From an uncultured Rhodospirillaceae bacterium (GTDB taxonomy: Bacteria; Pseudomonadota; Alphaproteobacteria; UBA9219), in contig CAZZDK010000002.1 of assembly GCA_964652235.1 (NCBI GenBank), forward strand, positions 38,675 to 102,674: 64,000 nt of DNA, written 5' to 3'. The stretch's first letter is position 1, and every line of letters starts with the position of its first letter. Below, piece by piece: positions 1-64,000 of this stretch. The notes under the pieces are model-generated. The model did no database searches, was not told where the DNA came from, and saw only the letters and a program-made list of their open reading frames with translations. The translations under genes and the position numbers were made by a program.

Positions 1-100
1 TAAAACACTCACTAACTCCCCCACACTCACTAACGTCCGAAAACACAAAAGATTTTCGAGGTGAGTGTGCAGGTGAGTGTCAAACCCAACACTCATGCGC
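1..100. promoter_or_regulatory. Operator-like repeat cluster: two direct CACTCACTAAC copies and two inverted GGTGAGTGT copies upstream of the first phage ORF
   Basis: Motif ACACTCAC occurs four times (2 direct, 2 inverted) within the first 100 bp, upstream of the rightward early operon starting at 220. Confidence 0.35.
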
Positions 101-219
101 CGCCGCCATGCCCGCATGGCTTGAAGGCATGGGCGATCAATTCTCGCCCGCCATGGCCGAGGCCATAGCCGCGCAAACCGCGCCCCAACCATCCCCACCA
201 AACGAAGGAGGAATGAACG

Positions 220-537
220 ATGAGGACTGATCCGATCAAAGCCCGTGATGCCAACATCTACTGGCGCTATTCCCACACAGGCCGCGTCTATGACGTGCGC
301 GTGCGTGATCGCTACGATCTGGGCGAAAGCCGCGTCACGTCAAGCGGCGCGTTCTGGACGGGCTGGAAACATGCCCGCGCCACAAGCCCCGAAGCCTTGT
401 TCGGTGAAATGCTCTTCCGCTTTGGCTTCACCACGCTTGAAGAAACGCGGATCGCTCTTTTGCAATTCGCCAAGATCGACAATTGCCAATGGGCACGCGA
501 CATGCTGGAGGCCCGCACCTACGGGAGGGTCGCATGA
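220..537 (+). CDS. Hypothetical phage early protein
   Basis: 105-aa ORF with AAGGAGGA ribosome-binding site (SD) upstream (199-209); stop overlaps next ATG (ATGA at 534-537). Confidence 0.4.
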   Translation: MRTDPIKARDANIYWRYSHTGRVYDVRVRDRYDLGESRVTSSGAFWTGWKHARATSPEALFGEMLFRFGFTTLEETRIALLQFAKIDNCQWARDMLEARTYGRVA

Positions 538-965
538 GCAAAGGCAAGAACCTCACCCTCAAAGACGTCTCTGACCGCATCGATCAAGCGGCGCACACCA
601 TGCGCAAGCTGCCCAAGGTCGCCGTGAAGGGGTATTTTAACGTGTGGCCCGCTATCGTCCGCGAAGCGATGGAAGCGTATGGATGGGACGAGATGCATGT
701 CCAACCCGGCCCGCCTTCCGCCCGCCAGATCACGGAGATGGATGAAGTCATGCTTTGGCTCATGTGGTTGGAGCGCGACGAGGTGCGTATCGTTTGGCTT
801 CGCGCCAACGGCATTCGCTGGAAGCGCATCGGGCTTGAGACGGGCTGGTCGGTGCGAAAACTGCAGTACGATTGGCGAATCGCTCTCATGAAACTCGTGC
901 ATCGCTTGAACAATCCGAACGAGAAAATCACGCTTCCTTACAAGCGGCGTATCCAAGGCGGATAA
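534..965 (+). CDS. Hypothetical phage protein (HTH-like, conserved in alphaproteobacterial prophages)
   Basis: ORF 483..965; internal ATG at 534 translationally coupled to upstream ORF; no motif recognised with certainty. Confidence 0.35.
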   Translation: MSKGKNLTLKDVSDRIDQAAHTMRKLPKVAVKGYFNVWPAIVREAMEAYGWDEMHVQPGPPSARQITEMDEVMLWLMWLERDEVRIVWLRANGIRWKRIGLETGWSVRKLQYDWRIALMKLVHRLNNPNEKITLPYKRRIQGG

Positions 966-1114
966 ACAAAAATGCGCAATCGATCTTTAAGCGATTTATT
1001 TGATTGGCAAACCCCATGCGCGTTTTAGTTCTGCGTGTTTTGCGCATTTTCTGGCATGGTTTTGATTATGGTCAGGAGAGTTGCGGACGGGCCAAGCGGC
1101 TTCAACGGCCCAAA

Positions 1115-1400
1115 ACACCGTCCGATACCATCGGACACCCTCCAACACCTTCGCACAGAGGCCGACACCTTCGGGACATGGTCGAACATCATCCGACATC
1201 ATGCGGATAGGATCGCCACTTTGAGCAATCTTAGGACGTTCCCGGCATGGAAACGCATCAAAGATTGCCAGATCAGCGGGACACTATCTGACACCCTTCA
1301 ACACTATCGAACACCATCCGACATCGTTCGACATTGTCGGGACACCTTCGACACTATCGGACATCATCGAACAGTATCGCACATGATGTGACATGATTGG
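1115..1400. repeat. Iteron-like array: about 20 degenerate copies of a 9-10 bp unit (A/T)TCG(G/A)ACA(C/T)C spaced about 10 bp apart, in two clusters (1115-1200 and 1275-1395)
   Basis: Read directly: CCGATACC, ATCGGACACC, GCCGACACC, TTCGGGACAT, GTCGAACATC, ATCCGACATC ... ATCGAACACC, ATCCGACATC, GTTCGACATT, GTCGGGACACC, TTCGACACT, ATCGGACATC, ATCGAACAG; the ORFs predicted across it (1004..1210, 1035..1391) are repeat artefacts. Confidence 0.6.
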
Positions 1401-1628
1401 CCACGCCAAAGCCGCAACGGATACGGCTGCACCGCCCATCCCTTTGAATACAAAAGGTACTTCCCGCCGCATACCCTATGCGGGCGGGCGAGGCCCGATA
1501 GAACCCTACATATAGGGATAAAAAACGGGAAGCCATCCACATGTTGTGGTTTGAAAGGCTCCCCGATAAACACCAAGAAAACAAAAACTTAGCTGCCGCC
1601 TTGAGCGGCTTCCTTTGCATGGATTCTT

Positions 1629-2825
1629 TTGAAGCAGGAATCCGGCCTCCTTAACGCGAGGTTTTCTTTGAATGGTCTGGCTCTATCTGCCGCCGGAGGC
1701 GATCACGCATGCCCAAAAGGGCGCGCGCTGTTCGGCCTCTCGCTCTGCGCGGGTGCGGGCGGGCTTGACCTCGGCCTCCACCTTGCGCTGCCAGACTATC
1801 GAACTGTTTGTTACGTTGAGCGGGAAAGCTACGCCGCATCCTCTCTCGTGGCGCGGATGGAAGACGAGGCCTTGGATCGCGCGCCTGTCTGGGACGATGT
1901 TAAAACCTTCCGAGGCAAAGCGTGGCGCGGCGCGGTGGATATCATCCATGGCGGTTATCCATGCCAGCCATTCTCGATTGCAGGCCGTCAACTTGGCGAC
2001 AAAGACCCGCGCCATCTCTGGCCGGATATCGCGCGGATCGTCCGCGAGATTAAACCGCCCATCTGCTTCTTTGAAAATGTCGGCGGACATTTACGACTGG
2101 GGTTCGAGCAAGTCCACGATGACCTTTGCCGCATGGGTTATCGCGTTAAGGCAGGGTTGTTTACGGCGGAGGAAGTCGGCGCGCCTCATAAACGTGAACG
2201 GTTGTTCATCTTGGCCTACCGTGAGGGTGTCTTCGGCGAACGGGGCCTCACGCAAAGAGATCTCGGCTGGGAACCCGAAGGGGCGGTTGGAAGTGAGCGC
2301 GCAGCTTTGGCTAACCCCGCGCGCGCAGGAGACGACCGAGAAGCAGGAGAGCTTCATAAGGCGCAACGGCGACCGGACGGATCGGTGCTTCGGGTCATTA
2401 ACGGCGCAGACGACGCGATGGCCGACGCCGCGCGCACAGGAGCCCGGAAGCACAAGCGTGGATCACGGCCTCAGCCTAACCGAGGCCAGCAAGGCATGGC
2501 CGACACCCCAATCGACGGATTACAGGGATCGGGGCAATCTCTCGAACCCATGCATCCAGCGGCGGATGGCCATGGGGAAGCAGGTCAACCTGTCCATGAT
2601 GGCGCATCCGATGGCGTACCAGTCTGGCCGCCAGCCCCAGCCAATCACAACGGATGGGAAGGAGTCCCAGCCAGTCTTAAACCCGCTGTTTGTCGAATGG
2701 CTGATGGGCTGGCCTATCGGGTGGACAGACTCCGTCTTTGCGGCAACGGCGTGGTGCCGTTGGTCGCGGCTTATGCGTTTTGCACTCTGGCAACTGAAGC
2801 CATCACAGAAAACGAAACAGAATGA
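1629..2825 (+). CDS. DNA (cytosine-5)-methyltransferase (Dcm family)
   Basis: Motif I LFGLSLCAGAGGLDLGL, catalytic PCQ motif GGYPCQPFSIAG, motif VI-like ENV (CFFENVGG); start codon uncertain (TTG at 1629 in ORF track). Confidence 0.8.
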   Translation: MKQESGLLNARFSLNGLALSAAGGDHACPKGRALFGLSLCAGAGGLDLGLHLALPDYRTVCYVERESYAASSLVARMEDEALDRAPVWDDVKTFRGKAWRGAVDIIHGGYPCQPFSIAGRQLGDKDPRHLWPDIARIVREIKPPICFFENVGGHLRLGFEQVHDDLCRMGYRVKAGLFTAEEVGAPHKRERLFILAYREGVFGERGLTQRDLGWEPEGAVGSERAALANPARAGDDREAGELHKAQRRPDGSVLRVINGADDAMADAARTGARKHKRGSRPQPNRGQQGMADTPIDGLQGSGQSLEPMHPAADGHGEAGQPVHDGASDGVPVWPPAPANHNGWEGVPASLKPAVCRMADGLAYRVDRLRLCGNGVVPLVAAYAFCTLATEAITENETE

Positions 2826-4051
2826 ACTCTTCAACGACGCATAGTCTTGCCAGCAAGATTGAGCTTTGGGATGTGGAAAGGCTTGTGCCTTATGCGAACA
2901 ATCCACGCACGCATTCGGAAACGCAGATTGCAAAGGTCGCGGCCAGCATCGCACGCTTCGGTTTTGTGAATCCCATCTTGGTGGACGCATCAGCCAATGT
3001 CATTGCAGGCCATGGGCGATTACAAGCGGCCAAGCAACTGGCTCTAAAGGAAGTGCCCGTCATTATCCTCGATCATTTGAACGAGGATGAGAAACGGGCT
3101 TACGTCATCGCCGACAATCAGTTGGCCCTTGAGGCCGGATGGGACGACGATCTGCTAAAAGCGGAACTGGGCGCGCTTGCGGAGGTAGATTTCGATTTAT
3201 CCGTCATCGGTTTTTCGGATAAAGAATTGGCAGAGCTTCTGGAAGGTCTGGAAGGCACAGAAGGCAACACGGACGATGATGCCGTGCCGGAAACGCCCAA
3301 CGATCCGAAAACAAAGCCCGGCGATATTTATGTCCTCGGCAATCACCGCTTGCTTTGCGGCGACAGCACGATTCTTGAAAACGTCGAGCGCGTCCTTGAC
3401 GGCGCGCTGGCCGATATGGTGTTCACGGATCCGCCCTACAACGTCGATTACGGCAATACTGCCAAGGACAAAATGCGCGGCAACAACCGCACGATTATGA
3501 ACGACAATCTTGGTGAAGGGTTTGAGGCGTTCCTTTACGATGCATGCGTCAATATGATCGCGGTCTGTAAAGGCGCGATCTATGTTTGCATGTCGTCCAG
3601 CGAATTGCACACGCTTCAAAAAGCCTTCATCGCAGCGGGCGGCAAATGGTCGACCTTCGTGATCTGGGCAAAGAACACTTTCACGTTGGGACGATCCGAC
3701 TACCAGCGTCAGTATGAGCCGATCCTCTACGGCTGGAAGCAAGGCACGGATCATTTCTGGTGCGGCGCGCGCGATCAAGGCGACGTGTGGTTCGTCAACA
3801 AGCCGACGAAGAACGATTTGCATCCGACCATGAAGCCCGTTGAACTTGTCGAACGCGCCGTCCGTAACAGCAGCAAGAGCCGTGACATCGTTCTGGATTG
3901 CTTCGGCGGCTCCGGCAGCACACTCATCGCTTGCGAGAAAACTGGCCGTCAAGCAAGGCTAATCGAATTGGATCCCAAATATTGCGACGTGATCGTTCAG
4001 CGATGGGAAGAGTTTACGGGCAAGAAGGCCGAGTTGGTCTCAGCGGATTAA
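2822..4051 (+). CDS. ParB-like nuclease domain fused to DNA N6-adenine/N4-cytosine methyltransferase (DPPY class)
   Basis: N-terminal ParB/Srx-like region (NPILVD...GHGR), catalytic DPPYNVDY motif, C-terminal FGGSGST motif; ATGA overlap with upstream MTase. Confidence 0.8.
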   Translation: MNSSTTHSLASKIELWDVERLVPYANNPRTHSETQIAKVAASIARFGFVNPILVDASANVIAGHGRLQAAKQLALKEVPVIILDHLNEDEKRAYVIADNQLALEAGWDDDLLKAELGALAEVDFDLSVIGFSDKELAELLEGLEGTEGNTDDDAVPETPNDPKTKPGDIYVLGNHRLLCGDSTILENVERVLDGALADMVFTDPPYNVDYGNTAKDKMRGNNRTIMNDNLGEGFEAFLYDACVNMIAVCKGAIYVCMSSSELHTLQKAFIAAGGKWSTFVIWAKNTFTLGRSDYQRQYEPILYGWKQGTDHFWCGARDQGDVWFVNKPTKNDLHPTMKPVELVERAVRNSSKSRDIVLDCFGGSGSTLIACEKTGRQARLIELDPKYCDVIVQRWEEFTGKKAELVSAD

Positions 4052-4557
4052 ACACAGTCAAACCAGCGCATGCAAGTTTGAAGCATGTGATCGTAATCGC
4101 CGCTTCTTGCTTCGGTCATAAACGCCTTGATCTCATCTTCTGGCAGGTAAGCCCTCCGCGCTTCGCGTTGACAGCGTCCAAGGATCGCAAAGGAGTTGCC
4201 GTCCCGACCAGACAAATAGATCCGCACTTCGGGATAGCGGCAGCTGGGGGTCGGTACGCGCAGACCGACATAGCGGCCATAGGCTGAGCCAGAGGGGTCG
4301 ACATAGAGTGTTTGCCGCTCCGGCGCGGTAACCTCGACGACTTGGCGCTTCAGGTTGAGATATCCGCCTTTGCCCGCAAGCCATGCACGGTCACGAAGCG
4401 GCGCGTGGGTAAAGGCATCGTACTCATCTGCGGTAAGCTCTATGGTTTCCGCAATCACAACACGGCTGCCGAGATCGTCTGTGTTTCTGGCTGCTGAAAT
4501 GACCTCGTCAAAACGATAGGGTTTGCGGGCAAGACGGACGAAGATTTCTTCGGACAT
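4048..4557 (-). CDS. Hypothetical phage protein
   Basis: ORF 4048..4641; likely start MSEEIF at 4557 preceded by AAGGAGG SD. Confidence 0.45.
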   Translation of the reverse strand: MSEEIFVRLARKPYRFDEVISAARNTDDLGSRVVIAETIELTADEYDAFTHAPLRDRAWLAGKGGYLNLKRQVVEVTAPERQTLYVDPSGSAYGRYVGLRVPTPSCRYPEVRIYLSGRDGNSFAILGRCQREARRAYLPEDEIKAFMTEARSGDYDHMLQTCMRWFDCV

Positions 4558-4568
4558 AGGGGGCCTCC

Positions 4569-5036
4569 TTATTTGGTTTCTTGGCCAAGCATGCCGCGCA
4601 CCCATTCGATGGCATCGGACTGGGTTCCGTCGACGCTCCACTCGCCCACATCTTGAATGCGCGGGTTGGCCTTGTCGTAGGAGCGGCTGTTTTTGTAGTT
4701 GTAAATCTGAACCGAAATCTCAGGCGTTAGATCAACGGCCCAAACCGCTTCGGTCTTGTAGCCGTCGCCTTCCATCGGCTTGCCGAAAGCGGCAACCAGC
4801 TCGTCGTAGCTGGCGTTAATGGCCCCAAGAAGAGCCATCGCAGGAACGCCGCGCGTGGGGCGTGCGACTGCTTTCCGACTGGCTTTCTTTCCGGCATCGT
4901 AAGCGGCCTGCAGCGCTTTCTTGATGCCTCTGACATTGCAGGCTGGAAAATCGAGACTGTCACGATTGCGCGGCTCCAGCGTTCCGACGCAAAGATATTC
5001 TTTGGCAATCTTTTCAAAAAGGGCATCGGTGTTCAT
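4569..5036 (-). CDS. Hypothetical phage protein
   Basis: ORF 4569..5186; internal ATG (MNTDALFEK) at 5036 preceded by GGAGGA SD. Confidence 0.45.
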   Translation of the reverse strand: MNTDALFEKIAKEYLCVGTLEPRNRDSLDFPACNVRGIKKALQAAYDAGKKASRKAVARPTRGVPAMALLGAINASYDELVAAFGKPMEGDGYKTEAVWAVDLTPEISVQIYNYKNSRSYDKANPRIQDVGEWSVDGTQSDAIEWVRGMLGQETK

Positions 5037-5046
5037 GTCATCCTCC

Positions 5047-5262
5047 TTATCGGCTGCCTTGGTGCAAGGCCATCGCTGCGGCAAAAAGAGCCTGCGTTTC
5101 GGGCAAGCGTTTTTCAAAATCAAGCACCGTGCCGATGGCGAGATTTTGATTACCTTCTTCCATCGCCTTATGGGCTTCTTTGGCAAGTTCCGCCGCCTCG
5201 GTCAGGCGCTGCGATAACGCAGCGAGGTTGGCGGCGATGGCAGTTTGAATAGCGTTGGTCAT
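5047..5262 (-). CDS. Small hypothetical protein (71 aa)
   Basis: ATG at 5262 with GGAAGGA SD; alanine-rich helical. Confidence 0.4.
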   Translation of the reverse strand: MTNAIQTAIAANLAALSQRLTEAAELAKEAHKAMEEGNQNLAIGTVLDFEKRLPETQALFAAAMALHQGSR

Positions 5263-5408
5263 TTTTTGTCCTTCCGTTTAATGCGTTTCTCATTACATGG
5301 TGATGATCGCTCTTCGTCGCAAGATTATCCACTCAATTAGGGATCATATGATTGCGAAGAACAGCGCGGGTTGATTGTTTGATAATCAGCCCACGCCGTT
5401 CGATCCTT

Positions 5409-5837
5409 TCATTGCTTGGTTCCCACGATTTTGTAGCTGCGCGTCCCGCCTTTCGGCTTTTCGGAAACGATTTGGTAACCACGTTTCTTGCCGAGCGCGT
5501 GCGAGATCGCGGCGCGCGCGGTGTGTTTTTGCCAGCCCGTGACTTCAAGGATTTCATCAAGGGTTGCGCCTTCAGGCCGTTTCATCAATTCGCTTATGCG
5601 AACCAGCTTGGTGAGCTTGCCTTCAGGTTTTTGCTTTTGCTCGTCAGACTCCATGGCCTCGACGGCGGCAAGACCAGCCTGCATCGGCGCAGAGAGTTTG
5701 CTTTCATCGATGGGGCTGCGCGCCTTACCGATGCCTTTAGGCTTGGGTAGGTCGTTGGTTTTTGCCTTGGGTTTAATCGCTGCCTTGACGATGGTTTTCG
5801 GCTTCAGTTTGCTAACTTTGCTTGGTTTTTTGGACAT
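5409..5837 (-). CDS. DUF3489-like protein
   Basis: Lys/Pro-rich N-terminus and C-terminal EGATLDEILEVTGWQKHTARAAIS...KKRGY signature typical of DUF3489; start MSKKPSK at 5837 with GGAGG SD. Confidence 0.45.
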   Translation of the reverse strand: MSKKPSKVSKLKPKTIVKAAIKPKAKTNDLPKPKGIGKARSPIDESKLSAPMQAGLAAVEAMESDEQKQKPEGKLTKLVRISELMKRPEGATLDEILEVTGWQKHTARAAISHALGKKRGYQIVSEKPKGGTRSYKIVGTKQ

Positions 5838-5983
5838 GGTTTGTGTCCTCCTTTCATGCGCCATGAACGCTTCATTCGCGGCGTTTATCCACTCAATTAT
5901 GAGCAATCAGATGGCTTTCTTCGGCTTATTCCGATCATTTGATGATCGCAGCGCGGGGACGCTGGGGCGCAGGAAAATGACAT

Positions 5984-6520
5984 ATGGGAGTCAGTCAACG
6001 AGAATTCGCGGCGCTGTGGGGCAAAAGTCGCGGCGCGGTGCAAAAAGCCATCGCATCGGGCCGTATTTCGCCTGAAGCCGATGGGACAATCGATCCCGAC
6101 AAAGCTCTTGCTGCATTGCGCGTCAACACAGATCCTTCGCAGGTGCGCGGCAAGAAGCGCGTCCCGAAGGCGGCCATCCAATCGGTACAGGAAACGTTGC
6201 AGGAAGCGGGTCATGCCGTCAGCGGCGGGAACAATTTTGTTCAGGCGCGAACGGCAAACGAGGTTCTTAAGGCCCAAGAGCGCAAGCTGCGCGTTCAAAA
6301 GCTCAAAGGCGAATTAATTGATCGCTCTTTGGCGACGGCTCTTGTTTATCAGCTTGCGCGGCAAGAACGCGATGCTTGGCAGATGTGGCCAACCCGCGTG
6401 GCGGCGGCACTTGCCGCAGAAATCGGCGCGGACACGCACTGCGTGCAAACCGCCCTTGAGAAATTTGTGCGCGAGCATTTGGCGCAGCTTGCCGACATCC
6501 AGATCGATTTACGCGCATGA
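5984..6520 (+). CDS. Terminase small subunit (HTH)
   Basis: N-terminal HTH (REFAALWGKSRGAVQKAI), position immediately upstream of and overlapping large terminase. Confidence 0.5.
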   Translation: MGVSQREFAALWGKSRGAVQKAIASGRISPEADGTIDPDKALAALRVNTDPSQVRGKKRVPKAAIQSVQETLQEAGHAVSGGNNFVQARTANEVLKAQERKLRVQKLKGELIDRSLATALVYQLARQERDAWQMWPTRVAAALAAEIGADTHCVQTALEKFVREHLAQLADIQIDLRA

Positions 6521-8451
6521 TCGCCATTAATGAAACACTCGCCTCGTTCGACGGTGCGGACGAGCTTCTGCGCTTCTGGGCAAACGGCCTCACGCCCGAT
6601 CCCGATCACACGGTTTCGAGCTGGGCCGATGAAAACCGCATTCTCTCGCCGCGCGGCGCGAACGAAGCTGGGCCGTGGCGCACCGAGCGAACGCCTTACT
6701 TGCGCGAGATCATGGATTCATGGTCGCCATCTTCGCCTTATCAGCGCATCGTATTGATGAAAGGGGCGCAGCTTGGCGGCTCGGAATGCGGCAACAATTT
6801 CATCGGCTACGTTATTCATCACGCACCGGGGCCGATGCTGGCCGTGCAGCCGACCGTCGAACTTGCCCGGCGTTTTAGTCAGCAACGCATCGATCCTTTG
6901 ATCGAGGAAAGCGCCGTGCTGCGTGAACGCGTGGCACCTTCGCGGGCGCGGGACAGCGGCAACACGATTTTATCGAAGGAGTTTCCCGGCGGCATTCTGG
7001 TCATGACAGGCGCGAACAGCGCGGTCGGCCTGCGCTCGATGCCCGCACGGTATTTATTTCTGGACGAGATCGACGCCTATCCCGCAAGTGCAGGCGAAGA
7101 AGGCGATCCCGTCACGTTGGCCGAGGCGAGAACGCGTACCTTTTCATGGCGGCGTAAAGTGTTCTTGTGCTCCACGCCGACGATCAAAGGTATCTCGCGC
7201 ATCGAGCGGGAATATGAAGCCAGCGACAGGCGCAGATATTTCGTGCCGTGCCCCTTTTGCGGCCACAAACAAATCCTGCTGTTCGAGCGGCTGCGTTGGG
7301 AAAAAGGAAAGGCGGGAACCGTTGCCTATTATTGCGATGACTGCGAAGCGCGGATTGAGGAGCACCACAAGACGCGGATGCTGGCTGATGGAGAATGGCG
7401 GGCCGAGCGGGCGAGCGATGATCCTTTAACGGTCGGCTTTCATATCTCAAGCCTTTACTCGCCCTATGGCTGGCTGAGTTGGGAGCGGATCGCCCGCGAT
7501 TGGGACTCCTCGCAAGGAAAAGACGAAGCCATGAAAAGCTTCAAAAACAGCGTGCTTGGCGAGACATGGGCCGAGAGCGGCGAAGCGCCGGATTGGCAGG
7601 TTCTCTCGGATCGGTGCGAGGCTTACCGGATCGGAACGGTTCCCGCAAAAGGCTTGTTTCTTACAGCGGGCGCGGACGTTCAAAAAGACCGCATCGAGGT
7701 TGATATCTGGGCATGGGGGCGCGGCCTCGAAAGCTGGCTTGTCGAGCATATCGTCATTCACGGCGGGCCGGACGATCAATCGGCATGGCGGGCGATGACC
7801 GATCTGCTGGTACGGACATGGTCGCATGAAAACGGCCCCCGGCTCTCTATCGCCAAACTGGCTATCGACTCCGGCTTCGAGGCCCCTGCTGTCTACGCAT
7901 GGACACGGCGCATGGGCGCGGGCCAAGTGATCGCCGTCAAAGGCATGGAAAGCTTCAATCGCGCAAGCCCTGTCTCCGGTCCGACTTATGTTGATGCAAC
8001 AGAAGGCGGACGCAAGATCAAGCGCGGCGCGAAACTCTGGATCGTCGCGGGATCGACTTTCAAAACGGAGACCTATCGTTTCTTGCGCCTTGCACGTCCT
8101 ACCAGAGAAGAACTTCAGGAAGGCGCGGCCTTCCTTCCCGGCAGCGTCCATCTGCCGGACGGCATTGATACCGAATGGATCAAGCAGCTCACGGCGGAGC
8201 AGCTTGTGACCGTCAAAACCAAGCGAGGCTTCACGCGGCTTGAATGGCAGAAGCTGCGTGAACGTAACGAAGCGCTCGATTGCCGCGTTTACGCCCGCGC
8301 CGCTGCTTGGCTTCTTGGCATTGACCGATTTTCGGAAGGCAGATGGGCAAGTCTTGAGGCAAGCGTCCAGAGGGTGGCGGATCACGATGAAGAGACGCAG
8401 GTCAAGAAACCCCTTCCTGCCAGACGCGTTATTCGGAGCAGCTATCTATGA
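6517..8451 (+). CDS. Terminase large subunit (lambda gpA family)
   Basis: 644 aa, Walker A-like KGAQLGGSECG, size and synteny (small terminase - large terminase - gpW - portal). Confidence 0.8.
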   Translation: MIAINETLASFDGADELLRFWANGLTPDPDHTVSSWADENRILSPRGANEAGPWRTERTPYLREIMDSWSPSSPYQRIVLMKGAQLGGSECGNNFIGYVIHHAPGPMLAVQPTVELARRFSQQRIDPLIEESAVLRERVAPSRARDSGNTILSKEFPGGILVMTGANSAVGLRSMPARYLFLDEIDAYPASAGEEGDPVTLAEARTRTFSWRRKVFLCSTPTIKGISRIEREYEASDRRRYFVPCPFCGHKQILLFERLRWEKGKAGTVAYYCDDCEARIEEHHKTRMLADGEWRAERASDDPLTVGFHISSLYSPYGWLSWERIARDWDSSQGKDEAMKSFKNSVLGETWAESGEAPDWQVLSDRCEAYRIGTVPAKGLFLTAGADVQKDRIEVDIWAWGRGLESWLVEHIVIHGGPDDQSAWRAMTDLLVRTWSHENGPRLSIAKLAIDSGFEAPAVYAWTRRMGAGQVIAVKGMESFNRASPVSGPTYVDATEGGRKIKRGAKLWIVAGSTFKTETYRFLRLARPTREELQEGAAFLPGSVHLPDGIDTEWIKQLTAEQLVTVKTKRGFTRLEWQKLRERNEALDCRVYARAAAWLLGIDRFSEGRWASLEASVQRVADHDEETQVKKPLPARRVIRSSYL

Positions 8452-8654
8452 CCTACACGACCACGCAACGCGACGCTTTGCGCGCCGCGATTGCAAGCGG
8501 CGTCCTGCGCCTTTCCTATGACGGCAAGAGCGTCGAATACCGCTCTTTGGCCGATCTGAAGGCGGCCTTGGCGGAAGTGGAGCAAGGACTCGCCAAAGAC
8601 AGCGGCCAGCCGCAAACGCGACGGATCAAGATTTACGCCGACAAAGACCTTTAA
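8448..8654 (+). CDS. Head-tail joining protein (gpW-like)
   Basis: 68 aa, same size and position as lambda W between terminase and portal. Confidence 0.55.
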   Translation: MTYTTTQRDALRAAIASGVLRLSYDGKSVEYRSLADLKAALAEVEQGLAKDSGQPQTRRIKIYADKDL

Positions 8655-8666
8655 GAAGGGTTTCTC

Positions 8667-10211
8667 ATGAATCTGTTTTCCCGCCTCGGTGCGGCGTTGA
8701 AATACGCCGCCACCGGACGCTTAAGTATGTCCGCGCTCACGGGCGGATTTGAAGGCGCGATGCAAAAACGCAGGCTTCTGGCTTGGCAAGCGACGCAGGC
8801 CAACATCAACACCCTCGTTGCAAGCGGCGGCGATCTTTTGCGCGCGCGGGCGCGGCAGATCGTGCGCTCCAATCCTTACGCGAACAACGCCGCGAACAGT
8901 TTTGTCGCCAATGCCGTGGGCGACGGCATCCGTCCTTCCAGCCTGATCGAGGACACGGAGCTGAAGCAGGAAGTTGCCCAACTCTGGAAAGACTGGACGC
9001 TTGAGGCCGATGCGGACGGGCTCACGGATTTTTACGGCATGCAGGGCCTTGTGGCGAACGCGCTCTTCGAGGCGGGCGAATGTTTCGTGCGGTTTCGCCC
9101 ACGCCGCCTCTCCGATGGGTTGACGGTTCCTTTGCAGCTGCAGCTTCTCGAAAGCGAAATGCTTCCGCTCTCCAAGATCGAGCTGGGGCCAACGGGCAAC
9201 CCCGTGCGCTGCGGGATCGAGTTCAACGGCATCGGTCAGCGCGTGGCCTATCATTTTTATCGCAAGCACCCCGGCGACAGCACAGAAAACGGCAACAAGG
9301 GAGAGCTTGTTCGCGTTCCGGCCTCAGAAATCCTTCATATCTATCGTCCGCAACGCCCCGGTCAGATCCGTGGCGTGCCGTGGATCGCGCCCGCGCTCGT
9401 GAAGCTCTATCTGCTCGATCAATATGACGATGCCGAGCTTGATCGCAAGAAAGTCGCGGCCCTGTTTGCGGGTTTTATTACCAAAGACAATCCGGACGAC
9501 AATCTGTTGGGCGAAAGCACTGCCGATGAAATGGGCTCCTCCATTGCGGGGTTATCTCCCGGCACAATGCAGGTTCTTTTGCCTGGCGAAAACGTGACTT
9601 TTTCGAACCCCGCCGATGTCGGCGGCTCCTACGAGCCTTTTCAGTACCGCAACATTCTGGCGGCCTGCGCGGCGATGGGCATGCCCTACACGAACGTTAC
9701 GGGCGATCTGAAGGCCGCCAATTATTCCAGCATTCGGGCGGGCACGGTGGAGTTTCGCCGCCGTCTGAACCAGTTTCAGGAGGCGACGTTAATTTTTCAG
9801 CTCTGTCGCCCGATCTGGCAGCGGTGGCTGGAAGCCGCCGTCCTGTCCGGCGCACTGCGCTTGCCGAACTTTGTCCAAAACCCGCGTCCCTACAATCGCG
9901 TCAAATGGATCAAGCCGAAATGGGAATGGGTCGATCCTCTGAAGGATCGACAGGCCGAGCAAATCGCGCAGCAAATGAACTGGAAGGCCCCTTCCGACAT
10001 CATCGAGGCTGAAGGCAACAATGTAGACGAGACGATGCAACGCATCGCCGAAGACCAAGCCCGCATGAAGACGCTTGGCATTCAAACCTCGACGGGCAGC
10101 GCGACAGCCCAAATACAAGCGGGCGGCTCTTCCGCAGAGGAACCCGCGCAAGACCAGACTGGCCAAGACACCCCCTCGACCGATCCAACGAAGAAAGAAC
10201 AAAACGCATGA
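8667..10211 (+). CDS. Portal protein (lambda gpB family)
   Basis: 514 aa, synteny W-B-C; acidic C-terminus. Confidence 0.75.
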   Translation: MNLFSRLGAALKYAATGRLSMSALTGGFEGAMQKRRLLAWQATQANINTLVASGGDLLRARARQIVRSNPYANNAANSFVANAVGDGIRPSSLIEDTELKQEVAQLWKDWTLEADADGLTDFYGMQGLVANALFEAGECFVRFRPRRLSDGLTVPLQLQLLESEMLPLSKIELGPTGNPVRCGIEFNGIGQRVAYHFYRKHPGDSTENGNKGELVRVPASEILHIYRPQRPGQIRGVPWIAPALVKLYLLDQYDDAELDRKKVAALFAGFITKDNPDDNLLGESTADEMGSSIAGLSPGTMQVLLPGENVTFSNPADVGGSYEPFQYRNILAACAAMGMPYTNVTGDLKAANYSSIRAGTVEFRRRLNQFQEATLIFQLCRPIWQRWLEAAVLSGALRLPNFVQNPRPYNRVKWIKPKWEWVDPLKDRQAEQIAQQMNWKAPSDIIEAEGNNVDETMQRIAEDQARMKTLGIQTSTGSATAQIQAGGSSAEEPAQDQTGQDTPSTDPTKKEQNA

Positions 10212-11434
10212 ACCTGTTGCCCCATATCGCGGAGCGCGTCTTTGCAACGCCCCTTATGATCGCGCGCGCCAAGCTGGACGTGATCCTCGGCGTACTTGCG
10301 CCGCGCTTGCAAGGCGCGGCCTTAGAGCCAAGAGAAGCCGTCGCGCCGCGATCCCTTTTTGAGGTCACGGCAGACGGCATCGCCATCATCCCGATCTTCG
10401 GAACGCTTGTGCGCCGGACAACGGGCCTTGAAGCGCAAAGCGGCCTGAGCAGCTATGCCTCTCTTTCCGAACAAATCGCCGAAGCTGCGTCCGACACGTC
10501 CATCCGCGCTATTCTTCTCGATATCGACAGCCCCGGCGGCGAAGCCGGAGGGGCGTTCGACCTTGCCGACCAGATTTTTGAAGCACGGAAGGCCAAGCCC
10601 GTCTGGGCCGTCGCCAACGAAAGCGCCTTTTCGGCGGCTTATGCGCTCGCCGCGTCCGCCGAGCGGCTTTATGTCACACGCACGGGCGGCGTTGGATCCA
10701 TTGGCGTGATCGCCGTTCACCTTGATCAAAGCCAAGCGGACGAACAAGACGGCTTCAAATACACGTCCGTTTTCGCGGGCGAACATAAGAACGATTACTC
10801 GCCCCACGAACCCTTGGCCGATCCCGCGCGCGCCGCTTTGCAAAAAGAGGTGGATCGCGTTTACGGCCTGTTTGTCGCTTGTGTCGCGCGGGGCCGCACT
10901 CTGTCCGCCGAGGCCGTCCGCGCAACCGAAGCGGGTTTGTTCTTCGGCGCAGACGGCGTGGCCGCAGGGCTTGCCGACAGGCTCGGCACGTTCGAGGACG
11001 CGCTCGGCGATCTCGGCGCCTCTCTTTTATCTCAACCCCAAACCTTCACTCTCAACCCAAGCAGAAAGGCGATCAAAATGACAACCCCAGAAAACCAACC
11101 CCAGATCGAGGCCAAGGAGGATTTGCCCGATCTTGAAGCCTTGAAGGCGGACTTCATCGAAAAGGCCCGCGCCGAAGCTAAAGCCGAAGCGATGGCCTAT
11201 GTCGCCGAGGTGCATGATCTCTGCGCTTTGGCAGGCGCGGCGCACATGGCAACGGATTTCATCGTCAAGGGCATGACCGTTGACGCTGTCCGTCATGAGC
11301 TTTTGGAGGCCAAGGCAAAAGCCTCCGAAACCACAACGCTGACCGGACACATCCCGGTCTCGCAGGCGCAAGCCGAAGCCAAGATCGACACGGCAGCCAT
11401 CTACGCCAAGCGCAACAACAAACAAGGAGACTAA
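10208..11434 (+). CDS. Prohead protease/scaffold, S49 (ClpP/SppA-like) family
   Basis: DIDSPGGEAGG and GSIGV motifs of the S49/ClpP fold; C-terminal coiled scaffold-like region. Confidence 0.75.
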   Translation: MNLLPHIAERVFATPLMIARAKLDVILGVLAPRLQGAALEPREAVAPRSLFEVTADGIAIIPIFGTLVRRTTGLEAQSGLSSYASLSEQIAEAASDTSIRAILLDIDSPGGEAGGAFDLADQIFEARKAKPVWAVANESAFSAAYALAASAERLYVTRTGGVGSIGVIAVHLDQSQADEQDGFKYTSVFAGEHKNDYSPHEPLADPARAALQKEVDRVYGLFVACVARGRTLSAEAVRATEAGLFFGADGVAAGLADRLGTFEDALGDLGASLLSQPQTFTLNPSRKAIKMTTPENQPQIEAKEDLPDLEALKADFIEKARAEAKAEAMAYVAEVHDLCALAGAAHMATDFIVKGMTVDAVRHELLEAKAKASETTTLTGHIPVSQAQAEAKIDTAAIYAKRNNKQGD

Positions 11435-11437
11435 CCC

Positions 11438-12088
11438 ATGACCGAAGTCAAAGAAGGCCAACATAAGGCCGAGTTTATCGTTACAGAAACCGAAGGCACG
11501 ATCTCGCGGGAAACGGTTACGCTCCTAGCGGGGCAAAACCTGAAAGCGGGACATGTCCTCGGCAAGGTTTCTGTGGGCTCGGCGAGTGCGCAAGCCTCAA
11601 GCGGCAACACAGGCAACGGCACGATCTCCGCCGTCACAGTCGGCGTGGGCGCGAAGGCAGGGATTTACACGGTCACTTGCGTTGAGCCTACGGCCAATGC
11701 CGGAACCTTCCTTGTCGAAGACCCCGATGGGGTTACCGTTGGGACGGCACATGTCGGCGTAGCCTTTACGGGGCCGATCAACTTCACTTTGGCGGATGGA
11801 TCGACGGATTTCGTGTCCGGCGACCGCTTCCTTGTCACGGTGGCAGCGGGGTCAGGCAAGTATAAAGAATACAATCCCGCCAACACGGACGGCTCTCAGA
11901 CGGCTGTTGCCCTTTTGCTCGATAATGTCGATGCGACGGCAGCCGATACGGAAGTCGTGATCGTTGCGCGACATGCCGAAGTGAACGGGGCCGAGCTTGT
12001 CTGGTTCACGGGCGCGACGGATCTGCAAAAGGCAACCGCCATTGCTCAGCTTAAGGAACAAGTGATCCTCGTGCGTTCCGCCCTCTAA
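11438..12088 (+). CDS. Head decoration/scaffold-like protein
   Basis: Position between protease and major capsid as lambda D; Gly/Thr/Val-rich beta-type sequence. Confidence 0.4.
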   Translation: MTEVKEGQHKAEFIVTETEGTISRETVTLLAGQNLKAGHVLGKVSVGSASAQASSGNTGNGTISAVTVGVGAKAGIYTVTCVEPTANAGTFLVEDPDGVTVGTAHVGVAFTGPINFTLADGSTDFVSGDRFLVTVAAGSGKYKEYNPANTDGSQTAVALLLDNVDATAADTEVVIVARHAEVNGAELVWFTGATDLQKATAIAQLKEQVILVRSAL

Positions 12089-12169
12089 CTCTTCCTCCCA
12101 ACCTGACGAAACCCCTGCCTTCCTTTGCGGGATGCGGGGTTTTTGTCGTTCAACAAAAGGAAAAACCTT

Positions 12170-13177
12170 ATGCCTATGCTTGATATCTTCTCGAATGACG
12201 CGTTCTCGGTCACATCGCTGACCGACGCGATCAACAAAATGCCGTACAGCCCCGGTCAGGCTGGCCAGCTCGGCCTTTTCAAGGAAAGCGGCGTTTCGAC
12301 AATCTCGATTACGATTGAGGAACGCGAAGGCTCTCTTGAGCTTATCCCGACCAGCCCGCGCGGCGCGCCCGCAACACAAAACAGGCACAACAAACGCAAG
12401 GCCCGTTCGCTCCTGACCACGCACCTGACGCTTGAAGACACCCTCATGGCCGATGAAGTCCAAGGCGTGCGGGAGTTCGGCAGCGAGTCTTCCGTGCAAA
12501 GCGTTCAAACCATCGTCAATGAACGTCTCGGTGATATGGCGGCTAAGCATGATCTCACCTTGGAGAACTTGCGTCTCGGCGCGATCAAAGGCGAGGTCAT
12601 CGACTCCGATGGCGTCAGCGTTCTTTACAATCTCTTCGACACCTTCAACGTCACGGCCAACAGCAACGTGGATTTTGATCTCGACGCGGCCTCGCCAGCA
12701 AGCGGCGCGATCAAAAAAATCTGCCATCAGATCAAACGCACCATCGAAGCGGAATTAGGCGCGGTTCCTTATGATCATATCCACGCCTTTTGCTCAGCCA
12801 GCTTCTTTGACGCCTTGGTCACGCATCCGGAGGTCACGAAAGCCTATGACCGTTTTCAGGAAGGCATCTTCCTGCGAACGGGACAGGCGCGCGGCCAGTT
12901 CGATTATGCGGGCATCGTCTTTGAAGAATACAGAGGCGGCAGCGGCTGCGCCATCGAAGACGGCACGGCGCGTTTCTTCCCTGTGGGCGTTCAAGGGTTG
13001 TTCCGCCAATATAACGCGCCCGCCGATTTTGTCGAAACCGTCAACACCATCGGCCTGCCGCGTTACGCCAAACAAGCCATCGACCAAGAGTTCGGTCGCT
13101 GGGTCAAACTGCACACGCAAGCCAACCCGCTTCCGATCTGCACGCGCCCCAGAGTGTTGCTCAAAGGCGCGGCCTAA
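12170..13177 (+). CDS. Major capsid protein (lambda gpE family)
   Basis: N-terminus MLDIFSNDAFSVTSLTDAINKMPY typical of gpE-like capsid proteins; AAGGA SD; ORF track start 12125. Confidence 0.7.
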   Translation: MPMLDIFSNDAFSVTSLTDAINKMPYSPGQAGQLGLFKESGVSTISITIEEREGSLELIPTSPRGAPATQNRHNKRKARSLLTTHLTLEDTLMADEVQGVREFGSESSVQSVQTIVNERLGDMAAKHDLTLENLRLGAIKGEVIDSDGVSVLYNLFDTFNVTANSNVDFDLDAASPASGAIKKICHQIKRTIEAELGAVPYDHIHAFCSASFFDALVTHPEVTKAYDRFQEGIFLRTGQARGQFDYAGIVFEEYRGGSGCAIEDGTARFFPVGVQGLFRQYNAPADFVETVNTIGLPRYAKQAIDQEFGRWVKLHTQANPLPICTRPRVLLKGAA

Positions 13178-13488
13178 TGGCTTTTGCCGTGGCCATCGCG
13201 GCCTTGTTTGCCGATCCGGTGCTGGCCAAACCCGCCGAGTATCTCCCCAAAGGAGGTCTCGGCGGCAAGGCCGTGCGGGTTATCACCAAACAGCCCGATA
13301 CGATCACGAGCTTTGGCGAAGCGCGTCTTCTTAGCACGACAACGCTGTTCGACGTTCATGTCGCTGAAGTGCCAAATCCCCAAATCGGCGACCAGCTTAC
13401 GGTGGAAGGTGTGACCTACACCATCCAATCCGAGCCTGTGGCCGACCGCGAACGCCTCATCTGGACGCTGGACGTTGTGCCGCTATGA
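13177..13488 (+). CDS. Head-tail connector/adaptor-like protein (hypothetical)
   Basis: Small ORF in head-completion position, overlapping stop/start with neighbours. Confidence 0.35.
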   Translation: MAFAVAIAALFADPVLAKPAEYLPKGGLGGKAVRVITKQPDTITSFGEARLLSTTTLFDVHVAEVPNPQIGDQLTVEGVTYTIQSEPVADRERLIWTLDVVPL

Positions 13489-14138
13489 GCCTGCGTCTTG
13501 TCGCCGCCCTGCAAGGCAGTCTCACAAAGATTGTCGCGCAGGAAACTAAAGCAGCGGAACATGCCGTCTCGCTTGGCGTAAGACAGGCGACCGATGGTCT
13601 TAAACAGGATTTGCGCGATCAAGTGACGGGCGCAGGCCTTGGACAACGGCTTGCCAAGACATGGCAAGGCAAAGTGTTTCCCAAAGGCGAAAGCCTAAAC
13701 GCGGCGGGGTTTGTGTTCAGCAAAGCGCCGGAGGTGATTGACAGCTACGCCCACGGCGCGGTGATCCGCGCCCATAAAAGCACCTATCTCGCCGTTCCCT
13801 TGCCAGCAGCCGGAAAGCTGGCGGGGCACAAGAAGCTTACCCCTGAGACATGGGAGCAAGTCCACGGGCAAAAGCTGGTGTTCGTTCCGCGACGCAGCGG
13901 CCTCGCCCTTCTTGTGGCCGAGAATATGCGCGCGCGCAAGGGCAAGCGCGGCGGGTTCACAGGAGCCAGCGCAAAGATGCTTCGCTCTGGGCGCGGCCTG
14001 ACGACCGTCCCGATATTCGTTTTAATTCCCCAAGTCACTATTCAAAAACGCTTCGACATCGAAAGCGTCGGCAAGAAATGGGTCGACCGCCTGCCGAGCA
14101 TGGTGATTGAGAACTGGCAGGAAGGCGATAAGCAATGA
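13485..14138 (+). CDS. Phage structural protein (hypothetical)
   Basis: Synteny only. Confidence 0.35.
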   Translation: MSLRLVAALQGSLTKIVAQETKAAEHAVSLGVRQATDGLKQDLRDQVTGAGLGQRLAKTWQGKVFPKGESLNAAGFVFSKAPEVIDSYAHGAVIRAHKSTYLAVPLPAAGKLAGHKKLTPETWEQVHGQKLVFVPRRSGLALLVAENMRARKGKRGGFTGASAKMLRSGRGLTTVPIFVLIPQVTIQKRFDIESVGKKWVDRLPSMVIENWQEGDKQ

Positions 14139-14563
14139 CGACGCGCGAAACCGTCCTGCAGGCTTTGTTCACGCTTTTGCAAACGATCTCCGGCCCCAAG
14201 GTCACGCGCAACGACGTCTTGCCGGAAAAGATACCGCCCGAAGGGTTGCTGATCTTGCGCGACGGGGATCCCGGTGAGCCGGAAACGCTTCTTTCGCCGC
14301 TTTCTTACTATTGGCAGCACATGGCCTCGCTGGAAGTTTTTGCTCAAAGTCCCGATGCGGATCAGCGCAACACGATCATGGACGGGTTGTTTCAAAGCAT
14401 CGCAGCTGCCCTGTCTACCGACCCCACGCTGGGCGGCCTTTGCGATCAAGCAACGCCCCAAGCACCCGACACCAATTCTATCGCCATCGAAGGCGCGGCC
14501 AACATCCGTGCCGCCATCGTGCCGATTCAACTGATTTACACGACCGCCAGCCAACTCGGCTGA
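14135..14563 (+). CDS. Tail completion-like protein (hypothetical)
   Basis: Synteny (upstream of major tail protein). Confidence 0.35.
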   Translation: MTTRETVLQALFTLLQTISGPKVTRNDVLPEKIPPEGLLILRDGDPGEPETLLSPLSYYWQHMASLEVFAQSPDADQRNTIMDGLFQSIAAALSTDPTLGGLCDQATPQAPDTNSIAIEGAANIRAAIVPIQLIYTTASQLG

Positions 14564-14592
14564 CCCCTTTTACCACAAAACCGGAGGATATC

Positions 14593-15531
14593 ATGGCCCG
14601 TGCCTATGGCGCGAACGCGCAGCTATTGGGTTCTTTTGAAACCATCTACGGAACCCCGCCCGCGAACGGCTTTATCAAATTTCCTTTTGTTTCCTCGCAG
14701 CTTGGTTCCGAGCAAGGGCTGATCGCCTCGGATTTGCTCGGCACAGGCCGCGATCCCGCGCAGCCCATGCGCGATGTGATTAATGTCGAGGGCGATGTCG
14801 TCGCGCCCGTCGATCTGCGTAACTTCGGCCATTGGCTCAAAGCCTTGCTTGGCACGCCGACGAGCAGCGGGACAGGCCCTCACGTCCACACCTATCATTC
14901 AGGCGTGACAAACCTGCCCAGCCTATCGCTTGAAATCGGCATGCCGGAAGCTGCCGCTTTCTTCATGAATATGGGTGTGCGCGTCAATTCTATGCAATTG
15001 ACCTTTGCCCGCTCCGGCGGTGCAAACGCGACGTTGAACTGTATCGCCCAAGGCGAAAGCCGTGCGGCAGCAAGCGCAGGCGGAACGCCGAGCGAGGCCA
15101 TCATCACGCGGTTCAATCAGTTTCAAGGCAGCGTGAAGAAGGATGGCGCGCAGCTCGGCAACGTCACGGGCGCGCAGCTGACCTACACCAACAACCTCGA
15201 AAAGATCGAAACGATCCGTTCGGACGGCAAGATCGATGGCGCGGATCCCACGATTGCCGCGCTGACAGGAACCATCGATGTGCGCTTTGCGGACACGGCG
15301 CTCATCGATGCTGCGACGAACAACACGCCTGTGGCGCTTGAGTTTGGCTACGTCATCGACGCCAGCCGTTCGCTTCTGTTCACGGCGCACCAAGTCTATC
15401 TGCCCAAACCCAAGCTCGCCATCTCCGGCCCCGGCGGCGTGCAGGCCAGCTTCAACTGGCAGGCCGCAAAGCCCGACGCAGGCCAGATGCTGACCGTCAC
15501 CCTGACTAATGATGTGGAGGATTACGCTTAA
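14593..15531 (+). CDS. Major tail (tube) protein
   Basis: ATG at 14593 with GGAGGA SD; 313 aa; immediately upstream of tail chaperone; ORF-track N-terminal extension from 14311 overlaps previous gene and is rejected. Confidence 0.5.
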   Translation: MARAYGANAQLLGSFETIYGTPPANGFIKFPFVSSQLGSEQGLIASDLLGTGRDPAQPMRDVINVEGDVVAPVDLRNFGHWLKALLGTPTSSGTGPHVHTYHSGVTNLPSLSLEIGMPEAAAFFMNMGVRVNSMQLTFARSGGANATLNCIAQGESRAAASAGGTPSEAIITRFNQFQGSVKKDGAQLGNVTGAQLTYTNNLEKIETIRSDGKIDGADPTIAALTGTIDVRFADTALIDAATNNTPVALEFGYVIDASRSLLFTAHQVYLPKPKLAISGPGGVQASFNWQAAKPDAGQMLTVTLTNDVEDYA

Positions 15532-15881
15532 TGATTAAACTCAATCTGAAACGCGAGGACTACTGGCTCGATCTCGGCTTTGGCGTGAGGGTCAATGTTG
15601 CGCCCTTAAGCACAGCGCTTGTCATGGCCGCCCGTTCGGCGGCTGCGGCGAAGATCCAGTCTACCGATGAGGCGGTCGGCGCGCGTGCGGCAGGGTTTCT
15701 GACCGAGCTGGCGCAAATAGCCTTTATCGCGTGGGAAGGCATTTGTGACGAGAACGGCGAACAGGCCGCCTTCACAGACGAAAATGTTCAGGCGCTTATG
15801 CAGCTCTGGCCCATCGCGGACGCTTTCGAGCGGCTCTATCTCACGCCATCGCTTCTTTTGGAGCAGGAAAAAAACGGTTAG
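15531..15881 (+). CDS. Tail assembly chaperone (gpG-like)
   Basis: 116 aa acidic protein between major tail and tape measure; ends with slippery A_AAA_AAC (15869-15875) followed by stop. Confidence 0.55.
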   Translation: MIKLNLKREDYWLDLGFGVRVNVAPLSTALVMAARSAAAAKIQSTDEAVGARAAGFLTELAQIAFIAWEGICDENGEQAAFTDENVQALMQLWPIADAFERLYLTPSLLLEQEKNG

Positions 15882-16230
15882 AGGCTCGCTGCAAATGGCA
15901 CTTTGGCGGCGGGCCTGATTATTGCGCTTCCTGCGCGGAGGCCAATCTTCCATGCAGCAAGGGGCTCCCCAACAAGGACGGGGAGCTATGCCCCTATTGC
16001 GCGAACGAGCCAAAAACAAACGAAGGATGGCAGGCATGGGACATCGCTCTGCGGTGCGCGGGGCAGCTTCGCATGACCAAGTTTGTCGTCATCGGCCTTG
16101 ACATGGGAGCGGCACTCAAGATCGGCGAAGCTCTTGGCTATGACCGAACGGGCTTAGCCGAGTTTCTTCCTTCCTGCGAGTCTGGCATGGTGTCAGCAAT
16201 CAACGCGAAAGTTAATGAGGGCTTAAAATG
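15531..16230 (+). CDS. Predicted -1 frameshift fusion product of the tail chaperone (gpGT-like), extension 15876-16230
   Basis: The -1 frame is open from the slippery heptamer to 16230 (about 116 extra codons) with no independent start; extension contains CxxC/CxxC pairs (DYCASC, LCPYC). Confidence 0.45.
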
Positions 16231-16251
16231 ATCCCTCACATCTTGGGATCA

Positions 16252-16995
16252 TCAGGCAATGTCAAGAATGAGGGCGCTATGATCCGAGAGGCCCGTTTCT
16301 CTTGGCGTGTGATCATAAGTGCATTTTGTCTCTTGAAACTTGTCCAAGAATTGCTTGTTTGCAAAAGCATGATCGATGCGAAAGCCGCTTTTTGATGAAC
16401 GCCAAGACCATTCCCGCGCGGTATCGCCATGTTCGTTGCGCCAAAGATCTGTGAGACGGCTCTTTCGGGTCAGATCCAAGAAAAGATCTTCGCAGGGAAA
16501 CTTTGTCGTCCCGTGCTCCTTATCCGTTGAACAGCAACCCGTATTCAAGTCGCCAAGGAGCAGGAAAGGTTTTCCTTGATGCTCTTTGGCCAGCTTGGCG
16601 CAGGCATGAAAAAACGGAACCTTTTTCTGGCCCAATGGAAAATAACAGGCGCACAGAGAAAAATGCGGAAAGTGGATAAAGCCCAGTTCCTTGGAACCAA
16701 AATCTGGCGATTGCACAGGATTGGCGCGGTGTTGATTGTTCTTTGAAGCAAAAAACACGCTGCTGGTTTTGCCTTTATCAAAGGCACAGAAGGGATGGAC
16801 GCAATATCCCAACCTTAAGAGGGCTACGATAAAATAGAATCCTGCTTCGCTGTATTTCCATTCCGACAGCACAATATGATCCGGCTCTTGTCTGCATAGC
16901 CATTCGACAATTTGGGGGGCTCTTTTGCCCCCACCCTGACAGACATTAAGCGAAACGATCCGTTCCACGAAATCACCACACATTCCAGAAGCCAC
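16252..16995 (-). CDS. Endonuclease/exonuclease/phosphatase (EEP) family protein, moron
   Basis: C-terminal LSDHSALILDI (EEP SDH motif), N-terminal SLNVCQGG; AT-rich relative to flanking tail genes; opposite strand. Confidence 0.55.
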   Translation of the reverse strand: MASGMCGDFVERIVSLNVCQGGGKRAPQIVEWLCRQEPDHIVLSEWKYSEAGFYFIVALLRLGYCVHPFCAFDKGKTSSVFFASKNNQHRANPVQSPDFGSKELGFIHFPHFSLCACYFPLGQKKVPFFHACAKLAKEHQGKPFLLLGDLNTGCCSTDKEHGTTKFPCEDLFLDLTRKSRLTDLWRNEHGDTAREWSWRSSKSGFRIDHAFANKQFLDKFQETKCTYDHTPRETGLSDHSALILDIA

Positions 16996-17030
16996 AAGGC
17001 TTCTTCCTTCTTGTTCGCAAGGAACTATAT

Positions 17031-19328
17031 ATGGTTGAGCGCAATCTTGCTATCCGCTTGTCCGTCATGGATGGCGGCAAGGTCAAGGCCGAACTCAAGG
17101 AAATTGGCGAGTCTGGCGAGAAATCGCTCAAAAAGATCGAGTTAGCCGGACAGCCCGCCTCCAAAGCCCTAAACGCCTTGAACGCCGTCGCCAATGACGT
17201 GAAAGGTGCGGCAGTCGGTCTTTCAAGCGGGATCGGGCCTCTCGGCTCCGCGTTGATGTCCATCGGCCCCGCTGGCCTTGCGGCGGCGGCAGGGATCGCG
17301 GCCATTGTGGGCATTGTGTCGGCGGGCACGCAGGCTCTTTTGGAAGAAGAAAAGGCAGCTAAGCGGCTTAATGCCGTGTTACAGGCCACGGGATACACGT
17401 CCGGTCTGACAGGCAATCAGATTGGTGATTTTGCCGAGGGTTTGGCAAAAGCAACAGGCGTTCAGGACGAAGCGATTACTTCTGCGGCGGCAACGCTGGC
17501 GGCCTATCGCTCTGTGTCAGGGGATGTCTTTACCGAAACCCTGAGACAAGCCGCCAATCTCAGCGCCGTGTTCGGCGGTGATCTAGACAGCAACGTGCAG
17601 GCTCTCGGCAAGGCGATGGAGATGCTGGCGGGCGGGCAAGCCGAAGGGTTGCGCAAGGCCTTCAAAGCCCTCAGCGGCCCGCAGGAAGATTTGATCAAAC
17701 GGCTGGCGGAGTCTGGGCGAGGCCTTGAAGCCCAGCAGGCGCTTCTTAAGGCTTTGGATAGTTCCTTGCACGATACCGCCGCCAATCTCGCCACGACTTC
17801 ATCCAAGATCGGCGTGGCTTGGGACGATTTGCTCAAGCATTTCGGGAATACAGGTCCGATCAACTGGGCCAAGAAGGAATTGTTAAGCCTTCTCGAAGGC
17901 ATGAACGATGCCCTGAAACCGGAAGATATTTCGGTCAAGCTCGCCGCGATGGTCAAGCAGCGCAATGCCATCCTCGCTTATGAGGAAAAGAACAAAGGAC
18001 GGTACGATTTTAACAGCGAGTTTCGCCGTCAGCAGCTTGAGAAGCTCAGCGCGGAAATCCCGATCCTTGAAAAAAAGGTCAGACTTGAAGACGAACTGCG
18101 CCAGAAGGCCACAGCCGCCGCCGCGCAGCAAGGGCGCGACGACGAGCTTCAACATGAGATCGCAAGCGAAGACAAACTGGTCGAACAGGCAAAGAAAGAG
18201 GAAGAAGCCAATCAAAAAATTGTCGATGATCTGAAACGCCAGTTACTCGGTCTTCGCAATGAACGACAGGCTTTTATCGAGCAAGCCCTTTCGCGCCTTT
18301 CCGACAACGCGGACGAAAGCAAAATCAGCCAGACCCGCGACATCGCCGGAAGGCTGTTCGATCAAAAGGCTTTTGCGGATGCGAAAAAGGTTCTTGATGA
18401 CCTTGCGCGCCAGATTGAAAAAACGACCGACAAGAAACAAGCCTTTGTCGATGAATATCTCGCAAAGCTTCCCAAGGGCATTTCCAAGGAGGTCATTGAC
18501 CGCACCAAGGAATGGGCCGCCGTCGCTTACGACCAGATCCAAGCGCGGGAAAAACTCGACAAGCTCAAAGAGGAAGGCAAACAGCTTACCGAGAGCGACA
18601 AAACAGCCACCGAAGGCTACGCCGATCAAGTCGCCAAGCTCAACGAGCTTCTGAACGCCGGAGCCATCAGCCAAAACATTTACAACCGCGCCAAAAGCAA
18701 AGCCGCCGAGCAGCTTTTGGCGGGGCGCACAGATCCACAGGCTGGAGCACTTCGGGCTTTTGCCTCCTATCAAAAGGAAGCCGAAAACACAGCGGGCGCG
18801 GTTGAAAAGGCTTTTGGCGAGGCCATGAAGGCAACCGAGGACGCGATTGTGAACATGGTCACGTCCGGCAAAATCAGCCTAAGCAGCTTAGGAGACTTTG
18901 CCGACAGCATTGTCGCCGACATCACGCGCATGTTTGTGCAGAAATCGATCACGGGGCCGCTCTTCAAAGCCCTGAGTGGCAGCATGGAAAGCGGCGGCTT
19001 CTTGGACAGCATCATGAGCGCCCTTTCTTTCCACGAGGGTGGCACGGTTGGCGAAACCTCGGCGCGGTTGATGGTTCCCTCTTATGTATTCGCAGGCGCG
19101 CCCCGTTACCACGGCGGCGGCATTGCGGGTCTGAAGCCCGACGAGGTTCCGGCTATCCTGCAACGCGGCGAGGAAGTCATTTCGAGAAAAGACAGAAAAA
19201 GCCGTTCCGCAGGCGTTAGTGTCGTCATGCACATCACAACCCCAGATGCGAACAGTTTTCGGGCCAGCCAAAGCCAGATCTCGGCGGAAGCGGCTCGTGG
19301 AATCAACAGGGCAAAGCGCAATTTATAG
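17031..19328 (+). CDS. Tail tape measure protein
   Basis: 765 aa, Ala/Gly-rich N-terminal TM-like region, long coiled-coil Glu/Lys/Gln-rich centre, position after G/GT. Confidence 0.7.
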   Translation: MVERNLAIRLSVMDGGKVKAELKEIGESGEKSLKKIELAGQPASKALNALNAVANDVKGAAVGLSSGIGPLGSALMSIGPAGLAAAAGIAAIVGIVSAGTQALLEEEKAAKRLNAVLQATGYTSGLTGNQIGDFAEGLAKATGVQDEAITSAAATLAAYRSVSGDVFTETLRQAANLSAVFGGDLDSNVQALGKAMEMLAGGQAEGLRKAFKALSGPQEDLIKRLAESGRGLEAQQALLKALDSSLHDTAANLATTSSKIGVAWDDLLKHFGNTGPINWAKKELLSLLEGMNDALKPEDISVKLAAMVKQRNAILAYEEKNKGRYDFNSEFRRQQLEKLSAEIPILEKKVRLEDELRQKATAAAAQQGRDDELQHEIASEDKLVEQAKKEEEANQKIVDDLKRQLLGLRNERQAFIEQALSRLSDNADESKISQTRDIAGRLFDQKAFADAKKVLDDLARQIEKTTDKKQAFVDEYLAKLPKGISKEVIDRTKEWAAVAYDQIQAREKLDKLKEEGKQLTESDKTATEGYADQVAKLNELLNAGAISQNIYNRAKSKAAEQLLAGRTDPQAGALRAFASYQKEAENTAGAVEKAFGEAMKATEDAIVNMVTSGKISLSSLGDFADSIVADITRMFVQKSITGPLFKALSGSMESGGFLDSIMSALSFHEGGTVGETSARLMVPSYVFAGAPRYHGGGIAGLKPDEVPAILQRGEEVISRKDRKSRSAGVSVVMHITTPDANSFRASQSQISAEAARGINRAKRNL

Positions 19329-19639
19329 GCCTGAACCCCGCACAAAAGCTTGTTTTCTGTTGACCAAAGAAGGGCTTACGTCCATTCTGTCCTTGCGGGC
19401 GGACGAAAGTCTATCCGCTGGGGTGTAGTTACCTCACGATGAACGGTATTTGCGTCACGTTACGGCGCTGCCAATCGGTCGTCTTCGTATGGCCGGGGGG
19501 CGGCGGCGGATTTTTGCGCAAGCAAAAGTCTGGATGTCCAAGCTTAGGCTAAAGGCCGTCGCAATCGTTTCATCGCGATTAACTAACCCCCGTGCCGCCC
19601 GATTTTCGGGCGGCGCCCACTCAAACAACGGGGAAACCG

Positions 19640-19804
19640 ATGAACAACATTAGCACCTTGCAACTCTGCGCTGACTTTTTGAAAGCCTATTTTGGCAATC
19701 CCACTATTCTGACACTTTTTGCTGTTCTCATTTTAGGTGTGGGCGTGAGCCTGCGCCTTAAGAAAATCGAGAAGACCATCCCGTCTATTCACAGAATTCG
19801 ATAA
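19640..19804 (+). CDS. Small membrane peptide (54 aa), moron
   Basis: ATG at 19640; one hydrophobic helix ILTLFAVLILGVGV; AT-rich. Confidence 0.3.
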   Translation: MNNISTLQLCADFLKAYFGNPTILTLFAVLILGVGVSLRLKKIEKTIPSIHRIR

Positions 19805-19827
19805 CCCAAATCGAGGCTAAGAAATTC

Positions 19828-20043
19828 ATGCGCATCAATCTGTTAGATCCAGCGTTTTCTGACTCTTATCAACGCCTGTCATTAGCACTTGCGGACACTA
19901 TACGAGCAAAAGGCTCATGCTGCCGTGAAGACATGGCGAACAACGGGTTCTCTGGCGATGAGATTCGCTCTTGCTGGAACATTGCATACGGGCTTGCTCA
20001 CGTCGAATTGATGGACAGCCGGAACGATGTCGTTCTGCATTGA
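19828..20043 (+). CDS. Small hypothetical protein (71 aa), moron
   Basis: ORF only. Confidence 0.25.
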   Translation: MRINLLDPAFSDSYQRLSLALADTIRAKGSCCREDMANNGFSGDEIRSCWNIAYGLAHVELMDSRNDVVLH

Positions 20044-20176
20044 ATTTCATGGATAAAAGAAGGTCTAACGACGATCTTGCCTTCATGGCTTAGCATGCGG
20101 TTAAATGGCGTAACGATAACAAAAAGGGCGGGCCGCCCCTTCGCGGCCATGCTTTCCTTTTACGAGAGAGTTCGAT

Positions 20177-20587
20177 ATGTCCTTGATCCATTGGAACAGC
20201 GAAATGAGTGTTGGGATTCCGTCTATCGACGCCCAGCATCAAAAACTTGTAGAGATGCTCAACAAGCTTCACGGCGCGACCTATCAGGGCAAAGGGCATG
20301 AAGTTGTCGGCGATACGTTGACGGGCTTAATGAACTACACGATTGAGCATTTTGCTTATGAAGAAAAACTCTTTCAGGAAACAAGCTATCCGGACGCTGA
20401 GGCTCATGCAGCTGAACATGCCACCTTAACCCGCAAAGTGATGGACATCCACGAAAAGTTCAAAAGCGGCGTGACAACAGCCTTGACGCAGGAAGTCCTT
20501 CTCTTCCTTGTCAACTGGGTCATGGATCACACGATGGACAGCGACAAAAAATACAGCGCGCATTTGATCGCTGCTGGGGTTCGATAA
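20177..20587 (+). CDS. Bacteriohemerythrin (HHE cation-binding domain)
   Basis: N-terminus IHWNSEMSVGIPSIDAQHQKL and H-x(n)-H-E / H...D iron ligands typical of hemerythrin. Confidence 0.7.
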   Translation: MSLIHWNSEMSVGIPSIDAQHQKLVEMLNKLHGATYQGKGHEVVGDTLTGLMNYTIEHFAYEEKLFQETSYPDAEAHAAEHATLTRKVMDIHEKFKSGVTTALTQEVLLFLVNWVMDHTMDSDKKYSAHLIAAGVR

Positions 20588-20609
20588 CCCCCAAGCCCAA
20601 GGATAAAAT

Positions 20610-21209
20610 ATGACCTTTCACGAAATCCGCTTCCCGGATGACATTGCCTATGGGGCAACGGGCGGGCCGGAATATCTGACCTCTGTCGTCTCGATGGCAT
20701 CCGGTTATGAACAACGCAATGCCAACTGGTCGGCGGCGCGCGGCAAGTGGAACGTGGCGTCCGGCTTGAAGCATCAAGCCCAACTTAACACGCTGATTGC
20801 CTTCTTTCGCGCACGCAAAGGAAAGGCTTACGGTTTCAGGTTCAAAGATTGGACGGATTACAAGGCAACTGCCCAAGCCCTCGGCGCAGGGGATGGGACG
20901 ACAAAGACCTTCCAATTCGTCAAAAGCTACACCTCCGGCGCGGACAGCGAAACACGCACAATCACAAAACCCGTCTTGGGAACCGTTGTTCCTTATCTCG
21001 GCGGCGTTAAACAAACGTCCGGTTGGTCGGTTAATACGGCAACGGGTTTGCTCTCCTTTGCGCTTGCTCCGGCGCAGGGTGTGGCGGTTACAGCAGATTT
21101 TGAGTTTGACGTGCCCGTGCGTTTTGATACCGACAGCATGGCTGTCAGCATTGAACAATTCGACCTTCACCAATGGTCGGACATCCCCGTTATAGAAATC
21201 CGCGTATAG
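20610..21209 (+). CDS. Distal tail protein, DUF2460 (GTA g12-like)
   Basis: Size and synteny with DUF2163 - NlpC/P60 - host specificity protein as in GTA-like tails. Confidence 0.5.
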   Translation: MTFHEIRFPDDIAYGATGGPEYLTSVVSMASGYEQRNANWSAARGKWNVASGLKHQAQLNTLIAFFRARKGKAYGFRFKDWTDYKATAQALGAGDGTTKTFQFVKSYTSGADSETRTITKPVLGTVVPYLGGVKQTSGWSVNTATGLLSFALAPAQGVAVTADFEFDVPVRFDTDSMAVSIEQFDLHQWSDIPVIEIRV

Positions 21210-21266
21210 AGTAGATCGTGATTGGTTCTTCACCAATCGCGTGAATCTGCTCGGAGATATAAATCC

Positions 21267-22109
21267 ATGAAAACAGCATCAACTCAACTCGCCACGCACA
21301 TCGCTGGCGAGACCACCACACTTGCGACCTGTTGGAAGGTCACGCGCAAGGACGGTGCTGTATTTGGGTTCACAGATTTCGACCGTGACCTGACCATTGA
21401 CGGTATCGTTTATAAGGCGCGAACGGGTTATACGCGTTCTGCCGTCCATACGATTGCCGACCTGTCCGTGGACAATCTCGACATTGAAAGCGCATTTGAC
21501 AGCGAAGCTATTACACCAGCCGATTTACGCTCCGGCTTTTGGGACAATGCCGAAGTTCTGATCTTTCTGGTCAATTGGGCTGCACTTTCGCAAGGCAAGA
21601 TCATTCTCAAGCGAGGAACTATCGGCCAAGTCGAACTTAAAGACACGATTTTCAAGGCCGAGCTACGCGGCCTGACGCAAGCGCTCTCGCAACAGATTGG
21701 CGAACTTTACACCCCCAATTGTCGTGCCGATCTTGGGGATGCGCGCTGCAAAATTGATCTTGCCGCGCTGACAACCTCCGGCACGGTCACGGCAGTTTCG
21801 GACAAGTATGGTTTCACAGACACCGCCCGCATCGAGGCAACCGACTATTGGAGCGGCGGCCTTCTGACATGGACAAGCGGCGCGAATGCAAGCCGCAAGA
21901 TGGAAGTCCGTTCTTTTGCCTCAGGTGTTTTTACGCTTTTCCTTCCTATGCCGTCCGAAATCAATGTCGGCGATGCCTATGCGGTGCAACCTGGCTGCGA
22001 CAAATCGTTTTCAATGTGCTGCGGGCGTTTCAAGAACGCCGTGAACTTTCGAGGCGAACCGCACGTTCCCGGCACGGATGCCGTTTTGAGTTACCCCGAT
22101 GGAAAATAG
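21267..22109 (+). CDS. Phage conserved protein, DUF2163 (BR0599 family, GTA g13-like)
   Basis: About 280 aa, C-terminal Cys-rich FSMCCGRFKN tail typical of this family; ORF-track start 21222. Confidence 0.5.
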   Translation: MKTASTQLATHIAGETTTLATCWKVTRKDGAVFGFTDFDRDLTIDGIVYKARTGYTRSAVHTIADLSVDNLDIESAFDSEAITPADLRSGFWDNAEVLIFLVNWAALSQGKIILKRGTIGQVELKDTIFKAELRGLTQALSQQIGELYTPNCRADLGDARCKIDLAALTTSGTVTAVSDKYGFTDTARIEATDYWSGGLLTWTSGANASRKMEVRSFASGVFTLFLPMPSEINVGDAYAVQPGCDKSFSMCCGRFKNAVNFRGEPHVPGTDAVLSYPDGK

Positions 22110-22551
22110 CCCCTCCCGCATGGACGCGGTGCTTGAAGCCCGCGCATGGCTAGACACGCCGTTTCATCATCAAGCCTCGGTCAAAGGGGCTGGTTGCGAT
22201 TGCATCGGCCTGATTAAGGGTGTTGGCGTTGCGCTGGGGCTGGTCGATTACGATCCGGCCTCACCGCAAGCGCAGGCCTTCGCCAATTACTCCATGCTGC
22301 CTAACAGCCGCCGTATGCGCGAAGGTTTGGCCACATGGTTGGTCGAAATCCCCGTGGCCGATGCGACGCTGGCGGACATCTACTTCATGGCGTGGGGACG
22401 CGAACCTCAGCATGTCGCGCTGATCACCGACAAAGGCATCATTCATAGCTATTCCGGCGTGGGCAAAGTTGTTGAACATGCACTCGATAATGATTGGAAG
22501 CGCCGCATTGTCGCGGCGTACCGTTACCCCGTTTTTTCTGAAAGCGAATAA
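22099..22551 (+). CDS. NlpC/P60 family phage cell-wall peptidase
   Basis: Catalytic Cys in GAGCDCIGLIKG and His downstream; 150 aa; position as GTA g14. Confidence 0.65.
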   Translation: MENSPSRMDAVLEARAWLDTPFHHQASVKGAGCDCIGLIKGVGVALGLVDYDPASPQAQAFANYSMLPNSRRMREGLATWLVEIPVADATLADIYFMAWGREPQHVALITDKGIIHSYSGVGKVVEHALDNDWKRRIVAAYRYPVFSESE

Positions 22552-25500
22552 ATGGCCGTTCTTGCTCTGGGTCTCGTTGGCGCTGGGTTGACATCTGCCA
22601 TCGGGATCGGCGCGTCCATCGGCTGGATGGGCGGAGTCGTTCTCGGCAATCTTTTGTTTGGCGGCAGCAAAGGACAAAACGTCGAAGGCTCGCGTCTTAG
22701 CGATCTATCCGTTCAGTCCTCCACCTATGGAGGCACGATTCAACTTGTCTATGGCACGATGCGCGTGTCCGGCAACATTATCTGGTCTACGCCTCTGAAA
22801 GAAACCCGCCATGTCTCACGCCAACGCGGTGGCAAAGGAGGTGGCGGGGGAAGCTCAACCCAGACGACCTACACTTATTCGGTCTCGTTCGCGGTCGGGC
22901 TTTGCGCTGGGCCTGTTTCAACCGTTCGGCGCGTGTGGGCGGACACGAAGCTCATTTACGACGCAACGGCCAGCAACACGCAAGCAACTGAAAAATATCC
23001 CGGCGTTGTCCTCATTCACACGGGGAGCGAAGACCAACAGCCTGACAGCACAATGGAAATGCATCTCGGCACGGGGAACGCCCCCGCCTATCGCGGGCTT
23101 TGTTTTCTGACCTTTACGGATTTGCAGTTGGCTGACTTCGCCAACCGTATCCCGAACATTAGCGCCGAGGTCGTGGCATCGGGCGCGATGGATTGCGATG
23201 CCGTTATCTTTCCAAAGATCCCCAGCATGTACCGCGAGGGTGGCGTGATTGACTCTGCACGCGGCGTCTTGCTCTGCGTCAATTCGACGCGCGCCTTCAA
23301 ATACGATCTTGTCAACAACACGCTGGCACTCAACGTGCCGCTTGTGAATGACGTGTATGGCGATTTGCGAGGGCTTGATAGCGAAGGATACCTCTATCAT
23401 GCTACGGACGCTTATGGTGTCGGGATGCATCTGTGCAAGCGCAACCCCGACACGATGGCTGTGGTTGCTAAAACAACAAAGAGGATTGATTTTAGCGTTA
23501 GCGGGTTCGTGCTGGGCGACAAAATCTTCGTGCATCGGTCGCGCAAGGTTTATGATCTTGACTTCGGCCTCGTCGCCGATCTTTCGGTATGGCTCCCCAG
23601 CGCGAACGAAGCCCCCATGTGCGCGGATGCCGATGGGCGTTACTGGCAGGCCGCTGCCGACAAAATCCGGCGCGTGGAAGTCGATATTCTCGGCAACGGT
23701 AACGTGGTCGAATGGGATATTTCGGCTTGGACGAGCGGCCAGCGTCCCAACATTATCTTCTGGGACGACACGACCGGACATTTGTATTTCAAAGTCAATA
23801 TGTTGCATCGGATTGTCAAATGGCATCCCGATAACGGTTTTGTTGCCTATGTCGATGGTGTTGCGCTGGCGGTTGGATACACGTTGCAAGATGATTATGC
23901 CTTCCCGCAGAAAGGACGGCTCTGGGCCACAAATGACGTTACGGCCACGCTAGTTGATCTTGTTTCGATGCGCATTGAGAAGACGATCAATCTCCTGCCA
24001 TATATCCCCACGAATGCCACGCATTTTTGCGGCTGTTACGAGAAGTTCACGCATAGCGCGATCATCATGACCGATGCCGGAGAGGTCAAATATCCTCTCG
24101 AACGCTACGGTTCCGACAATGTTTCATTGGCAGGCATCCTGACGGATTTGTGCAAACGGGCGGGGTTGAAACAAACCGACATTTTGACAAATCAAGTCAG
24201 CCAATCCGTGCATGGCTATGTCATGAGCCGCCGCGCTGCGGCCCGTAATGCCATTGAACCCTTGCTTGGCGCATACTTCATTGACGCGGCGGAGACAGAC
24301 GGCGTGCTGCGCTTTATCCCGCGTGGGCAGAACTTGGCGGCAACAATCCCCTACGACGACCTTGGCGCGGTAGAGGGTTCGGTAAACAATAATCCCCTGC
24401 GCATAACAGAAACCCGCACGCAGGAACTGGAACTGCCGCAACGGATCGACTTGACCCATTACGACCCTGACCGTGACTATCAGAGCAACACGCAAAATGC
24501 CGCGCGCGCTGGTAATGCCGTCACGACCAAAGACCAACAAACGGTTGAACTATCTATCGCTCTGTTAGCAGATGAAGCGGCCCAGATCGCGGACAAGACG
24601 CTCACCAGCGCGTGGATTGGGCGGAACCAGTTCGAATTCAATCTGCCGCCCAAATGGCTGCGGCTTGATCCCACGGATGTGATCGACGTCCTATTGCCGG
24701 ACGCGACTTTGGCCTTGCGCCTGACGCAGGTGGATTTTGGCGGCAACAACATCGTGGCCTGCAAGGCGGTAGCCGAAGATGAGATTGCCTATACGTCCAA
24801 TGCCAAGGGCGCTGGCGTGCCGATTGCGTCCAACCCGATCCCCATTTCCACGCCGATCTCGGCCTTGGTCATGGATCTGCCCATGCTTCGCGCCGAGGAC
24901 GACGGTCTGGGGCTTTATTACGCACTGGCGCTCAAAAATAACGGGACAGCCAGCCTTTACAAATCGCCGGATGCGCTGACGTGGAGCATCACCGGAACGG
25001 GCGAAGCGGCTCCGGCCTATGGATGGGCTTCGAGCGTTTTGGCCGCATCTTTTAGCCCGTGGTCGTGGGACGAGAAGAATACCGTTCAAATCGCACTTTC
25101 TCACGGCACGCTGGACAGTAAGACAGCGCTGGAAGTTCTCAATTGGAACAATGTCGGCATTTTGGGTGATGAGCTGATCCAATGGAAAAACGCCACGCTT
25201 CTGGCCGAGAACCTTTACCAGCTATCCGGCCTCCTGCGCGGGCGACGCGGCACGGAGTGGGCCACGGGCACACACAAGATCGGCGACCGCTTCGTCGTTC
25301 TGGCAACGGACGGTTTTTACCGCATGGCGATGGCCGCGACCGAGATCGGGCAGATTTCTTATTACAAGGCCATCCCCACAGGCGGGGATTGGGACGACGC
25401 AGCGCAGACCAGCCTCAAATACAACGCGGCCAGCCTGCGTTGTTTCTCGCCCGTTCACGTTAAAGGAACCCGCGACGGCTCTGGCAATCTGACCATTTCT

Positions 25501-25761
25501 TGGGTCATGCGCGCGCGGTGGAGCGGCGAATGGCTCGACAGCATCGATATCTCGAACTACGAGGGCACGGAAGCCTATGAGATCGACATTTTGAACGGCG
25601 ACACGGTCACGCGGACAATCAGGGCCAGCACAACAAACACCATCTACAGCGCTGCCGACCAGACAGCTGACTTCGGCTCGGCGCAGAGCGTCCTATCCGT
25701 TGCCATCTATCAAATCAACAGCACTATCGGGCGTGGTTACGCCGGAAAGGCAATTGTGTAA
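22552..25761 (+). CDS. Host specificity/tail tip protein (GTA g15-like, 1069 aa)
   Basis: Very large ORF with Gly-rich N-terminus following the NlpC/P60 gene, as in RcGTA-like clusters. Confidence 0.65.
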   Translation: MAVLALGLVGAGLTSAIGIGASIGWMGGVVLGNLLFGGSKGQNVEGSRLSDLSVQSSTYGGTIQLVYGTMRVSGNIIWSTPLKETRHVSRQRGGKGGGGGSSTQTTYTYSVSFAVGLCAGPVSTVRRVWADTKLIYDATASNTQATEKYPGVVLIHTGSEDQQPDSTMEMHLGTGNAPAYRGLCFLTFTDLQLADFANRIPNISAEVVASGAMDCDAVIFPKIPSMYREGGVIDSARGVLLCVNSTRAFKYDLVNNTLALNVPLVNDVYGDLRGLDSEGYLYHATDAYGVGMHLCKRNPDTMAVVAKTTKRIDFSVSGFVLGDKIFVHRSRKVYDLDFGLVADLSVWLPSANEAPMCADADGRYWQAAADKIRRVEVDILGNGNVVEWDISAWTSGQRPNIIFWDDTTGHLYFKVNMLHRIVKWHPDNGFVAYVDGVALAVGYTLQDDYAFPQKGRLWATNDVTATLVDLVSMRIEKTINLLPYIPTNATHFCGCYEKFTHSAIIMTDAGEVKYPLERYGSDNVSLAGILTDLCKRAGLKQTDILTNQVSQSVHGYVMSRRAAARNAIEPLLGAYFIDAAETDGVLRFIPRGQNLAATIPYDDLGAVEGSVNNNPLRITETRTQELELPQRIDLTHYDPDRDYQSNTQNAARAGNAVTTKDQQTVELSIALLADEAAQIADKTLTSAWIGRNQFEFNLPPKWLRLDPTDVIDVLLPDATLALRLTQVDFGGNNIVACKAVAEDEIAYTSNAKGAGVPIASNPIPISTPISALVMDLPMLRAEDDGLGLYYALALKNNGTASLYKSPDALTWSITGTGEAAPAYGWASSVLAASFSPWSWDEKNTVQIALSHGTLDSKTALEVLNWNNVGILGDELIQWKNATLLAENLYQLSGLLRGRRGTEWATGTHKIGDRFVVLATDGFYRMAMAATEIGQISYYKAIPTGGDWDDAAQTSLKYNAASLRCFSPVHVKGTRDGSGNLTISWVMRARWSGEWLDSIDISNYEGTEAYEIDILNGDTVTRTIRASTTNTIYSAADQTADFGSAQSVLSVAIYQINSTIGRGYAGKAIV

Positions 25762-26483
25762 TGACGACCACACCCAATCTTCTCATCGATCACATTGCTG
25801 CCAGTCAAGCCCAGAAGGAAGTCACGGCCAACACGGCCTTCGACATTCTGGACAAGGCTTTATGCCAGTTTGCGAGTATTGCGCTGGCCGACGCCAATCT
25901 GGCCCTGACCGACGCGCAGATGATCGGCAACATGGCCCTGAAGTTCACAGGGGCCTTAACGGCGGTACGGACGATTACCATTCCGGCTCATGCTAAGTTC
26001 ATCTATATCGAGAACGGTACGACAGGCGGCTATGCGCTCTCTGTGAAAACACCGTCCGGTACGGCCATTTCCGTTGGAAACGGCGAGAGGAAGCTTCTTT
26101 ATTGCAATGGCAGCGACTTCACAATTGCTGCCGAAGCCGGGGCCACACCTTATGACATCGGCGGTTCCTTTGTTGGCAAACCCAGCGCGGGGATCGTCCT
26201 CATGCGCTTTCCTGTGCCTCGCGCCGTGCGCTTCCTGTCCGGGATGGCTCTCAGCAGAGGCGTGGCTGCGACCGCCGCAACAGCCGCTGTTTCGTTCTCA
26301 ATCCGCAAGAACGGGATCGAGTTTGCCACCATGAATTTCACGGCATCCGGCACAAGCGCGACTTTTACCTGTTCCACAACGACCGACTTCGCGGCGGGCG
26401 ACGTTCTGGCGCTGGTTGCTCCCGCTTCCCCAGACGACACGCTATCCGACATCGGCTTTGCTCTTGCAGGCCTTCGCATTTAA
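25761..26483 (+). CDS. Tail-associated hypothetical protein
   Basis: ATGA overlap with upstream gene; Ala/Thr/Gly-rich. Confidence 0.35.
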   Translation: MTTTPNLLIDHIAASQAQKEVTANTAFDILDKALCQFASIALADANLALTDAQMIGNMALKFTGALTAVRTITIPAHAKFIYIENGTTGGYALSVKTPSGTAISVGNGERKLLYCNGSDFTIAAEAGATPYDIGGSFVGKPSAGIVLMRFPVPRAVRFLSGMALSRGVAATAATAAVSFSIRKNGIEFATMNFTASGTSATFTCSTTTDFAAGDVLALVAPASPDDTLSDIGFALAGLRI

Positions 26484-26494
26484 AGGAGAAACCC

Positions 26495-27523
26495 ATGGCC
26501 TTACGGTTTATCGATGGATTTGATCATTACACGACAACAGCAGCCTTTGCTTACAAATACAATGCCTACACAGTCTCTGCCGTCCCTGGCGCGGGGCGAC
26601 GCAGCGGGAGCAACGCGGCACGTTTTGCAAACTATGGCAGCGATTATCTTATGAAAACGCTGGACGATCAGGCGACATGGATTGTCGGTTTTGCCTATAA
26701 GCGCGATTACGCATCAAATGATGAAAAGCCCATCCTGCAACTGCGCGACAACACGGGCGCGGTGCAAATTGTTCTTTGTATGCACGGGATCGATGGTTTG
26801 CTGCGCTTGTGGCGCGGCGATCAAACAACGCTTCTGGCAACCTCCTCAGTAGCTCTTTCGACGGGTTCTTGGAACTATATCGAACTCAAGACCACGATCC
26901 ACGACACAACAGGCTCAATGGAGTTGCGCGTCAACGGCTTGACGGTAGCGACCTATACGGGCGACACAAAATATTCATCTACCATCGGGACGGCCCGATC
27001 CATTCGCCTCAGCGGCGGCGTATATCACTCAACTCTATATGGCTGGATTGACGATCTCTATATCTGCGACGGCACGGGGACGGCCAATAACGACTTTCTC
27101 GGCGATTGTCGTGTGGATACGCTTTATCCGAACGGCGTTGGCAACGCCGCGCAATTCACGCCGACAGGTAGTGCGACCAACTGGGAAAATGTGGATGATG
27201 TACCGTCTGATGAGGATACCAGCTATAACGCCAGCGACACGGTGGGCTCCATCGATAGTTTCGCCTTTACGGATATGGCCGTATTGAATGCTTCCGTTTT
27301 CGGCGTTCAGGCGAACATTCTAGCCCGCAAGGACGATGCGGGATCACGGATCCTACGGGCCATCACGCGCGTCAATGGCGCAAACTACGAAGGCAGCGAT
27401 TTGTCCCTTGGCGATGCCTATACCAACCAGCAGCAAATCTGGCCGACCAACCCCGCAACGGCGGCGGCTTGGGCAGAAACCGCCATTAACGCCGCTGAGT
27501 TTGGCTACAAGGTGCTAGCGTAA
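26495..27523 (+). CDS. Putative tail fibre/receptor-binding protein
   Basis: 342 aa, Gly/Thr/Asn-rich beta-rich composition; position at end of tail module. Confidence 0.35.
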   Translation: MALRFIDGFDHYTTTAAFAYKYNAYTVSAVPGAGRRSGSNAARFANYGSDYLMKTLDDQATWIVGFAYKRDYASNDEKPILQLRDNTGAVQIVLCMHGIDGLLRLWRGDQTTLLATSSVALSTGSWNYIELKTTIHDTTGSMELRVNGLTVATYTGDTKYSSTIGTARSIRLSGGVYHSTLYGWIDDLYICDGTGTANNDFLGDCRVDTLYPNGVGNAAQFTPTGSATNWENVDDVPSDEDTSYNASDTVGSIDSFAFTDMAVLNASVFGVQANILARKDDAGSRILRAITRVNGANYEGSDLSLGDAYTNQQQIWPTNPATAAAWAETAINAAEFGYKVLA

Positions 27524-27732
27524 TGTTGCGCGTAACGCAAAACGCCGTCGAAGTCGTTCGCAAACCGACAACAGCCAATCTGCGCGTTTCATCCTACGCG
27601 GCGGAGATTCTACGCCGCCCGTCTGCGCCTCACGCCTGTGCAAGCCAGATTGCTTTGGAGGTTTTACGCGCCAACGCCGCTCCGCCATCAAACGGTACGC
27701 AGCAACCCATCGTCATCATCGTCGCAGGATAA
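27523..27732 (+). CDS. Small hypothetical protein
   Basis: ORF only, overlaps stop of upstream gene. Confidence 0.2.
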   Translation: MLRVTQNAVEVVRKPTTANLRVSSYAAEILRRPSAPHACASQIALEVLRANAAPPSNGTQQPIVIIVAG

Positions 27733-27735
27733 ACC

Positions 27736-28038
27736 ATGCCTCAAACCCAAACCAAACTCGCTTTAGAAGAGCGGGAACAGGAGAACACGTCCATGAGTCC
27801 GAACGAACAACTTGAATACTTCCGCTCCATAGGTCGGCTGGAGGCCCAGGTCGCGGCGCTTGTTAGCGCGGTTGCCGAGGTCAAAACCAAGATGGATTGC
27901 ATCGACCGGCGCCTTGACGCGCTCGACCGTCTAGCGAACCGATGGAAAGGCGGCTTTGCCGTGATCCTGACCCTCGGCGCGATGAGCGGTTTTGTTCTCG
28001 ACAACCTTATTCGCTGGTGGACGAGCAAAGGGCCGTAA
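27736..28038 (+). CDS. Putative holin (single C-terminal TM)
   Basis: 100 aa, coiled region then one hydrophobic helix GGFAVILTLGAMSGFVL; located immediately upstream of endolysin-like gene. Confidence 0.3.
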   Translation: MPQTQTKLALEEREQENTSMSPNEQLEYFRSIGRLEAQVAALVSAVAEVKTKMDCIDRRLDALDRLANRWKGGFAVILTLGAMSGFVLDNLIRWWTSKGP

Positions 28039-28109
28039 ATCTTCATCACACATTCCCACCGACGCCGCTTTTAAGCGGCTTTTTTTGTGCCTGAAAGGAA
28101 GGAAAAGTC

Positions 28110-28772
28110 ATGACAAAACCAGAACCATCACGTGGCATTCGTAACAACAACCCCGGCAATATCCGGCTCACAGATACCAAATGGCAGGGATTGTCGACGG
28201 AGCAAAAGGACGGAGAATTCTTCGTCTTTCAAAGCCCGATTTATGGGATCCGCGCTCTGGCCCGCGTTTTGATTTCTTATCAGGTCAAGCATGGGCTTCG
28301 AACGATACGTCAAATCATAAGCCGTTGGGCTCCGGCCTCGGAGAACGACACCGAAGCCTATATTAAGCATGTTTGTGAATTGACAACACAAACTGATAGC
28401 GAAGTTCTGGATATGCACAAATACGCCGATCTGAAATCGCTTGTCGTCGCAATTATCGATCATGAGAACGGATGTCAGCCCTATGCGGAGGCTCAAATCG
28501 ACAAGGCTTTGGTTCTTGCTGGCGTTGAGCCTCCGGCCAAGAGTCTGCAACAAACGCGCACAGTCAAGGGCGGACAGGCCGCTACGGCGGCAACGGTAGG
28601 CCTTGGCGCGCTGCAGGCCGTTCAGGACGGACTGGCTCCCGCGAGGGACACGCTCCAAACTCTCGTTCCATATCTCGACATCGCCAAATGGCTACTTCTG
28701 GCCATTACGCTCATCGGTCTCGGCGTAATGATCTGGGCGCGGGTAGACGATCAGAGGAAAGGTCTACGCTAA
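28110..28772 (+). CDS. Putative endolysin/cell-wall hydrolase with C-terminal membrane anchor
   Basis: Position between putative holin and spanins; conserved GIRNNNPGNIR motif of a phage hydrolase-like family (not assigned with certainty); C-terminal TM IAKWLLLAITLIGLGVMIWA. Confidence 0.4.
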   Translation: MTKPEPSRGIRNNNPGNIRLTDTKWQGLSTEQKDGEFFVFQSPIYGIRALARVLISYQVKHGLRTIRQIISRWAPASENDTEAYIKHVCELTTQTDSEVLDMHKYADLKSLVVAIIDHENGCQPYAEAQIDKALVLAGVEPPAKSLQQTRTVKGGQAATAATVGLGALQAVQDGLAPARDTLQTLVPYLDIAKWLLLAITLIGLGVMIWARVDDQRKGLR

Positions 28773-29011
28773 TGTGGACGATCATCACAGGCTGGTTTTC
28801 CAGCAATGCGCTCCGGCTTATCGGCTGGGGCGCAATAGCCGCATCCGTCCTTGCCATCCTGCTGGGGGCGCGACAATCAGGCAAGAATGCTGAACGCTAT
28901 GACCAACTCAAGAAAATCACGGAGATCAAAGATGCCCAGCTTCGCGCCGCGATGGATGCCCCTCGGACTCGTGCTGATCTTGTTAAGCGCCTGCGGGACG
29001 GCAAGTTCTAA
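28773..29011 (+). CDS. i-spanin (Rz-like)
   Basis: N-terminal TM (LIGWGAIAASVLAILLG) followed by charged coiled region; contains the o-spanin start in another frame. Confidence 0.5.
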
Positions 29012-29171
29012 CCCCGCCTGCGTTTGTCCTCCGATCATGGTGTACAGTCGGGAGTTTCAGGAGAAGCTAGCAAAAGAAATTGATACAGCCCCATCGGAAT
29101 CTGCATATCCGATCGCCGTATTAGATTATGCAGCTCTAAGAGATCTGGCAGCAGTCTGTCAGACAAGGTAA
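28932..29171 (+). CDS. o-spanin (Rz1-like outer membrane lipoprotein), overlapped architecture
   Basis: Signal peptide with lipobox LLSAC, Pro/Cys-rich mature part (NPACVCPP); starts inside the i-spanin gene in a different frame and extends beyond it. Confidence 0.55.
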   Translation: MPSFAPRWMPLGLVLILLSACGTASSNPACVCPPIMVYSREFQEKLAKEIDTAPSESAYPIAVLDYAALRDLAAVCQTR

Positions 29172-29182
29172 CCCATAACAGG

Positions 29183-29986
29183 CTATAATGATGCCAATTC
29201 AACAGAGAACTCCTTTGAAGCGCTACAGAAACGCCCCATAAGGCTTCTAAATCTTTCCAAACCATCCGTTGCATAAAAGGTGCTCTGACCCGCGTCTTTA
29301 GAAGTACTAATTAGCTTTTTATCAAGAAGCGCTTTTCTTGCGGTAATGGCAGTCATTTGCGCACTATCGACAAGGGAAACACCTATCGGCATTCTTTTCT
29401 GAATGTTTTTCGATAAAATTGGAAAGTGAGTGCATCCTAAAACCAACGTGTCATAGTCCTCTGTTTTAATTGAATTCAGGTATCGTTGTATTGCCGCGTC
29501 AGCAGCTTCTGTTTCATCCCACCCTTCTTCCGCTAGAGAAACGAGGACATTGCACCCCATGCCCTCGACATGCGCCGTCGGGAGAATTTCTTTAAGTGCA
29601 ACTTCATAGGCTTTGGAACGAATGGTGCCTTCTGTCGCCCAGACAACGATGCGCTTATTTCGGCTTTTCGCCGCTGCCGCCTGCGCACCCGGAGAAATGA
29701 CGCCGACACAAGGTAGGTCAGGCCAATAACGACGTATCGCTTTGAGGCCATGCGCAGTTGCAGTATTACAGGCCACCACAAGCATCTTAACATTTTTTTG
29801 CACGAGCATGTCTGCAATTTCTAGGCAGTACCGCTCAACGGTTTGGGGGGGCTTAGTGCCATACGGAACACGCGCCGTATCACCGACGTATATATAATTT
29901 TCACAAGGCATTAGATCGCGCATAGCGCTATAAACTGTCAAACCGCCAACACCAGAGTCAAAAACACCGATAGCTGCTTGTCCCAT
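29183..29986 (-). CDS. murI: Glutamate racemase
   Basis: N-terminal IGVFDSGVGGLTVY signature and CNTA catalytic Cys region; AT-rich gene. Confidence 0.75.
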   Translation of the reverse strand: MGQAAIGVFDSGVGGLTVYSAMRDLMPCENYIYVGDTARVPYGTKPPQTVERYCLEIADMLVQKNVKMLVVACNTATAHGLKAIRRYWPDLPCVGVISPGAQAAAAKSRNKRIVVWATEGTIRSKAYEVALKEILPTAHVEGMGCNVLVSLAEEGWDETEAADAAIQRYLNSIKTEDYDTLVLGCTHFPILSKNIQKRMPIGVSLVDSAQMTAITARKALLDKKLISTSKDAGQSTFYATDGLERFRSLMGRFCSASKEFSVELASL

Positions 29987-30049
29987 GTTATAGTTTCCTT
30001 GTGTAAAACCTTTGTTTTCAAAAGCCTATGTTTTTTGCTCTTAGCATCT

Positions 30050-30853
30050 TTATTGTATCGGAGATAAAGCATATCCATACTTTGCTTGGCTTGTTCTTCC
30101 GTTGTTTTTCATCCTACTTAGAGTGTATTCATGGAGCTGGTTTCCGATGTCAAAATGCCAAAACTCATTCCGATAATTTGTAAACCCAACTGCGGTCATT
30201 ACACTGTGTAATGTGCGACGGTTTACAAGGCGTGGATCATGAATACAAATCTCACGCGCAGCAAGTCGCTCCTCGAAGAATGCCGTGTGGCTAACAACTG
30301 ACATCTCATCAAAATGCGCGCCCATATTTAGTAAACGAGATGTTTTTTTATCTCTCAGAAGAACATCAACCGATCCACCTGTAATATGTGTCGGCCACGT
30401 GGCCGGATTTTCTGGGCTAAAAGAGTCCGGGTCCGATACATACTGGACGACTTCACGATACACTTGTTCGTTCCGAGCAAAAGGATTCTCTTGCCGTACC
30501 CTAGCCCAGAAAAAATCCCAAATCCCTTTCTGACACGTCAATGGCCTGTATCCATCGACAACAAACAATTCGATTCCGATTGAGGCCAAAACATAATCAA
30601 CCACGGCTAACCGCTCCGCAGCCTCTTTTCTAACCCATACGGAGGGCAGCGCTCCAGATATTGGCTTAAAGTACGGGGCATTTTCTCCATCTGTTCGGGC
30701 ATAGTAATTTTCGCTGGCAATGCCATAGGCCCCAACATCTACTAATGACTCAGAGAATTGCGGGTGGTTCAAATCTACAGACACCGTTCTATAATTTCCT
30801 GTGTCTTCACTATTTTCATAAATTGGAACCGCGCTTGAAATAAAGCCGTTCAT
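30050..30853 (-). CDS. D-alanyl-D-alanine dipeptidase, VanX/DdpX-like (peptidase M15D)
   Basis: VVDGYRPLTCQKGIWDFFW, zinc-ligand-like H/D segment THITGGSVDVLL, and EFWHFDIG resembling the VanX EWWH catalytic Glu/His motif. Confidence 0.6.
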   Translation of the reverse strand: MNGFISSAVPIYENSEDTGNYRTVSVDLNHPQFSESLVDVGAYGIASENYYARTDGENAPYFKPISGALPSVWVRKEAAERLAVVDYVLASIGIELFVVDGYRPLTCQKGIWDFFWARVRQENPFARNEQVYREVVQYVSDPDSFSPENPATWPTHITGGSVDVLLRDKKTSRLLNMGAHFDEMSVVSHTAFFEERLAAREICIHDPRLVNRRTLHSVMTAVGFTNYRNEFWHFDIGNQLHEYTLSRMKNNGRTSQAKYGYALSPIQ

Positions 30854-30873
30854 GTTATTCCTTTCTTGGATCG

Positions 30874-31542
30874 TTACAAATCTCTTCTAAAAACTTGCCT
30901 AATTTTATCCGTCAGATCTCTCATCGGGGCATGATTTTTAGAAAGGCTTGACCAGTTAATTTCAATCAAATTCCCAGAGAAAGAACGATCCACTTCATCA
31001 ATCGATGCCCAGTGATTTTCCCAATTCCAAGATAAGTGGCTGCTCGGATGATGACAGCGGAGACTCTTGATCTTGCCGTCCTGATAGCGAACCCCATTAA
31101 ATAGAATTAAGTGCCCCCCTTTCCCAATTGTCCTGCCGTCCTCATCCTTCTCTCCACCACGCAAGCCGACAGCGACAGAAACAATGCAAACGTTTCCATG
31201 ACTTATAATTTTAGCAATTGTATCTGCGCCAACATTCCGATGGCATTGGCCAGAAACGCCATATTTTGACAAGAGACGAAGCAACCCAGCGTGTATCCAG
31301 CCCTTATCGCAATAAGCCTTCTCTGCAAGACCTTCATTGAGAAGCTCCCACGTTGTTTTTCCGAAACTCTCTTGTTGCAGTTCCTTCACGCCGGACACAA
31401 GCATCTTTACACAAGCAATGCCGCAGGCACGGGGGGACCAATGTCTTGCTTCCTCTTCTGTTGGGCCGCGCTCTGAATCAACCTCAATGATCTGAGAGAA
31501 GAACGGAATCCCCTCAACTACATCTTCTTTACTATTCTGCAT
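30874..31542 (-). CDS. Papain-like/C39-like cysteine peptidase-fold protein
   Basis: Candidate catalytic Cys in SPRACGIACVKML and His in GGHLILFNG as in Peptidase_C39_2/BtrH-like folds; assignment tentative. Confidence 0.35.
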   Translation of the reverse strand: MQNSKEDVVEGIPFFSQIIEVDSERGPTEEEARHWSPRACGIACVKMLVSGVKELQQESFGKTTWELLNEGLAEKAYCDKGWIHAGLLRLLSKYGVSGQCHRNVGADTIAKIISHGNVCIVSVAVGLRGGEKDEDGRTIGKGGHLILFNGVRYQDGKIKSLRCHHPSSHLSWNWENHWASIDEVDRSFSGNLIEINWSSLSKNHAPMRDLTDKIRQVFRRDL

Positions 31543-32499
31543 TTATCCCCCGAGTTTTGCTGTGTGTAAGAGCCAATTAACAACGTGACTTTGTTCATAA
31601 CCGATGCTTTTGGCAGAAGGAACGGAAATGCCATAGTTCCTTCCAAGGCTCGGATATGAGTTAGCCTCAAGAAAATATAAGCCCTTCTCCGTTTGAAGAA
31701 AATCCACTCTTAAAAGCCCATTAAATCGAAGCATTTCGTATGCGGCTCGTGAAAAAGCCTCCAATGCGGTTTGTTCTTTGGGCGAAACGTTTGCTGGTAC
31801 CTCCATCTCAACAGAATGGGACGTTCTTTTTGCTTCTTCATCAAAAATCGCAAACCCATTCTGGAGTGTAATTGAAACTGGAGGCAGAACCGTTACCGCA
31901 ACGCCATCATTCTGCCGAATAATTGGAACGGAGATTTCAACGCCTTTAAGATATGGTTCAACCATAAAAGAACCGTATGTTTTTATAAGTTTGCTTGCCG
32001 ATGCTTCGGCTTCGGCCTCCTCACGAACAAACACAACATCCTGGCCGCCGCCGCCATTCGTTGGTTTGATGATATATCCGTCCTTGTGCTTTCGGCGCAT
32101 AAACGTCCACAAATCAGCAACGCTAGAACAAAGCGTATCAGGTATTGTCAAAATGCCCGATCCGGTCAGCATTTTCTTTGTCAGCATTTTATTTGCGGTC
32201 ATATATGATGAGAACTTACGCGGCCCTGAATAAGGAACGCCAAGCGTTTCAAGAGAATCTCGTAAATCAAACTCTCTGTCTGTTCCCCTGTAATAGGGAT
32301 CTAACAAAAGGGCTTTCCCAGCGTTATGCCGCAGGCGCCCCCAGTTATGGGGAGGAATTGCATATGCCGGAATAATCTCATTCGGTTGATTTTGTATTGT
32401 GAGACATTCAGAAACTTGTTGCGAGACCTCTTCAAGATCTTCTCTCTCAGTTTCTGATCCTGCGTAAATTATATATACTTTGCTCATAATTTTCCTCAC
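31543..32499 (-). CDS. D-alanine--D-alanine ligase family ATP-grasp enzyme (paralog 2)
   Basis: ATP-grasp motifs YIIKPTNGGGGQDVVFV, EPYLKGVEISVPII, RVDFLQTEKGLYFLEANSYP; Ddl-like N-terminus IIYAGSETERE. Confidence 0.6.
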   Translation of the reverse strand: MRKIMSKVYIIYAGSETEREDLEEVSQQVSECLTIQNQPNEIIPAYAIPPHNWGRLRHNAGKALLLDPYYRGTDREFDLRDSLETLGVPYSGPRKFSSYMTANKMLTKKMLTGSGILTIPDTLCSSVADLWTFMRRKHKDGYIIKPTNGGGGQDVVFVREEAEAEASASKLIKTYGSFMVEPYLKGVEISVPIIRQNDGVAVTVLPPVSITLQNGFAIFDEEAKRTSHSVEMEVPANVSPKEQTALEAFSRAAYEMLRFNGLLRVDFLQTEKGLYFLEANSYPSLGRNYGISVPSAKSIGYEQSHVVNWLLHTAKLGG

Positions 32500-33428
32500 A
32501 TGGGCAAGCGGATTTTCTTTAAAAGAAAGGCAACTAGTTCGTCGTAAGTACGCCCTGAAGCCTTCCAGATAGAGGCTAGGTTCCCTGCCTCAGAAAGACC
32601 GGGAACAGTATTTGCTTCAAGCAAATATGCTTGACCCTGCGCGTCAACAAGATAATCGAATCTAACGACTGCGTCACACCCCATAGCTCCATACATTTTA
32701 GCTGATGCCTCACGGACAGATTTTTCAGAATCAGCTGAAATCTCAGACGGCAGGATGTACCGACGTTTATTTTCATTATGTTTGATTTCGTAATCGTATA
32801 GAGCCCCGTCAAAACGCACCTCTAAGAGAGGAAGCGTTATATCGATCTCGGGTTCGCCCGTTATCGCACAGGTGACAAACGAACCATCGATAAACTCTTC
32901 GACGATATATGGTTCATATTTTCTATCACGACTATCAATTTTGTCTTCCAGTTCCTTCAAACTCGATACAATTTCGACCCCACGGCTTCCGCCTCCATAA
33001 ATAGGTTTAAGAATATACTTTTTGTTTTCTTCTGCAGAAAGGACGGGGAGATTCATGTGCGCCTTCGTTGCTTCGAGACGATTAAGAACCCCCGGCGTTA
33101 GAACATTTAATGAGTGCGCCAAGGCTTTAAAACGCAACTTGTCAAACCCAACAATATGAGCATAAGGACGGGAGAAGTTATAGGGAATACCATTTACTTC
33201 ACAAAATGAAGAAAGGGCACCATCCTCTCCATTTTTTCCATGCATGCTGTTAAAAACGACAGATTGCGGCGACGCCTTCAAATCGTGGTCTTTTAAAGGA
33301 AATTCAATCAATCGATTAGGAACCCCGCGTCTGTCTAGCGAGCGAGCGACTGTTGCTGCGGAAATGATAGACCCCTCACGTTCCCAGCTCTCTCCTCCAA
33401 AAACTACAAGTACTGTGCTATTCATCAT
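32496..33428 (-). CDS. ddl: D-alanine--D-alanine ligase family enzyme (paralog 1)
   Basis: VLVVFGGESWEREGSIISA, HGKNGEDGALSSFCEVNGIPY, RFDYLVDAQGQAYLLEANTVPGLSEAG - classic Ddl signatures; ATGA overlap with paralog 2. Confidence 0.75.
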   Translation of the reverse strand: MMNSTVLVVFGGESWEREGSIISAATVARSLDRRGVPNRLIEFPLKDHDLKASPQSVVFNSMHGKNGEDGALSSFCEVNGIPYNFSRPYAHIVGFDKLRFKALAHSLNVLTPGVLNRLEATKAHMNLPVLSAEENKKYILKPIYGGGSRGVEIVSSLKELEDKIDSRDRKYEPYIVEEFIDGSFVTCAITGEPEIDITLPLLEVRFDGALYDYEIKHNENKRRYILPSEISADSEKSVREASAKMYGAMGCDAVVRFDYLVDAQGQAYLLEANTVPGLSEAGNLASIWKASGRTYDELVAFLLKKIRLPM

Positions 33429-33531
33429 CTGTCTTCTCCTTTTTAGATATAGTTCACCCGTTCACTAATCTCGTGTTTCGAGAAAAGCGTTTTAGAAAAT
33501 TCTTAAATGCCCTATTGCCTTCAGAAGGCTA

Positions 33532-33738
33532 TTAAGGGCTTCGCTGAAGACAAAGCCTATTGTAACCGCCTTTTTTGTTTATTTCTTCAGCCTCCTGCCT
33601 CGTGAGAGGGGCTGGATCTGTGCAACAATAAATGCTCGGCGGGCAAATTGCTCCGCAGGCGATGCAATCCCCTTCAACCACAGCAACAATGTTTTGTACT
33701 GAACGCTTGATGTCTTCATTTTTATCTATTTTCGTCAT
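33532..33738 (-). CDS. Cys-rich small protein (68 aa)
   Basis: Motif EGDCIACGAICPPSIYCC (CxxCxxxCP...CC); between MurF-like and Ddl genes in the operon. Confidence 0.3.
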   Translation of the reverse strand: MTKIDKNEDIKRSVQNIVAVVEGDCIACGAICPPSIYCCTDPAPLTRQEAEEINKKGGYNRLCLQRSP

Positions 33739-33753
33739 TTTTCCTCCTTAAAA

Positions 33754-35226
33754 TTATAAACTCGGACACGTGGAACAATGAATGTATTTGCTGCAACTTA
33801 CTTTGTCGCAGGCACTTTTCTTTCCCTCCATAAACAAGGCAACGCGCTCAAGATGCGAAAAACGTGAGCCTTTAATGAAGATGCAGGTGTTAGCCGGAAT
33901 CTCCTTTCCGGCTAGAATCTGGACAGCTTCGCCCCACTTTTCTACAATCGATATTTTATCAAGAGAAAACTGCGACATCTTGGCCGCTTCTCGCCATGTT
34001 TCCCCTGTTTCTCCTACACAAATTATTGCCCCATCAATCTCGCGTGTGGCCTTCAATATTTGAACATATGAGTCCAAAATAAAGTCGCCTACCTCTCTCA
34101 AATCGCCGAGGACCAGAATTGCGTTTTCTCCCGTCTCTCGAATGAGATTGATCCCGTTCAAAACGGAAGCGACGCTTGCGTTATAGGTATCATCTATAAC
34201 CCGCCCAGAAGGGAACGAAGATATGCGCAGGCGGCTTTCAGCTTTCCCGTTTGTAAGGGCGCTTGCTATTGTTTTCGGGTCTATCCCAGCGGCGATTCCA
34301 ACAGACACAGAAGCAAGGCAAGCGTACATTGTACCTTGGTCGCTAGGTTCAACTGATATATTGACCTCGCCCTTGGGGGTTTGGATTGAGAGGTTCTGAC
34401 TGTTTGAAATGATCTCTTTCTTTTGCATCCTGACATCGGCAAGCTCACCTGTGCCGAACCACAAAACTTTCCGGTCCGCCCCTTCCAAAGCCCCCTTTAG
34501 CGAGGCCAAGCTCTGATCATCGGCATTAAGTACAGCAATCCCATTCGGACGCAACTTGTCCAATAGCTTGGCTTTTTCCTTTAGGATAACCTCTATAGAC
34601 CCAAATCTTCCAACATGGGCAAGGCCGATATTCGTTATCACGGCAATATCAGGCAAAATTGTTCCAGCAAGCCATTCCATTTCACCGGGCGTGTTGATGC
34701 CAACCTCAATGCAAGCAAACTTTGTATCTTCGTTGATATTCACCAAAGTCAGGGGAATACCGAATTCGTTGTTGAAACTCTTTTTGCTGAACACCGTCGG
34801 AGCGATTTCGGAAAAAGAGCTACCTATATGGTTCTTGGTTGTTGTTTTGCCGACACTTCCCGTTACGGCAACCGTTAACGGATTATAGTGCTCACGGATT
34901 GTGCGTGCGAGTGCATGTAAGCAAAGCAACGAATCTTGAACATGCATAATTCTAGGGTCTTCAAGTTCCAAGAAATCTTCATTAACTACAGCAAGCGCTG
35001 CTCCAGCATTAAGCGCCGCCGCAACATAGGCATGGCCGTCAAGATTCTTTCCTTTGACGGCAAAAAATACTTCACCTTCTCTTATAGAGCGTGAATCGAT
35101 GCTTACACCCAAGAAGTCTTGATCAAGCACAGCGCCAAAACTTTCAGTTTGCAGCTTTCCTAGGTAATCAGAAAACAGATTTTTCAATGTTAACATCGTC
35201 GTTCCTTGCTTTGTTTGTGTGGTCAT
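33754..35226 (-). CDS. Mur ligase, MurF-like (UDP-N-acetylmuramoyl-tripeptide--D-alanyl-D-alanine ligase family)
   Basis: N-terminal MurF signature DSRSIREGEVFFAVKGKNLDGHAYVAAALNAGAALAVV, P-loop TGSVGKTTTK; unusual Cys-rich C-terminal tail ACDKVSCSKYIHCSTCP. Confidence 0.7.
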   Translation of the reverse strand: MTTQTKQGTTMLTLKNLFSDYLGKLQTESFGAVLDQDFLGVSIDSRSIREGEVFFAVKGKNLDGHAYVAAALNAGAALAVVNEDFLELEDPRIMHVQDSLLCLHALARTIREHYNPLTVAVTGSVGKTTTKNHIGSSFSEIAPTVFSKKSFNNEFGIPLTLVNINEDTKFACIEVGINTPGEMEWLAGTILPDIAVITNIGLAHVGRFGSIEVILKEKAKLLDKLRPNGIAVLNADDQSLASLKGALEGADRKVLWFGTGELADVRMQKKEIISNSQNLSIQTPKGEVNISVEPSDQGTMYACLASVSVGIAAGIDPKTIASALTNGKAESRLRISSFPSGRVIDDTYNASVASVLNGINLIRETGENAILVLGDLREVGDFILDSYVQILKATREIDGAIICVGETGETWREAAKMSQFSLDKISIVEKWGEAVQILAGKEIPANTCIFIKGSRFSHLERVALFMEGKKSACDKVSCSKYIHCSTCPSL

Positions 35227-35323
35227 AGTCTTTTGTTGTAGACTCTATAACCTTAGTCCTATATTTGCCCATACCCTTCTTTAAGGCATAATGGCGGCTT
35301 TTTCTTGTTGCCGCAGCTGGCCT

Positions 35324-35878
35324 CTAATGTATTGAGTAAAGCCTATATTTTTCCTTTCCATATTGCGTTTCTTCATTGTGCTCTTCTTTAATTTCTTCTG
35401 ACATTAACGCCCTCTTCGCAGCTCGAATTATGCGAGCATAAAGCGACTGAGGCGGCCCGTTCTTTCCAAGAAAGCTCTTCATACTAACAAAACAAGGCGG
35501 GGCCTCTGGATGCAATGCGCTTGCTTGCTTTTCTGCAACCCGTCCAACATAAACTATTGTTTGTGCCGATATAAACGGACCTCCCTCTTGTGTGAGGATC
35601 GTGACTGGGGCCATCGGGCCGATACAAACTTTTGTTGTCTCCAAGACCTCGCGCCGCGCTGCGGCTTCTGCATCGTCGTCGCCCCACTCAACACGTCCGC
35701 CCGGCAGAGCAAAACGGTCTGCATTCTTAATCATCAGCACACGGTCCTGATCATCAAAAACTACGACCTTGACGTACTTTGGTTCGCTTTTGGACAACTT
35801 TCCGATCTGCGTCTTTCCGAACAGGGCATCAGCTGCCGTCTGTTGTTTAGCTTTAGGCATAACGCGCCCCCCGTTCAT
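35324..35878 (-). CDS. NUDIX hydrolase
   Basis: Nudix box GGRVEWGDDDAEAAARREVLETTKV. Confidence 0.6.
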   Translation of the reverse strand: MNGGRVMPKAKQQTAADALFGKTQIGKLSKSEPKYVKVVVFDDQDRVLMIKNADRFALPGGRVEWGDDDAEAAARREVLETTKVCIGPMAPVTILTQEGGPFISAQTIVYVGRVAEKQASALHPEAPPCFVSMKSFLGKNGPPQSLYARIIRAAKRALMSEEIKEEHNEETQYGKEKYRLYSIH

Positions 35879-36125
35879 GAGGATAACCCGTATCAGTTGT
35901 ACGACGATTAATCTCTAAAGCAGCCAAAGCATTAGCGAAGTGCCAGAGAGAAGCTATGTCCTGATGGGTAAAGCCTTTTGCGATCAGGTCTTGTTGTGAG
36001 CAGTCTCCCAACGCTAATGTCGTTTCGACAATTGCATCTGCCATGTGTGCGACTGGCTCAAACCTTTTATCTGTTTTGGTCGTGATCTGATCTACAATAA
36101 GACGATGGCGAACGGCCTTAGTCAT
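35853..36125 (-). CDS. Hypothetical protein
   Basis: ORF only; overlaps neighbours in operon. Confidence 0.3.
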   Translation of the reverse strand: MTKAVRHRLIVDQITTKTDKRFEPVAHMADAIVETTLALGDCSQQDLIAKGFTHQDIASLWHFANALAALEINRRTTDTGYPHERGARYA

Positions 36126-36501
36126 TATTTGCCTCCTTGGTTTCGGAGACAGAGACAGTCATGCGGGAAATCCAAGCATGAGAAAATACTAGGGTGCTTT
36201 CCGCTTGGCCGCTTTCGGCAGGAATAGAAACCATGGACTCCTGCTGGACAAACTGGATGCCATGTCGTTCAAAAGTTTTGACAAGCGTTTTGATCGTGTC
36301 TTCCTTGGGCGAATAAATTCCATGTTCGATATTTTTGATTGTTTCCGCCGATAACTTGGCTTCCTTGGCGAGATCGCTGCGCGACCAGTCAAGCATGCTG
36401 CGCGCTGCGCGCAATTGCGACGGGCCAATCGGGCAATCCTTGATTTGCGGCTGAAAAGTTTCATTTTTGAATATGGCTGCTTCCACTCGTGAGAGGCTCA
36501 T
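36118..36501 (-). CDS. XRE-family HTH transcriptional regulator
   Basis: HTH QLRAARSMLDWSRSDLAKEAKLSAETIKNIEHG; N-terminal region paralogous to 37477..38145 and 39013..39663. Confidence 0.5.
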   Translation of the reverse strand: MSLSRVEAAIFKNETFQPQIKDCPIGPSQLRAARSMLDWSRSDLAKEAKLSAETIKNIEHGIYSPKEDTIKTLVKTFERHGIQFVQQESMVSIPAESGQAESTLVFSHAWISRMTVSVSETKEANND

Positions 36502-36959
36502 TGGTAGCCTCCCGCTTTTCTGTCCTCGATTTCCTCATCAAGGTATTTCAGCACCAGATCAGCCAGCTGCTCGTTCGAAGCCTCCGCATAGAACAACCAT
36601 TGCTTCCGGCGCGTCTTACGCTGCTGGAGGCGATCATAAAATTGAATCAGAGTTTCCCGATCTTCGGGCAGCTGCGTTTCTTCGCGCTTTTGTAGTTCCT
36701 CAATGTGCATGTTGAGTGCTGCGTCAACCTTCGTTGCCCACTTGTCTTCGGCAAGGGCGAGGTCCTGTGCAGGAAATGTCTGTTTCAGGTGCAGATTGCA
36801 AAACTCGTCCATGAGTTTCGCAAGGGCGACAATTTTCTGAGTGGCTTCTTTCGATTTGGCGTTCTCGCCCTGTGAAATCATGCTCTGAAACGCCAGCATA
36901 AGGCAAAGGCGCGCGGGAAGATTATCATGCGTCATGGTTGCGTCCCCGCTTGTTATCAT
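36498..36959 (-). CDS. Hypothetical protein
   Basis: ORF only. Confidence 0.3.
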   Translation of the reverse strand: MITSGDATMTHDNLPARLCLMLAFQSMISQGENAKSKEATQKIVALAKLMDEFCNLHLKQTFPAQDLALAEDKWATKVDAALNMHIEELQKREETQLPEDRETLIQFYDRLQQRKTRRKQWLFYAEASNEQLADLVLKYLDEEIEDRKAGGYQ

Positions 36960-37254
36960 TCGACCACAGCCCGATTAGCACCTTGGCCAACCGTCCAAGG
37001 AGGTTCAGGTCTTCTTCGGATGGATCTGGCAGAGGCGTGTTGGCACAGCGAAGGAATGTTATGCCGTGGCTTGTTATCGTCTGCATAAACTCCGTGCGGG
37101 CTTCGTCGGAAGAAAAGTTATCCTGAATCACGACGCCAACGGTGGGATCTGGATACGCGGATGAGAGCGTTTCGACATTCTGTGTATCGTTCATGAGCAG
37201 AGCCGATGTCTTCATTGTGCGCTTCATAAGAACCCCGTTGATTGCGTCCAACAC
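36925..37254 (-). CDS. Hypothetical protein (first gene of long leftward operon)
   Basis: ORF only. Confidence 0.3.
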   Translation of the reverse strand: MLDAINGVLMKRTMKTSALLMNDTQNVETLSSAYPDPTVGVVIQDNFSSDEARTEFMQTITSHGITFLRCANTPLPDPSEEDLNLLGRLAKVLIGLWSNDNKRGRNHDA

Positions 37255-37417
37255 ATGAGTTCAAATGCCGTAATTCCGCGCACAGAAACCACAGCTATTT
37301 TTTCCGCTTTTCTCCCTATAACGGGGAGTTTTTAGGCAAATTCAGATGGGTTCCCGTTTTTCTGCCAGTTGCAGGGAGTTTTCCATCCAAGCCTCCCTTG
37401 ATAGGGGAGGCTTTTGA

Positions 37418-37449
37418 CAAAAAAATACGCGCCAATTTGCGATTGGCGC
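37418..37449 (-). terminator. Rho-independent terminator for gene 37477..38145
   Basis: Minus-strand hairpin GCGCCAAT-CGCAA-ATTGGCGC followed by TATTTTTTT; an adjacent second hairpin GCCTCCC-TTGATAG-GGGAGGC + TTTT (37391-37415) reads as a plus-strand terminator. Confidence 0.5.
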
Positions 37450-37476
37450 GTTAGGTCTTCGGGGGAAGAAATTGAT

Positions 37477-38145
37477 TTAAGTTCGTTCTTTGCTTTCAAT
37501 AGTTAGAGGCAAAGCATTGTCCCACATTTCCGAAAAATGGGCTCTCTCGTTAAGCGAAATGTCAGTAGAGGTTATAACATAATACCAAAATTCATTACTG
37601 CTTGTCATAAAAATGAAGGCATGTTTGTTTCCACATTGCAGGGTCGACCAAATGCCGACAGTCGGCATAGCGGTCGCTCTCATCTGAATACTCGGCACAA
37701 CGAGTGAAGAATTGCGCGCATCCGTCAAAAGACATCTGACGTCGGCATATTTGCTCAGGTTCGTCAACCGTTCAAGATTGGCGTGATTAGCGACGCCAAG
37801 CGAAGCGGCCATCTGCTCAGCTGTTTTATATATGGCAAGCATTTCCCCGCCGTGTTCTTTGGCGGCGACGAGCATGTCTTCATAGAATTGCTCTGTTCCT
37901 TCGGGGCCGCTGTATTTCTTGGCTTCGTGGTTATTGAGAACAACGCCGCGTGTGCCAACGAACTCCACACCTTTCTTTTCAAGGCTTCTACGGATTTCGA
38001 CTAGCCGCGCCAACGAAATCTTTTCACCTTTCTCGAATTTGGCGACTGTTTTAGGCGAGACACATGAGGCCAAGGCCAAATCGTCTCGCGTCCAGTCCAG
38101 CAAACTGCGCGCCGCTTTAATTTGCCCGGGGCTAATTGCGTACAT
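37477..38145 (-). CDS. HTH regulator with C-terminal domain of unknown function (paralog of 39013..39663)
   Basis: N-terminal HTH QIKAARSLLDWTRDDLALASCVSPKTVAKFEKG; shared GGEML motif with paralog. Confidence 0.5.
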   Translation of the reverse strand: MYAISPGQIKAARSLLDWTRDDLALASCVSPKTVAKFEKGEKISLARLVEIRRSLEKKGVEFVGTRGVVLNNHEAKKYSGPEGTEQFYEDMLVAAKEHGGEMLAIYKTAEQMAASLGVANHANLERLTNLSKYADVRCLLTDARNSSLVVPSIQMRATAMPTVGIWSTLQCGNKHAFIFMTSSNEFWYYVITSTDISLNERAHFSEMWDNALPLTIESKERT

Positions 38146-38167
38146 TTCTTGCCTCTGTCCTTCAAAA

Positions 38168-38599
38168 TCAGTTCACTAATTTTTTCATTTCTAAATCGAC
38201 TAAGAATTCGATGGCGTTCTGGTAAAGCCGCGATGGCAGAGCTTTAACTTCACTTACATCGAAATGTGCTGTTAGAATCTCACAGACAGTCGTCTCATCA
38301 ACTTTTTGGTTGTAGGCTACATAAGTGATCATGCTGCAGATTGCTTGCATCTCTATGTCGTTCAATGGCTTTTCATGCGCCTTGCGTAGCGCGGCAAGAC
38401 CGGAGGTCAAGAGGCTCAGGTCCCTGACGGAAAGGTCTCTACATTCCGTAGCCTCGTTTGTGGTTTCGTTGGCGACGTTCATGGGGTGGGGCTTGTTGCT
38501 CATCGGTTGCTCCTTAAACAGTAGCCGTAGGAGCTGGGGCGGGATGGCAATTGACAAAATCATTGGTGGCGGAAATAAAATGTTCCCAGCGTTCTTCAA
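38168..38599 (-). CDS. Hypothetical protein, member of 3-copy paralog family
   Basis: C-terminal motif VCEILTAHFDVSEVKALPSRLYQNAIEFLVDL shared with 41211..41492 and 41571..41900. Confidence 0.35.
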   Translation of the reverse strand: MKNAGNILFPPPMILSIAIPPQLLRLLFKEQPMSNKPHPMNVANETTNEATECRDLSVRDLSLLTSGLAALRKAHEKPLNDIEMQAICSMITYVAYNQKVDETTVCEILTAHFDVSEVKALPSRLYQNAIEFLVDLEMKKLVN

Positions 38600-38708
38600 G
38601 CATCATTGGGCGTTCATGACGGACATTGTTGTCGCGTTCCCACATCTCGACAATATACTGGATCAGGCTCTCACTATGCTTCTTTGTAATCGTGTCGAAA
38701 TCGAGCAT

Positions 38709-39012
38709 TTTAATCTCCCCAATATGTCCTTATGATTGAAAGGCGCCCCACGCTTCTCGATTTCAAGCCGTCAAATGCAATTTCCTGAAACCGTATATGC
38801 AATGTAATTTGTTTCTAACCCGAAAGCAATACATTTCTCACCTAGTAAAGGTGGAAAATGCACTATATCATACCTAAAATAGGTTGATTCCTACCAAAAA
38901 AAGGTAGAGTCATCAAGAAAGCAATAAAATTACGAAAGCATTTTGCACCTTTTAATGGTGGAGAAAGTATTGTATGGTACGCTCATGATAGTCGATAAAG
39001 GATAAATTAACC
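38709..39012. promoter_or_regulatory. AT-rich divergent promoter/operator region
   Basis: Between leftward 38168..38708 genes and rightward 39013 HTH gene; contains adjacent hairpin-type sites TACCTAAAATAGGT and TACCAAAAAAAGGTA and three GCAATnnAnTT direct repeats. Confidence 0.4.
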
Positions 39013-39663
39013 ATGAAGCTAACTGGTCTCCAAATCGCCGCCGCCATTACACTATCAGGGCTAACAAGAGAAGCCTTGGCAAACGAGGCGGGCGTTGGCC
39101 GCAACACGATAGATAGAATTATCAACGAAACCGCTGCGTGCCGCGAAGATACAATACGCAAAATCACAGACATTCTTGAAGTACGCGGCATTGAGTTTTT
39201 GCCAGGCGAAGGCGTTCGCAAAAAAGAGCAAACTGTTACAACGCTTACTGGAGACGACTGCCTTCAAGAGCTTCTGTTGGATGTATACCGGACTCTGCAA
39301 GATAGGGGCGGCGAAATGCTTATCGCGCATTTGGACGAAGGAAGCGCAGCAAGAAGCTTAAAAAAAGAATTCTTGGATGAACAAATTCGCAAACGCAAGG
39401 TGGCAAATATAACTTGCCGCTTGCTCGTTCGAGCAGATGATCCGAATCTTATTCCCCCTTATGACACCTATCGGGCAATACCTGACGAGTCATTCTCTCC
39501 ATATCCGTTTTACATTTATGGATCGAAGTTAGCCCTTTTGTCTTGGAAGCCGGAGCCGCGCGTAATCATAATTGACGATCAGCGTTTTGCCCATAGTGCT
39601 GCAAAGCTATTTGATATTGCATGGAACACAGGTAAAGAAATCATTCGAAACGAGAAGAAATGA
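39013..39663 (+). CDS. HTH regulator (paralog of 37477..38145)
   Basis: N-terminal HTH LTREALANEAGVGRNTIDRIINE; stop overlaps downstream start (ATGA). Confidence 0.5.
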   Translation: MKLTGLQIAAAITLSGLTREALANEAGVGRNTIDRIINETAACREDTIRKITDILEVRGIEFLPGEGVRKKEQTVTTLTGDDCLQELLLDVYRTLQDRGGEMLIAHLDEGSAARSLKKEFLDEQIRKRKVANITCRLLVRADDPNLIPPYDTYRAIPDESFSPYPFYIYGSKLALLSWKPEPRVIIIDDQRFAHSAAKLFDIAWNTGKEIIRNEKK

Positions 39664-40700
39664 CAATGTTTTCAGCTTATATGCATGAACTTGATTTTGA
39701 AGAATGGCTCGAACAAAGCCAATATGTCGAGCGCATTAATGATGCCAATATTTCTCGCCTTACAAGACTTTTAGCCTCGGAGATAGACGTCGACAGTTAT
39801 GCGGTTTCTCCCGCATATTATGCCTATACAGGAAGACGGGGGCTGTGGCTTTATCATTATGACGGAACCTTTCTTCCGATGTGCTGGCATCCCAACGTCG
39901 AGGGGCAGATGTTAGTTTTCCCGCCGCGTGGGCAGAAGAATTACGCTGCAGTCACAGCGTTACTAAACGAAGCTCCCTCACCGCCGCGAGGATTTCTTCT
40001 AGCGAGATTTAAACCTCAAGAGATAGGCCAGCTTAAAACGCTTTATGCCTTTGTTAGCCGCGTATCTTTCGAGCCCATTGAGGAAGAGGTTCTCGATTGG
40101 CGTTATCCAGCGAGGATTTTATCCACACTTAATACCACTCAAATGCTTGGGCATGAATATATGCTTATCCGAAACCGCGTCCGCCAAACGAAGAAATATA
40201 CGGTGGATACAGAACGCCTTTCGCTCAAACATATTCCAGAGATTGAGCGTCTCGCTTTGCGCTGGGCCAACAAGCAAGCCGAGAACCCTGAAGAACTTAT
40301 CGATCTAGTTACCCCCTATAAAGAAACTTTGCGTCTCTACAAACAGAGAGAACTTGGGCTTGATGGCTTGGTGTTTATTGTCGACGGCCAGATTCAGGCG
40401 ACAACAATATGGGACATCTCAAACCCTGAACACAAGATAGCCAATCTGTATATGAACCTGTGTAATGTTTCCTATCGAGGGTTGTCTGAATTTTCAATCA
40501 AAGCAACGGCAGCAATATTGTGTGAAAAGGGCGTTCCGCTTCTCAATCTTGGAGGATCTGAAACGGCCAGCCTAGATCATTATAAAAATAAATTTTCGCC
40601 AGCCATAAGCGTTCATCTTTGCTCACTAGAGGCTGGTGTAGCTATGATGCCGAATATTGCTGGCACACTCCCTGTTGAAAAGGAGCTTAGAGTAGCTTAA
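39660..40700 (+). CDS. Enzyme-like protein of unknown function (possible GNAT/Fem-like or DUF2156-like fold)
   Basis: 346 aa translationally coupled to HTH gene; weak resemblance to acyl/aminoacyl-transferase folds; not confirmed. Confidence 0.25.
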   Translation: MTMFSAYMHELDFEEWLEQSQYVERINDANISRLTRLLASEIDVDSYAVSPAYYAYTGRRGLWLYHYDGTFLPMCWHPNVEGQMLVFPPRGQKNYAAVTALLNEAPSPPRGFLLARFKPQEIGQLKTLYAFVSRVSFEPIEEEVLDWRYPARILSTLNTTQMLGHEYMLIRNRVRQTKKYTVDTERLSLKHIPEIERLALRWANKQAENPEELIDLVTPYKETLRLYKQRELGLDGLVFIVDGQIQATTIWDISNPEHKIANLYMNLCNVSYRGLSEFSIKATAAILCEKGVPLLNLGGSETASLDHYKNKFSPAISVHLCSLEAGVAMMPNIAGTLPVEKELRVA

Positions 40701-41149
40701 TGCCAAAATTAAAACGATCCCAGCTCAAAGTCGGCAACACTATCGAGCCGGACGGGTTTCCTCCGGGCCGGATAGTAACGATTGAGAAATGCACACTTGA
40801 GAGCTTCATCGATGGAAAGCGGAAAAAGCGGTGGCCTTGTTGGACGGTTCGCACCGACGCTCCGCGACCTCTGCACAAATACCTTATTTGCGATCTCGGC
40901 AAAATAGACGGCCTCATTCTCTGGAGAAAGTCAGAGATAAAGTTTGCGCCTAAAGACGCAAAATTATGGGTTGAACGCAGCGGACTTGAGGAAATGGAGA
41001 ATATTACCGGCAATGGGCCAGATAGTTTTATCTATTCAATGCTTGTTTACATTCTTGATCACAAGAGCAAACAGCCTAGCAAATTCTATCTTATAGAAAG
41101 AATGCGTGATGCCAGAATCTTCCGGTACGAAGGATTTCGTGTTGGATAA
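40700..41149 (+). CDS. Hypothetical protein
   Basis: ORF only; start overlaps upstream stop. Confidence 0.3.
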   Translation: MPKLKRSQLKVGNTIEPDGFPPGRIVTIEKCTLESFIDGKRKKRWPCWTVRTDAPRPLHKYLICDLGKIDGLILWRKSEIKFAPKDAKLWVERSGLEEMENITGNGPDSFIYSMLVYILDHKSKQPSKFYLIERMRDARIFRYEGFRVG

Positions 41150-41210
41150 ATTCGCGGCCACATCGAAATGTTGCCTTCTTTGTTTGACGCGCATTATCGC
41201 GGCTCTAGCC

Positions 41211-41492
41211 TCAACTTTTTGCTGCAGCGCTTGACTTAACAATGCCCTCAAGAAACTTTGTCACAGCCCCAAGATCCTTTGCGGGGATATGGCTTAAATC
41301 GCCAACACCGAAAACCCGCTGGGTAATTTCAAAGATTTCCGCTTCCTCGCTTTTCATTTCGCCAGAAACCTGACGGATGAGCATGGAAAGCGTGTGCGCT
41401 TCCTTGGGAGTAAGCGTTCTGGTAAGCCCGCTACTTTGATTAGAATCTTTCGCCTTAAAGGGAAGAATATTTGATGTCGTATTTTCTTCCAT
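41211..41492 (-). CDS. Hypothetical protein, paralog family member
   Basis: C-terminal IFEITQRVFGVGDLSHIPAKDLGAVTKFLEGIV. Confidence 0.35.
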   Translation of the reverse strand: MEENTTSNILPFKAKDSNQSSGLTRTLTPKEAHTLSMLIRQVSGEMKSEEAEIFEITQRVFGVGDLSHIPAKDLGAVTKFLEGIVKSSAAAKS

Positions 41493-41570
41493 GCCATACC
41501 CTCTTTACAAAACGCCCCAATGCAACATCCCTATTGCACCGTTAATGCGGCCCGAATTCATTGTAAAGGC

Positions 41571-41900
41571 TCAGTTCTTTGTGTCGCTTGAGCCCGTAAA
41601 GTCAACAAGAAAGCCAATCAGGTCATTGAAGGCCGCCAAGGGTATGTCCTCAATTTTTGAGGCACCGAACGTCTTACATGTCATCTGAATAATTTCGGCC
41701 CCTTCGATTTTCAGATTGTAGGATAGATATGAGATCAATGCATAAGCGGCTTTGATTTCTTTCTCCCCTAGCTTTCTCGCAGGATCGCTGGCAAAGGTTG
41801 ATGCAGGGGTTCTTATCTCGCCCGGAATAGCGTCTGCAGAAAATTCTTTGCTCATTGCTGTATATCCTTTGCTGAAAAAGATTTTAACCAGCTGCCGCAT
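41571..41900 (-). CDS. Hypothetical protein, paralog family member
   Basis: C-terminal IIQMTCKTFGASKIEDIPLAAFNDLIGFLVDF. Confidence 0.35.
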   Translation of the reverse strand: MRQLVKIFFSKGYTAMSKEFSADAIPGEIRTPASTFASDPARKLGEKEIKAAYALISYLSYNLKIEGAEIIQMTCKTFGASKIEDIPLAAFNDLIGFLVDFTGSSDTKN

Positions 41901-42185
41901 TGTACCAGAAATGGGTGCCTTTCTTCAAAACTTGCATGGCCCACGGTCGTCCTAACATGAGTGCAGCATGAGAGCACTTTGGGAGCAAAGTATGGGTGCA
42001 AACCGATAACGATTTGAAAGTGAACGCAGAAAACCGAAGGGAAATGGAAAAAGCCTATACGGTTTTGCAAGGAAATGGCTAAAAATGGCGCGTTTGTGTC
42101 AGATAAAAACGAAAGTGGTTGCCATTGTCTGGGAATGCGCGTAAAAGGAGATTATCGTTCTAAATCAATGGGGTAATGCTTTTCC

Positions 42186-42230
42186 TTGGTAAGGACGGGG
42201 TCGTAGGTTCAATTCCTATCGGCAGCACCA
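42186..42230 (+). other. 3'-terminal fragment of a tRNA gene (T-arm GGTTCAATTCC + acceptor 3' strand + CCA); probable att-site remnant
   Basis: GTAGG-TTCAATT-CCTAT T-arm followed by CGGCAGC-A-CCA; no complementary 5' acceptor strand or D-arm upstream, so not an intact tRNA. Confidence 0.5.
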
Positions 42231-42402
42231 GTTTTACAATAAAATCAGTAAGCTTTCCCGAATGTTCCGATCACCTCATCGGCGCAAATATGCAGAACTT
42301 TGCAAGAACGTCGGCCAAAAGTGGGGGAAAAGTGGGGGAAGATAAAGAGATCCGAAAAAAGGCGGTACCCTTGCAGATACCGCCCCTTCCATACAAAAAC
42401 GT

Positions 42403-42681
42403 CTATCGGCTTGTTACTGCCCAAACAAGAGGTCCATCGCCTTTAGCCGCGTTGTTTTGCCAGTGCAGTGGTTGAAGGTTACTAATATGATCAGAACCGC
42501 CCAAATTTACAGGCCTTATATGATCAATTTCCCAACCAAACTCGCTTTCACGGTTTCCGTAGTCCGTCCTTTTAATCCATGCCCCGCAAATATCCTTGCG
42601 TAATCCTTGGATTTCCTTGTCCGGACCGACATAAGCCGCTTTCGCCCAAACTTGATTTACTTGTTCTTGAGTAAAGGCCAT
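42403..42681 (-). CDS. HNH endonuclease (92 aa)
   Basis: EIDHIRPVNLGGSDHISNLQPLHWQNN - HNH motif. Confidence 0.6.
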   Translation of the reverse strand: MAFTQEQVNQVWAKAAYVGPDKEIQGLRKDICGAWIKRTDYGNRESEFGWEIDHIRPVNLGGSDHISNLQPLHWQNNAAKGDGPLVWAVTSR

Positions 42682-42866
42682 GTTTTTTCTCCTTTCGTTG
42701 TAAGCGTCAAGAACAGCCGAAAAATCGGGAAGCCTTGTTCTTGACTGGACAAAAACAAAAGGAGGGACTAAACTATGCCTACCGCTAGGTTGGTGAAGCC
42801 CCTCCTTATTGAGGCTTCGTCAATAACGTAAAGCCGCGCATCCCTTATGGGGCGCGGCTTTATTTG

Positions 42867-43316
42867 TTAAGGAGACGAAGAATTTTTTTGTTTTTTCTTC
42901 CTTTCTTCTCCATCTGTTAAATCAATGATAATCCAGTTTTCCATGTGTCCTTCTTTTGCAGGATACATGGTGGTGTCTTTAGGCTTAATGTTGTAATATG
43001 ACAAAAAGCTCTTTCCAGCTATGTCGGCTCCAAACTTCCTTAAACGCAAATTAATCCCTCCTTCGGCATTCTTATCTTTTGAAAATTCAAAACCAATTCT
43101 TCCTTCTTCTTTATCATAGTACAGCGTACAAACCGCGTATTTTTCTAATGAAAAACGCCGCCTTGTGCCTTGATTAAATCCTATTAATCCGTTGCGACTA
43201 ATAGATATTTTTGGGGTAAAAGACCGTCCCCCGCCTGTAAATTTTTCAAAGCCCATGAGATTCTCCATTTCTGATATTGAAAGAATATTCATGATCGGAG
43301 AGTTTGTCAATAACAT
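42867..43316 (-). CDS. Hypothetical protein (AT-rich)
   Basis: ORF only; Lys-rich C-terminus. Confidence 0.3.
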   Translation of the reverse strand: MLLTNSPIMNILSISEMENLMGFEKFTGGGRSFTPKISISRNGLIGFNQGTRRRFSLEKYAVCTLYYDKEEGRIGFEFSKDKNAEGGINLRLRKFGADIAGKSFLSYYNIKPKDTTMYPAKEGHMENWIIIDLTDGEERKKKQKNSSSP

Positions 43317-43761
43317 TGTTGTATACTAAACCCAGTTATGGTTAAAAAACATTAACAAACTTATTGTGCGAACCATTTTCTATCTTACTTGTCATCACTC
43401 ACCAAGCCTCGGCAACCGTTTCCCCGCCTCCCTTACGACCTCAATATCCCTGACGTTCTCCCCATCTTCGGGGCAATTTGATTTAGAGTCTTTGGGATAA
43501 AATAGCCATGTCTGGGGCTAAGGGCAAACGGCAGGCTGCTCGACCGCAAGAGTCGAGAGCAGACTGGCGCGATAGGGACCTTATATCACTGGTCTAATTT
43601 TTGGGGGCAGCTCACTAACTCAATTTCTGAGCCCAGCACCTAATATTTTCTTAAAATTAAGGGCTAAGCGTGTTTTTTTGCCGGTTATACGGGCCAATTA
43701 TATATATTATGTTAATCTTGCCCTTGTACTTTCCAGAGAGAACTTTAGACAAAATCGGTCC

Positions 43762-45487
43762 TATGTCTCCACCCCCACCCCCTTTTTCGCCGGAAGACCT
43801 GATCGCCGCGTCGGGTCACGTGGGTTATCAATGGGATCTTAAGACGGACAGGATCGTCTGGGCCGGGGATTGGCGGCTGCTTTTCGGGGCCGCGCGCGCC
43901 GCTCCCCCCGGAAACGGTGAAGAACTGGCAGCGGTGCTTCTTCCCAGCGATTTGCACCTTATCTTCAACGATTTCTTGCCCTCTTTTGATCGCGAATACC
44001 GTTTCCGTTCCCCGGACGGCAAGCTTGTCTGGGTGCGTGAACACGGAACGACCGATTTTGAAGGCGGAAGGGCCGTCCGCCAGCAAGGCCTATTAAGGCC
44101 TATCGAATCCTCGGCCCAGCAACCGGTTCCCGCCTCTAGCCCAGACAGAGACCCCTTGACGGGCAGGCCCAATCGCGCCTGTATGCTCGATCTGATCGAC
44201 AAAATTCTTAAAGGCCCTCGCGACGTTCGCAACAAAAGCGCCTATCTCGTGGTCGGGATCGACAGCTTGGGCTTCGTCAACGAAGCGATGGGGACCAAGG
44301 CGGGCGACCGGCTAATCTGCGCCGTGGCCGACCGGCTTAACGAATTGTGTCCGACCCGCGCGCTTTTGGGACGCGTCGCGGGCGACTTTTTCGGCATTCT
44401 TCTGCCGGGGATGGGAACGGATGTGGACGCGCTGGCGCGATCCATTATCCTTTCCTTCCGAGACCGCGCCATTTCCACCCAGGAAGCCAGTCTTCATCTG
44501 TCCGTTTGCGTCGGCAGCCTTTCGCTCGCGCAGACCGTTACCGATGCCGCCGAAGCCATGATCCACGCCGAGCAGGCCCTTCTCGACGCGACGGCCAGGG
44601 GCCGCGGCCAGCACGTCGCCTATATCGAATCCGAACAAAGGGGCGAGCAAAATCGCGCCATCCTGAAAATCGGCGAGGCCGTCAAGCTCGCCCTTAAGGA
44701 CCACGGTCTGCGGCTCGCCTTTCAGCCCGTCGTCAACGCGCAAACGAACCATGTGGAGTTTTATGAGGTTTTGGCGCGGCTTTTCGACCGCGATGGCCAT
44801 TTGATGGTCGCGGCGGACTTTATACCGATCGTAGAGCAACTCGGTCTCGCCCCGGAATTCGATCGCCACGTTCTCGATATGTCCGTTCAGGAACTCGCCG
44901 CCTGCGACACGCTGAAGCTGGCCGTGAACATTTCGGGCCTGACCGCCGCTCTGCCCGATTGGCCGTGCTACGTCCAGAGCAAACTGGAGTCGCGGCCCGA
45001 CGTCGCCCGGCGCCTCATCATCGAGATTACCGAAAACGCCGCCGTTCTGGACATCGCGAAAATTGAATGCCTCGTGGATTCCCTGCGTCAACTGGGCAGC
45101 CAGGTTGCGTTGGACGATTTCGGCGCGGGATCGACATCCATCAAGCATTTAAGAAATTTGTCCCTGGCCATCATGAAGATTGACCGCGATCTTCTCTCAA
45201 ACATTTTGACAAGCCCGGAGCAGCAACACCTCGTTCGCATGATCACCAGCATGGCCCATGGGCTGGGCCTGCGCACCGTAGCGGAGGGCGTGGAAACAGA
45301 GGAAGTCGCGAAATGGCTGCGCGACGAGAAGGTAGATATGCTGCAAGGTTATCATCTGGGGCGGCCTTCGCTTGAACGCCCCTGGCGCGACGGGCCCGCG
45401 CTGAAAACCGCGACGGAGCCGAAGGAAAAAGAAAAGGCTTTCTCCCTCCAGGTTTCGTCGTCCGAAGGCAGTTCAGCCTGTTTTTGA
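43762..45487 (+). CDS. PAS-GGDEF-EAL signalling protein with degenerate GGDEF (AGDFF) and EAL (EVL) signature motifs
   Basis: GGDEF-domain region ...RVAGDFFGILLPG; EAL-domain motifs EVLARL, DDFGAGSTSI, conserved QPVV.., KIDRDL; start taken at ATG 43762 where GC content rises (ORF track 43670). Confidence 0.65.
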
Positions 45488-45596
45488 CAAAAACTTCTCT
45501 TCCGTTTTAGAATCCTTTTGCCGGGGTATCCCTTTTTGGGATTGAGAACAGACCCGTTGAACCTGATCTGGCTCATACCAGCGAAGGGAGCTTTTC

Positions 45597-46364
45597 ATGC
45601 AAACGCATCCGCGTTTTTTCTGCGCGCCGCCCGCGCCGCGCCGCATCGTCGCCGGGTTTTCCTACTTGCAGCGTATCGGCAAAGGCGCGCAAACGCGCGT
45701 CTGGTTTCCGCCGTCTTTGCAGGAGGACGCGATCGAATGGGCCGCCGTGCGGCAATTCGAGCTTTTTCAGGAAGCGGACAATCTTGTCATCGACGCGCTG
45801 GAGGTCTCGGAAATCAAACGTTCGTTCCAGGCCTGGGCGAAAATGCGTTCAGGCGGCTATCGCGTGACGATTCTGACGCTGGGCGCCTACGCGCCGCGCG
45901 CGGCAGAGGACGATCTTTATATCCTCGACCTTAAAATGCAGGAGGAAATCACGCGGCTGATTCATTTCCTTTATCTGAGCGAGCAGAGCGGTGCCGCCTC
46001 TTCTTTCCAGGAAGCCGCGCTTGAAAAAAATGATTGGCAGATGGAATCGGCCCTGCCCCACGTGGCTGAAGCGCTTGCGGTTCGCTCGCTTTTCAAGCCG
46101 GAAAAACAGCGGCTCGCGGAAAAGACTTTTTTTGAGATTCTGAAACGTCTTCCGCAGGACCGGATTTTGCATGAAATCGCCTTCGGCCTTTCCTTGCCGG
46201 ACGCCTCGAAGGAGAAAAATTGGGTTTACGTCGCCGGGGAAGAGCATCGCGCGGCCTCGTTCTTCGGTTCCTTGGGCGAAGTCATGGGCGAGCGTATTCA
46301 CGCGCATATGCGCGGCCATTATGATCGCTCCCGCCATTCTTTCGCGGCGTTAAAAGCGGCCTAG
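45597..46364 (+). CDS. Hypothetical protein
   Basis: 255-aa ORF, host-like GC. Confidence 0.4.
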   Translation: MQTHPRFFCAPPAPRRIVAGFSYLQRIGKGAQTRVWFPPSLQEDAIEWAAVRQFELFQEADNLVIDALEVSEIKRSFQAWAKMRSGGYRVTILTLGAYAPRAAEDDLYILDLKMQEEITRLIHFLYLSEQSGAASSFQEAALEKNDWQMESALPHVAEALAVRSLFKPEKQRLAEKTFFEILKRLPQDRILHEIAFGLSLPDASKEKNWVYVAGEEHRAASFFGSLGEVMGERIHAHMRGHYDRSRHSFAALKAA

Positions 46365-46903
46365 TTTTTTTTGTCGGCCTCGACCGCCGTGACCTTCACG
46401 CCCGCTTCGAGAAGTTTGCCAAGCCCGATCTCGACGCTTTTGCGCCATTTGGGCTTCAGGCGCGGATAGGCCGTCACGGCATGGGCGGGAAGAATGACCT
46501 GCTTGATCCCGCACTCCACAAGCAATCCCGCGCAGACAGCGCAAGGCTCAAGGGTTATATAAAGCCGCGCGTTTTTAACTTCGGCCTTTTCCCGCAAGGC
46601 CTGGGCGATCACCATTTGCTCGGCGCAATTGAACCACATGGAGCGCGAGCCGTCTTCGTACCGTTCCGGTTTTTTCCAATCGAGGCCGTGCGCGAAACGA
46701 TTGGCGCCGCGCGCGATTTCTTTCCCGTCCGCGCCGACGAGAACCGCGCCGACCTTGACGGTCGGATGGGGGCTGCCGCCCTGGGCGGGGTCTTTGTGCG
46801 CCATTGCTTGCGCCCGGGCCAGCCATTTGCGATGCTCCCTTTCGTCCTGGGAGCCTTTCGCGCAAACGTCAAAAAAAGAGGAAAGATCGAATAACTTAAA
46901 CAT
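46361..46903 (-). CDS. Cytidine/deoxycytidylate deaminase family protein
   Basis: Zinc-binding CAE ... PCAVCAG motifs. Confidence 0.6.
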   Translation of the reverse strand: MFKLFDLSSFFDVCAKGSQDEREHRKWLARAQAMAHKDPAQGGSPHPTVKVGAVLVGADGKEIARGANRFAHGLDWKKPERYEDGSRSMWFNCAEQMVIAQALREKAEVKNARLYITLEPCAVCAGLLVECGIKQVILPAHAVTAYPRLKPKWRKSVEIGLGKLLEAGVKVTAVEADKKN

Positions 46904-47044
46904 GGGGCTCCCATCGCGGGGACGTCATTGTAAAAAAGCTTTTTTACCAATTGGTTAACAACGCGCTAGTCGATAGGCTCTGGACACCTTCCACCGCTTT
47001 CGTTAGTACGAGAGGGCCTTTCTCCAACCTTTTGGGATTCTTTC

Positions 47045-47965
47045 ATGAAACTGCGCCCGATCAACTTCATCCCTGTCGACACAAACATCGATTTCGTCGC
47101 CAAGCGCTGGGTCGCTTTCGGATGGACGTTGTTTTTGGTGCTTGTGACCGTCGTTTCGCTTGCCGTGAACGGGCTCAATCTCGGCATTGATTTCAAGGGA
47201 GGGATTTTGATCGAGGCCGAGGCCCCGAGCGCCGTGGACGTAGGCGCGTTGCGTAAGGACCTCGAAACCCTGAAGCTGGGAGAGATATCTCTGCAGGAGT
47301 TCGGCTCGCCCAAAGACGTTCTGATCCGCGTCCAAAGGCAGGAAGGCGGGGAGGAGGCGCAACAAGCGGCCATCAAGGCCGTGCGCGAAAAGATGGGCGG
47401 CGGCTACGACTACCGCCGGGTCGAAGTCGTCGGTCCCACCATAGGCGACGAGCTTTTCCGCGCAGGTCTTTGGGCCACGTTTTTCGCGGTTCTGGCCATC
47501 GCGGCCTATGTGGCCGTCCGCTTCGAATGGCAGTTCGGCGTCGCCGCCTTTATCGCGACTTTGCACGATGTTTTCGTGACGGTGGGGCTTTTTTCCGTTC
47601 TTCAGCTCGATTTCAACCTGACGGCCATCGCCGCGCTTTTGACGCTGGCAGGTTATTCCGTCAACGATACCGTCGTCGTCTTCGACCGTATGCGCGAGAC
47701 CTTGCGACGGCAGAAAATGCCCGATCTCCGAACGCTCATTAACGTTTCCGTCAATCAAACGCTCTCCCGTACCATCTTGACGGGGGGGACGACCCTTCTT
47801 GCCCTCGTTCCGCTTATTTTGATCGGCGGACCCGTCCTTATCAATTTTTCGTTGGCCTTGGCCTGGGGAATCCTGATCGGCACCTATTCGTCGATCTATG
47901 TGGCGGCCTCGATGATGCTTTATATGCCGCCTTTGAAGCGGCTGGAGAACGCTACAAAACGCTGA
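47045..47965 (+). CDS. secF: Protein translocase subunit SecF
   Basis: 306 aa, N-terminal TM then periplasmic domain, six C-terminal TMs; FKGGILIEA, RVEVVGPTIG signatures. Confidence 0.8.
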   Translation: MKLRPINFIPVDTNIDFVAKRWVAFGWTLFLVLVTVVSLAVNGLNLGIDFKGGILIEAEAPSAVDVGALRKDLETLKLGEISLQEFGSPKDVLIRVQRQEGGEEAQQAAIKAVREKMGGGYDYRRVEVVGPTIGDELFRAGLWATFFAVLAIAAYVAVRFEWQFGVAAFIATLHDVFVTVGLFSVLQLDFNLTAIAALLTLAGYSVNDTVVVFDRMRETLRRQKMPDLRTLINVSVNQTLSRTILTGGTTLLALVPLILIGGPVLINFSLALAWGILIGTYSSIYVAASMMLYMPPLKRLENATKR

Positions 47966-48488
47966 GAAGGTGCTTGCCGTAAAGCTTTGCTAAAAGGCCT
48001 ATCAACAAGAACGGCGCGAAATGAAGATAGCCGGACGGCCGCGCGTCGCGCCAAAGCAAGCCGACAAGCCAACGAAGCCCCATCCAGACAAGCCCCAGCC
48101 AGGCGCCGAAGATCCAGGCCCAGAAAACAGCCGGAAGACCGAACGCCGCCGCCGCGACCGAAGTCCATTTGGCGTCGCCCATGCCTAAAGCGTCGCGGCG
48201 CGTCAGGGATAAATAAAGCGCATTCGCGCTTTTCAATATCCAAAATGCCGCCGCGCCTAAAAGAAATCGTCCGCCCGCCGAGGGCCACCCCTCATAGGCC
48301 GCCGAAGGAAAGAGAGTTGCTGCCAGAGCAAGAAGGATTAAAACGTTTGGCACGCGTCCTATAAAGGCGTCCACCAGGGCGGCGAGGCCCAGGAGCGTCA
48401 GAAGGACAAACGGCAAAAACCAAAGCTCAGGCGGAAAAACCGGGGTCAGATAGGCGGCAAGGGCGGCGAGATCGTGCATATTTTTCAC
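47952..48488 (-). CDS. Prepilin peptidase, A24 family (CpaA-like)
   Basis: Polytopic membrane protein with DAFIGRVPN and GMGDAKW motifs. Confidence 0.6.
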   Translation of the reverse strand: MKNMHDLAALAAYLTPVFPPELWFLPFVLLTLLGLAALVDAFIGRVPNVLILLALAATLFPSAAYEGWPSAGGRFLLGAAAFWILKSANALYLSLTRRDALGMGDAKWTSVAAAAFGLPAVFWAWIFGAWLGLVWMGLRWLVGLLWRDARPSGYLHFAPFLLIGLLAKLYGKHLLSVL

Positions 48489-48982
48489 TTAGCCGCGCGA
48501 CGTCCGGCGGCTTTCGTTTTCTTGACTTCCGGCACGCCTTCCTGAACGGGCGGCTTTTCCTCTGGGACGACCTGGGACAGGGCCGCTTCGGCGCGGGCGA
48601 TCTGGCCTATATCCCAGAGCTTTTCCGCCGTTTCGCGCGCGATGGTTTTCCATCGTGAAGTTTCGGCCTGTTGAAGGGTAAGCGACTGTTCAAGTTCGCG
48701 CGCTCGCGCGCGCCAGAATTCCATCTGCGTGGAAAGGCTCTGGTTCTGTTCGACGTGCGCGTCCAGATCGTCTTGAAGCTGTTCGATTTTGGATTCAAGC
48801 TGCGCCTGAGTCGGGGAAAAGAAAGAAGACCGCAGGGAAAAACCGCCGCCAGCCGAACAGGCGAGATCTTTGAAGCTAAGCCCGTTTTTGGCGAGAATCC
48901 GCCGCGCCATCCGCAAAGCGCCCAGCGCTTCGCCCTCATGGCTGGAATCCACCAGCGCCAAAACCTTTTCGAGTTGTTCCAT
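48485..48982 (-). CDS. Hypothetical coiled-coil protein
   Basis: ORF overlapping stop/start with prepilin peptidase. Confidence 0.35.
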   Translation of the reverse strand: MEQLEKVLALVDSSHEGEALGALRMARRILAKNGLSFKDLACSAGGGFSLRSSFFSPTQAQLESKIEQLQDDLDAHVEQNQSLSTQMEFWRARARELEQSLTLQQAETSRWKTIARETAEKLWDIGQIARAEAALSQVVPEEKPPVQEGVPEVKKTKAAGRRAAK

Positions 48983-49119
48983 TGAGAACCGAGTCGTTTT
49001 TCAGCAAAAACCGCCCTTGTACCTACCATAAAAACCGAAACCTTTCCAAGGCCGTTTACTTTGCGTTTCTTTTGGGATTAAGCTGACGATCCTTCCTTCC
49101 TCTCACCCACGAGGATTCC

Positions 49120-49686
49120 ATGGCTAAAATCGCTATCGTCTATCATTCGGGTTACGGGCATACCGCCGTCCTGGCCGAAGCCGTGCGCGAAGGCGCTTTG
49201 CGCGTACCTGGCTCGGTCGTTTCCTTGGTCAAGGTCGAAGAGGCGGAAAAGAATTGGGAAACGTTAAACAAAGCCGACGCCTTGATTTTCGGGGCGCCGA
49301 CCTATATGGGCAGCGCGGCCGCGCCTTTTGCGGCGTTCATGGACGCCTCGTCCAAGATTTGGGCGCAACAATTATGGAAGGACAAGGTTGCGGCGGGTTT
49401 TACGAATTCAGGCAGCCAAAGCGGCGACAAACTGAACACGTTGGTACAGATGATGCTCTTTGCCATGCAGCACGGCATGATCTGGGTGGGCCTTGGCCTT
49501 TTGCCAGGAAACAACACCAGCAAAGGCTCGCCAAGCGACATCAACCGTCTGGGCAGTTTTGCAGGCGCGATGGCGCAATCGAACAACGACCAGGGACCCG
49601 ATGTCGCGCCGCCGGAAGCCGACAGGAAAACCGCCGCCCTTTTGGGCGAACGCGTGGCCAAATTGGCCAGCAGGCAGAAGGATTAA
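49120..49686 (+). CDS. Flavodoxin-like NAD(P)H dehydrogenase (quinone), WrbA-like
   Basis: KIAIVYHSGYGHT and LIFGAPTYMGS motifs. Confidence 0.6.
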   Translation: MAKIAIVYHSGYGHTAVLAEAVREGALRVPGSVVSLVKVEEAEKNWETLNKADALIFGAPTYMGSAAAPFAAFMDASSKIWAQQLWKDKVAAGFTNSGSQSGDKLNTLVQMMLFAMQHGMIWVGLGLLPGNNTSKGSPSDINRLGSFAGAMAQSNNDQGPDVAPPEADRKTAALLGERVAKLASRQKD

Positions 49687-49763
49687 GCTGTTTTTAGGCC
49701 CCCTTTACAGCGCCTGAAACGGTCGTTAGGCTGTCTTTAACCTTTTTCCTTCCCGGTGATCCC

Positions 49764-50414
49764 ATGAAGAAACGACTTGCCCTGGCTTTGGCTCTTTTCC
49801 TTGCAGCCTGCTCCAACCCGCCGCCGCCGCAGCCTTTGACGCTCGATTACTCTTCTCTGGGCAAGATTTACCTCGACGCGCAGGACGTGAGGATCATCGA
49901 CCACTCTAAAGTCCCGCCCCATTGGACGCCCTATGTCGGCCATCTGTTCAAGCCGACTTTGGCCGAGGCCGTGAACAAAATGGCCGCCGACCGCCTTCAG
50001 GCCGCCGGACGGATGGGCCACGCGACACTCATCATCAAGGAAGCCACCGTCACCGAGCAGCCCCTCACGACCTCTTCGGACACCTTCTCGACCCTGTTCG
50101 AGCGGCAGCAGGCCTCGCGCTACATAGGCCGGGTCGAGGTTTCTCTTGAGGCCCAATCGCCTGACGGTTCCATGGGCGTCGCCAACGCCTACGCCACGCA
50201 CAGCGCGACATTGCCGGAAAACCCGACGAACGACGAAAAATACGAGGCCTACAAGCTTCTCGTCACGGAAATGATGGCCCGTCTCAACAAGAATCTCGAC
50301 GATGCGATAAGGCAGCATATGTCGAGCTTCCTTTTGACGGGGCCCTCGTCCGAAGCCGCCGGGCCGTCGCCCACGCGCGATTCTCTGATGCCCCCTCTGA
50401 TGGACAGGCGGTAA
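49764..50414 (+). CDS. Lipoprotein (hypothetical)
   Basis: Signal peptide with lipobox LAACS. Confidence 0.5.
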   Translation: MKKRLALALALFLAACSNPPPPQPLTLDYSSLGKIYLDAQDVRIIDHSKVPPHWTPYVGHLFKPTLAEAVNKMAADRLQAAGRMGHATLIIKEATVTEQPLTTSSDTFSTLFERQQASRYIGRVEVSLEAQSPDGSMGVANAYATHSATLPENPTNDEKYEAYKLLVTEMMARLNKNLDDAIRQHMSSFLLTGPSSEAAGPSPTRDSLMPPLMDRR

Positions 50415-50423
50415 TCGTCCTTC

Positions 50424-52061
50424 ATGACCGCGCGTGCGACCTTTCTTCCCTCCAAAGGCCATAAGAAGGCGCGGCGGGCGGCTTTTTTCATCCTTTCTCT
50501 GGCTCCTTTTCTGTTCGGCGCGCTGGCTCTTTACCTGGGGCAGGACGCTAATTGGGATCTGCGGAATTACCATTGGTATAATGCCTACGCTTTTCTGAAC
50601 GGGCGGTTCGGATTCGACCTCCTTCCCTCGCAGGTCCCCTCTTTTTACAATCCGGCGTTGGACGTTCCCTTCTTCCTTTTGGGAAGCCACGTTTCGGCAA
50701 AAATGACGGCCTTCGTTCTGGGAACCGTCCAGGGCTTGAATTTCGTCCTTCTTTTCATGCTCGCGCACGCGGCGTTGATCGTGCCCAATGCGAGACAGAA
50801 AGTTTGGGTCTGTGCCGGACTGGCGGCCTTGGGGATGCTCGGCGGTGGCGGTATCGCGCAGCTCGGCGCGACTTTTTACGATAACGTCACAAGCCTCGGC
50901 CTCTTCGCCTCAGCGCTGATGGTTCTGCGCTTCTGGCCGCTTTTTTTGAAAGAGGCGCCCGCCCGCGCGCTGGGGCTGGCCTTCCTGTCAGGGGTGCCCG
51001 CCGGATTGATGATGGGCCTTAAACTGCCTTCGGCCCTTTTCTGCGTCGGACTTTGCGGCGCGATTCTTTTCGTGACGGGGCCGTGGCGACGGCGCGTCTG
51101 GATATCCTTCGGGTTCGGTCTCGGCGTTTTGGCTGCCGCTGTCGTTTCGCTCGGCCCTTGGGCGTTTTTCCTTTATTCGGAATACGGCAATCCGTTCTTC
51201 CCCTATTTCGACAAACTCTTTCCCTCCGCTTTTTCGCCGCCGGGCAGTATCCGGGACATCAAGTTCATTCCCCAAACCTGGCATGATCGGCTTCTTTTCC
51301 CCTTCATCTTCGCCGAGTTTCCGCAGCGCGTCGGCGAGATTCCCTGGCGCGATCTGCGACTGCCCCTTCTTTATGTCCTCTTGCCCGCCGCCGCTTTTTT
51401 GCGCCTTGTTTACGGACGCAACAAACGCGCAGCGGATCGTTTCGCCGATTTCTCGACGACCCGTTATCTGCTTTGGTTCGCGGTCCTGTCTTACGTCGTT
51501 TGGCTCTTCGCCTTCGCGATCTATCGCTATGTCCTGCCGCTCGAAATGCTGGCGCCGCTTTTGATCGTTTTGACGATCGGCCTTTTGCCTTTGCGCGCAG
51601 GGCCGAGGGCGATGCTCGCAGGCTTCGCGCTTCTCGCCGTGGCTCTGACGGTTCAGCCCGGGGATTGGGGCCGTAGGGAAACGTGGCTCGACAGAACCGT
51701 CGAAGTCTCGGTCCCGGACCTTAAGGACCCGCAGAGTCTCATGATCCTCATGGCGGGGTATGAGCCTTATTCCCACGTCGTGCCCTCTTTTCCGCCGGAG
51801 ATCCCTTTTGTCCGCATTCAAAGCAACTTTATCAATCCGGAGGTTCCTTGCGGGTTCAACGATCTGATCCGCAGGCGCGTGGCCGAACATCGGGGCGCTT
51901 ACAAAATTTTAATCCCTCGCTATCAATTTGAGCTCGCCCAAAAGGCGCTTCGCCTCTTCGATCTCGCTTTTCTGCCGCAAAAATGCCAAATCGTTGAGGA
52001 TCATCTTTACCCCTCCAATCTCGCCTTGTGCGACGTCAAAAGAACGAAGGATAAACCATGA
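50424..52061 (+). CDS. Polytopic membrane glycosyltransferase-like protein (GT-C/DUF2029-like)
   Basis: 545 aa, >10 hydrophobic helices; operon with GT2 and GtrA genes. Confidence 0.4.
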   Translation: MTARATFLPSKGHKKARRAAFFILSLAPFLFGALALYLGQDANWDLRNYHWYNAYAFLNGRFGFDLLPSQVPSFYNPALDVPFFLLGSHVSAKMTAFVLGTVQGLNFVLLFMLAHAALIVPNARQKVWVCAGLAALGMLGGGGIAQLGATFYDNVTSLGLFASALMVLRFWPLFLKEAPARALGLAFLSGVPAGLMMGLKLPSALFCVGLCGAILFVTGPWRRRVWISFGFGLGVLAAAVVSLGPWAFFLYSEYGNPFFPYFDKLFPSAFSPPGSIRDIKFIPQTWHDRLLFPFIFAEFPQRVGEIPWRDLRLPLLYVLLPAAAFLRLVYGRNKRAADRFADFSTTRYLLWFAVLSYVVWLFAFAIYRYVLPLEMLAPLLIVLTIGLLPLRAGPRAMLAGFALLAVALTVQPGDWGRRETWLDRTVEVSVPDLKDPQSLMILMAGYEPYSHVVPSFPPEIPFVRIQSNFINPEVPCGFNDLIRRRVAEHRGAYKILIPRYQFELAQKALRLFDLAFLPQKCQIVEDHLYPSNLALCDVKRTKDKP

Positions 52062-52990
52062 TAAGCCCCTCTTTAAGAGTCGCGGTTCTCGTTCCCTGCT
52101 ATAACGAAGAAGCCGCCATCGCCGAGGTCGTGAAGGGATTCCGTCGCACTCTGCCGGGCGCGACGATCTACGTCTATGACAACAATTCCAAAGACAAGAC
52201 GATGGAGGTCGCCCGCGCGGCGGGCGCCATCGTGCGGAAAGAAACGCTGCAGGGCAAAGGCAATGTCGTGCGCCGAATGTTCGCGGACGTAGAGGCGGAC
52301 GTTTACGTTCTTGTGGACGGGGACGCGACCTACGACCCGGCTTCGGCCCCCGTCATGATCCAGAAATTGATCGACGATCAGCTTGACATGGTCAACGGCG
52401 CGCGCGTCACGGCCAGCGAAAAGGCCTACAGGCCCGGCCATCGCTTTGGCAATTGGCTTTTAACGAGCATGGTGGCCTGGATATTCGGCAATCGATTTAA
52501 GGATATGCTTTCCGGCTATCGCGTGTTTTCCCGCCGCTACGTCAAGAGTTTTCCGGCCCTATCCGCCGGTTTTGAAACTGAGACCGAGCTGACGGTCCAC
52601 GCGCTTGAGCTAAGGATGCCGACGGACGAAATCTCTACGCCTTACAAGGACCGCCCGGCCGGCTCGACTAGCAAGCTCAGCACGTTCAAAGACGGCTTTC
52701 GCATTTTGTGGATGATCCTCGTTCTGATAAAAGAAGAAAAACCGATGGCGTTTTTTTCGATCATCTCTGTCTTTCTCGGGATCGTCTCGATCATTCTCAT
52801 CTCGCCGATTTTGGTGGAATATTTCGAAACGGGCTTGGTGCCCCGCCTGCCGACCGCCGTTTTGTCGATGGGCCTGATGATCCTGTCCTCGCTTAGCTTC
52901 GCCTGCGGCCTTATCCTCGAAACCGTCACGCGCGGACGGTGCGAGATGAAACGGATGCGCTACCTCAACATCCCAGCGACGCAGAAGTGA
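52058..52990 (+). CDS. Family 2 glycosyltransferase (polyprenyl-phosphate sugar synthase-like) with C-terminal TM anchor
   Basis: VLVPCYNEE...YVYDNNSKD...DGDATYDP motifs; two C-terminal TMs. Confidence 0.7.
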   Translation: MISPSLRVAVLVPCYNEEAAIAEVVKGFRRTLPGATIYVYDNNSKDKTMEVARAAGAIVRKETLQGKGNVVRRMFADVEADVYVLVDGDATYDPASAPVMIQKLIDDQLDMVNGARVTASEKAYRPGHRFGNWLLTSMVAWIFGNRFKDMLSGYRVFSRRYVKSFPALSAGFETETELTVHALELRMPTDEISTPYKDRPAGSTSKLSTFKDGFRILWMILVLIKEEKPMAFFSIISVFLGIVSIILISPILVEYFETGLVPRLPTAVLSMGLMILSSLSFACGLILETVTRGRCEMKRMRYLNIPATQK

Positions 52991-53010
52991 AAAGCCGGAA
53001 TGACGCTCGA

Positions 53011-53403
53011 ATGAGGCAAACCTTTCTCCAATTCCTGAAGTTCGGGATCGTGGGCGTTATCGGGTTCGTCGTCGATACGGCGTTTTTATATCTGGGAATC
53101 AGCGCTCTGGGCTTAAGCCGTATCGCGGCAGGCTTCTTTGCCTTTCCCTTCGCCGTCACGACGACCTGGATCGGCAACCGCCTTTACACCTTCAAGGACG
53201 CGCCGCGCGAACCGCCCGCCAAGCAATGGGCCAAGTTCGCCGCCGTCTGCGCCGTGGGGATCGTGTTCAATCGCGGCACTTATAGTTTAATGGTGAGCCT
53301 CATCCCGTTCGTTTACGATTATCCCGTTTTCGGCCTTCTCGGCGGCACAGCGGCGGGAATGTTTTTTAACTTTTTCGCGTCAAAAAAGCTCGTTTTTCGT
53401 TAA
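53011..53403 (+). CDS. GtrA-family membrane protein
   Basis: About 130 aa, 4 TM, FLKFGIVGVIGFVVD N-terminus; ORF-track start 52939 overlaps GT2 gene. Confidence 0.55.
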   Translation: MRQTFLQFLKFGIVGVIGFVVDTAFLYLGISALGLSRIAAGFFAFPFAVTTTWIGNRLYTFKDAPREPPAKQWAKFAAVCAVGIVFNRGTYSLMVSLIPFVYDYPVFGLLGGTAAGMFFNFFASKKLVFR

Positions 53404-53482
53404 AATCCGCCTTCCGGTTTTACTTTCATGGCCTTCTTTCGAATATACTGAGCCTTCGTTTTCAACCTCGCGGATCGGCTTC

Positions 53483-54031
53483 ATGTATTTCCTGAAACCC
53501 TTCGTTCCTCTTGCAGACCCCACCCCCCTGACCCCCGAAGAGCGGTTTTCGCTTGCCGATGCCCTTGACCGCAGGGAAAGAACCGCTAACAGGGGTCGCT
53601 ATATCTGTGTTTTTGGGGGATTGCTTGGCTCTGCGGTTGGGGCAAGCTACACCGCTTGGACCAACCTGCCTTTTCCCGCTTTGGTCTGGCCGGTTTTGAC
53701 GCCTTTTGCTCTGGCTTCTTTGCCGTTCTTGTGCTTACGCGTAATCGTTAACCGTTTCCGAAAGGCGCGGGACGTTCTCTTAAAAGGAGGATCGCCTCTG
53801 TTGCCGGAAAAAATGTGGAAACCCATTCGCCAGAGGAGAGCCGAGGAAGCCCTGCTTGCTCAAATTAACCTTCGGGCCGCAACCGCCCGGCGCGCGCATG
53901 GATTGTCGATGGGGCCCGATTTGATGACAGCACTTACCGGAAACGGCCCGTTTGAAAACACCGAAAGCTCCCATCCTTACAACGCGCCGCCCCCTGCCGG
54001 AACGAAAGTCCGCCACCTGAGCGTTTGTTAA
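53483..54031 (+). CDS. Hypothetical membrane protein
   Basis: ORF with two hydrophobic helices. Confidence 0.3.
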   Translation: MYFLKPFVPLADPTPLTPEERFSLADALDRRERTANRGRYICVFGGLLGSAVGASYTAWTNLPFPALVWPVLTPFALASLPFLCLRVIVNRFRKARDVLLKGGSPLLPEKMWKPIRQRRAEEALLAQINLRAATARRAHGLSMGPDLMTALTGNGPFENTESSHPYNAPPPAGTKVRHLSVC

Positions 54032-54081
54032 CCCTCTTGTAATTCCCTCAAGGCGTCCTAGATTCCCCTAAGGGGGAAACC

Positions 54082-56667
54082 ATGGATTTTTCAAACTATT
54101 CCGAACGGGCGCAGGGATTCCTGCAAAACGCGCAAATGCTGGCCTTAAAGCTTCAGCATCAGCGTCTCGTGCCCGAACATCTCTTAAAAACCCTTCTTGA
54201 GGACAAAGAGGGCCTGGCCCCCGGCCTTATCAAAGCTGCGGGCGGGGATCCCGCCAAGGCCCTAAGGGAAACGGACGCGGCGCTTGAGAAGATGCCGAGA
54301 GTTTACGCTTCGGGCCAGGCGGACCAGCTTCTTTTAACTCCCGATTTCGGGCGACTTTTGGGCCAGGCGGAAGATCTGGCCCAAAAAGCGGGCGACAGCT
54401 TCGTGACGACCGAACGGCTTTTGCAGGCTTTTTCGCTGGCCGCCGGAACGAATGCGCAAAAGATTCTGGCGAGCGCCAACGTCGTGCCGGAAAAACTGAA
54501 CCAAGCGATCAATGAACTGCGCCAGGGCCGCACCGCCGACAGCGCGGGCGCGGAGAGCCAGTACGAGGCGCTCAAAAAATACGCCCGAGACCTGACGCAA
54601 GCCGCCCGCGAAGGCAAGCTCGATCCCGTCATAGGCCGCGACGAGGAAATTCGCCGCACGATCCAGGTCCTCGCCCGCCGCACGAAAAACAACCCCGTTT
54701 TGATCGGCGAGCCGGGCGTCGGAAAGACCGCCATCATCGAGGGCCTGGCCCAGCGGATCGCGCGGGGCGATGTGCCCGAAAGCCTCAAGAACAAGCGCGT
54801 TTTGGCGCTCGATCTCGGCTCGCTCGTCGCGGGCGCGAAATATCGCGGCGAGTTCGAGGAACGTCTTAAGGCCGTTTTGCAGGAAATTGGCGCGGCGGCA
54901 GGAGAGATCGTCATCTTTATCGACGAGCTTCATCTTCTCGTCGGCGCGGGCAAGACCGAAGGGGCGATGGACGCCTCGAATATGCTCAAGCCCGCCCTGG
55001 CGCGCGGCGAGCTGCATTGCGTGGGCGCGACGACGCTCGACGAATACCGCCAATATATCGAAAAAGACGCGGCGCTGGCGCGGCGTTTTCAGTCCGTCTT
55101 CGTCAGTCAGCCGAGCGTCGAGGATACCATCTCGATCCTGCGCGGCCTTAAGGAAAAATACGAGCTTCATCACGGGGTGCGCATTACCGATGGCGCGATC
55201 GTCGCGGCGGCTACGCTTTCGAACCGCTATATCACGGATCGCTTCCTGCCGGATAAAGCCATCGACCTGATCGACGAAGCGGCGGCCCGCCTGCGCATGG
55301 AGGTGGACAGCAAGCCGGAAGAAATCGACGAAATCGACCGCCGGATCGTGCAGCTCAAAATCGAACGCGCCGCGCTGCAAAAAGAAAACGACGCGGCTTC
55401 GCGCAATCGCCTCAGCAAGCTTGAGGAAGAGCTTTCGAGCCTGGAAGCCTCTTCCCGCGCGTTGACCGAACGCTGGATGAACGAAAAGAGCCAGCTTTCC
55501 AGCGCCCAGAAACTCAAAGAACAAATCGAGCAGGCCCGTAAGGAACTTGAAGAAGCGCAGCGCGCGGGCCAGTACACAAGGGCGGGCGAGTTGACCTACA
55601 GCGTCATTCCGGATTTGGAGAAAAAACTCGCCCAGGTCGAAAAGCAGGGCGAAAACGCGATGATCGACGAGGTGGTGAAAGACAGCGACATCGCCGCCAT
55701 CGTGAGCCGCTGGACCGGCGTGCCCGTGGACAAAATGATGGAAGCCGAGCGCGAGAAGCTTCTCAAGATGGAGGATTTTCTGCGCAAGCGCGTTATCGGA
55801 CAGGACGAAGCCGTCGTGGCCGTTTCCAACGCCGTGCGCCGCGCCCGCGCGGGGCTTCAGGACCCCGGCAGACCGACGGGATCGTTCCTTTTCCTCGGTC
55901 CGACGGGCGTCGGCAAAACGGAACTGACGAAGGCGCTGGCCGCTTTTCTTTTCGACGACGAGCAGGCCCTGCTGCGCGTCGATATGTCGGAATATATGGA
56001 AAAGCACGCCGTCGCACGGCTTATCGGCGCGCCTCCCGGCTATGTGGGATACGACGAGGGCGGCGCCTTGACCGAAGCGGTGCGTCGTAGGCCGTATCAG
56101 GTCATTTTGTTTGACGAGGTGGAAAAAGCGCATCCGGACGTATTCAACGTCTTGCTTCAGGTCCTCGACGATGGGCGGCTTACCGATGGACAGGGCCGCG
56201 TGGTGGACTTCAAAAACACGCTGATTGTTCTGACGTCCAACCTCGGGTCGGATATCCTGGCGGGAGAGGAGGGCGAGACTCTCTCGCCTCATGCGCGGCA
56301 GGCCGTGATGGACGCGGTGCGTAACCATTTTCGTCCTGAATTCCTCAATCGGCTTGACGAGATTCTTCTTTTCCGCCGCCTGAGCCGCGCGGACATGAAA
56401 GGGATCGTGGACGTCCAGCTGGAGCGTTTCGAGAAACTCTTGAAAAACCATGAGTTAACGCTCGACGTCGAGGAAAGCGCCCGCCGCTACTTGGCCGAGG
56501 CGGGATACGATCCTGCCTATGGCGCAAGGCCGCTTAAGCGCGTCATTCAGTCGAAGTTGCAAAACCCCCTGGCACAGGAAATTTTGGCGGGCAAAATGCT
56601 TCCCGGTTCGCGGATCAAGGTCCGCGCAGGCAAGGATGGGCTGGTTTTTGGGGTTGAGGCGCTCTAA
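54082..56667 (+). CDS. clpB: ATP-dependent chaperone ClpB
   Basis: 861 aa; two AAA+ modules ([16 protein letters not shown] Walker A), ClpB N-domain and M-domain coiled coil. Confidence 0.9.
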
Positions 56668-56676
56668 TCTAGCCGG

Positions 56677-57924
56677 ATGGAATGGAACCCCACTGCGCAC
56701 GCCGCCAATTCCACGGACGAATACGTCTTTCACCAATTGATCCCTTACATCGGGAACAAACGCAAGCTGCTCGGCTTGATCGGCGACGCCGTTTTCGCCT
56801 CCCGCGCGCGACCTGAGACGCATCTTTTCGTGGATCTCTTCGCGGGAACGGGCGTTGTCGGGCGTTATGCGCGCCGCCTCGGCTTTGGCGTTTTAGCGAA
56901 CGATTGGGAGCCTTACGCGGAAGAATTGAACCGTTGTTACCTGGAAATTTCCCAAGCGCCCGTCTTCTTCGGCTCGCGTCCTTATTCGTCCGTTTTAAGC
57001 GAGCTTAACGCCCTGCCCCCTTTAAGCGGCTGGGTTACGGAGCATCTGTGTCCGCGCGACGACGAACATTTTGACGTTTCGCAAGACCGCCTTTTTTATA
57101 TGCGAAAAAACGGCCAAAGAATCGACGCCATCCGCGAACAAATCGCCGCGTGGGAGAAGGAGGGAAGACTCGATCCGGGACAAAGAGCCGCTCTTTTGGC
57201 CCCTTTGCTTTATCAATGCTGCTACAACGCCAACACAAGCGGGGTCTTCAAGGGTTTCCACAACGGCTGGGGAGGGCGGACAGGAACGGCCCTCTACCGC
57301 ATCAAGGGCGATCTCGTTTTACGACCCGCCTGCTTTCTGGACAATGGCCGACAAAGTCGCGTTCTGCGCGAAGACGCGCAGGCGCTTGCCGAGAGGTTGA
57401 GGAAAGAAACGGCGGGCGCGCCAACCTTCGTCTATCTCGATCCGCCTTACAACCAGCATCCCTACGGCTCGAACTATCATGTCCTGAACAGCGTCGCGCT
57501 ATGGGACAAGCCGCCGCTTTCGCCTCGAATTTCGGGCTACGGCGACAAGGCCGCCATTCGGACCGACTGGCGCGAAAGCCGCCGTAGCGCCTATAACGAA
57601 CGGGCCAGAGCCTCCAAAGCCTACGAAAAACTGCTTGAGACGCTCGCCGGACAGACTAAGATTATCGCCACAAGCTACAGCTCGGACGGCATGATCCCGC
57701 TTCGCGCCTTGATCGAGGCTAACGCGGCCCTGGGCGCGGTTATTCTTTTCACAAGACCCTATAAACGCTACAGGGTCAGCAGCCAGCGCCGCTCCTTGAA
57801 GCCCATGAACGTCGAGTTCGTTCTTTTGACGGAAGTGGGCCGCGAACCCTTTCTTTCTGTTGACGAAATAGAGGAAAGCATCCAAAACCAAGATAAGGAT
57901 TTTTCGTCAGGAGATTGCTTTTAA
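56677..57924 (+). CDS. DNA N6-adenine methyltransferase, D12 (Dam-like) class, orphan
   Basis: IPYIGNKRKLL, motif I DLFAGTGVVG, catalytic DPPYNQ; no nuclease gene adjacent. Confidence 0.55.
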   Translation: MEWNPTAHAANSTDEYVFHQLIPYIGNKRKLLGLIGDAVFASRARPETHLFVDLFAGTGVVGRYARRLGFGVLANDWEPYAEELNRCYLEISQAPVFFGSRPYSSVLSELNALPPLSGWVTEHLCPRDDEHFDVSQDRLFYMRKNGQRIDAIREQIAAWEKEGRLDPGQRAALLAPLLYQCCYNANTSGVFKGFHNGWGGRTGTALYRIKGDLVLRPACFLDNGRQSRVLREDAQALAERLRKETAGAPTFVYLDPPYNQHPYGSNYHVLNSVALWDKPPLSPRISGYGDKAAIRTDWRESRRSAYNERARASKAYEKLLETLAGQTKIIATSYSSDGMIPLRALIEANAALGAVILFTRPYKRYRVSSQRRSLKPMNVEFVLLTEVGREPFLSVDEIEESIQNQDKDFSSGDCF

Positions 57925-57925
57925 T

Positions 57926-58735
57926 ATGCGCACCGCTATCGTCATTCCCTCCCGCTACGAATCCACCCGTTTTCCCGGCAAACCGCTTGCCATGATCGCG
58001 GGGCAGACGATGCTTCAGCGCGTCGTGCGCGTCGCGCAGGCCGCCGCCAAAAACGATCCGGAAACAAAGGTCGTTGTGGCCACGGACGACGAACGGATCG
58101 CGCGGCACGTGGCAGACATCGGCGCGGATTGCGTTATGACCTCTGCGGCCTGCCAGACGGGAACGGACCGTGTGGCCGAGGCCGTACGCAAAATGGAAAC
58201 ACAGCCCGATTTCGTCTTGAACTTTCAAGGCGACGCCCCTCTCACGCCGCCGGATTTTCTGACGGCGCTCATCGAATCCTGGCGCGCCGCTCCTTGCGAC
58301 GTCGTAACCGCCGTCTCGCACCAAACGTGGGAAAAGCTTGATCGGCTTCGCGAAGATAAAAAGACGACGCCCTTTTCGGGAACCACCGTCGTCTTCGACG
58401 AAAAAACGGGCCTTGCCCATTGGTTCTCGAAGAACATCCTGCCGTCGATCCGCAAAGAAGCGGATTTGAGGAAAAAGAGCGACTTCTCTCCGGTTTGGGG
58501 GCATATCGGCCTTTACGGCTACAGCCGCGAAATGCTCGAGACTTTCGTCAAACTGCCAGAGGGCCGTTACGAAGTCCTCGAAGGACTCGAACAATTGCGC
58601 GTCCTTGAGAACGGCTACAAGATTCGCTGCGTGCCCGTCACGTTCGATGGTCGCGCGGATATGTCGGGCGTGGACAGCCCCGAAGACGTCGCGCGCTACG
58701 AAGCGCTTATCGCGAAACACGGCGAGCTTCTTTAA
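57926..58735 (+). CDS. kdsB: 3-deoxy-manno-octulosonate cytidylyltransferase
   Basis: N-terminus AIVIPSRYESTRFPGKPL typical of KdsB. Confidence 0.8.
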   Translation: MRTAIVIPSRYESTRFPGKPLAMIAGQTMLQRVVRVAQAAAKNDPETKVVVATDDERIARHVADIGADCVMTSAACQTGTDRVAEAVRKMETQPDFVLNFQGDAPLTPPDFLTALIESWRAAPCDVVTAVSHQTWEKLDRLREDKKTTPFSGTTVVFDEKTGLAHWFSKNILPSIRKEADLRKKSDFSPVWGHIGLYGYSREMLETFVKLPEGRYEVLEGLEQLRVLENGYKIRCVPVTFDGRADMSGVDSPEDVARYEALIAKHGELL

Positions 58736-59354
58736 GATGGCTTTCCTTATCCTCGCTCGCCACGGCAACACGTTCGAAAAGGGAACGACAGCCCGGTGGG
58801 TCGGCGCACGAACGGATATGGAATTGACGGCGGAAGGCGAGGCGCAAGGCCGCGCCCTGGCCGAGAGGATCGCGGCGCGTTACGCCCCCTTGGGCGGCCT
58901 TATGACGGGGCCGCTTGTCCGCACCCGACGTTTTGCCGAGATGATCGCGGCGCGGACGGACGTTTCTTTTACGATCGACCCGCGGCTTATCGAAATCGAT
59001 TACGGTCTTTGGGAAAACAAGTCGAGCGAAGAGATTCGCCTTCTTTACGGGGAAAACGAAATCACCGCCTGGGAAAAAGAAGGACAATGGCCGAAAAAGG
59101 CCGGCTTCGTCCCCGAACGCGAGAAGCTGATGCGGAACATCGAGACTTTCTTGGATGAACAGCGCGAAAAGCTTCTTGAGAAAGGCTCCTTGAACCGCGT
59201 CGCCATCACCAGCAACGGCGTTTTGCGCTTTGTCCATTTTCTTCTCACAGGCCGCGCGGCGGGAGAGGAAGCCAAGGTCAAAACGGGCTGCTACGGCGTC
59301 CTCGCACCGAACGCGACCGGCTGGTCCATCGAAAAATGGAACGAAAAGCCGTAA
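58736..59354 (+). CDS. Histidine phosphatase family protein (phosphoglycerate mutase-like)
   Basis: LILARHGNT (RHG catalytic motif); ORF-track start 58605 overlaps kdsB. Confidence 0.55.
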
Positions 59355-59366
59355 TAATAGGCCCGT

Positions 59367-60638
59367 TTATTTGTGATCCGCGCCGACGGCCTCGGCAATC
59401 GAGGCAAAGCCTTCCCGACGAAGAATAGTGGCCAGTTCGCGCTTGATCTTCTGAACAACGAGAGGTCCCTCGAAAACAAGCGCCGTATAGACTTGGACCA
59501 GCGAAGCTCCCGCCCGTATTTTCGCATAAGCTTCCTGGCCTGTCGCCACGCCTCCCGAACCGATGAGGGGCACCTTGCCTTCCGTCAGGCGATAAATGTT
59601 GGAGAGAATGCGGGTGGACAAATCGAACAAAGGTTGCCCGGAAAGGCCGCCCGCCTCTTTTCCGACCGCATCGGGAACGACGCTGGGCCGTGAGATGGTC
59701 GTGTTGCTGACGATGGCCGCCTGGATCTTGCTTTCCAAAAGAACGGCGGCGATGTCGGCCTGCTGTTCGCGCGACAAATCCGGCGCGATCTTGACGAATA
59801 CCGGAAGCTTGGGACAAAGCGCGTCGCGCCGGTCCGTCACGCTTTTCAAAAGAGAGGCCATACGTTCGCGCGTTTGCAGCTCGCGAAGGCCCGGCGTGTT
59901 GGGCGAGGAAATGTTCACGACAATGAAGTCGGCATAAGGGGCAACCTTGTCGAAACAGGCCAGATAATCTTTCGCATCGTCGGTCGTATCCTTATTTTTG
60001 CCGATATTCACGCCGACGGGATTGCGCGTGCGATCTTCTTTCGCGCGCCACTCCTTAAGCCTTTGCGCAAAAACGTCCGCGCCGACGCTGTTGAACCCGA
60101 AACGGTTGATCAAGGCTTTGGCCCGCGCGGCGCGGAACATACGCGGCTTGGGGTTGCCCTCCTGCGGCAGGGGCGTCACCGTGCCGATTTCCACGAAACC
60201 GAAACCGAAACCCATGAAGGCGTCCATGGCGGTCGCCTGCTTGTCCAGACCGGCGGCCAGGCCGACAGCGTTCGGGAATTCGATCCCGGCCAGAGTCGTT
60301 TTCAGGATTTCGTCGTCCGGCCCGTAAAAACGGGGCCCCAGATCGAGCGCCAACATTTCAAGCGTTCGCTCGTGGGCAACCTCCGGGTCCATCAGAAAAA
60401 GGATAGGGCGAACAAGCGGATAGGGATCAAAAAAACGGTCGCACCATTTCCATATGTCCACTTTTTTAATGAAACGGTTGACCTCTGGTTTTTCCAGAAA
60501 GGCCTTAAGATCCGGCTTTTTCCAGTATTTCTCTTTCAGACGCGCGAGGTCCGGCTTGCTCAAAGGGCTTTTCATGGCCGCTCCCAAAACTAACGAAAAG
60601 ACGCCAGGGCAGCATACGTTGCGCGCCGCAAAAGGCAA
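59367..60638 (-). CDS. pyrD: Dihydroorotate dehydrogenase (quinone), class 2
   Basis: LMDPEVAHERTL N-terminal helix, GFGFVEIGTVTP, NIGKNKDT, class-2 PyrD motifs; true start probably downstream of ORF-track start. Confidence 0.8.
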   Translation of the reverse strand: MPFAARNVCCPGVFSLVLGAAMKSPLSKPDLARLKEKYWKKPDLKAFLEKPEVNRFIKKVDIWKWCDRFFDPYPLVRPILFLMDPEVAHERTLEMLALDLGPRFYGPDDEILKTTLAGIEFPNAVGLAAGLDKQATAMDAFMGFGFGFVEIGTVTPLPQEGNPKPRMFRAARAKALINRFGFNSVGADVFAQRLKEWRAKEDRTRNPVGVNIGKNKDTTDDAKDYLACFDKVAPYADFIVVNISSPNTPGLRELQTRERMASLLKSVTDRRDALCPKLPVFVKIAPDLSREQQADIAAVLLESKIQAAIVSNTTISRPSVVPDAVGKEAGGLSGQPLFDLSTRILSNIYRLTEGKVPLIGSGGVATGQEAYAKIRAGASLVQVYTALVFEGPLVVQKIKRELATILRREGFASIAEAVGADHK

Positions 60639-60965
60639 GAGACCTAAACCCTTCTTTATTACTTAAGAAATTCATGCCTTCGTGTGTTAACGAATTTGTT
60701 TTTGCAACTATTTGTGTTCTTGTAAAATTCTATTTAGTATCGGCTCTATCCTTTTTTCCATTTTTACTGAATTTATTGAGAGAGAAAATGACAAAAGAAA
60801 AAGAAAAAACACAGGGATTCAAGGAAAAAACCGCTTCTTCACTCCTGACCTTCCCCTGTCCCGCCCGCCTAAAAAAGGAAAGGCTGAGTAGTCCGCTCAA
60901 GGCCGCCCTCAAGGCCGTCGAGCGTATGGGAGAAAAGAAGGAACATTAGGCCTATACAGCCCCTA

Positions 60966-60985
60966 AGGAATAAGATATTATTCCT
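60966..60985. promoter_or_regulatory. Perfect palindrome AGGAATAA-GATA-TTATTCCT immediately upstream of regulator gene
   Basis: 8-bp inverted arms, 4-bp spacer, 3 bp from ATG 60988. Confidence 0.4.
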
Positions 60986-60987
60986 AT

Positions 60988-61611
60988 ATGCTTCATCACG
61001 CCGACATTTGGCGCGCTATCGACCGTTTGGCCGAACGCCACCATCTTTCGCCCTCAGGCCTCGCGCGCAAAGCGGGGCTGAGCGCCACAAGTTTCAATCC
61101 CAGCAAGCGTTCGAACGGTTCGCGCAAAAGATGGCCTTCGACCGAAAGCATCGCGGCCATTCTTAAGGCCACGGGCAGCTCGCTTGATGACTTTGTCGCC
61201 CTGGCCTCCGCGCAGGCGCCGCAACGCCACAGAATCCCTCTCCTTGATTGCGCGATGGCCAAAAAAGAAGGTTCGTTCGACGAAACCGGACGCCCTACAG
61301 GTCCTGCGTGGGATTCCGCGCCGTGGCCGGGGTCGGACGATCCCGACGCCTTTATCCTGGAGCTTTCCGAACGAACCGCTCACCAGGCCTTTCCGGAAGG
61401 GACGCGGCTCCTTTTTTCGCCCGCCGAAAAGCCGAGGCGTGGCGATCTCGTCGGTCTGCGTACGGTCCAGGGAGAGATTCTCATCAAGAAACTGGGCCGC
61501 GAAGGCGCGCAGAAAATCGAGCTTCACGCGTCAAGCGGGGACGAACCCCCGTTAACCCTGCCGCGCCACGATGTCGATTGGCTTTATCGCATCGCCTGGG
61601 TGGGCCGGTAA
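60988..61611 (+). CDS. Transcriptional regulator, HTH + LexA/S24-like C-terminal domain (tentative)
   Basis: N-terminal HTH-like LSPSGLARKAGLSATSF; C-terminal beta-rich domain GDLVGLRTVQGEILIKKL resembling S24 fold but without a clear Ser-Met catalytic motif. Confidence 0.35.
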   Translation: MLHHADIWRAIDRLAERHHLSPSGLARKAGLSATSFNPSKRSNGSRKRWPSTESIAAILKATGSSLDDFVALASAQAPQRHRIPLLDCAMAKKEGSFDETGRPTGPAWDSAPWPGSDDPDAFILELSERTAHQAFPEGTRLLFSPAEKPRRGDLVGLRTVQGEILIKKLGREGAQKIELHASSGDEPPLTLPRHDVDWLYRIAWVGR

Positions 61612-61656
61612 ATCCTCTTTCTTCCTTAAAAGCTAAATGCTAAAGGCTGAAAGTCT

Positions 61657-63168
61657 TTGCACAACTTGGACCTTAAAATGACCGATTCTACCCCTATCGC
61701 CGCCGAAGACGAAATCGCCCGCCGCGCCGCCCGCCTTGAAAAAATAACCGCGCTTTACGGCAATCCCTTTCATGTCACCCGATATGGAAAAACGCACAGC
61801 GCCGCGCAGGTCAAGCAGGCGTTCGCGCACCTGGCGAACGGCGAAAAGACGGAAACCGAAGTCGCCGTCGCGGGCCGCATCATGTCCATTCGCAACGACG
61901 GGATGTTCATCGACATTTTGGACGACAGCGATCGGCTTCAGATTTTTCATAATATCAAGGAAGCTTCGCCGGAGAAAAAGGAGCTTCTCAGCCTTCTAGA
62001 CCTCGGCGACATTATCGGCGTGAAGGGCCTTGTCCGCCGGACGCCGCGCGGCGAGATCACGGTGGACGGCGTGGACGTAAAGATCCTCTCCAAAGCCCTG
62101 GAGCCGCCGCCGGAAAAATATCACGGCCTTAAAGACACGGACACGCGGTTTCGCCACAGAGAGCAGGATCTCGTCGCCACGCCCAAGACGCGCGAGACGT
62201 TGCGCGCGCGCTATAGGATGATCGCGGCGATCCGCCGGTTTCTGGAAGAAAAAGGCTTTCTTGAGGTCGAAACGCCCATGCTGCACGTCATCGCGGGCGG
62301 CGCCATCGCCAAACCTTTCGTCACGCACCACAACGCGCTGAACATTCCGCTCTTCCTGCGGATCGCGCCGGAACTTCACCTCAAGCGGCTGGCCATCGGC
62401 GGCCTTTCGGAAAAGATTTTCGAGATTAACCGCAATTTTCGCAACGAAGGCCTAAGCCCCCGGCACAATCCTGAGTTCACGATGATGGAGGTTTATCAAG
62501 CCTACGTCGATTTCACCGCGATGATCGAACTGACCGAAGCGATTGTCGAACACGTCGCCAAAACGCTGCACGGCTCGACGAAGGTCAAATACGGCGAGAA
62601 AGAAATCGACTTCACCGCCCCCTGGCCGCGCAAGGGCATGGTCGATCTTATCAAGGAACATACGGGGATCGACTTTTACGCGCTGCCCGATCCGAAAGAC
62701 GCGTATGATGCCGCTGCCGCTGCTGGCCTTAAGCTGGAGCCGGGGTTGGGCTGGGGACAAATCGTCGAGGCGGTTTTCGGCGAGCGGGTCGAGGACCAAT
62801 TGATCCAGCCGGTTCACGTCGTGGACCTGCCCAAGGAAATTTCGCCGCTTTCGAAGGCCTGGCCCGACCGTCCGCACGTCGCGCAGCGCTTCGAGACATA
62901 TATCAACGCCTGGGAAATCGCGAACGCCTTCAGCGAGCTGAACGATCCGAACGAACAGCGCGCGCGCTTTCTTGAACAGGCCGAACAAAAGCGGGGCCCC
63001 GACGAGCCGCCGCATCCGATCGACGAGGATTTCATCAAGGCGCTCGCCTTCGGTATGCCGCCGATGGGCGGCATGGGTCTTGGGATCGACCGCCTGGCCA
63101 TGCTGATGACGGACAGCGCTTCGATTCGCGAAGTCATCGCTTTCCCGACCATGCGGCCCGTCGAATAA
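61657..63168 (+). CDS. lysS: Lysine--tRNA ligase (class II)
   Basis: 503 aa; OB-fold N-domain, class II motifs (FRNEG, GMGLGIDRL). Confidence 0.9.
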   Translation: MHNLDLKMTDSTPIAAEDEIARRAARLEKITALYGNPFHVTRYGKTHSAAQVKQAFAHLANGEKTETEVAVAGRIMSIRNDGMFIDILDDSDRLQIFHNIKEASPEKKELLSLLDLGDIIGVKGLVRRTPRGEITVDGVDVKILSKALEPPPEKYHGLKDTDTRFRHREQDLVATPKTRETLRARYRMIAAIRRFLEEKGFLEVETPMLHVIAGGAIAKPFVTHHNALNIPLFLRIAPELHLKRLAIGGLSEKIFEINRNFRNEGLSPRHNPEFTMMEVYQAYVDFTAMIELTEAIVEHVAKTLHGSTKVKYGEKEIDFTAPWPRKGMVDLIKEHTGIDFYALPDPKDAYDAAAAAGLKLEPGLGWGQIVEAVFGERVEDQLIQPVHVVDLPKEISPLSKAWPDRPHVAQRFETYINAWEIANAFSELNDPNEQRARFLEQAEQKRGPDEPPHPIDEDFIKALAFGMPPMGGMGLGIDRLAMLMTDSASIREVIAFPTMRPVE

Positions 63169-63170
63169 CT

Positions 63171-63683
63171 TTATTCCACGCCTTTGTGCTGGCGCACCAC
63201 TTCGAGCGGCAGGGCGTTCGTCACGTCCGGCCCCCAGATGTTTTCGAGCTCTTTGATCGCCTCGCGCAGGGTTTTAAGCCGCGATTCCTGCTTCATAACG
63301 ACCATGGACCCCACGATGACGGGGATCGTGTAGAGCATCAGCTGCCCCACGCCCGCCGCGCCGAGCATAACGACCCAGCTGAACGGATCGCGCACGATGG
63401 CCCAGGCGGCCTCCATCGTCTGTCCTTTTTGCCAAAGTTCGATGAGAAAGGGCAAAACGCCCGCAAGATTGAGATACCCGATCGTCGCAAGACCCGATTT
63501 GTTTTCGTCGGTGTCGGTCACCAGCGCGATGAGGGTCGGCAAAAGGCCGAGGCAAACAAGGAGCGTCGGCACGCCGAACGGCACGACGCAGCCGATGAGA
63601 ATCATAAAGAAAATCAGCTTTCCGCCGCCCTTTTTCTTTTTGTCGCCCTTTTTCGGAGCCTCTTCTTTTTTCTCTTCCGCCAT
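63171..63683 (-). CDS. Hypothetical membrane protein
   Basis: Lys-rich N-terminus then 4 hydrophobic helices. Confidence 0.4.
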   Translation of the reverse strand: MAEEKKEEAPKKGDKKKKGGGKLIFFMILIGCVVPFGVPTLLVCLGLLPTLIALVTDTDENKSGLATIGYLNLAGVLPFLIELWQKGQTMEAAWAIVRDPFSWVVMLGAAGVGQLMLYTIPVIVGSMVVMKQESRLKTLREAIKELENIWGPDVTNALPLEVVRQHKGVE

Positions 63684-64000
63684 CGAGCCCTCACATCAAC
63701 AGGCTGCGCAAAAGGGCGCGGCCCAACGTGATCGCAATGAACACAAGGCCAACAAAACTCGCGATCGCGGCCGCGACGGGCCGACCGATCTCGCGGGCGA
63801 TGTTTTCCTTGTTCTTGAGGCTTTCTTCCAGGAACGTCATTTCCTTCTTGATGTTTTGATACATCAAGCGCGCGTTTAGAAAATCCTGTTCGTCGCCGTG
63901 CACGCGGGCAGGATCGTCGATGCGCTTCAAAAGAAGGGAGAGATCGCCTTTCGCGACGGCTTCCTTTGCCTGTTTGCGGACCTTTTCCTGGAAAGGCTTG

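What the first reader, a model, noticed from the sequence alone, without database searches (positions are those of the whole stretch)
42186..42230. Orphan tRNA 3'-end fragment (T-arm + acceptor + CCA) inside the island, likely an att-site remnant
The fragment has GTAGG-TTCAATT-CCTAT followed by CGGCAGC-A-CCA. No 5' half is present.

Such partial tRNA copies mark attL or attR of elements integrated into tRNA genes. The intact copy and the integrase are probably outside the window. They could lie left of position 1, or the fragment could belong to a nested element. Another 1.2 kb of AT-rich DNA (HNH, hypothetical) lies beyond it.
Basis: partly seen in the sequence, partly recalled or inferred. 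Interest (0 to 1): 0.5.

Follow-up and report, generated by a model that had tools for sequence, protein, structure and literature searches.

The report
Prophage attR: displaced tRNA-Thr 3' fragment
The 45-base piece of a threonine tRNA gene is the right-hand attachment scar (attR) of a roughly 56-kb lambda-like prophage that inserted into that tRNA gene, and next to it lies the decayed remnant of an older inserted element; this is ordinary, well-understood biology.

Summary
Window 42186-42230 (+) is 45/45 identical to positions 32-76 (anticodon loop to CCA) of a tRNA-Thr(GGU) gene found unchanged in many alphaproteobacterial MAGs. No functional tRNA is present. Orphan copies with exactly the same left boundary recur in other genomes, which is the signature of tyrosine integrases that cross over in the anticodon loop.

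A Logan contig (L056) is 99.7% identical to window 1-1500 and extends 14 kb further left. It shows the missing end of the element: early genes, a 396-aa tyrosine integrase pointing outward, an MCP-like gene, and then the 3' end of tRNA-Thr in the same orientation. So the fragment is the attR of a ~56-kb prophage. That prophage comprises window 1-29.2 kb (late genes) plus the 13-kb AT-rich accessory region.

The 1.4 kb to the right is the relic of an older element of a second integrase family. It keeps a conserved P' arm, an HNH gene, a 149-aa gene and an 18-codon integrase stub.

Open points: the left tRNA copy is seen only as 30 nt at a contig end, in a sister strain. The two nearest relatives have no tRNA at this locus.

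This is a known kind of feature, of low interest.

The parts
42186..42230 (+). Displaced 3' fragment of tRNA-Thr(GGU), tRNA positions 32-76 including CCA. It is the att core: attR of the prophage on the left, and at the same time the tRNA-side core of the older relic on the right.
   Evidence: 45/45 identity to full tRNA-Thr(GGU) genes, and the same boundary as the orphan copies elsewhere. No tRNA is called here.
42156..42185 (+). Core-proximal P arm with weak residual likeness to the tRNA 5' part (GGGGTAATGC..TCC).
   Evidence: 15/30 matches in fixed register against 5-13/30 in the other orphan copies. Not significant in free local alignment.
41958..42000 (+). Four phased copies of TGRGWGCA (starts 41958, 41969, 41980, 41993). 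Candidate arm-type integrase binding sites on the prophage P arm.
   Evidence: 4 of the 6 occurrences in the whole window, with none on the minus strand. The same motif clusters at -115/-104/-91 in L020 and L011, and at about +105/+117 from the core start in attL of L056 and L008, both next to 396-aa-type integrases.
1..29171 (+). Late region of the lambda-like siphovirus prophage (E2). It contains DUF6362, C5 and N6/N4 methylases, TerL gpA, a lambda-type portal, tape measure, tail tip and lysis-like genes. The element continues about 14 kb left of the window.
   Evidence: Pfam hits. Sister prophages L047 and L056.
29183..42185 (.). AT-rich (~45% GC) accessory region of the prophage between the lysis genes and attR. 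It contains murI, a VanX-like M15 peptidase, two Ddl-like ATP-grasp genes, a MurF-like ligase, NUDIX, several XRE regulators, an LPG_synthase_C-like gene and small ORFs.
   Evidence: Composition. Gene calls and Pfam hits. Only 11 nt separate it from the last phage gene. Related phage contigs carry other low-GC cargo at the same place. It is contiguous with tail genes in L035.
42231..42345 (+). P' arm of an older element (E1, 338-aa integrase family). It has invariant GCAGAAC..GAAC..CA.AAGTGGG, and AAAGTGGGGGAA twice (42317-42339).
   Evidence: 92% identical to the DNA directly 3' of a full tRNA-Thr in L003. Also conserved in L004, L012 and L016 (alignment A5).
42403..42681 (-). HNH endonuclease gene (92 aa), cargo of the E1 relic.
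   Evidence: Pfam HNH, E=7.8e-7. No PADLOC hit.
42867..43316 (-). 149-aa ORF of unknown function, cargo of the E1 relic.
   Evidence: ORF list. No Pfam or PADLOC hit.
43395..43450 (-). Stub of a tyrosine integrase gene: the last ~17 codons plus the stop (DIEVVREAGKRLPRLGE*), pointing toward the tRNA fragment.
   Evidence: 16/16 aa identical to the integrase C-terminal remnant in L003. Homologous to the intact 338-aa integrase of L023/L065, to the partial integrase sequence that runs off the locus end in L004, and to the 329-aa Pfam-confirmed integrase of L038.
43573..43614 (+). 43-nt element of unknown role near the right edge of the inserted block.
   Evidence: 95% identical, in inverted orientation, to a sequence 50 nt from the end of related phage contig L043. 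Logan contig L036 ends inside it at 43602.

Best explanation
The 45 nt are the attR core of a ~56-kb lambda-like temperate prophage (E2) that integrated by tyrosine-integrase recombination into the anticodon loop of a tRNA-Thr(GGU) gene.

Integration splits the gene. The phage brings its own copy of positions 32-76, which rebuilds a complete tRNA at attL. That end lies about 14 kb left of the window, next to the phage integrase. The host's original 3' part is pushed to the far end, where it remains as the orphan fragment at 42186-42230.

Everything between the two copies is prophage:
- early genes, outside the window;
- late genes, window 1-29.2 kb;
- a 13-kb AT-rich accessory region ending in a P arm that carries four phased TGRGWGCA repeats.

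The DNA to the right of the fragment (42231 to ~43.6 kb) is what lay downstream of the tRNA before this phage arrived. It is the decayed left end of an older integrative element (E1) of a different integrase family. It keeps its P' arm, two small cargo genes and the last ~17 codons of its integrase. The rest of E1, including its own distal tRNA fragment, has been deleted.

**Shown:** fragment identity and boundary; the recurrence of orphan copies; the integrase stub and P' arm homologies; the leftward continuation in a 99.7%-identical contig.

**Inferred:** that the left copy is a full tRNA in this genome; that the motif clusters are arm-type sites; the order of the two insertion events; whether the prophage can still excise.
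For: **1. Identity and boundary.**
- The fragment is 45/45 identical to tRNA-Thr(GGU) positions 32-76.
- Every complete orphan copy in other genomes starts at the same base, TTGGTAAGG.

**2. Precedents for paired copies.**
- Contig L012/L023 (= L065) has a full tRNA, an 8.3-kb island with an intact integrase, an orphan core, then 1.8 kb and an integrase stub.
- L015 has a full tRNA and an orphan copy 1.4 kb apart.
- P22-like viral contig L038 and Rhizobium phage phiU have an integrase followed ~30 nt later by the 44-45-nt core.

**3. The left end of this prophage.**
- L056 matches window 1-1500 at 99.73% and extends 13,996 nt to the left.
- In window orientation it reads: tRNA-Thr 3' end ...GGTTCAATTCCTCTCGGCAGCACCA (+), a 0.3-kb arm, an MCP-like gene, a 396-aa Phage_integrase pointing toward the tRNA, then the cI/cro region, replication genes and DUF6362.
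- The spacing between the two CCA ends is about 56.2 kb. A related phage contig is 54.1 kb.
- L056 begins exactly 30 nt before the CCA. That is where a k=31 assembly (my assumption about Logan) breaks at a repeat ending at the CCA.

**4. Integrase-to-site linkage.** Homologues of the 396-aa integrase sit next to tRNA-Thr(GGU) in L002 (56% identity) and L008 (a 24-aa piece at the locus end, 245 nt from the tRNA). The P' arms of L056 and L008 align.

**5. Arm motif.** TGRGWGCA occurs 6 times in 64 kb, and 4 of those lie at 41958-41993 with 11-13-nt spacing. The same motif sits in the arms of L056, L008, L020 and L011. L020 also carries a homologue (89% aa) of the window's 149-aa gene at 40700-41149, in the same position relative to the core.

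**6. Host-derived 3' part.** Sister contig L035 is 98.9% identical across window 30701-42220. Its core carries a compensatory T-stem change (GGAGG/CCTCT), the same allele as the tRNA end in L056. This is expected if both copies track a functional tRNA.

**7. Right flank is a different, older element.**
- The P' arm is shared with L003, L004, L012 and L016, each time next to a full tRNA.
- The integrase stub matches the stubs in L003 and L064.

**8. Cargo region belongs to the phage.** Related phage contigs have low-GC, defence-like cargo immediately after the same lysis genes.
Against: - **Left copy incompletely seen.** It appears only in a sister strain (a Logan contig from another sample), and only as its last 30 nt. 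A full-length tRNA there is inferred, not seen.
- **Allele mismatch.** That left copy carries the GGAGG/CCTCT T-stem allele, while the window's fragment has GTAGG/CCTAT. The two ends have never been seen in one genome.
- **No tRNA at the 'empty site'.** In the two closest available relatives (GGDEF-EAL orthologues at 72-76% aa, with syntenic downstream genes), the site upstream of the GGDEF-EAL gene holds a 329-aa gene and a 100-160-nt spacer, and no tRNA. Either this species has a tRNA-Thr here that its relatives lack, or the deletion that truncated E1 also removed host DNA.
- **Other heptamer on both sides.** RAAAGTGR occurs on both sides of the core (42016, 42111 | 42317, 42328). This would also fit a single cognate attP.
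- **Phage-like sequence beyond the fragment.** A 43-nt match to a related phage contig lies right of the fragment at 43573-43614. This hints that phage-derived DNA may extend beyond the fragment.
- **Integration modules are swapped in this phage family.** L058 and L062 carry a serine recombinase. Relatives therefore do not all use this site.
Confidence: 0.78

Rival explanations
1. The fragment is an internal, disused attP. Core, P' arm, cargo and integrase stub would be the prophage's own former integration module, in vegetative (lambda-like: tail, b region, att, int) order. That module was later truncated or replaced, and the prophage's real right end lies near 43.6-43.7 kb, with integration at a non-tRNA site.
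For: - The order late genes, AT-rich region, core, then an integrase pointing at the core mimics lambda's vegetative map.
- RAAAGTGR occurs on both sides of the core.
- The nearest relatives have no tRNA at this chromosomal site.
- A 43-nt match to a related phage contig lies at 43573-43614.
- Relatives swap integration modules.
Against: - The same prophage in L056 has a different, intact integrase (396 aa, 24% identical to the stub's family) sitting next to a tRNA-Thr 3' end.
- The window's left arm carries the motif of that 396-aa family, while the right arm carries the motif of the other family. The junction is therefore a hybrid.
- The left arm has no similarity to the P arm of the one complete element of the stub's family, L023.
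Confidence: 0.1
2. The fragment is only the tRNA-side core of the small right-hand relic (E1). The tRNA's 5' part was lost by an unrelated deletion or rearrangement, and the prophage to the left is unconnected with the tRNA.
For: L064 shows such a case. There, only the last 20 nt of the tRNA remain in front of the same P' arm, cargo and integrase stub, with unrelated GC-rich DNA on the left.
Against: - In the window the break is exactly at the anticodon-loop boundary used by all the integrase-generated orphan copies. It is not at an arbitrary point as in L064.
- The left flank carries arm-type-like repeats shared with other attachment sites of the 396-aa family.
- The prophage's other end lies at a tRNA-Thr 3' end.
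Confidence: 0.05
3. It is a decaying tRNA pseudogene carried passively inside horizontally acquired low-GC DNA, with no recombination history at this point.
For: - The flanks on both sides are AT-rich.
- The 30 nt upstream keep 15/30 matches to the tRNA 5' part.
- L020 has a near-complete tRNA behind a homologous upstream gene.
Against: - Neutral decay would not leave 45/45 identity next to a near-random 5' part with a sharp boundary at position 32.
- The same boundary recurs in the other orphan copies.
- The sister strain's copy differs by a compensatory pair, not by random changes.
Confidence: 0.04
4. It is a chance resemblance to a tRNA 3' end.
For: None.
Against: The fragment is 45/45 identical to a real tRNA. 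Shuffles give 0.00 expected matches.
Confidence: 0.01

Closest known systems
Genomic islands and prophages in tRNA genes with an anticodon-centred ('A' sublocation) crossover, as catalogued by Islander (Williams 2002, cited in PMC4383910; Hudson et al. 2015, PMC4383910)
   Same: - The regenerated tDNA at one end and a displaced 3' tDNA fragment at the other mark the element's ends.
- The identity block runs from the anticodon loop to the 3' end.
- A tyrosine integrase is present.
- Tandem arrays at one tDNA are known: Islander lists 2083 anticodon-centred islands and 125 tandems.
   Different: - Only the displaced fragment is inside the window.
- The neighbouring older element has lost most of its integrase and its own distal fragment. 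[quoted passage not shown]
Rhizobium phage phiU attP (GenBank AB004561, 'core sequence for lysogenization')
   Same: A 44-nt core is 84.6% identical to window 42184-42235, and it lies ~30 nt after the 3' end of the phage integrase gene. The host is an alphaproteobacterium.
   Different: - In phiU and L038 the integrase lies on the 5' side of the core and is co-directional with it.
- In this prophage (seen in L056) and in the relic, the integrase lies on the 3' side, points toward the tRNA, and is separated from it by a cargo slot.
- I did not test phiU's integrase for homology with either family seen here.
Phage lambda prophage map (attL-int-xis ... late genes-b region-attR). From general knowledge, not tested here.
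   Same: - The integrase sits at the left end and is transcribed toward attL.
- A non-essential, compositionally deviant region lies between the tail genes and attR.
- There are candidate arm-type repeats in the arms.
   Different: - The target is a tRNA gene, not an intergenic attB.
- The lysis genes follow the tail genes.
- The accessory region is 13 kb and carries peptidoglycan-precursor-like enzymes.
Salmonella phage P22 integration into thrW, a tRNA-Thr gene. Recalled from memory, not tested here.
   Same: It is a temperate phage integrating into a tRNA-Thr gene, with an identity block covering the 3' part from the anticodon loop.
   Different: The isoacceptor and host group differ. Only L038, not the window's prophage, has P22-like portal and terminase genes.

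Membership tests
Displaced 3' tDNA fragment marking an island or prophage end (Islander definition) | The fragment is identical or near-identical to the 3' part of a tRNA gene. | tested here: met
   45/45 identity to tRNA-Thr(GGU) genes in 24 loci.
Displaced 3' tDNA fragment marking an island or prophage end (Islander definition) | The left boundary of identity lies at a recognised crossover sublocation (anticodon loop). | tested here: met
   All complete orphan copies, including the window's, begin at tRNA position 32, TTGGTAAGG (alignment A1).
Displaced 3' tDNA fragment marking an island or prophage end (Islander definition) | A cognate intact tDNA lies in the same replicon and the same orientation at the other end of the element. 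| tested here: inconclusive
   It is not in the window. In L056, which is 99.7% identical to window 1-1500, the last 30 nt of tRNA-Thr lie ~14 kb left of the window start in the same orientation, but the contig ends there.
Displaced 3' tDNA fragment marking an island or prophage end (Islander definition) | A tyrosine integrase gene lies inside the element. | tested here: met
   A 396-aa Phage_integrase lies in L056, 2.4 kb from the tRNA end. Homologues lie next to tRNA-Thr in L002 and L008. No intact integrase is present inside the window itself.
Displaced 3' tDNA fragment marking an island or prophage end (Islander definition) | The element excises to give attP and attB. | not testable with these tools
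   This needs PCR or read-level evidence from the strain.
Functional tRNA gene | A complete cloverleaf with the 5' acceptor strand, D arm and anticodon stem. | tested here: not met
   ARAGORN reports 0 genes. Rfam gives no tRNA hit at E<=10. The upstream 30 nt match at 15/30.
Tandem array of islands at one tDNA (Islander rule) | Each member has its own integrase gene and its own tDNA fragment. | tested here: not met
   The right-hand element keeps only a ~17-codon integrase stub and has no distal fragment. There is only one core in the window. It is a relic, not a countable member.
Lambda-type heterobivalent attachment site | Arm-type integrase binding repeats lie in the P and P' arms. | tested here: inconclusive
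   Motif clusters are strongly enriched and are shared with other sites of the same integrase families. Binding was not tested.
338-aa tyrosine integrase family of L023/L038 (relic E1) | Homology of the stub to the C terminus of family members that contains the catalytic Tyr. | tested here: met
   The last 16 aa are identical to L003's remnant. L003's remnant is 76% identical to L023 and 53% to L038, and L038 carries Pfam PF00589. The window's stub itself lies after the catalytic Tyr and is non-functional.

The most novel reading that the evidence does not exclude
The prophage's P arm may descend from a complete, promoter-bearing tRNA-Thr 5' half. In relatives of this element (L020 and L011), the copy at the attR position is a nearly perfect 75-nt tRNA, with a single C6A acceptor mismatch and its own TTGACA-type promoter upstream. 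If so, integration by such elements would duplicate the tRNA gene rather than leave a fragment, and the window would show the decayed state (15/30 matches).

A second modest possibility concerns the relics made of core, P' arm, one or two genes and an integrase stub. These are seen in the window, L003, L064 and L023. They may be retained because the slot between att and int holds selected cargo. In L012 that cargo is the IetA/IetS defence pair.
Probability: 0.2. Interest if true: 0.4.

Novelty: new member of a known kind. Interest (0 to 1): 0.15.

Why it matters
- **Prophage boundaries.** The fragment fixes the right boundary of a ~56-kb prophage. It shows that the 13-kb AT-rich block, with its unusual murI / Ddl-like / MurF-like gene set, is phage cargo rather than a separate island.
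- **Layered insertions.** The last 1.4 kb of AT-rich DNA is the remnant of an earlier insertion at the same tRNA.
- **Integration hot spot.** tRNA-Thr(GGU) appears to be an integration hot spot in a little-studied clade of uncultured Alphaproteobacteria. At least two tyrosine integrase families use it, and two candidate arm-site motifs are associated with it.
- **Annotation value.** This helps annotation and prophage delimitation. It does not change what is known about site-specific integration.

Tried and rejected
- **Split tRNA with a group I intron.** GCTGCCG occurs at 41892, 340 nt upstream. Rejected: Rfam finds no intron or tRNA there, and the heptamer lies at the start of a minus-strand ORF.
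- **tmRNA or permuted tmRNA 3' end.** Rejected: there is no G3:U70, and ARAGORN is negative.
- **A second core copy at the low-GC boundary (~29.18 kb) or elsewhere in the window.** None found with up to 3 mismatches. No meaningful direct repeats were found.
- **Junction pattern GGGGTAATGCTTTTCCTTGGTAAGG.** 0 hits in viral contigs and in metagenome contigs.
- **Exact-protein look-ups for window genes 1672-2844, 2822-4051, 6517-8451 and 54082-56667.** None are on record. The exact genome is therefore not in the collection.
- **Core next to the lysis genes in related phage contigs L040-L045.** None found. Those relatives appear to use other integration modules.
- **Viral contigs carrying the 338-aa integrase family (L051-L055).** They share no structural genes with the window's prophage.
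- **Empty-site test with GGDEF-EAL orthologues.** Synteny was found, but no tRNA.
- **PADLOC on the relic's HNH and 149-aa genes and on the small ORFs left of the core.** No hits.
- **My interim idea that the MCP gene beside the L056 integrase was host DNA, and that L056 integrates away from a tRNA.** Dropped when the tRNA end was found at the contig tip.

Full report
**Observation**

Window 42186-42230 (+) reads TTGGTAAGGACGGGGTCGTAGGTTCAATTCCTATCGGCAGCACCA. It is the 3' part of a tRNA-Thr(GGU): anticodon loop UUGGUAA, the 3' strand of the anticodon stem, a 5-nt variable loop, the T arm GTAGG-TTCAATT-CCTAT, the acceptor 3' strand CGGCAGC, discriminator A, and CCA.

- A scan of one genome per species for its last 22 nt returned 34 loci. 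ARAGORN calls a 75-nt tRNA-Thr(GGU) in 25 of them, and 24 of those share the window's core exactly; L033 has a variant anticodon stem.
- The window has no tRNA at all by ARAGORN.
- Rfam finds nothing tRNA-like at E<=10 around the site.
- A 28-nt sub-pattern with up to 3 mismatches occurs once, against 0.00 expected.

**The block behaves as an att core elsewhere**

- In nine of the genome loci (L006, L010, L014 twice, L015, L021, L022, L023, L026, L028) and in one IMG/VR contig (L038/L039), the same sequence occurs without a tRNA 5' half.
- Every complete orphan copy begins at the same base, tRNA position 32 in the anticodon loop; L026's copy is cut off by the locus end.
- In contig L012/L023 (= L065), a full tRNA-Thr and an orphan copy lie 8.3 kb apart and enclose an intact 338-aa integrase gene. 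In L015 a full and an orphan copy are 1.4 kb apart.
- In the P22-like contig L038, a 329-aa Phage_integrase gene ends 33 nt before the orphan core.
- In Rhizobium phage phiU, the annotated 44-nt 'core sequence for lysogenization' is 84.6% identical to the window's fragment and lies 30 nt after the integrase gene.
- An identity block from the anticodon loop to the 3' end is the common 'A' class of tDNA attachment sites in Islander: 2083 of 3919 islands, with 125 tandem arrays (PMC4383910).

**What lies to the right of the fragment**

- Window 42231-42340 is 92% identical to the DNA directly downstream of a full tRNA-Thr in L003. It is also conserved in L004, L012 and L016, with invariant GCAGAAC..GAAC..CA.AAGTGGG and AAAGTGG at +88 to +90 after the CCA.
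- At 43395-43450 (-) the window encodes DIEVVREAGKRLPRLGE*. Its 16 residues before the final E are identical to the end of a ~70-codon integrase remnant in L003 (HxxxHT..LGH..RY). That remnant is 76% identical to the 338-aa integrase of L023, and L004 carries a longer partial copy of the same family.
- The same architecture recurs in L003, L004, L012/L023 and L064, and a second time downstream of the orphan core in L023. It runs: tRNA or core, P' arm, variable cargo, then an integrase pointing toward the tRNA.
- The cargo differs each time: an SDH-type protease, a C5 methylase, the IetA/IetS defence pair, or unknown genes.
- In L064 only the last 20 nt of the tRNA survive.

So 42231 to ~43.6 kb is the decayed tRNA-proximal end of an integrative element (E1). 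Most of its integrase and everything distal to it have been deleted. The HNH gene (42403-42681) and the 149-aa ORF (42867-43316) occupy its cargo slot.

**What lies to the left of the fragment**

- Window 1-29.17 kb is the late region of a lambda-like siphovirus. It carries methylases, gpA-type TerL, a lambda-type portal, a tape measure, a GTA-like tail tip and lysis-like genes, all on the + strand.
- From 29183 to 42185 the GC content drops from ~57% to ~45%. The genes there are murI, a VanX-like dipeptidase, two Ddl-like ligases, a MurF-like ligase, NUDIX, several XRE regulators and small ORFs.
- Only 11 nt separate the last phage gene from murI.
- The same joint is present in a second strain, L035, which is 98.9% identical across 30701-42220.
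- Related phage contigs (L041-L043) carry different low-GC, defence-like cargo at the same position after the same lysis genes. One of them is 54.1 kb in total, running from a serine recombinase to that cargo.

The AT-rich block is therefore best read as the prophage's accessory region, not as a separate island.

**The missing left end**

I searched with the leftmost window protein (DUF6362) and then with the repressor of a sister prophage. This led to Logan contig L056, which matches window 1-1500 at 99.73% and continues 13,996 nt to the left. In window orientation it reads as follows:

1. The last 30 nt of a tRNA-Thr (...TCGGAGGTTCAATTCCTCTCGGCAGCACCA) on the + strand, at the contig tip.
2. 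A 0.3-kb arm containing GTAGAGCAAG / ATGAGAGCAAA / ATGAGAGCAGA.
3. An MCP-like gene.
4. A 396-aa Phage_integrase gene pointing toward the tRNA.
5. The XRE and cI/cro region, replication genes and DUF6362.

Further points support this as the prophage's attL end:

- The distance from this CCA to the CCA at 42230 is about 56.2 kb.
- The contig starts exactly 30 nt before the CCA. That is what a k=31 assembly (my assumption about Logan) produces at a repeat ending at the CCA.
- The 396-aa integrase is only 24% identical to the 338-aa family.
- It has a 56%-identical homologue 4 kb from tRNA-Thr in L002. A 24-aa piece (79% identical) lies at the locus end 245 nt from tRNA-Thr in L008.
- The P' arms of L056 and L008 align.

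**Arm motifs link the window's left flank to that integrase family**

- TGRGWGCA occurs six times on the + strand of the window and never on the minus strand. Four copies lie at 41958, 41969, 41980 and 41993, that is 193-228 nt left of the core, with 11-13-nt spacing.
- The same motif makes up all or half of the occurrences in L020, L011, L008 and L056. There it clusters at -115 to -91, or at about +105 to +118, relative to the core start.
- L020 also carries a homologue (89% aa) of the window's 149-aa gene (40700-41149) on the same side of the core. It comes from the same MAG as L008.

The junction at 42186-42230 is thus a hybrid: a P arm of the 396-aa family on the left and a P' arm of the 338-aa family on the right. 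A newer element inserting into a tRNA that already had an older element downstream would produce exactly this.

**A further argument for a host-derived 3' part**

L035's copy of the core differs from the window's by two changes that compensate in the T stem (GTAGG/CCTAT to GGAGG/CCTCT). The tRNA end in L056 carries the same allele. Paired changes of this kind arise in functional tRNAs, not in decaying fragments.

**Points that do not fit neatly**

1. The two closest available relatives of the host (GGDEF-EAL orthologues at 76% and 72%) share gene order downstream. Upstream they have a 329-aa gene and a 100-160-nt spacer, and no tRNA. Conserved host sequence resumes at about 43705 (TGTTAATCTTGC). 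Either the tRNA-Thr gene sits here only in this lineage, or the deletion that truncated E1 also removed host DNA.
2. RAAAGTGR, the heptamer of the E1 P' arm, also occurs at 42016 and 42111, left of the core. These four sites are 4 of the 6 occurrences on the + strand.
3. Window 43573-43614 is 95% identical, in inverted orientation, to a sequence 50 nt from the end of related phage contig L043. A Logan contig identical to the window ends inside it.
4. The 30 nt left of the core match the tRNA 5' part at 15/30 positions, against 5-13/30 for other orphans. In L020 and L011 the corresponding copy is an almost perfect tRNA with a C6A acceptor mismatch and a promoter-like TTGACA upstream.

These points keep alive a minority reading in which the core is a disused internal attP.

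**Verdict**

The fragment is a genuine displaced tDNA fragment. It is most likely the attR of a ~56-kb prophage integrated into tRNA-Thr(GGU), and it abuts the relic of an older element. This is a well-known kind of feature, and interest is low. The host belongs to an uncultured alphaproteobacterial clade whose MAGs are labelled 'Alphaproteobacteria bacterium' or 'Bdellovibrionales bacterium'.

Noticed in passing
window 29183-35226 (minus strand): The prophage's AT-rich accessory region encodes a compact set of peptidoglycan-precursor-type enzymes: MurI glutamate racemase, a VanX-like M15 D-Ala-D-Ala dipeptidase, a 222-aa protein, two Ddl-like ATP-grasp ligases, a 68-aa ORF and a MurF-like Mur ligase. 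A NUDIX gene follows. This is unusual cargo for a temperate phage, and its product is unknown.
   Followed up: partly
window 45512-45606 (+): A TPP riboswitch (Rfam RF00059, 70.3 bits) lies upstream of a 255-aa ORF, just after the GGDEF-EAL gene.
   Followed up: no
window 43573-43614; L043 19716-19758: A 43-nt sequence (TAGGGACCTTATATCACTGGTCTAATTTTTGGGGGCAGCTCA) is 95% identical, in inverted orientation, to a site 50 nt from the end of a related phage contig. Logan contig L036 breaks inside it at 43602. Its role is unknown; it could be a promoter, an operator, or another attachment or terminal sequence.
   Followed up: partly
L020 7150-7224 and L011 5550-5624 (minus strand): Two MAGs carry a 'full' tRNA-Thr(GGU) with a C6A change that mismatches G67. 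Upstream they share a promoter-like stretch (TTGACA...) and TGRGWGCA repeats. In L020 this copy sits where the window has its orphan fragment, which suggests elements whose P arm carries a whole tRNA 5' half, so that integration duplicates the tRNA.
   Followed up: partly
window 42016, 42111, 42317, 42328 (+): The heptamer RAAAGTGR occurs six times on the + strand of the 64-kb window. Four of the six flank the core, two on each side, although the two flanks otherwise belong to different element families.
   Followed up: partly
L035 11504-11521 versus window 42203-42220: A sister strain's copy of the fragment differs by a compensatory base-pair change in the T stem (U-A to G-C). The same allele is present at the tRNA end of L056.
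   Followed up: yes
L012 2-2966; L003 1723-2634; L004 6024-7355; L056 13259-15340; L064 430-1503: The slot between the tRNA-side att arm and the inward-pointing integrase holds different cargo in each genome: IetA/IetS defence genes, an SDH-type protease, a C5 methylase, an MCP-like chemoreceptor gene, or an unknown 357-aa protein. It behaves like a cargo hot spot.
   Followed up: partly
L056 12072-13262; L058 12513-13901; L062 12598-13983: Closely related prophages of this family carry different integration modules at the same genome position. Some have a 396-aa tyrosine integrase and others a ~460-aa large serine recombinase.
   Followed up: partly
L060 9902-10000; L061 9841-10000: In the two nearest relatives, the intergenic region upstream of the GGDEF-EAL gene is 100-160 nt and contains no tRNA. 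The chromosomal context of tRNA-Thr in the window's species therefore remains unexplained.
   Followed up: partly
window 1629-4051 (+): The prophage carries two DNA methyltransferases in tandem just before the terminase region: a C5 cytosine methylase and a ParB_N-fused N6/N4 methylase.
   Followed up: no
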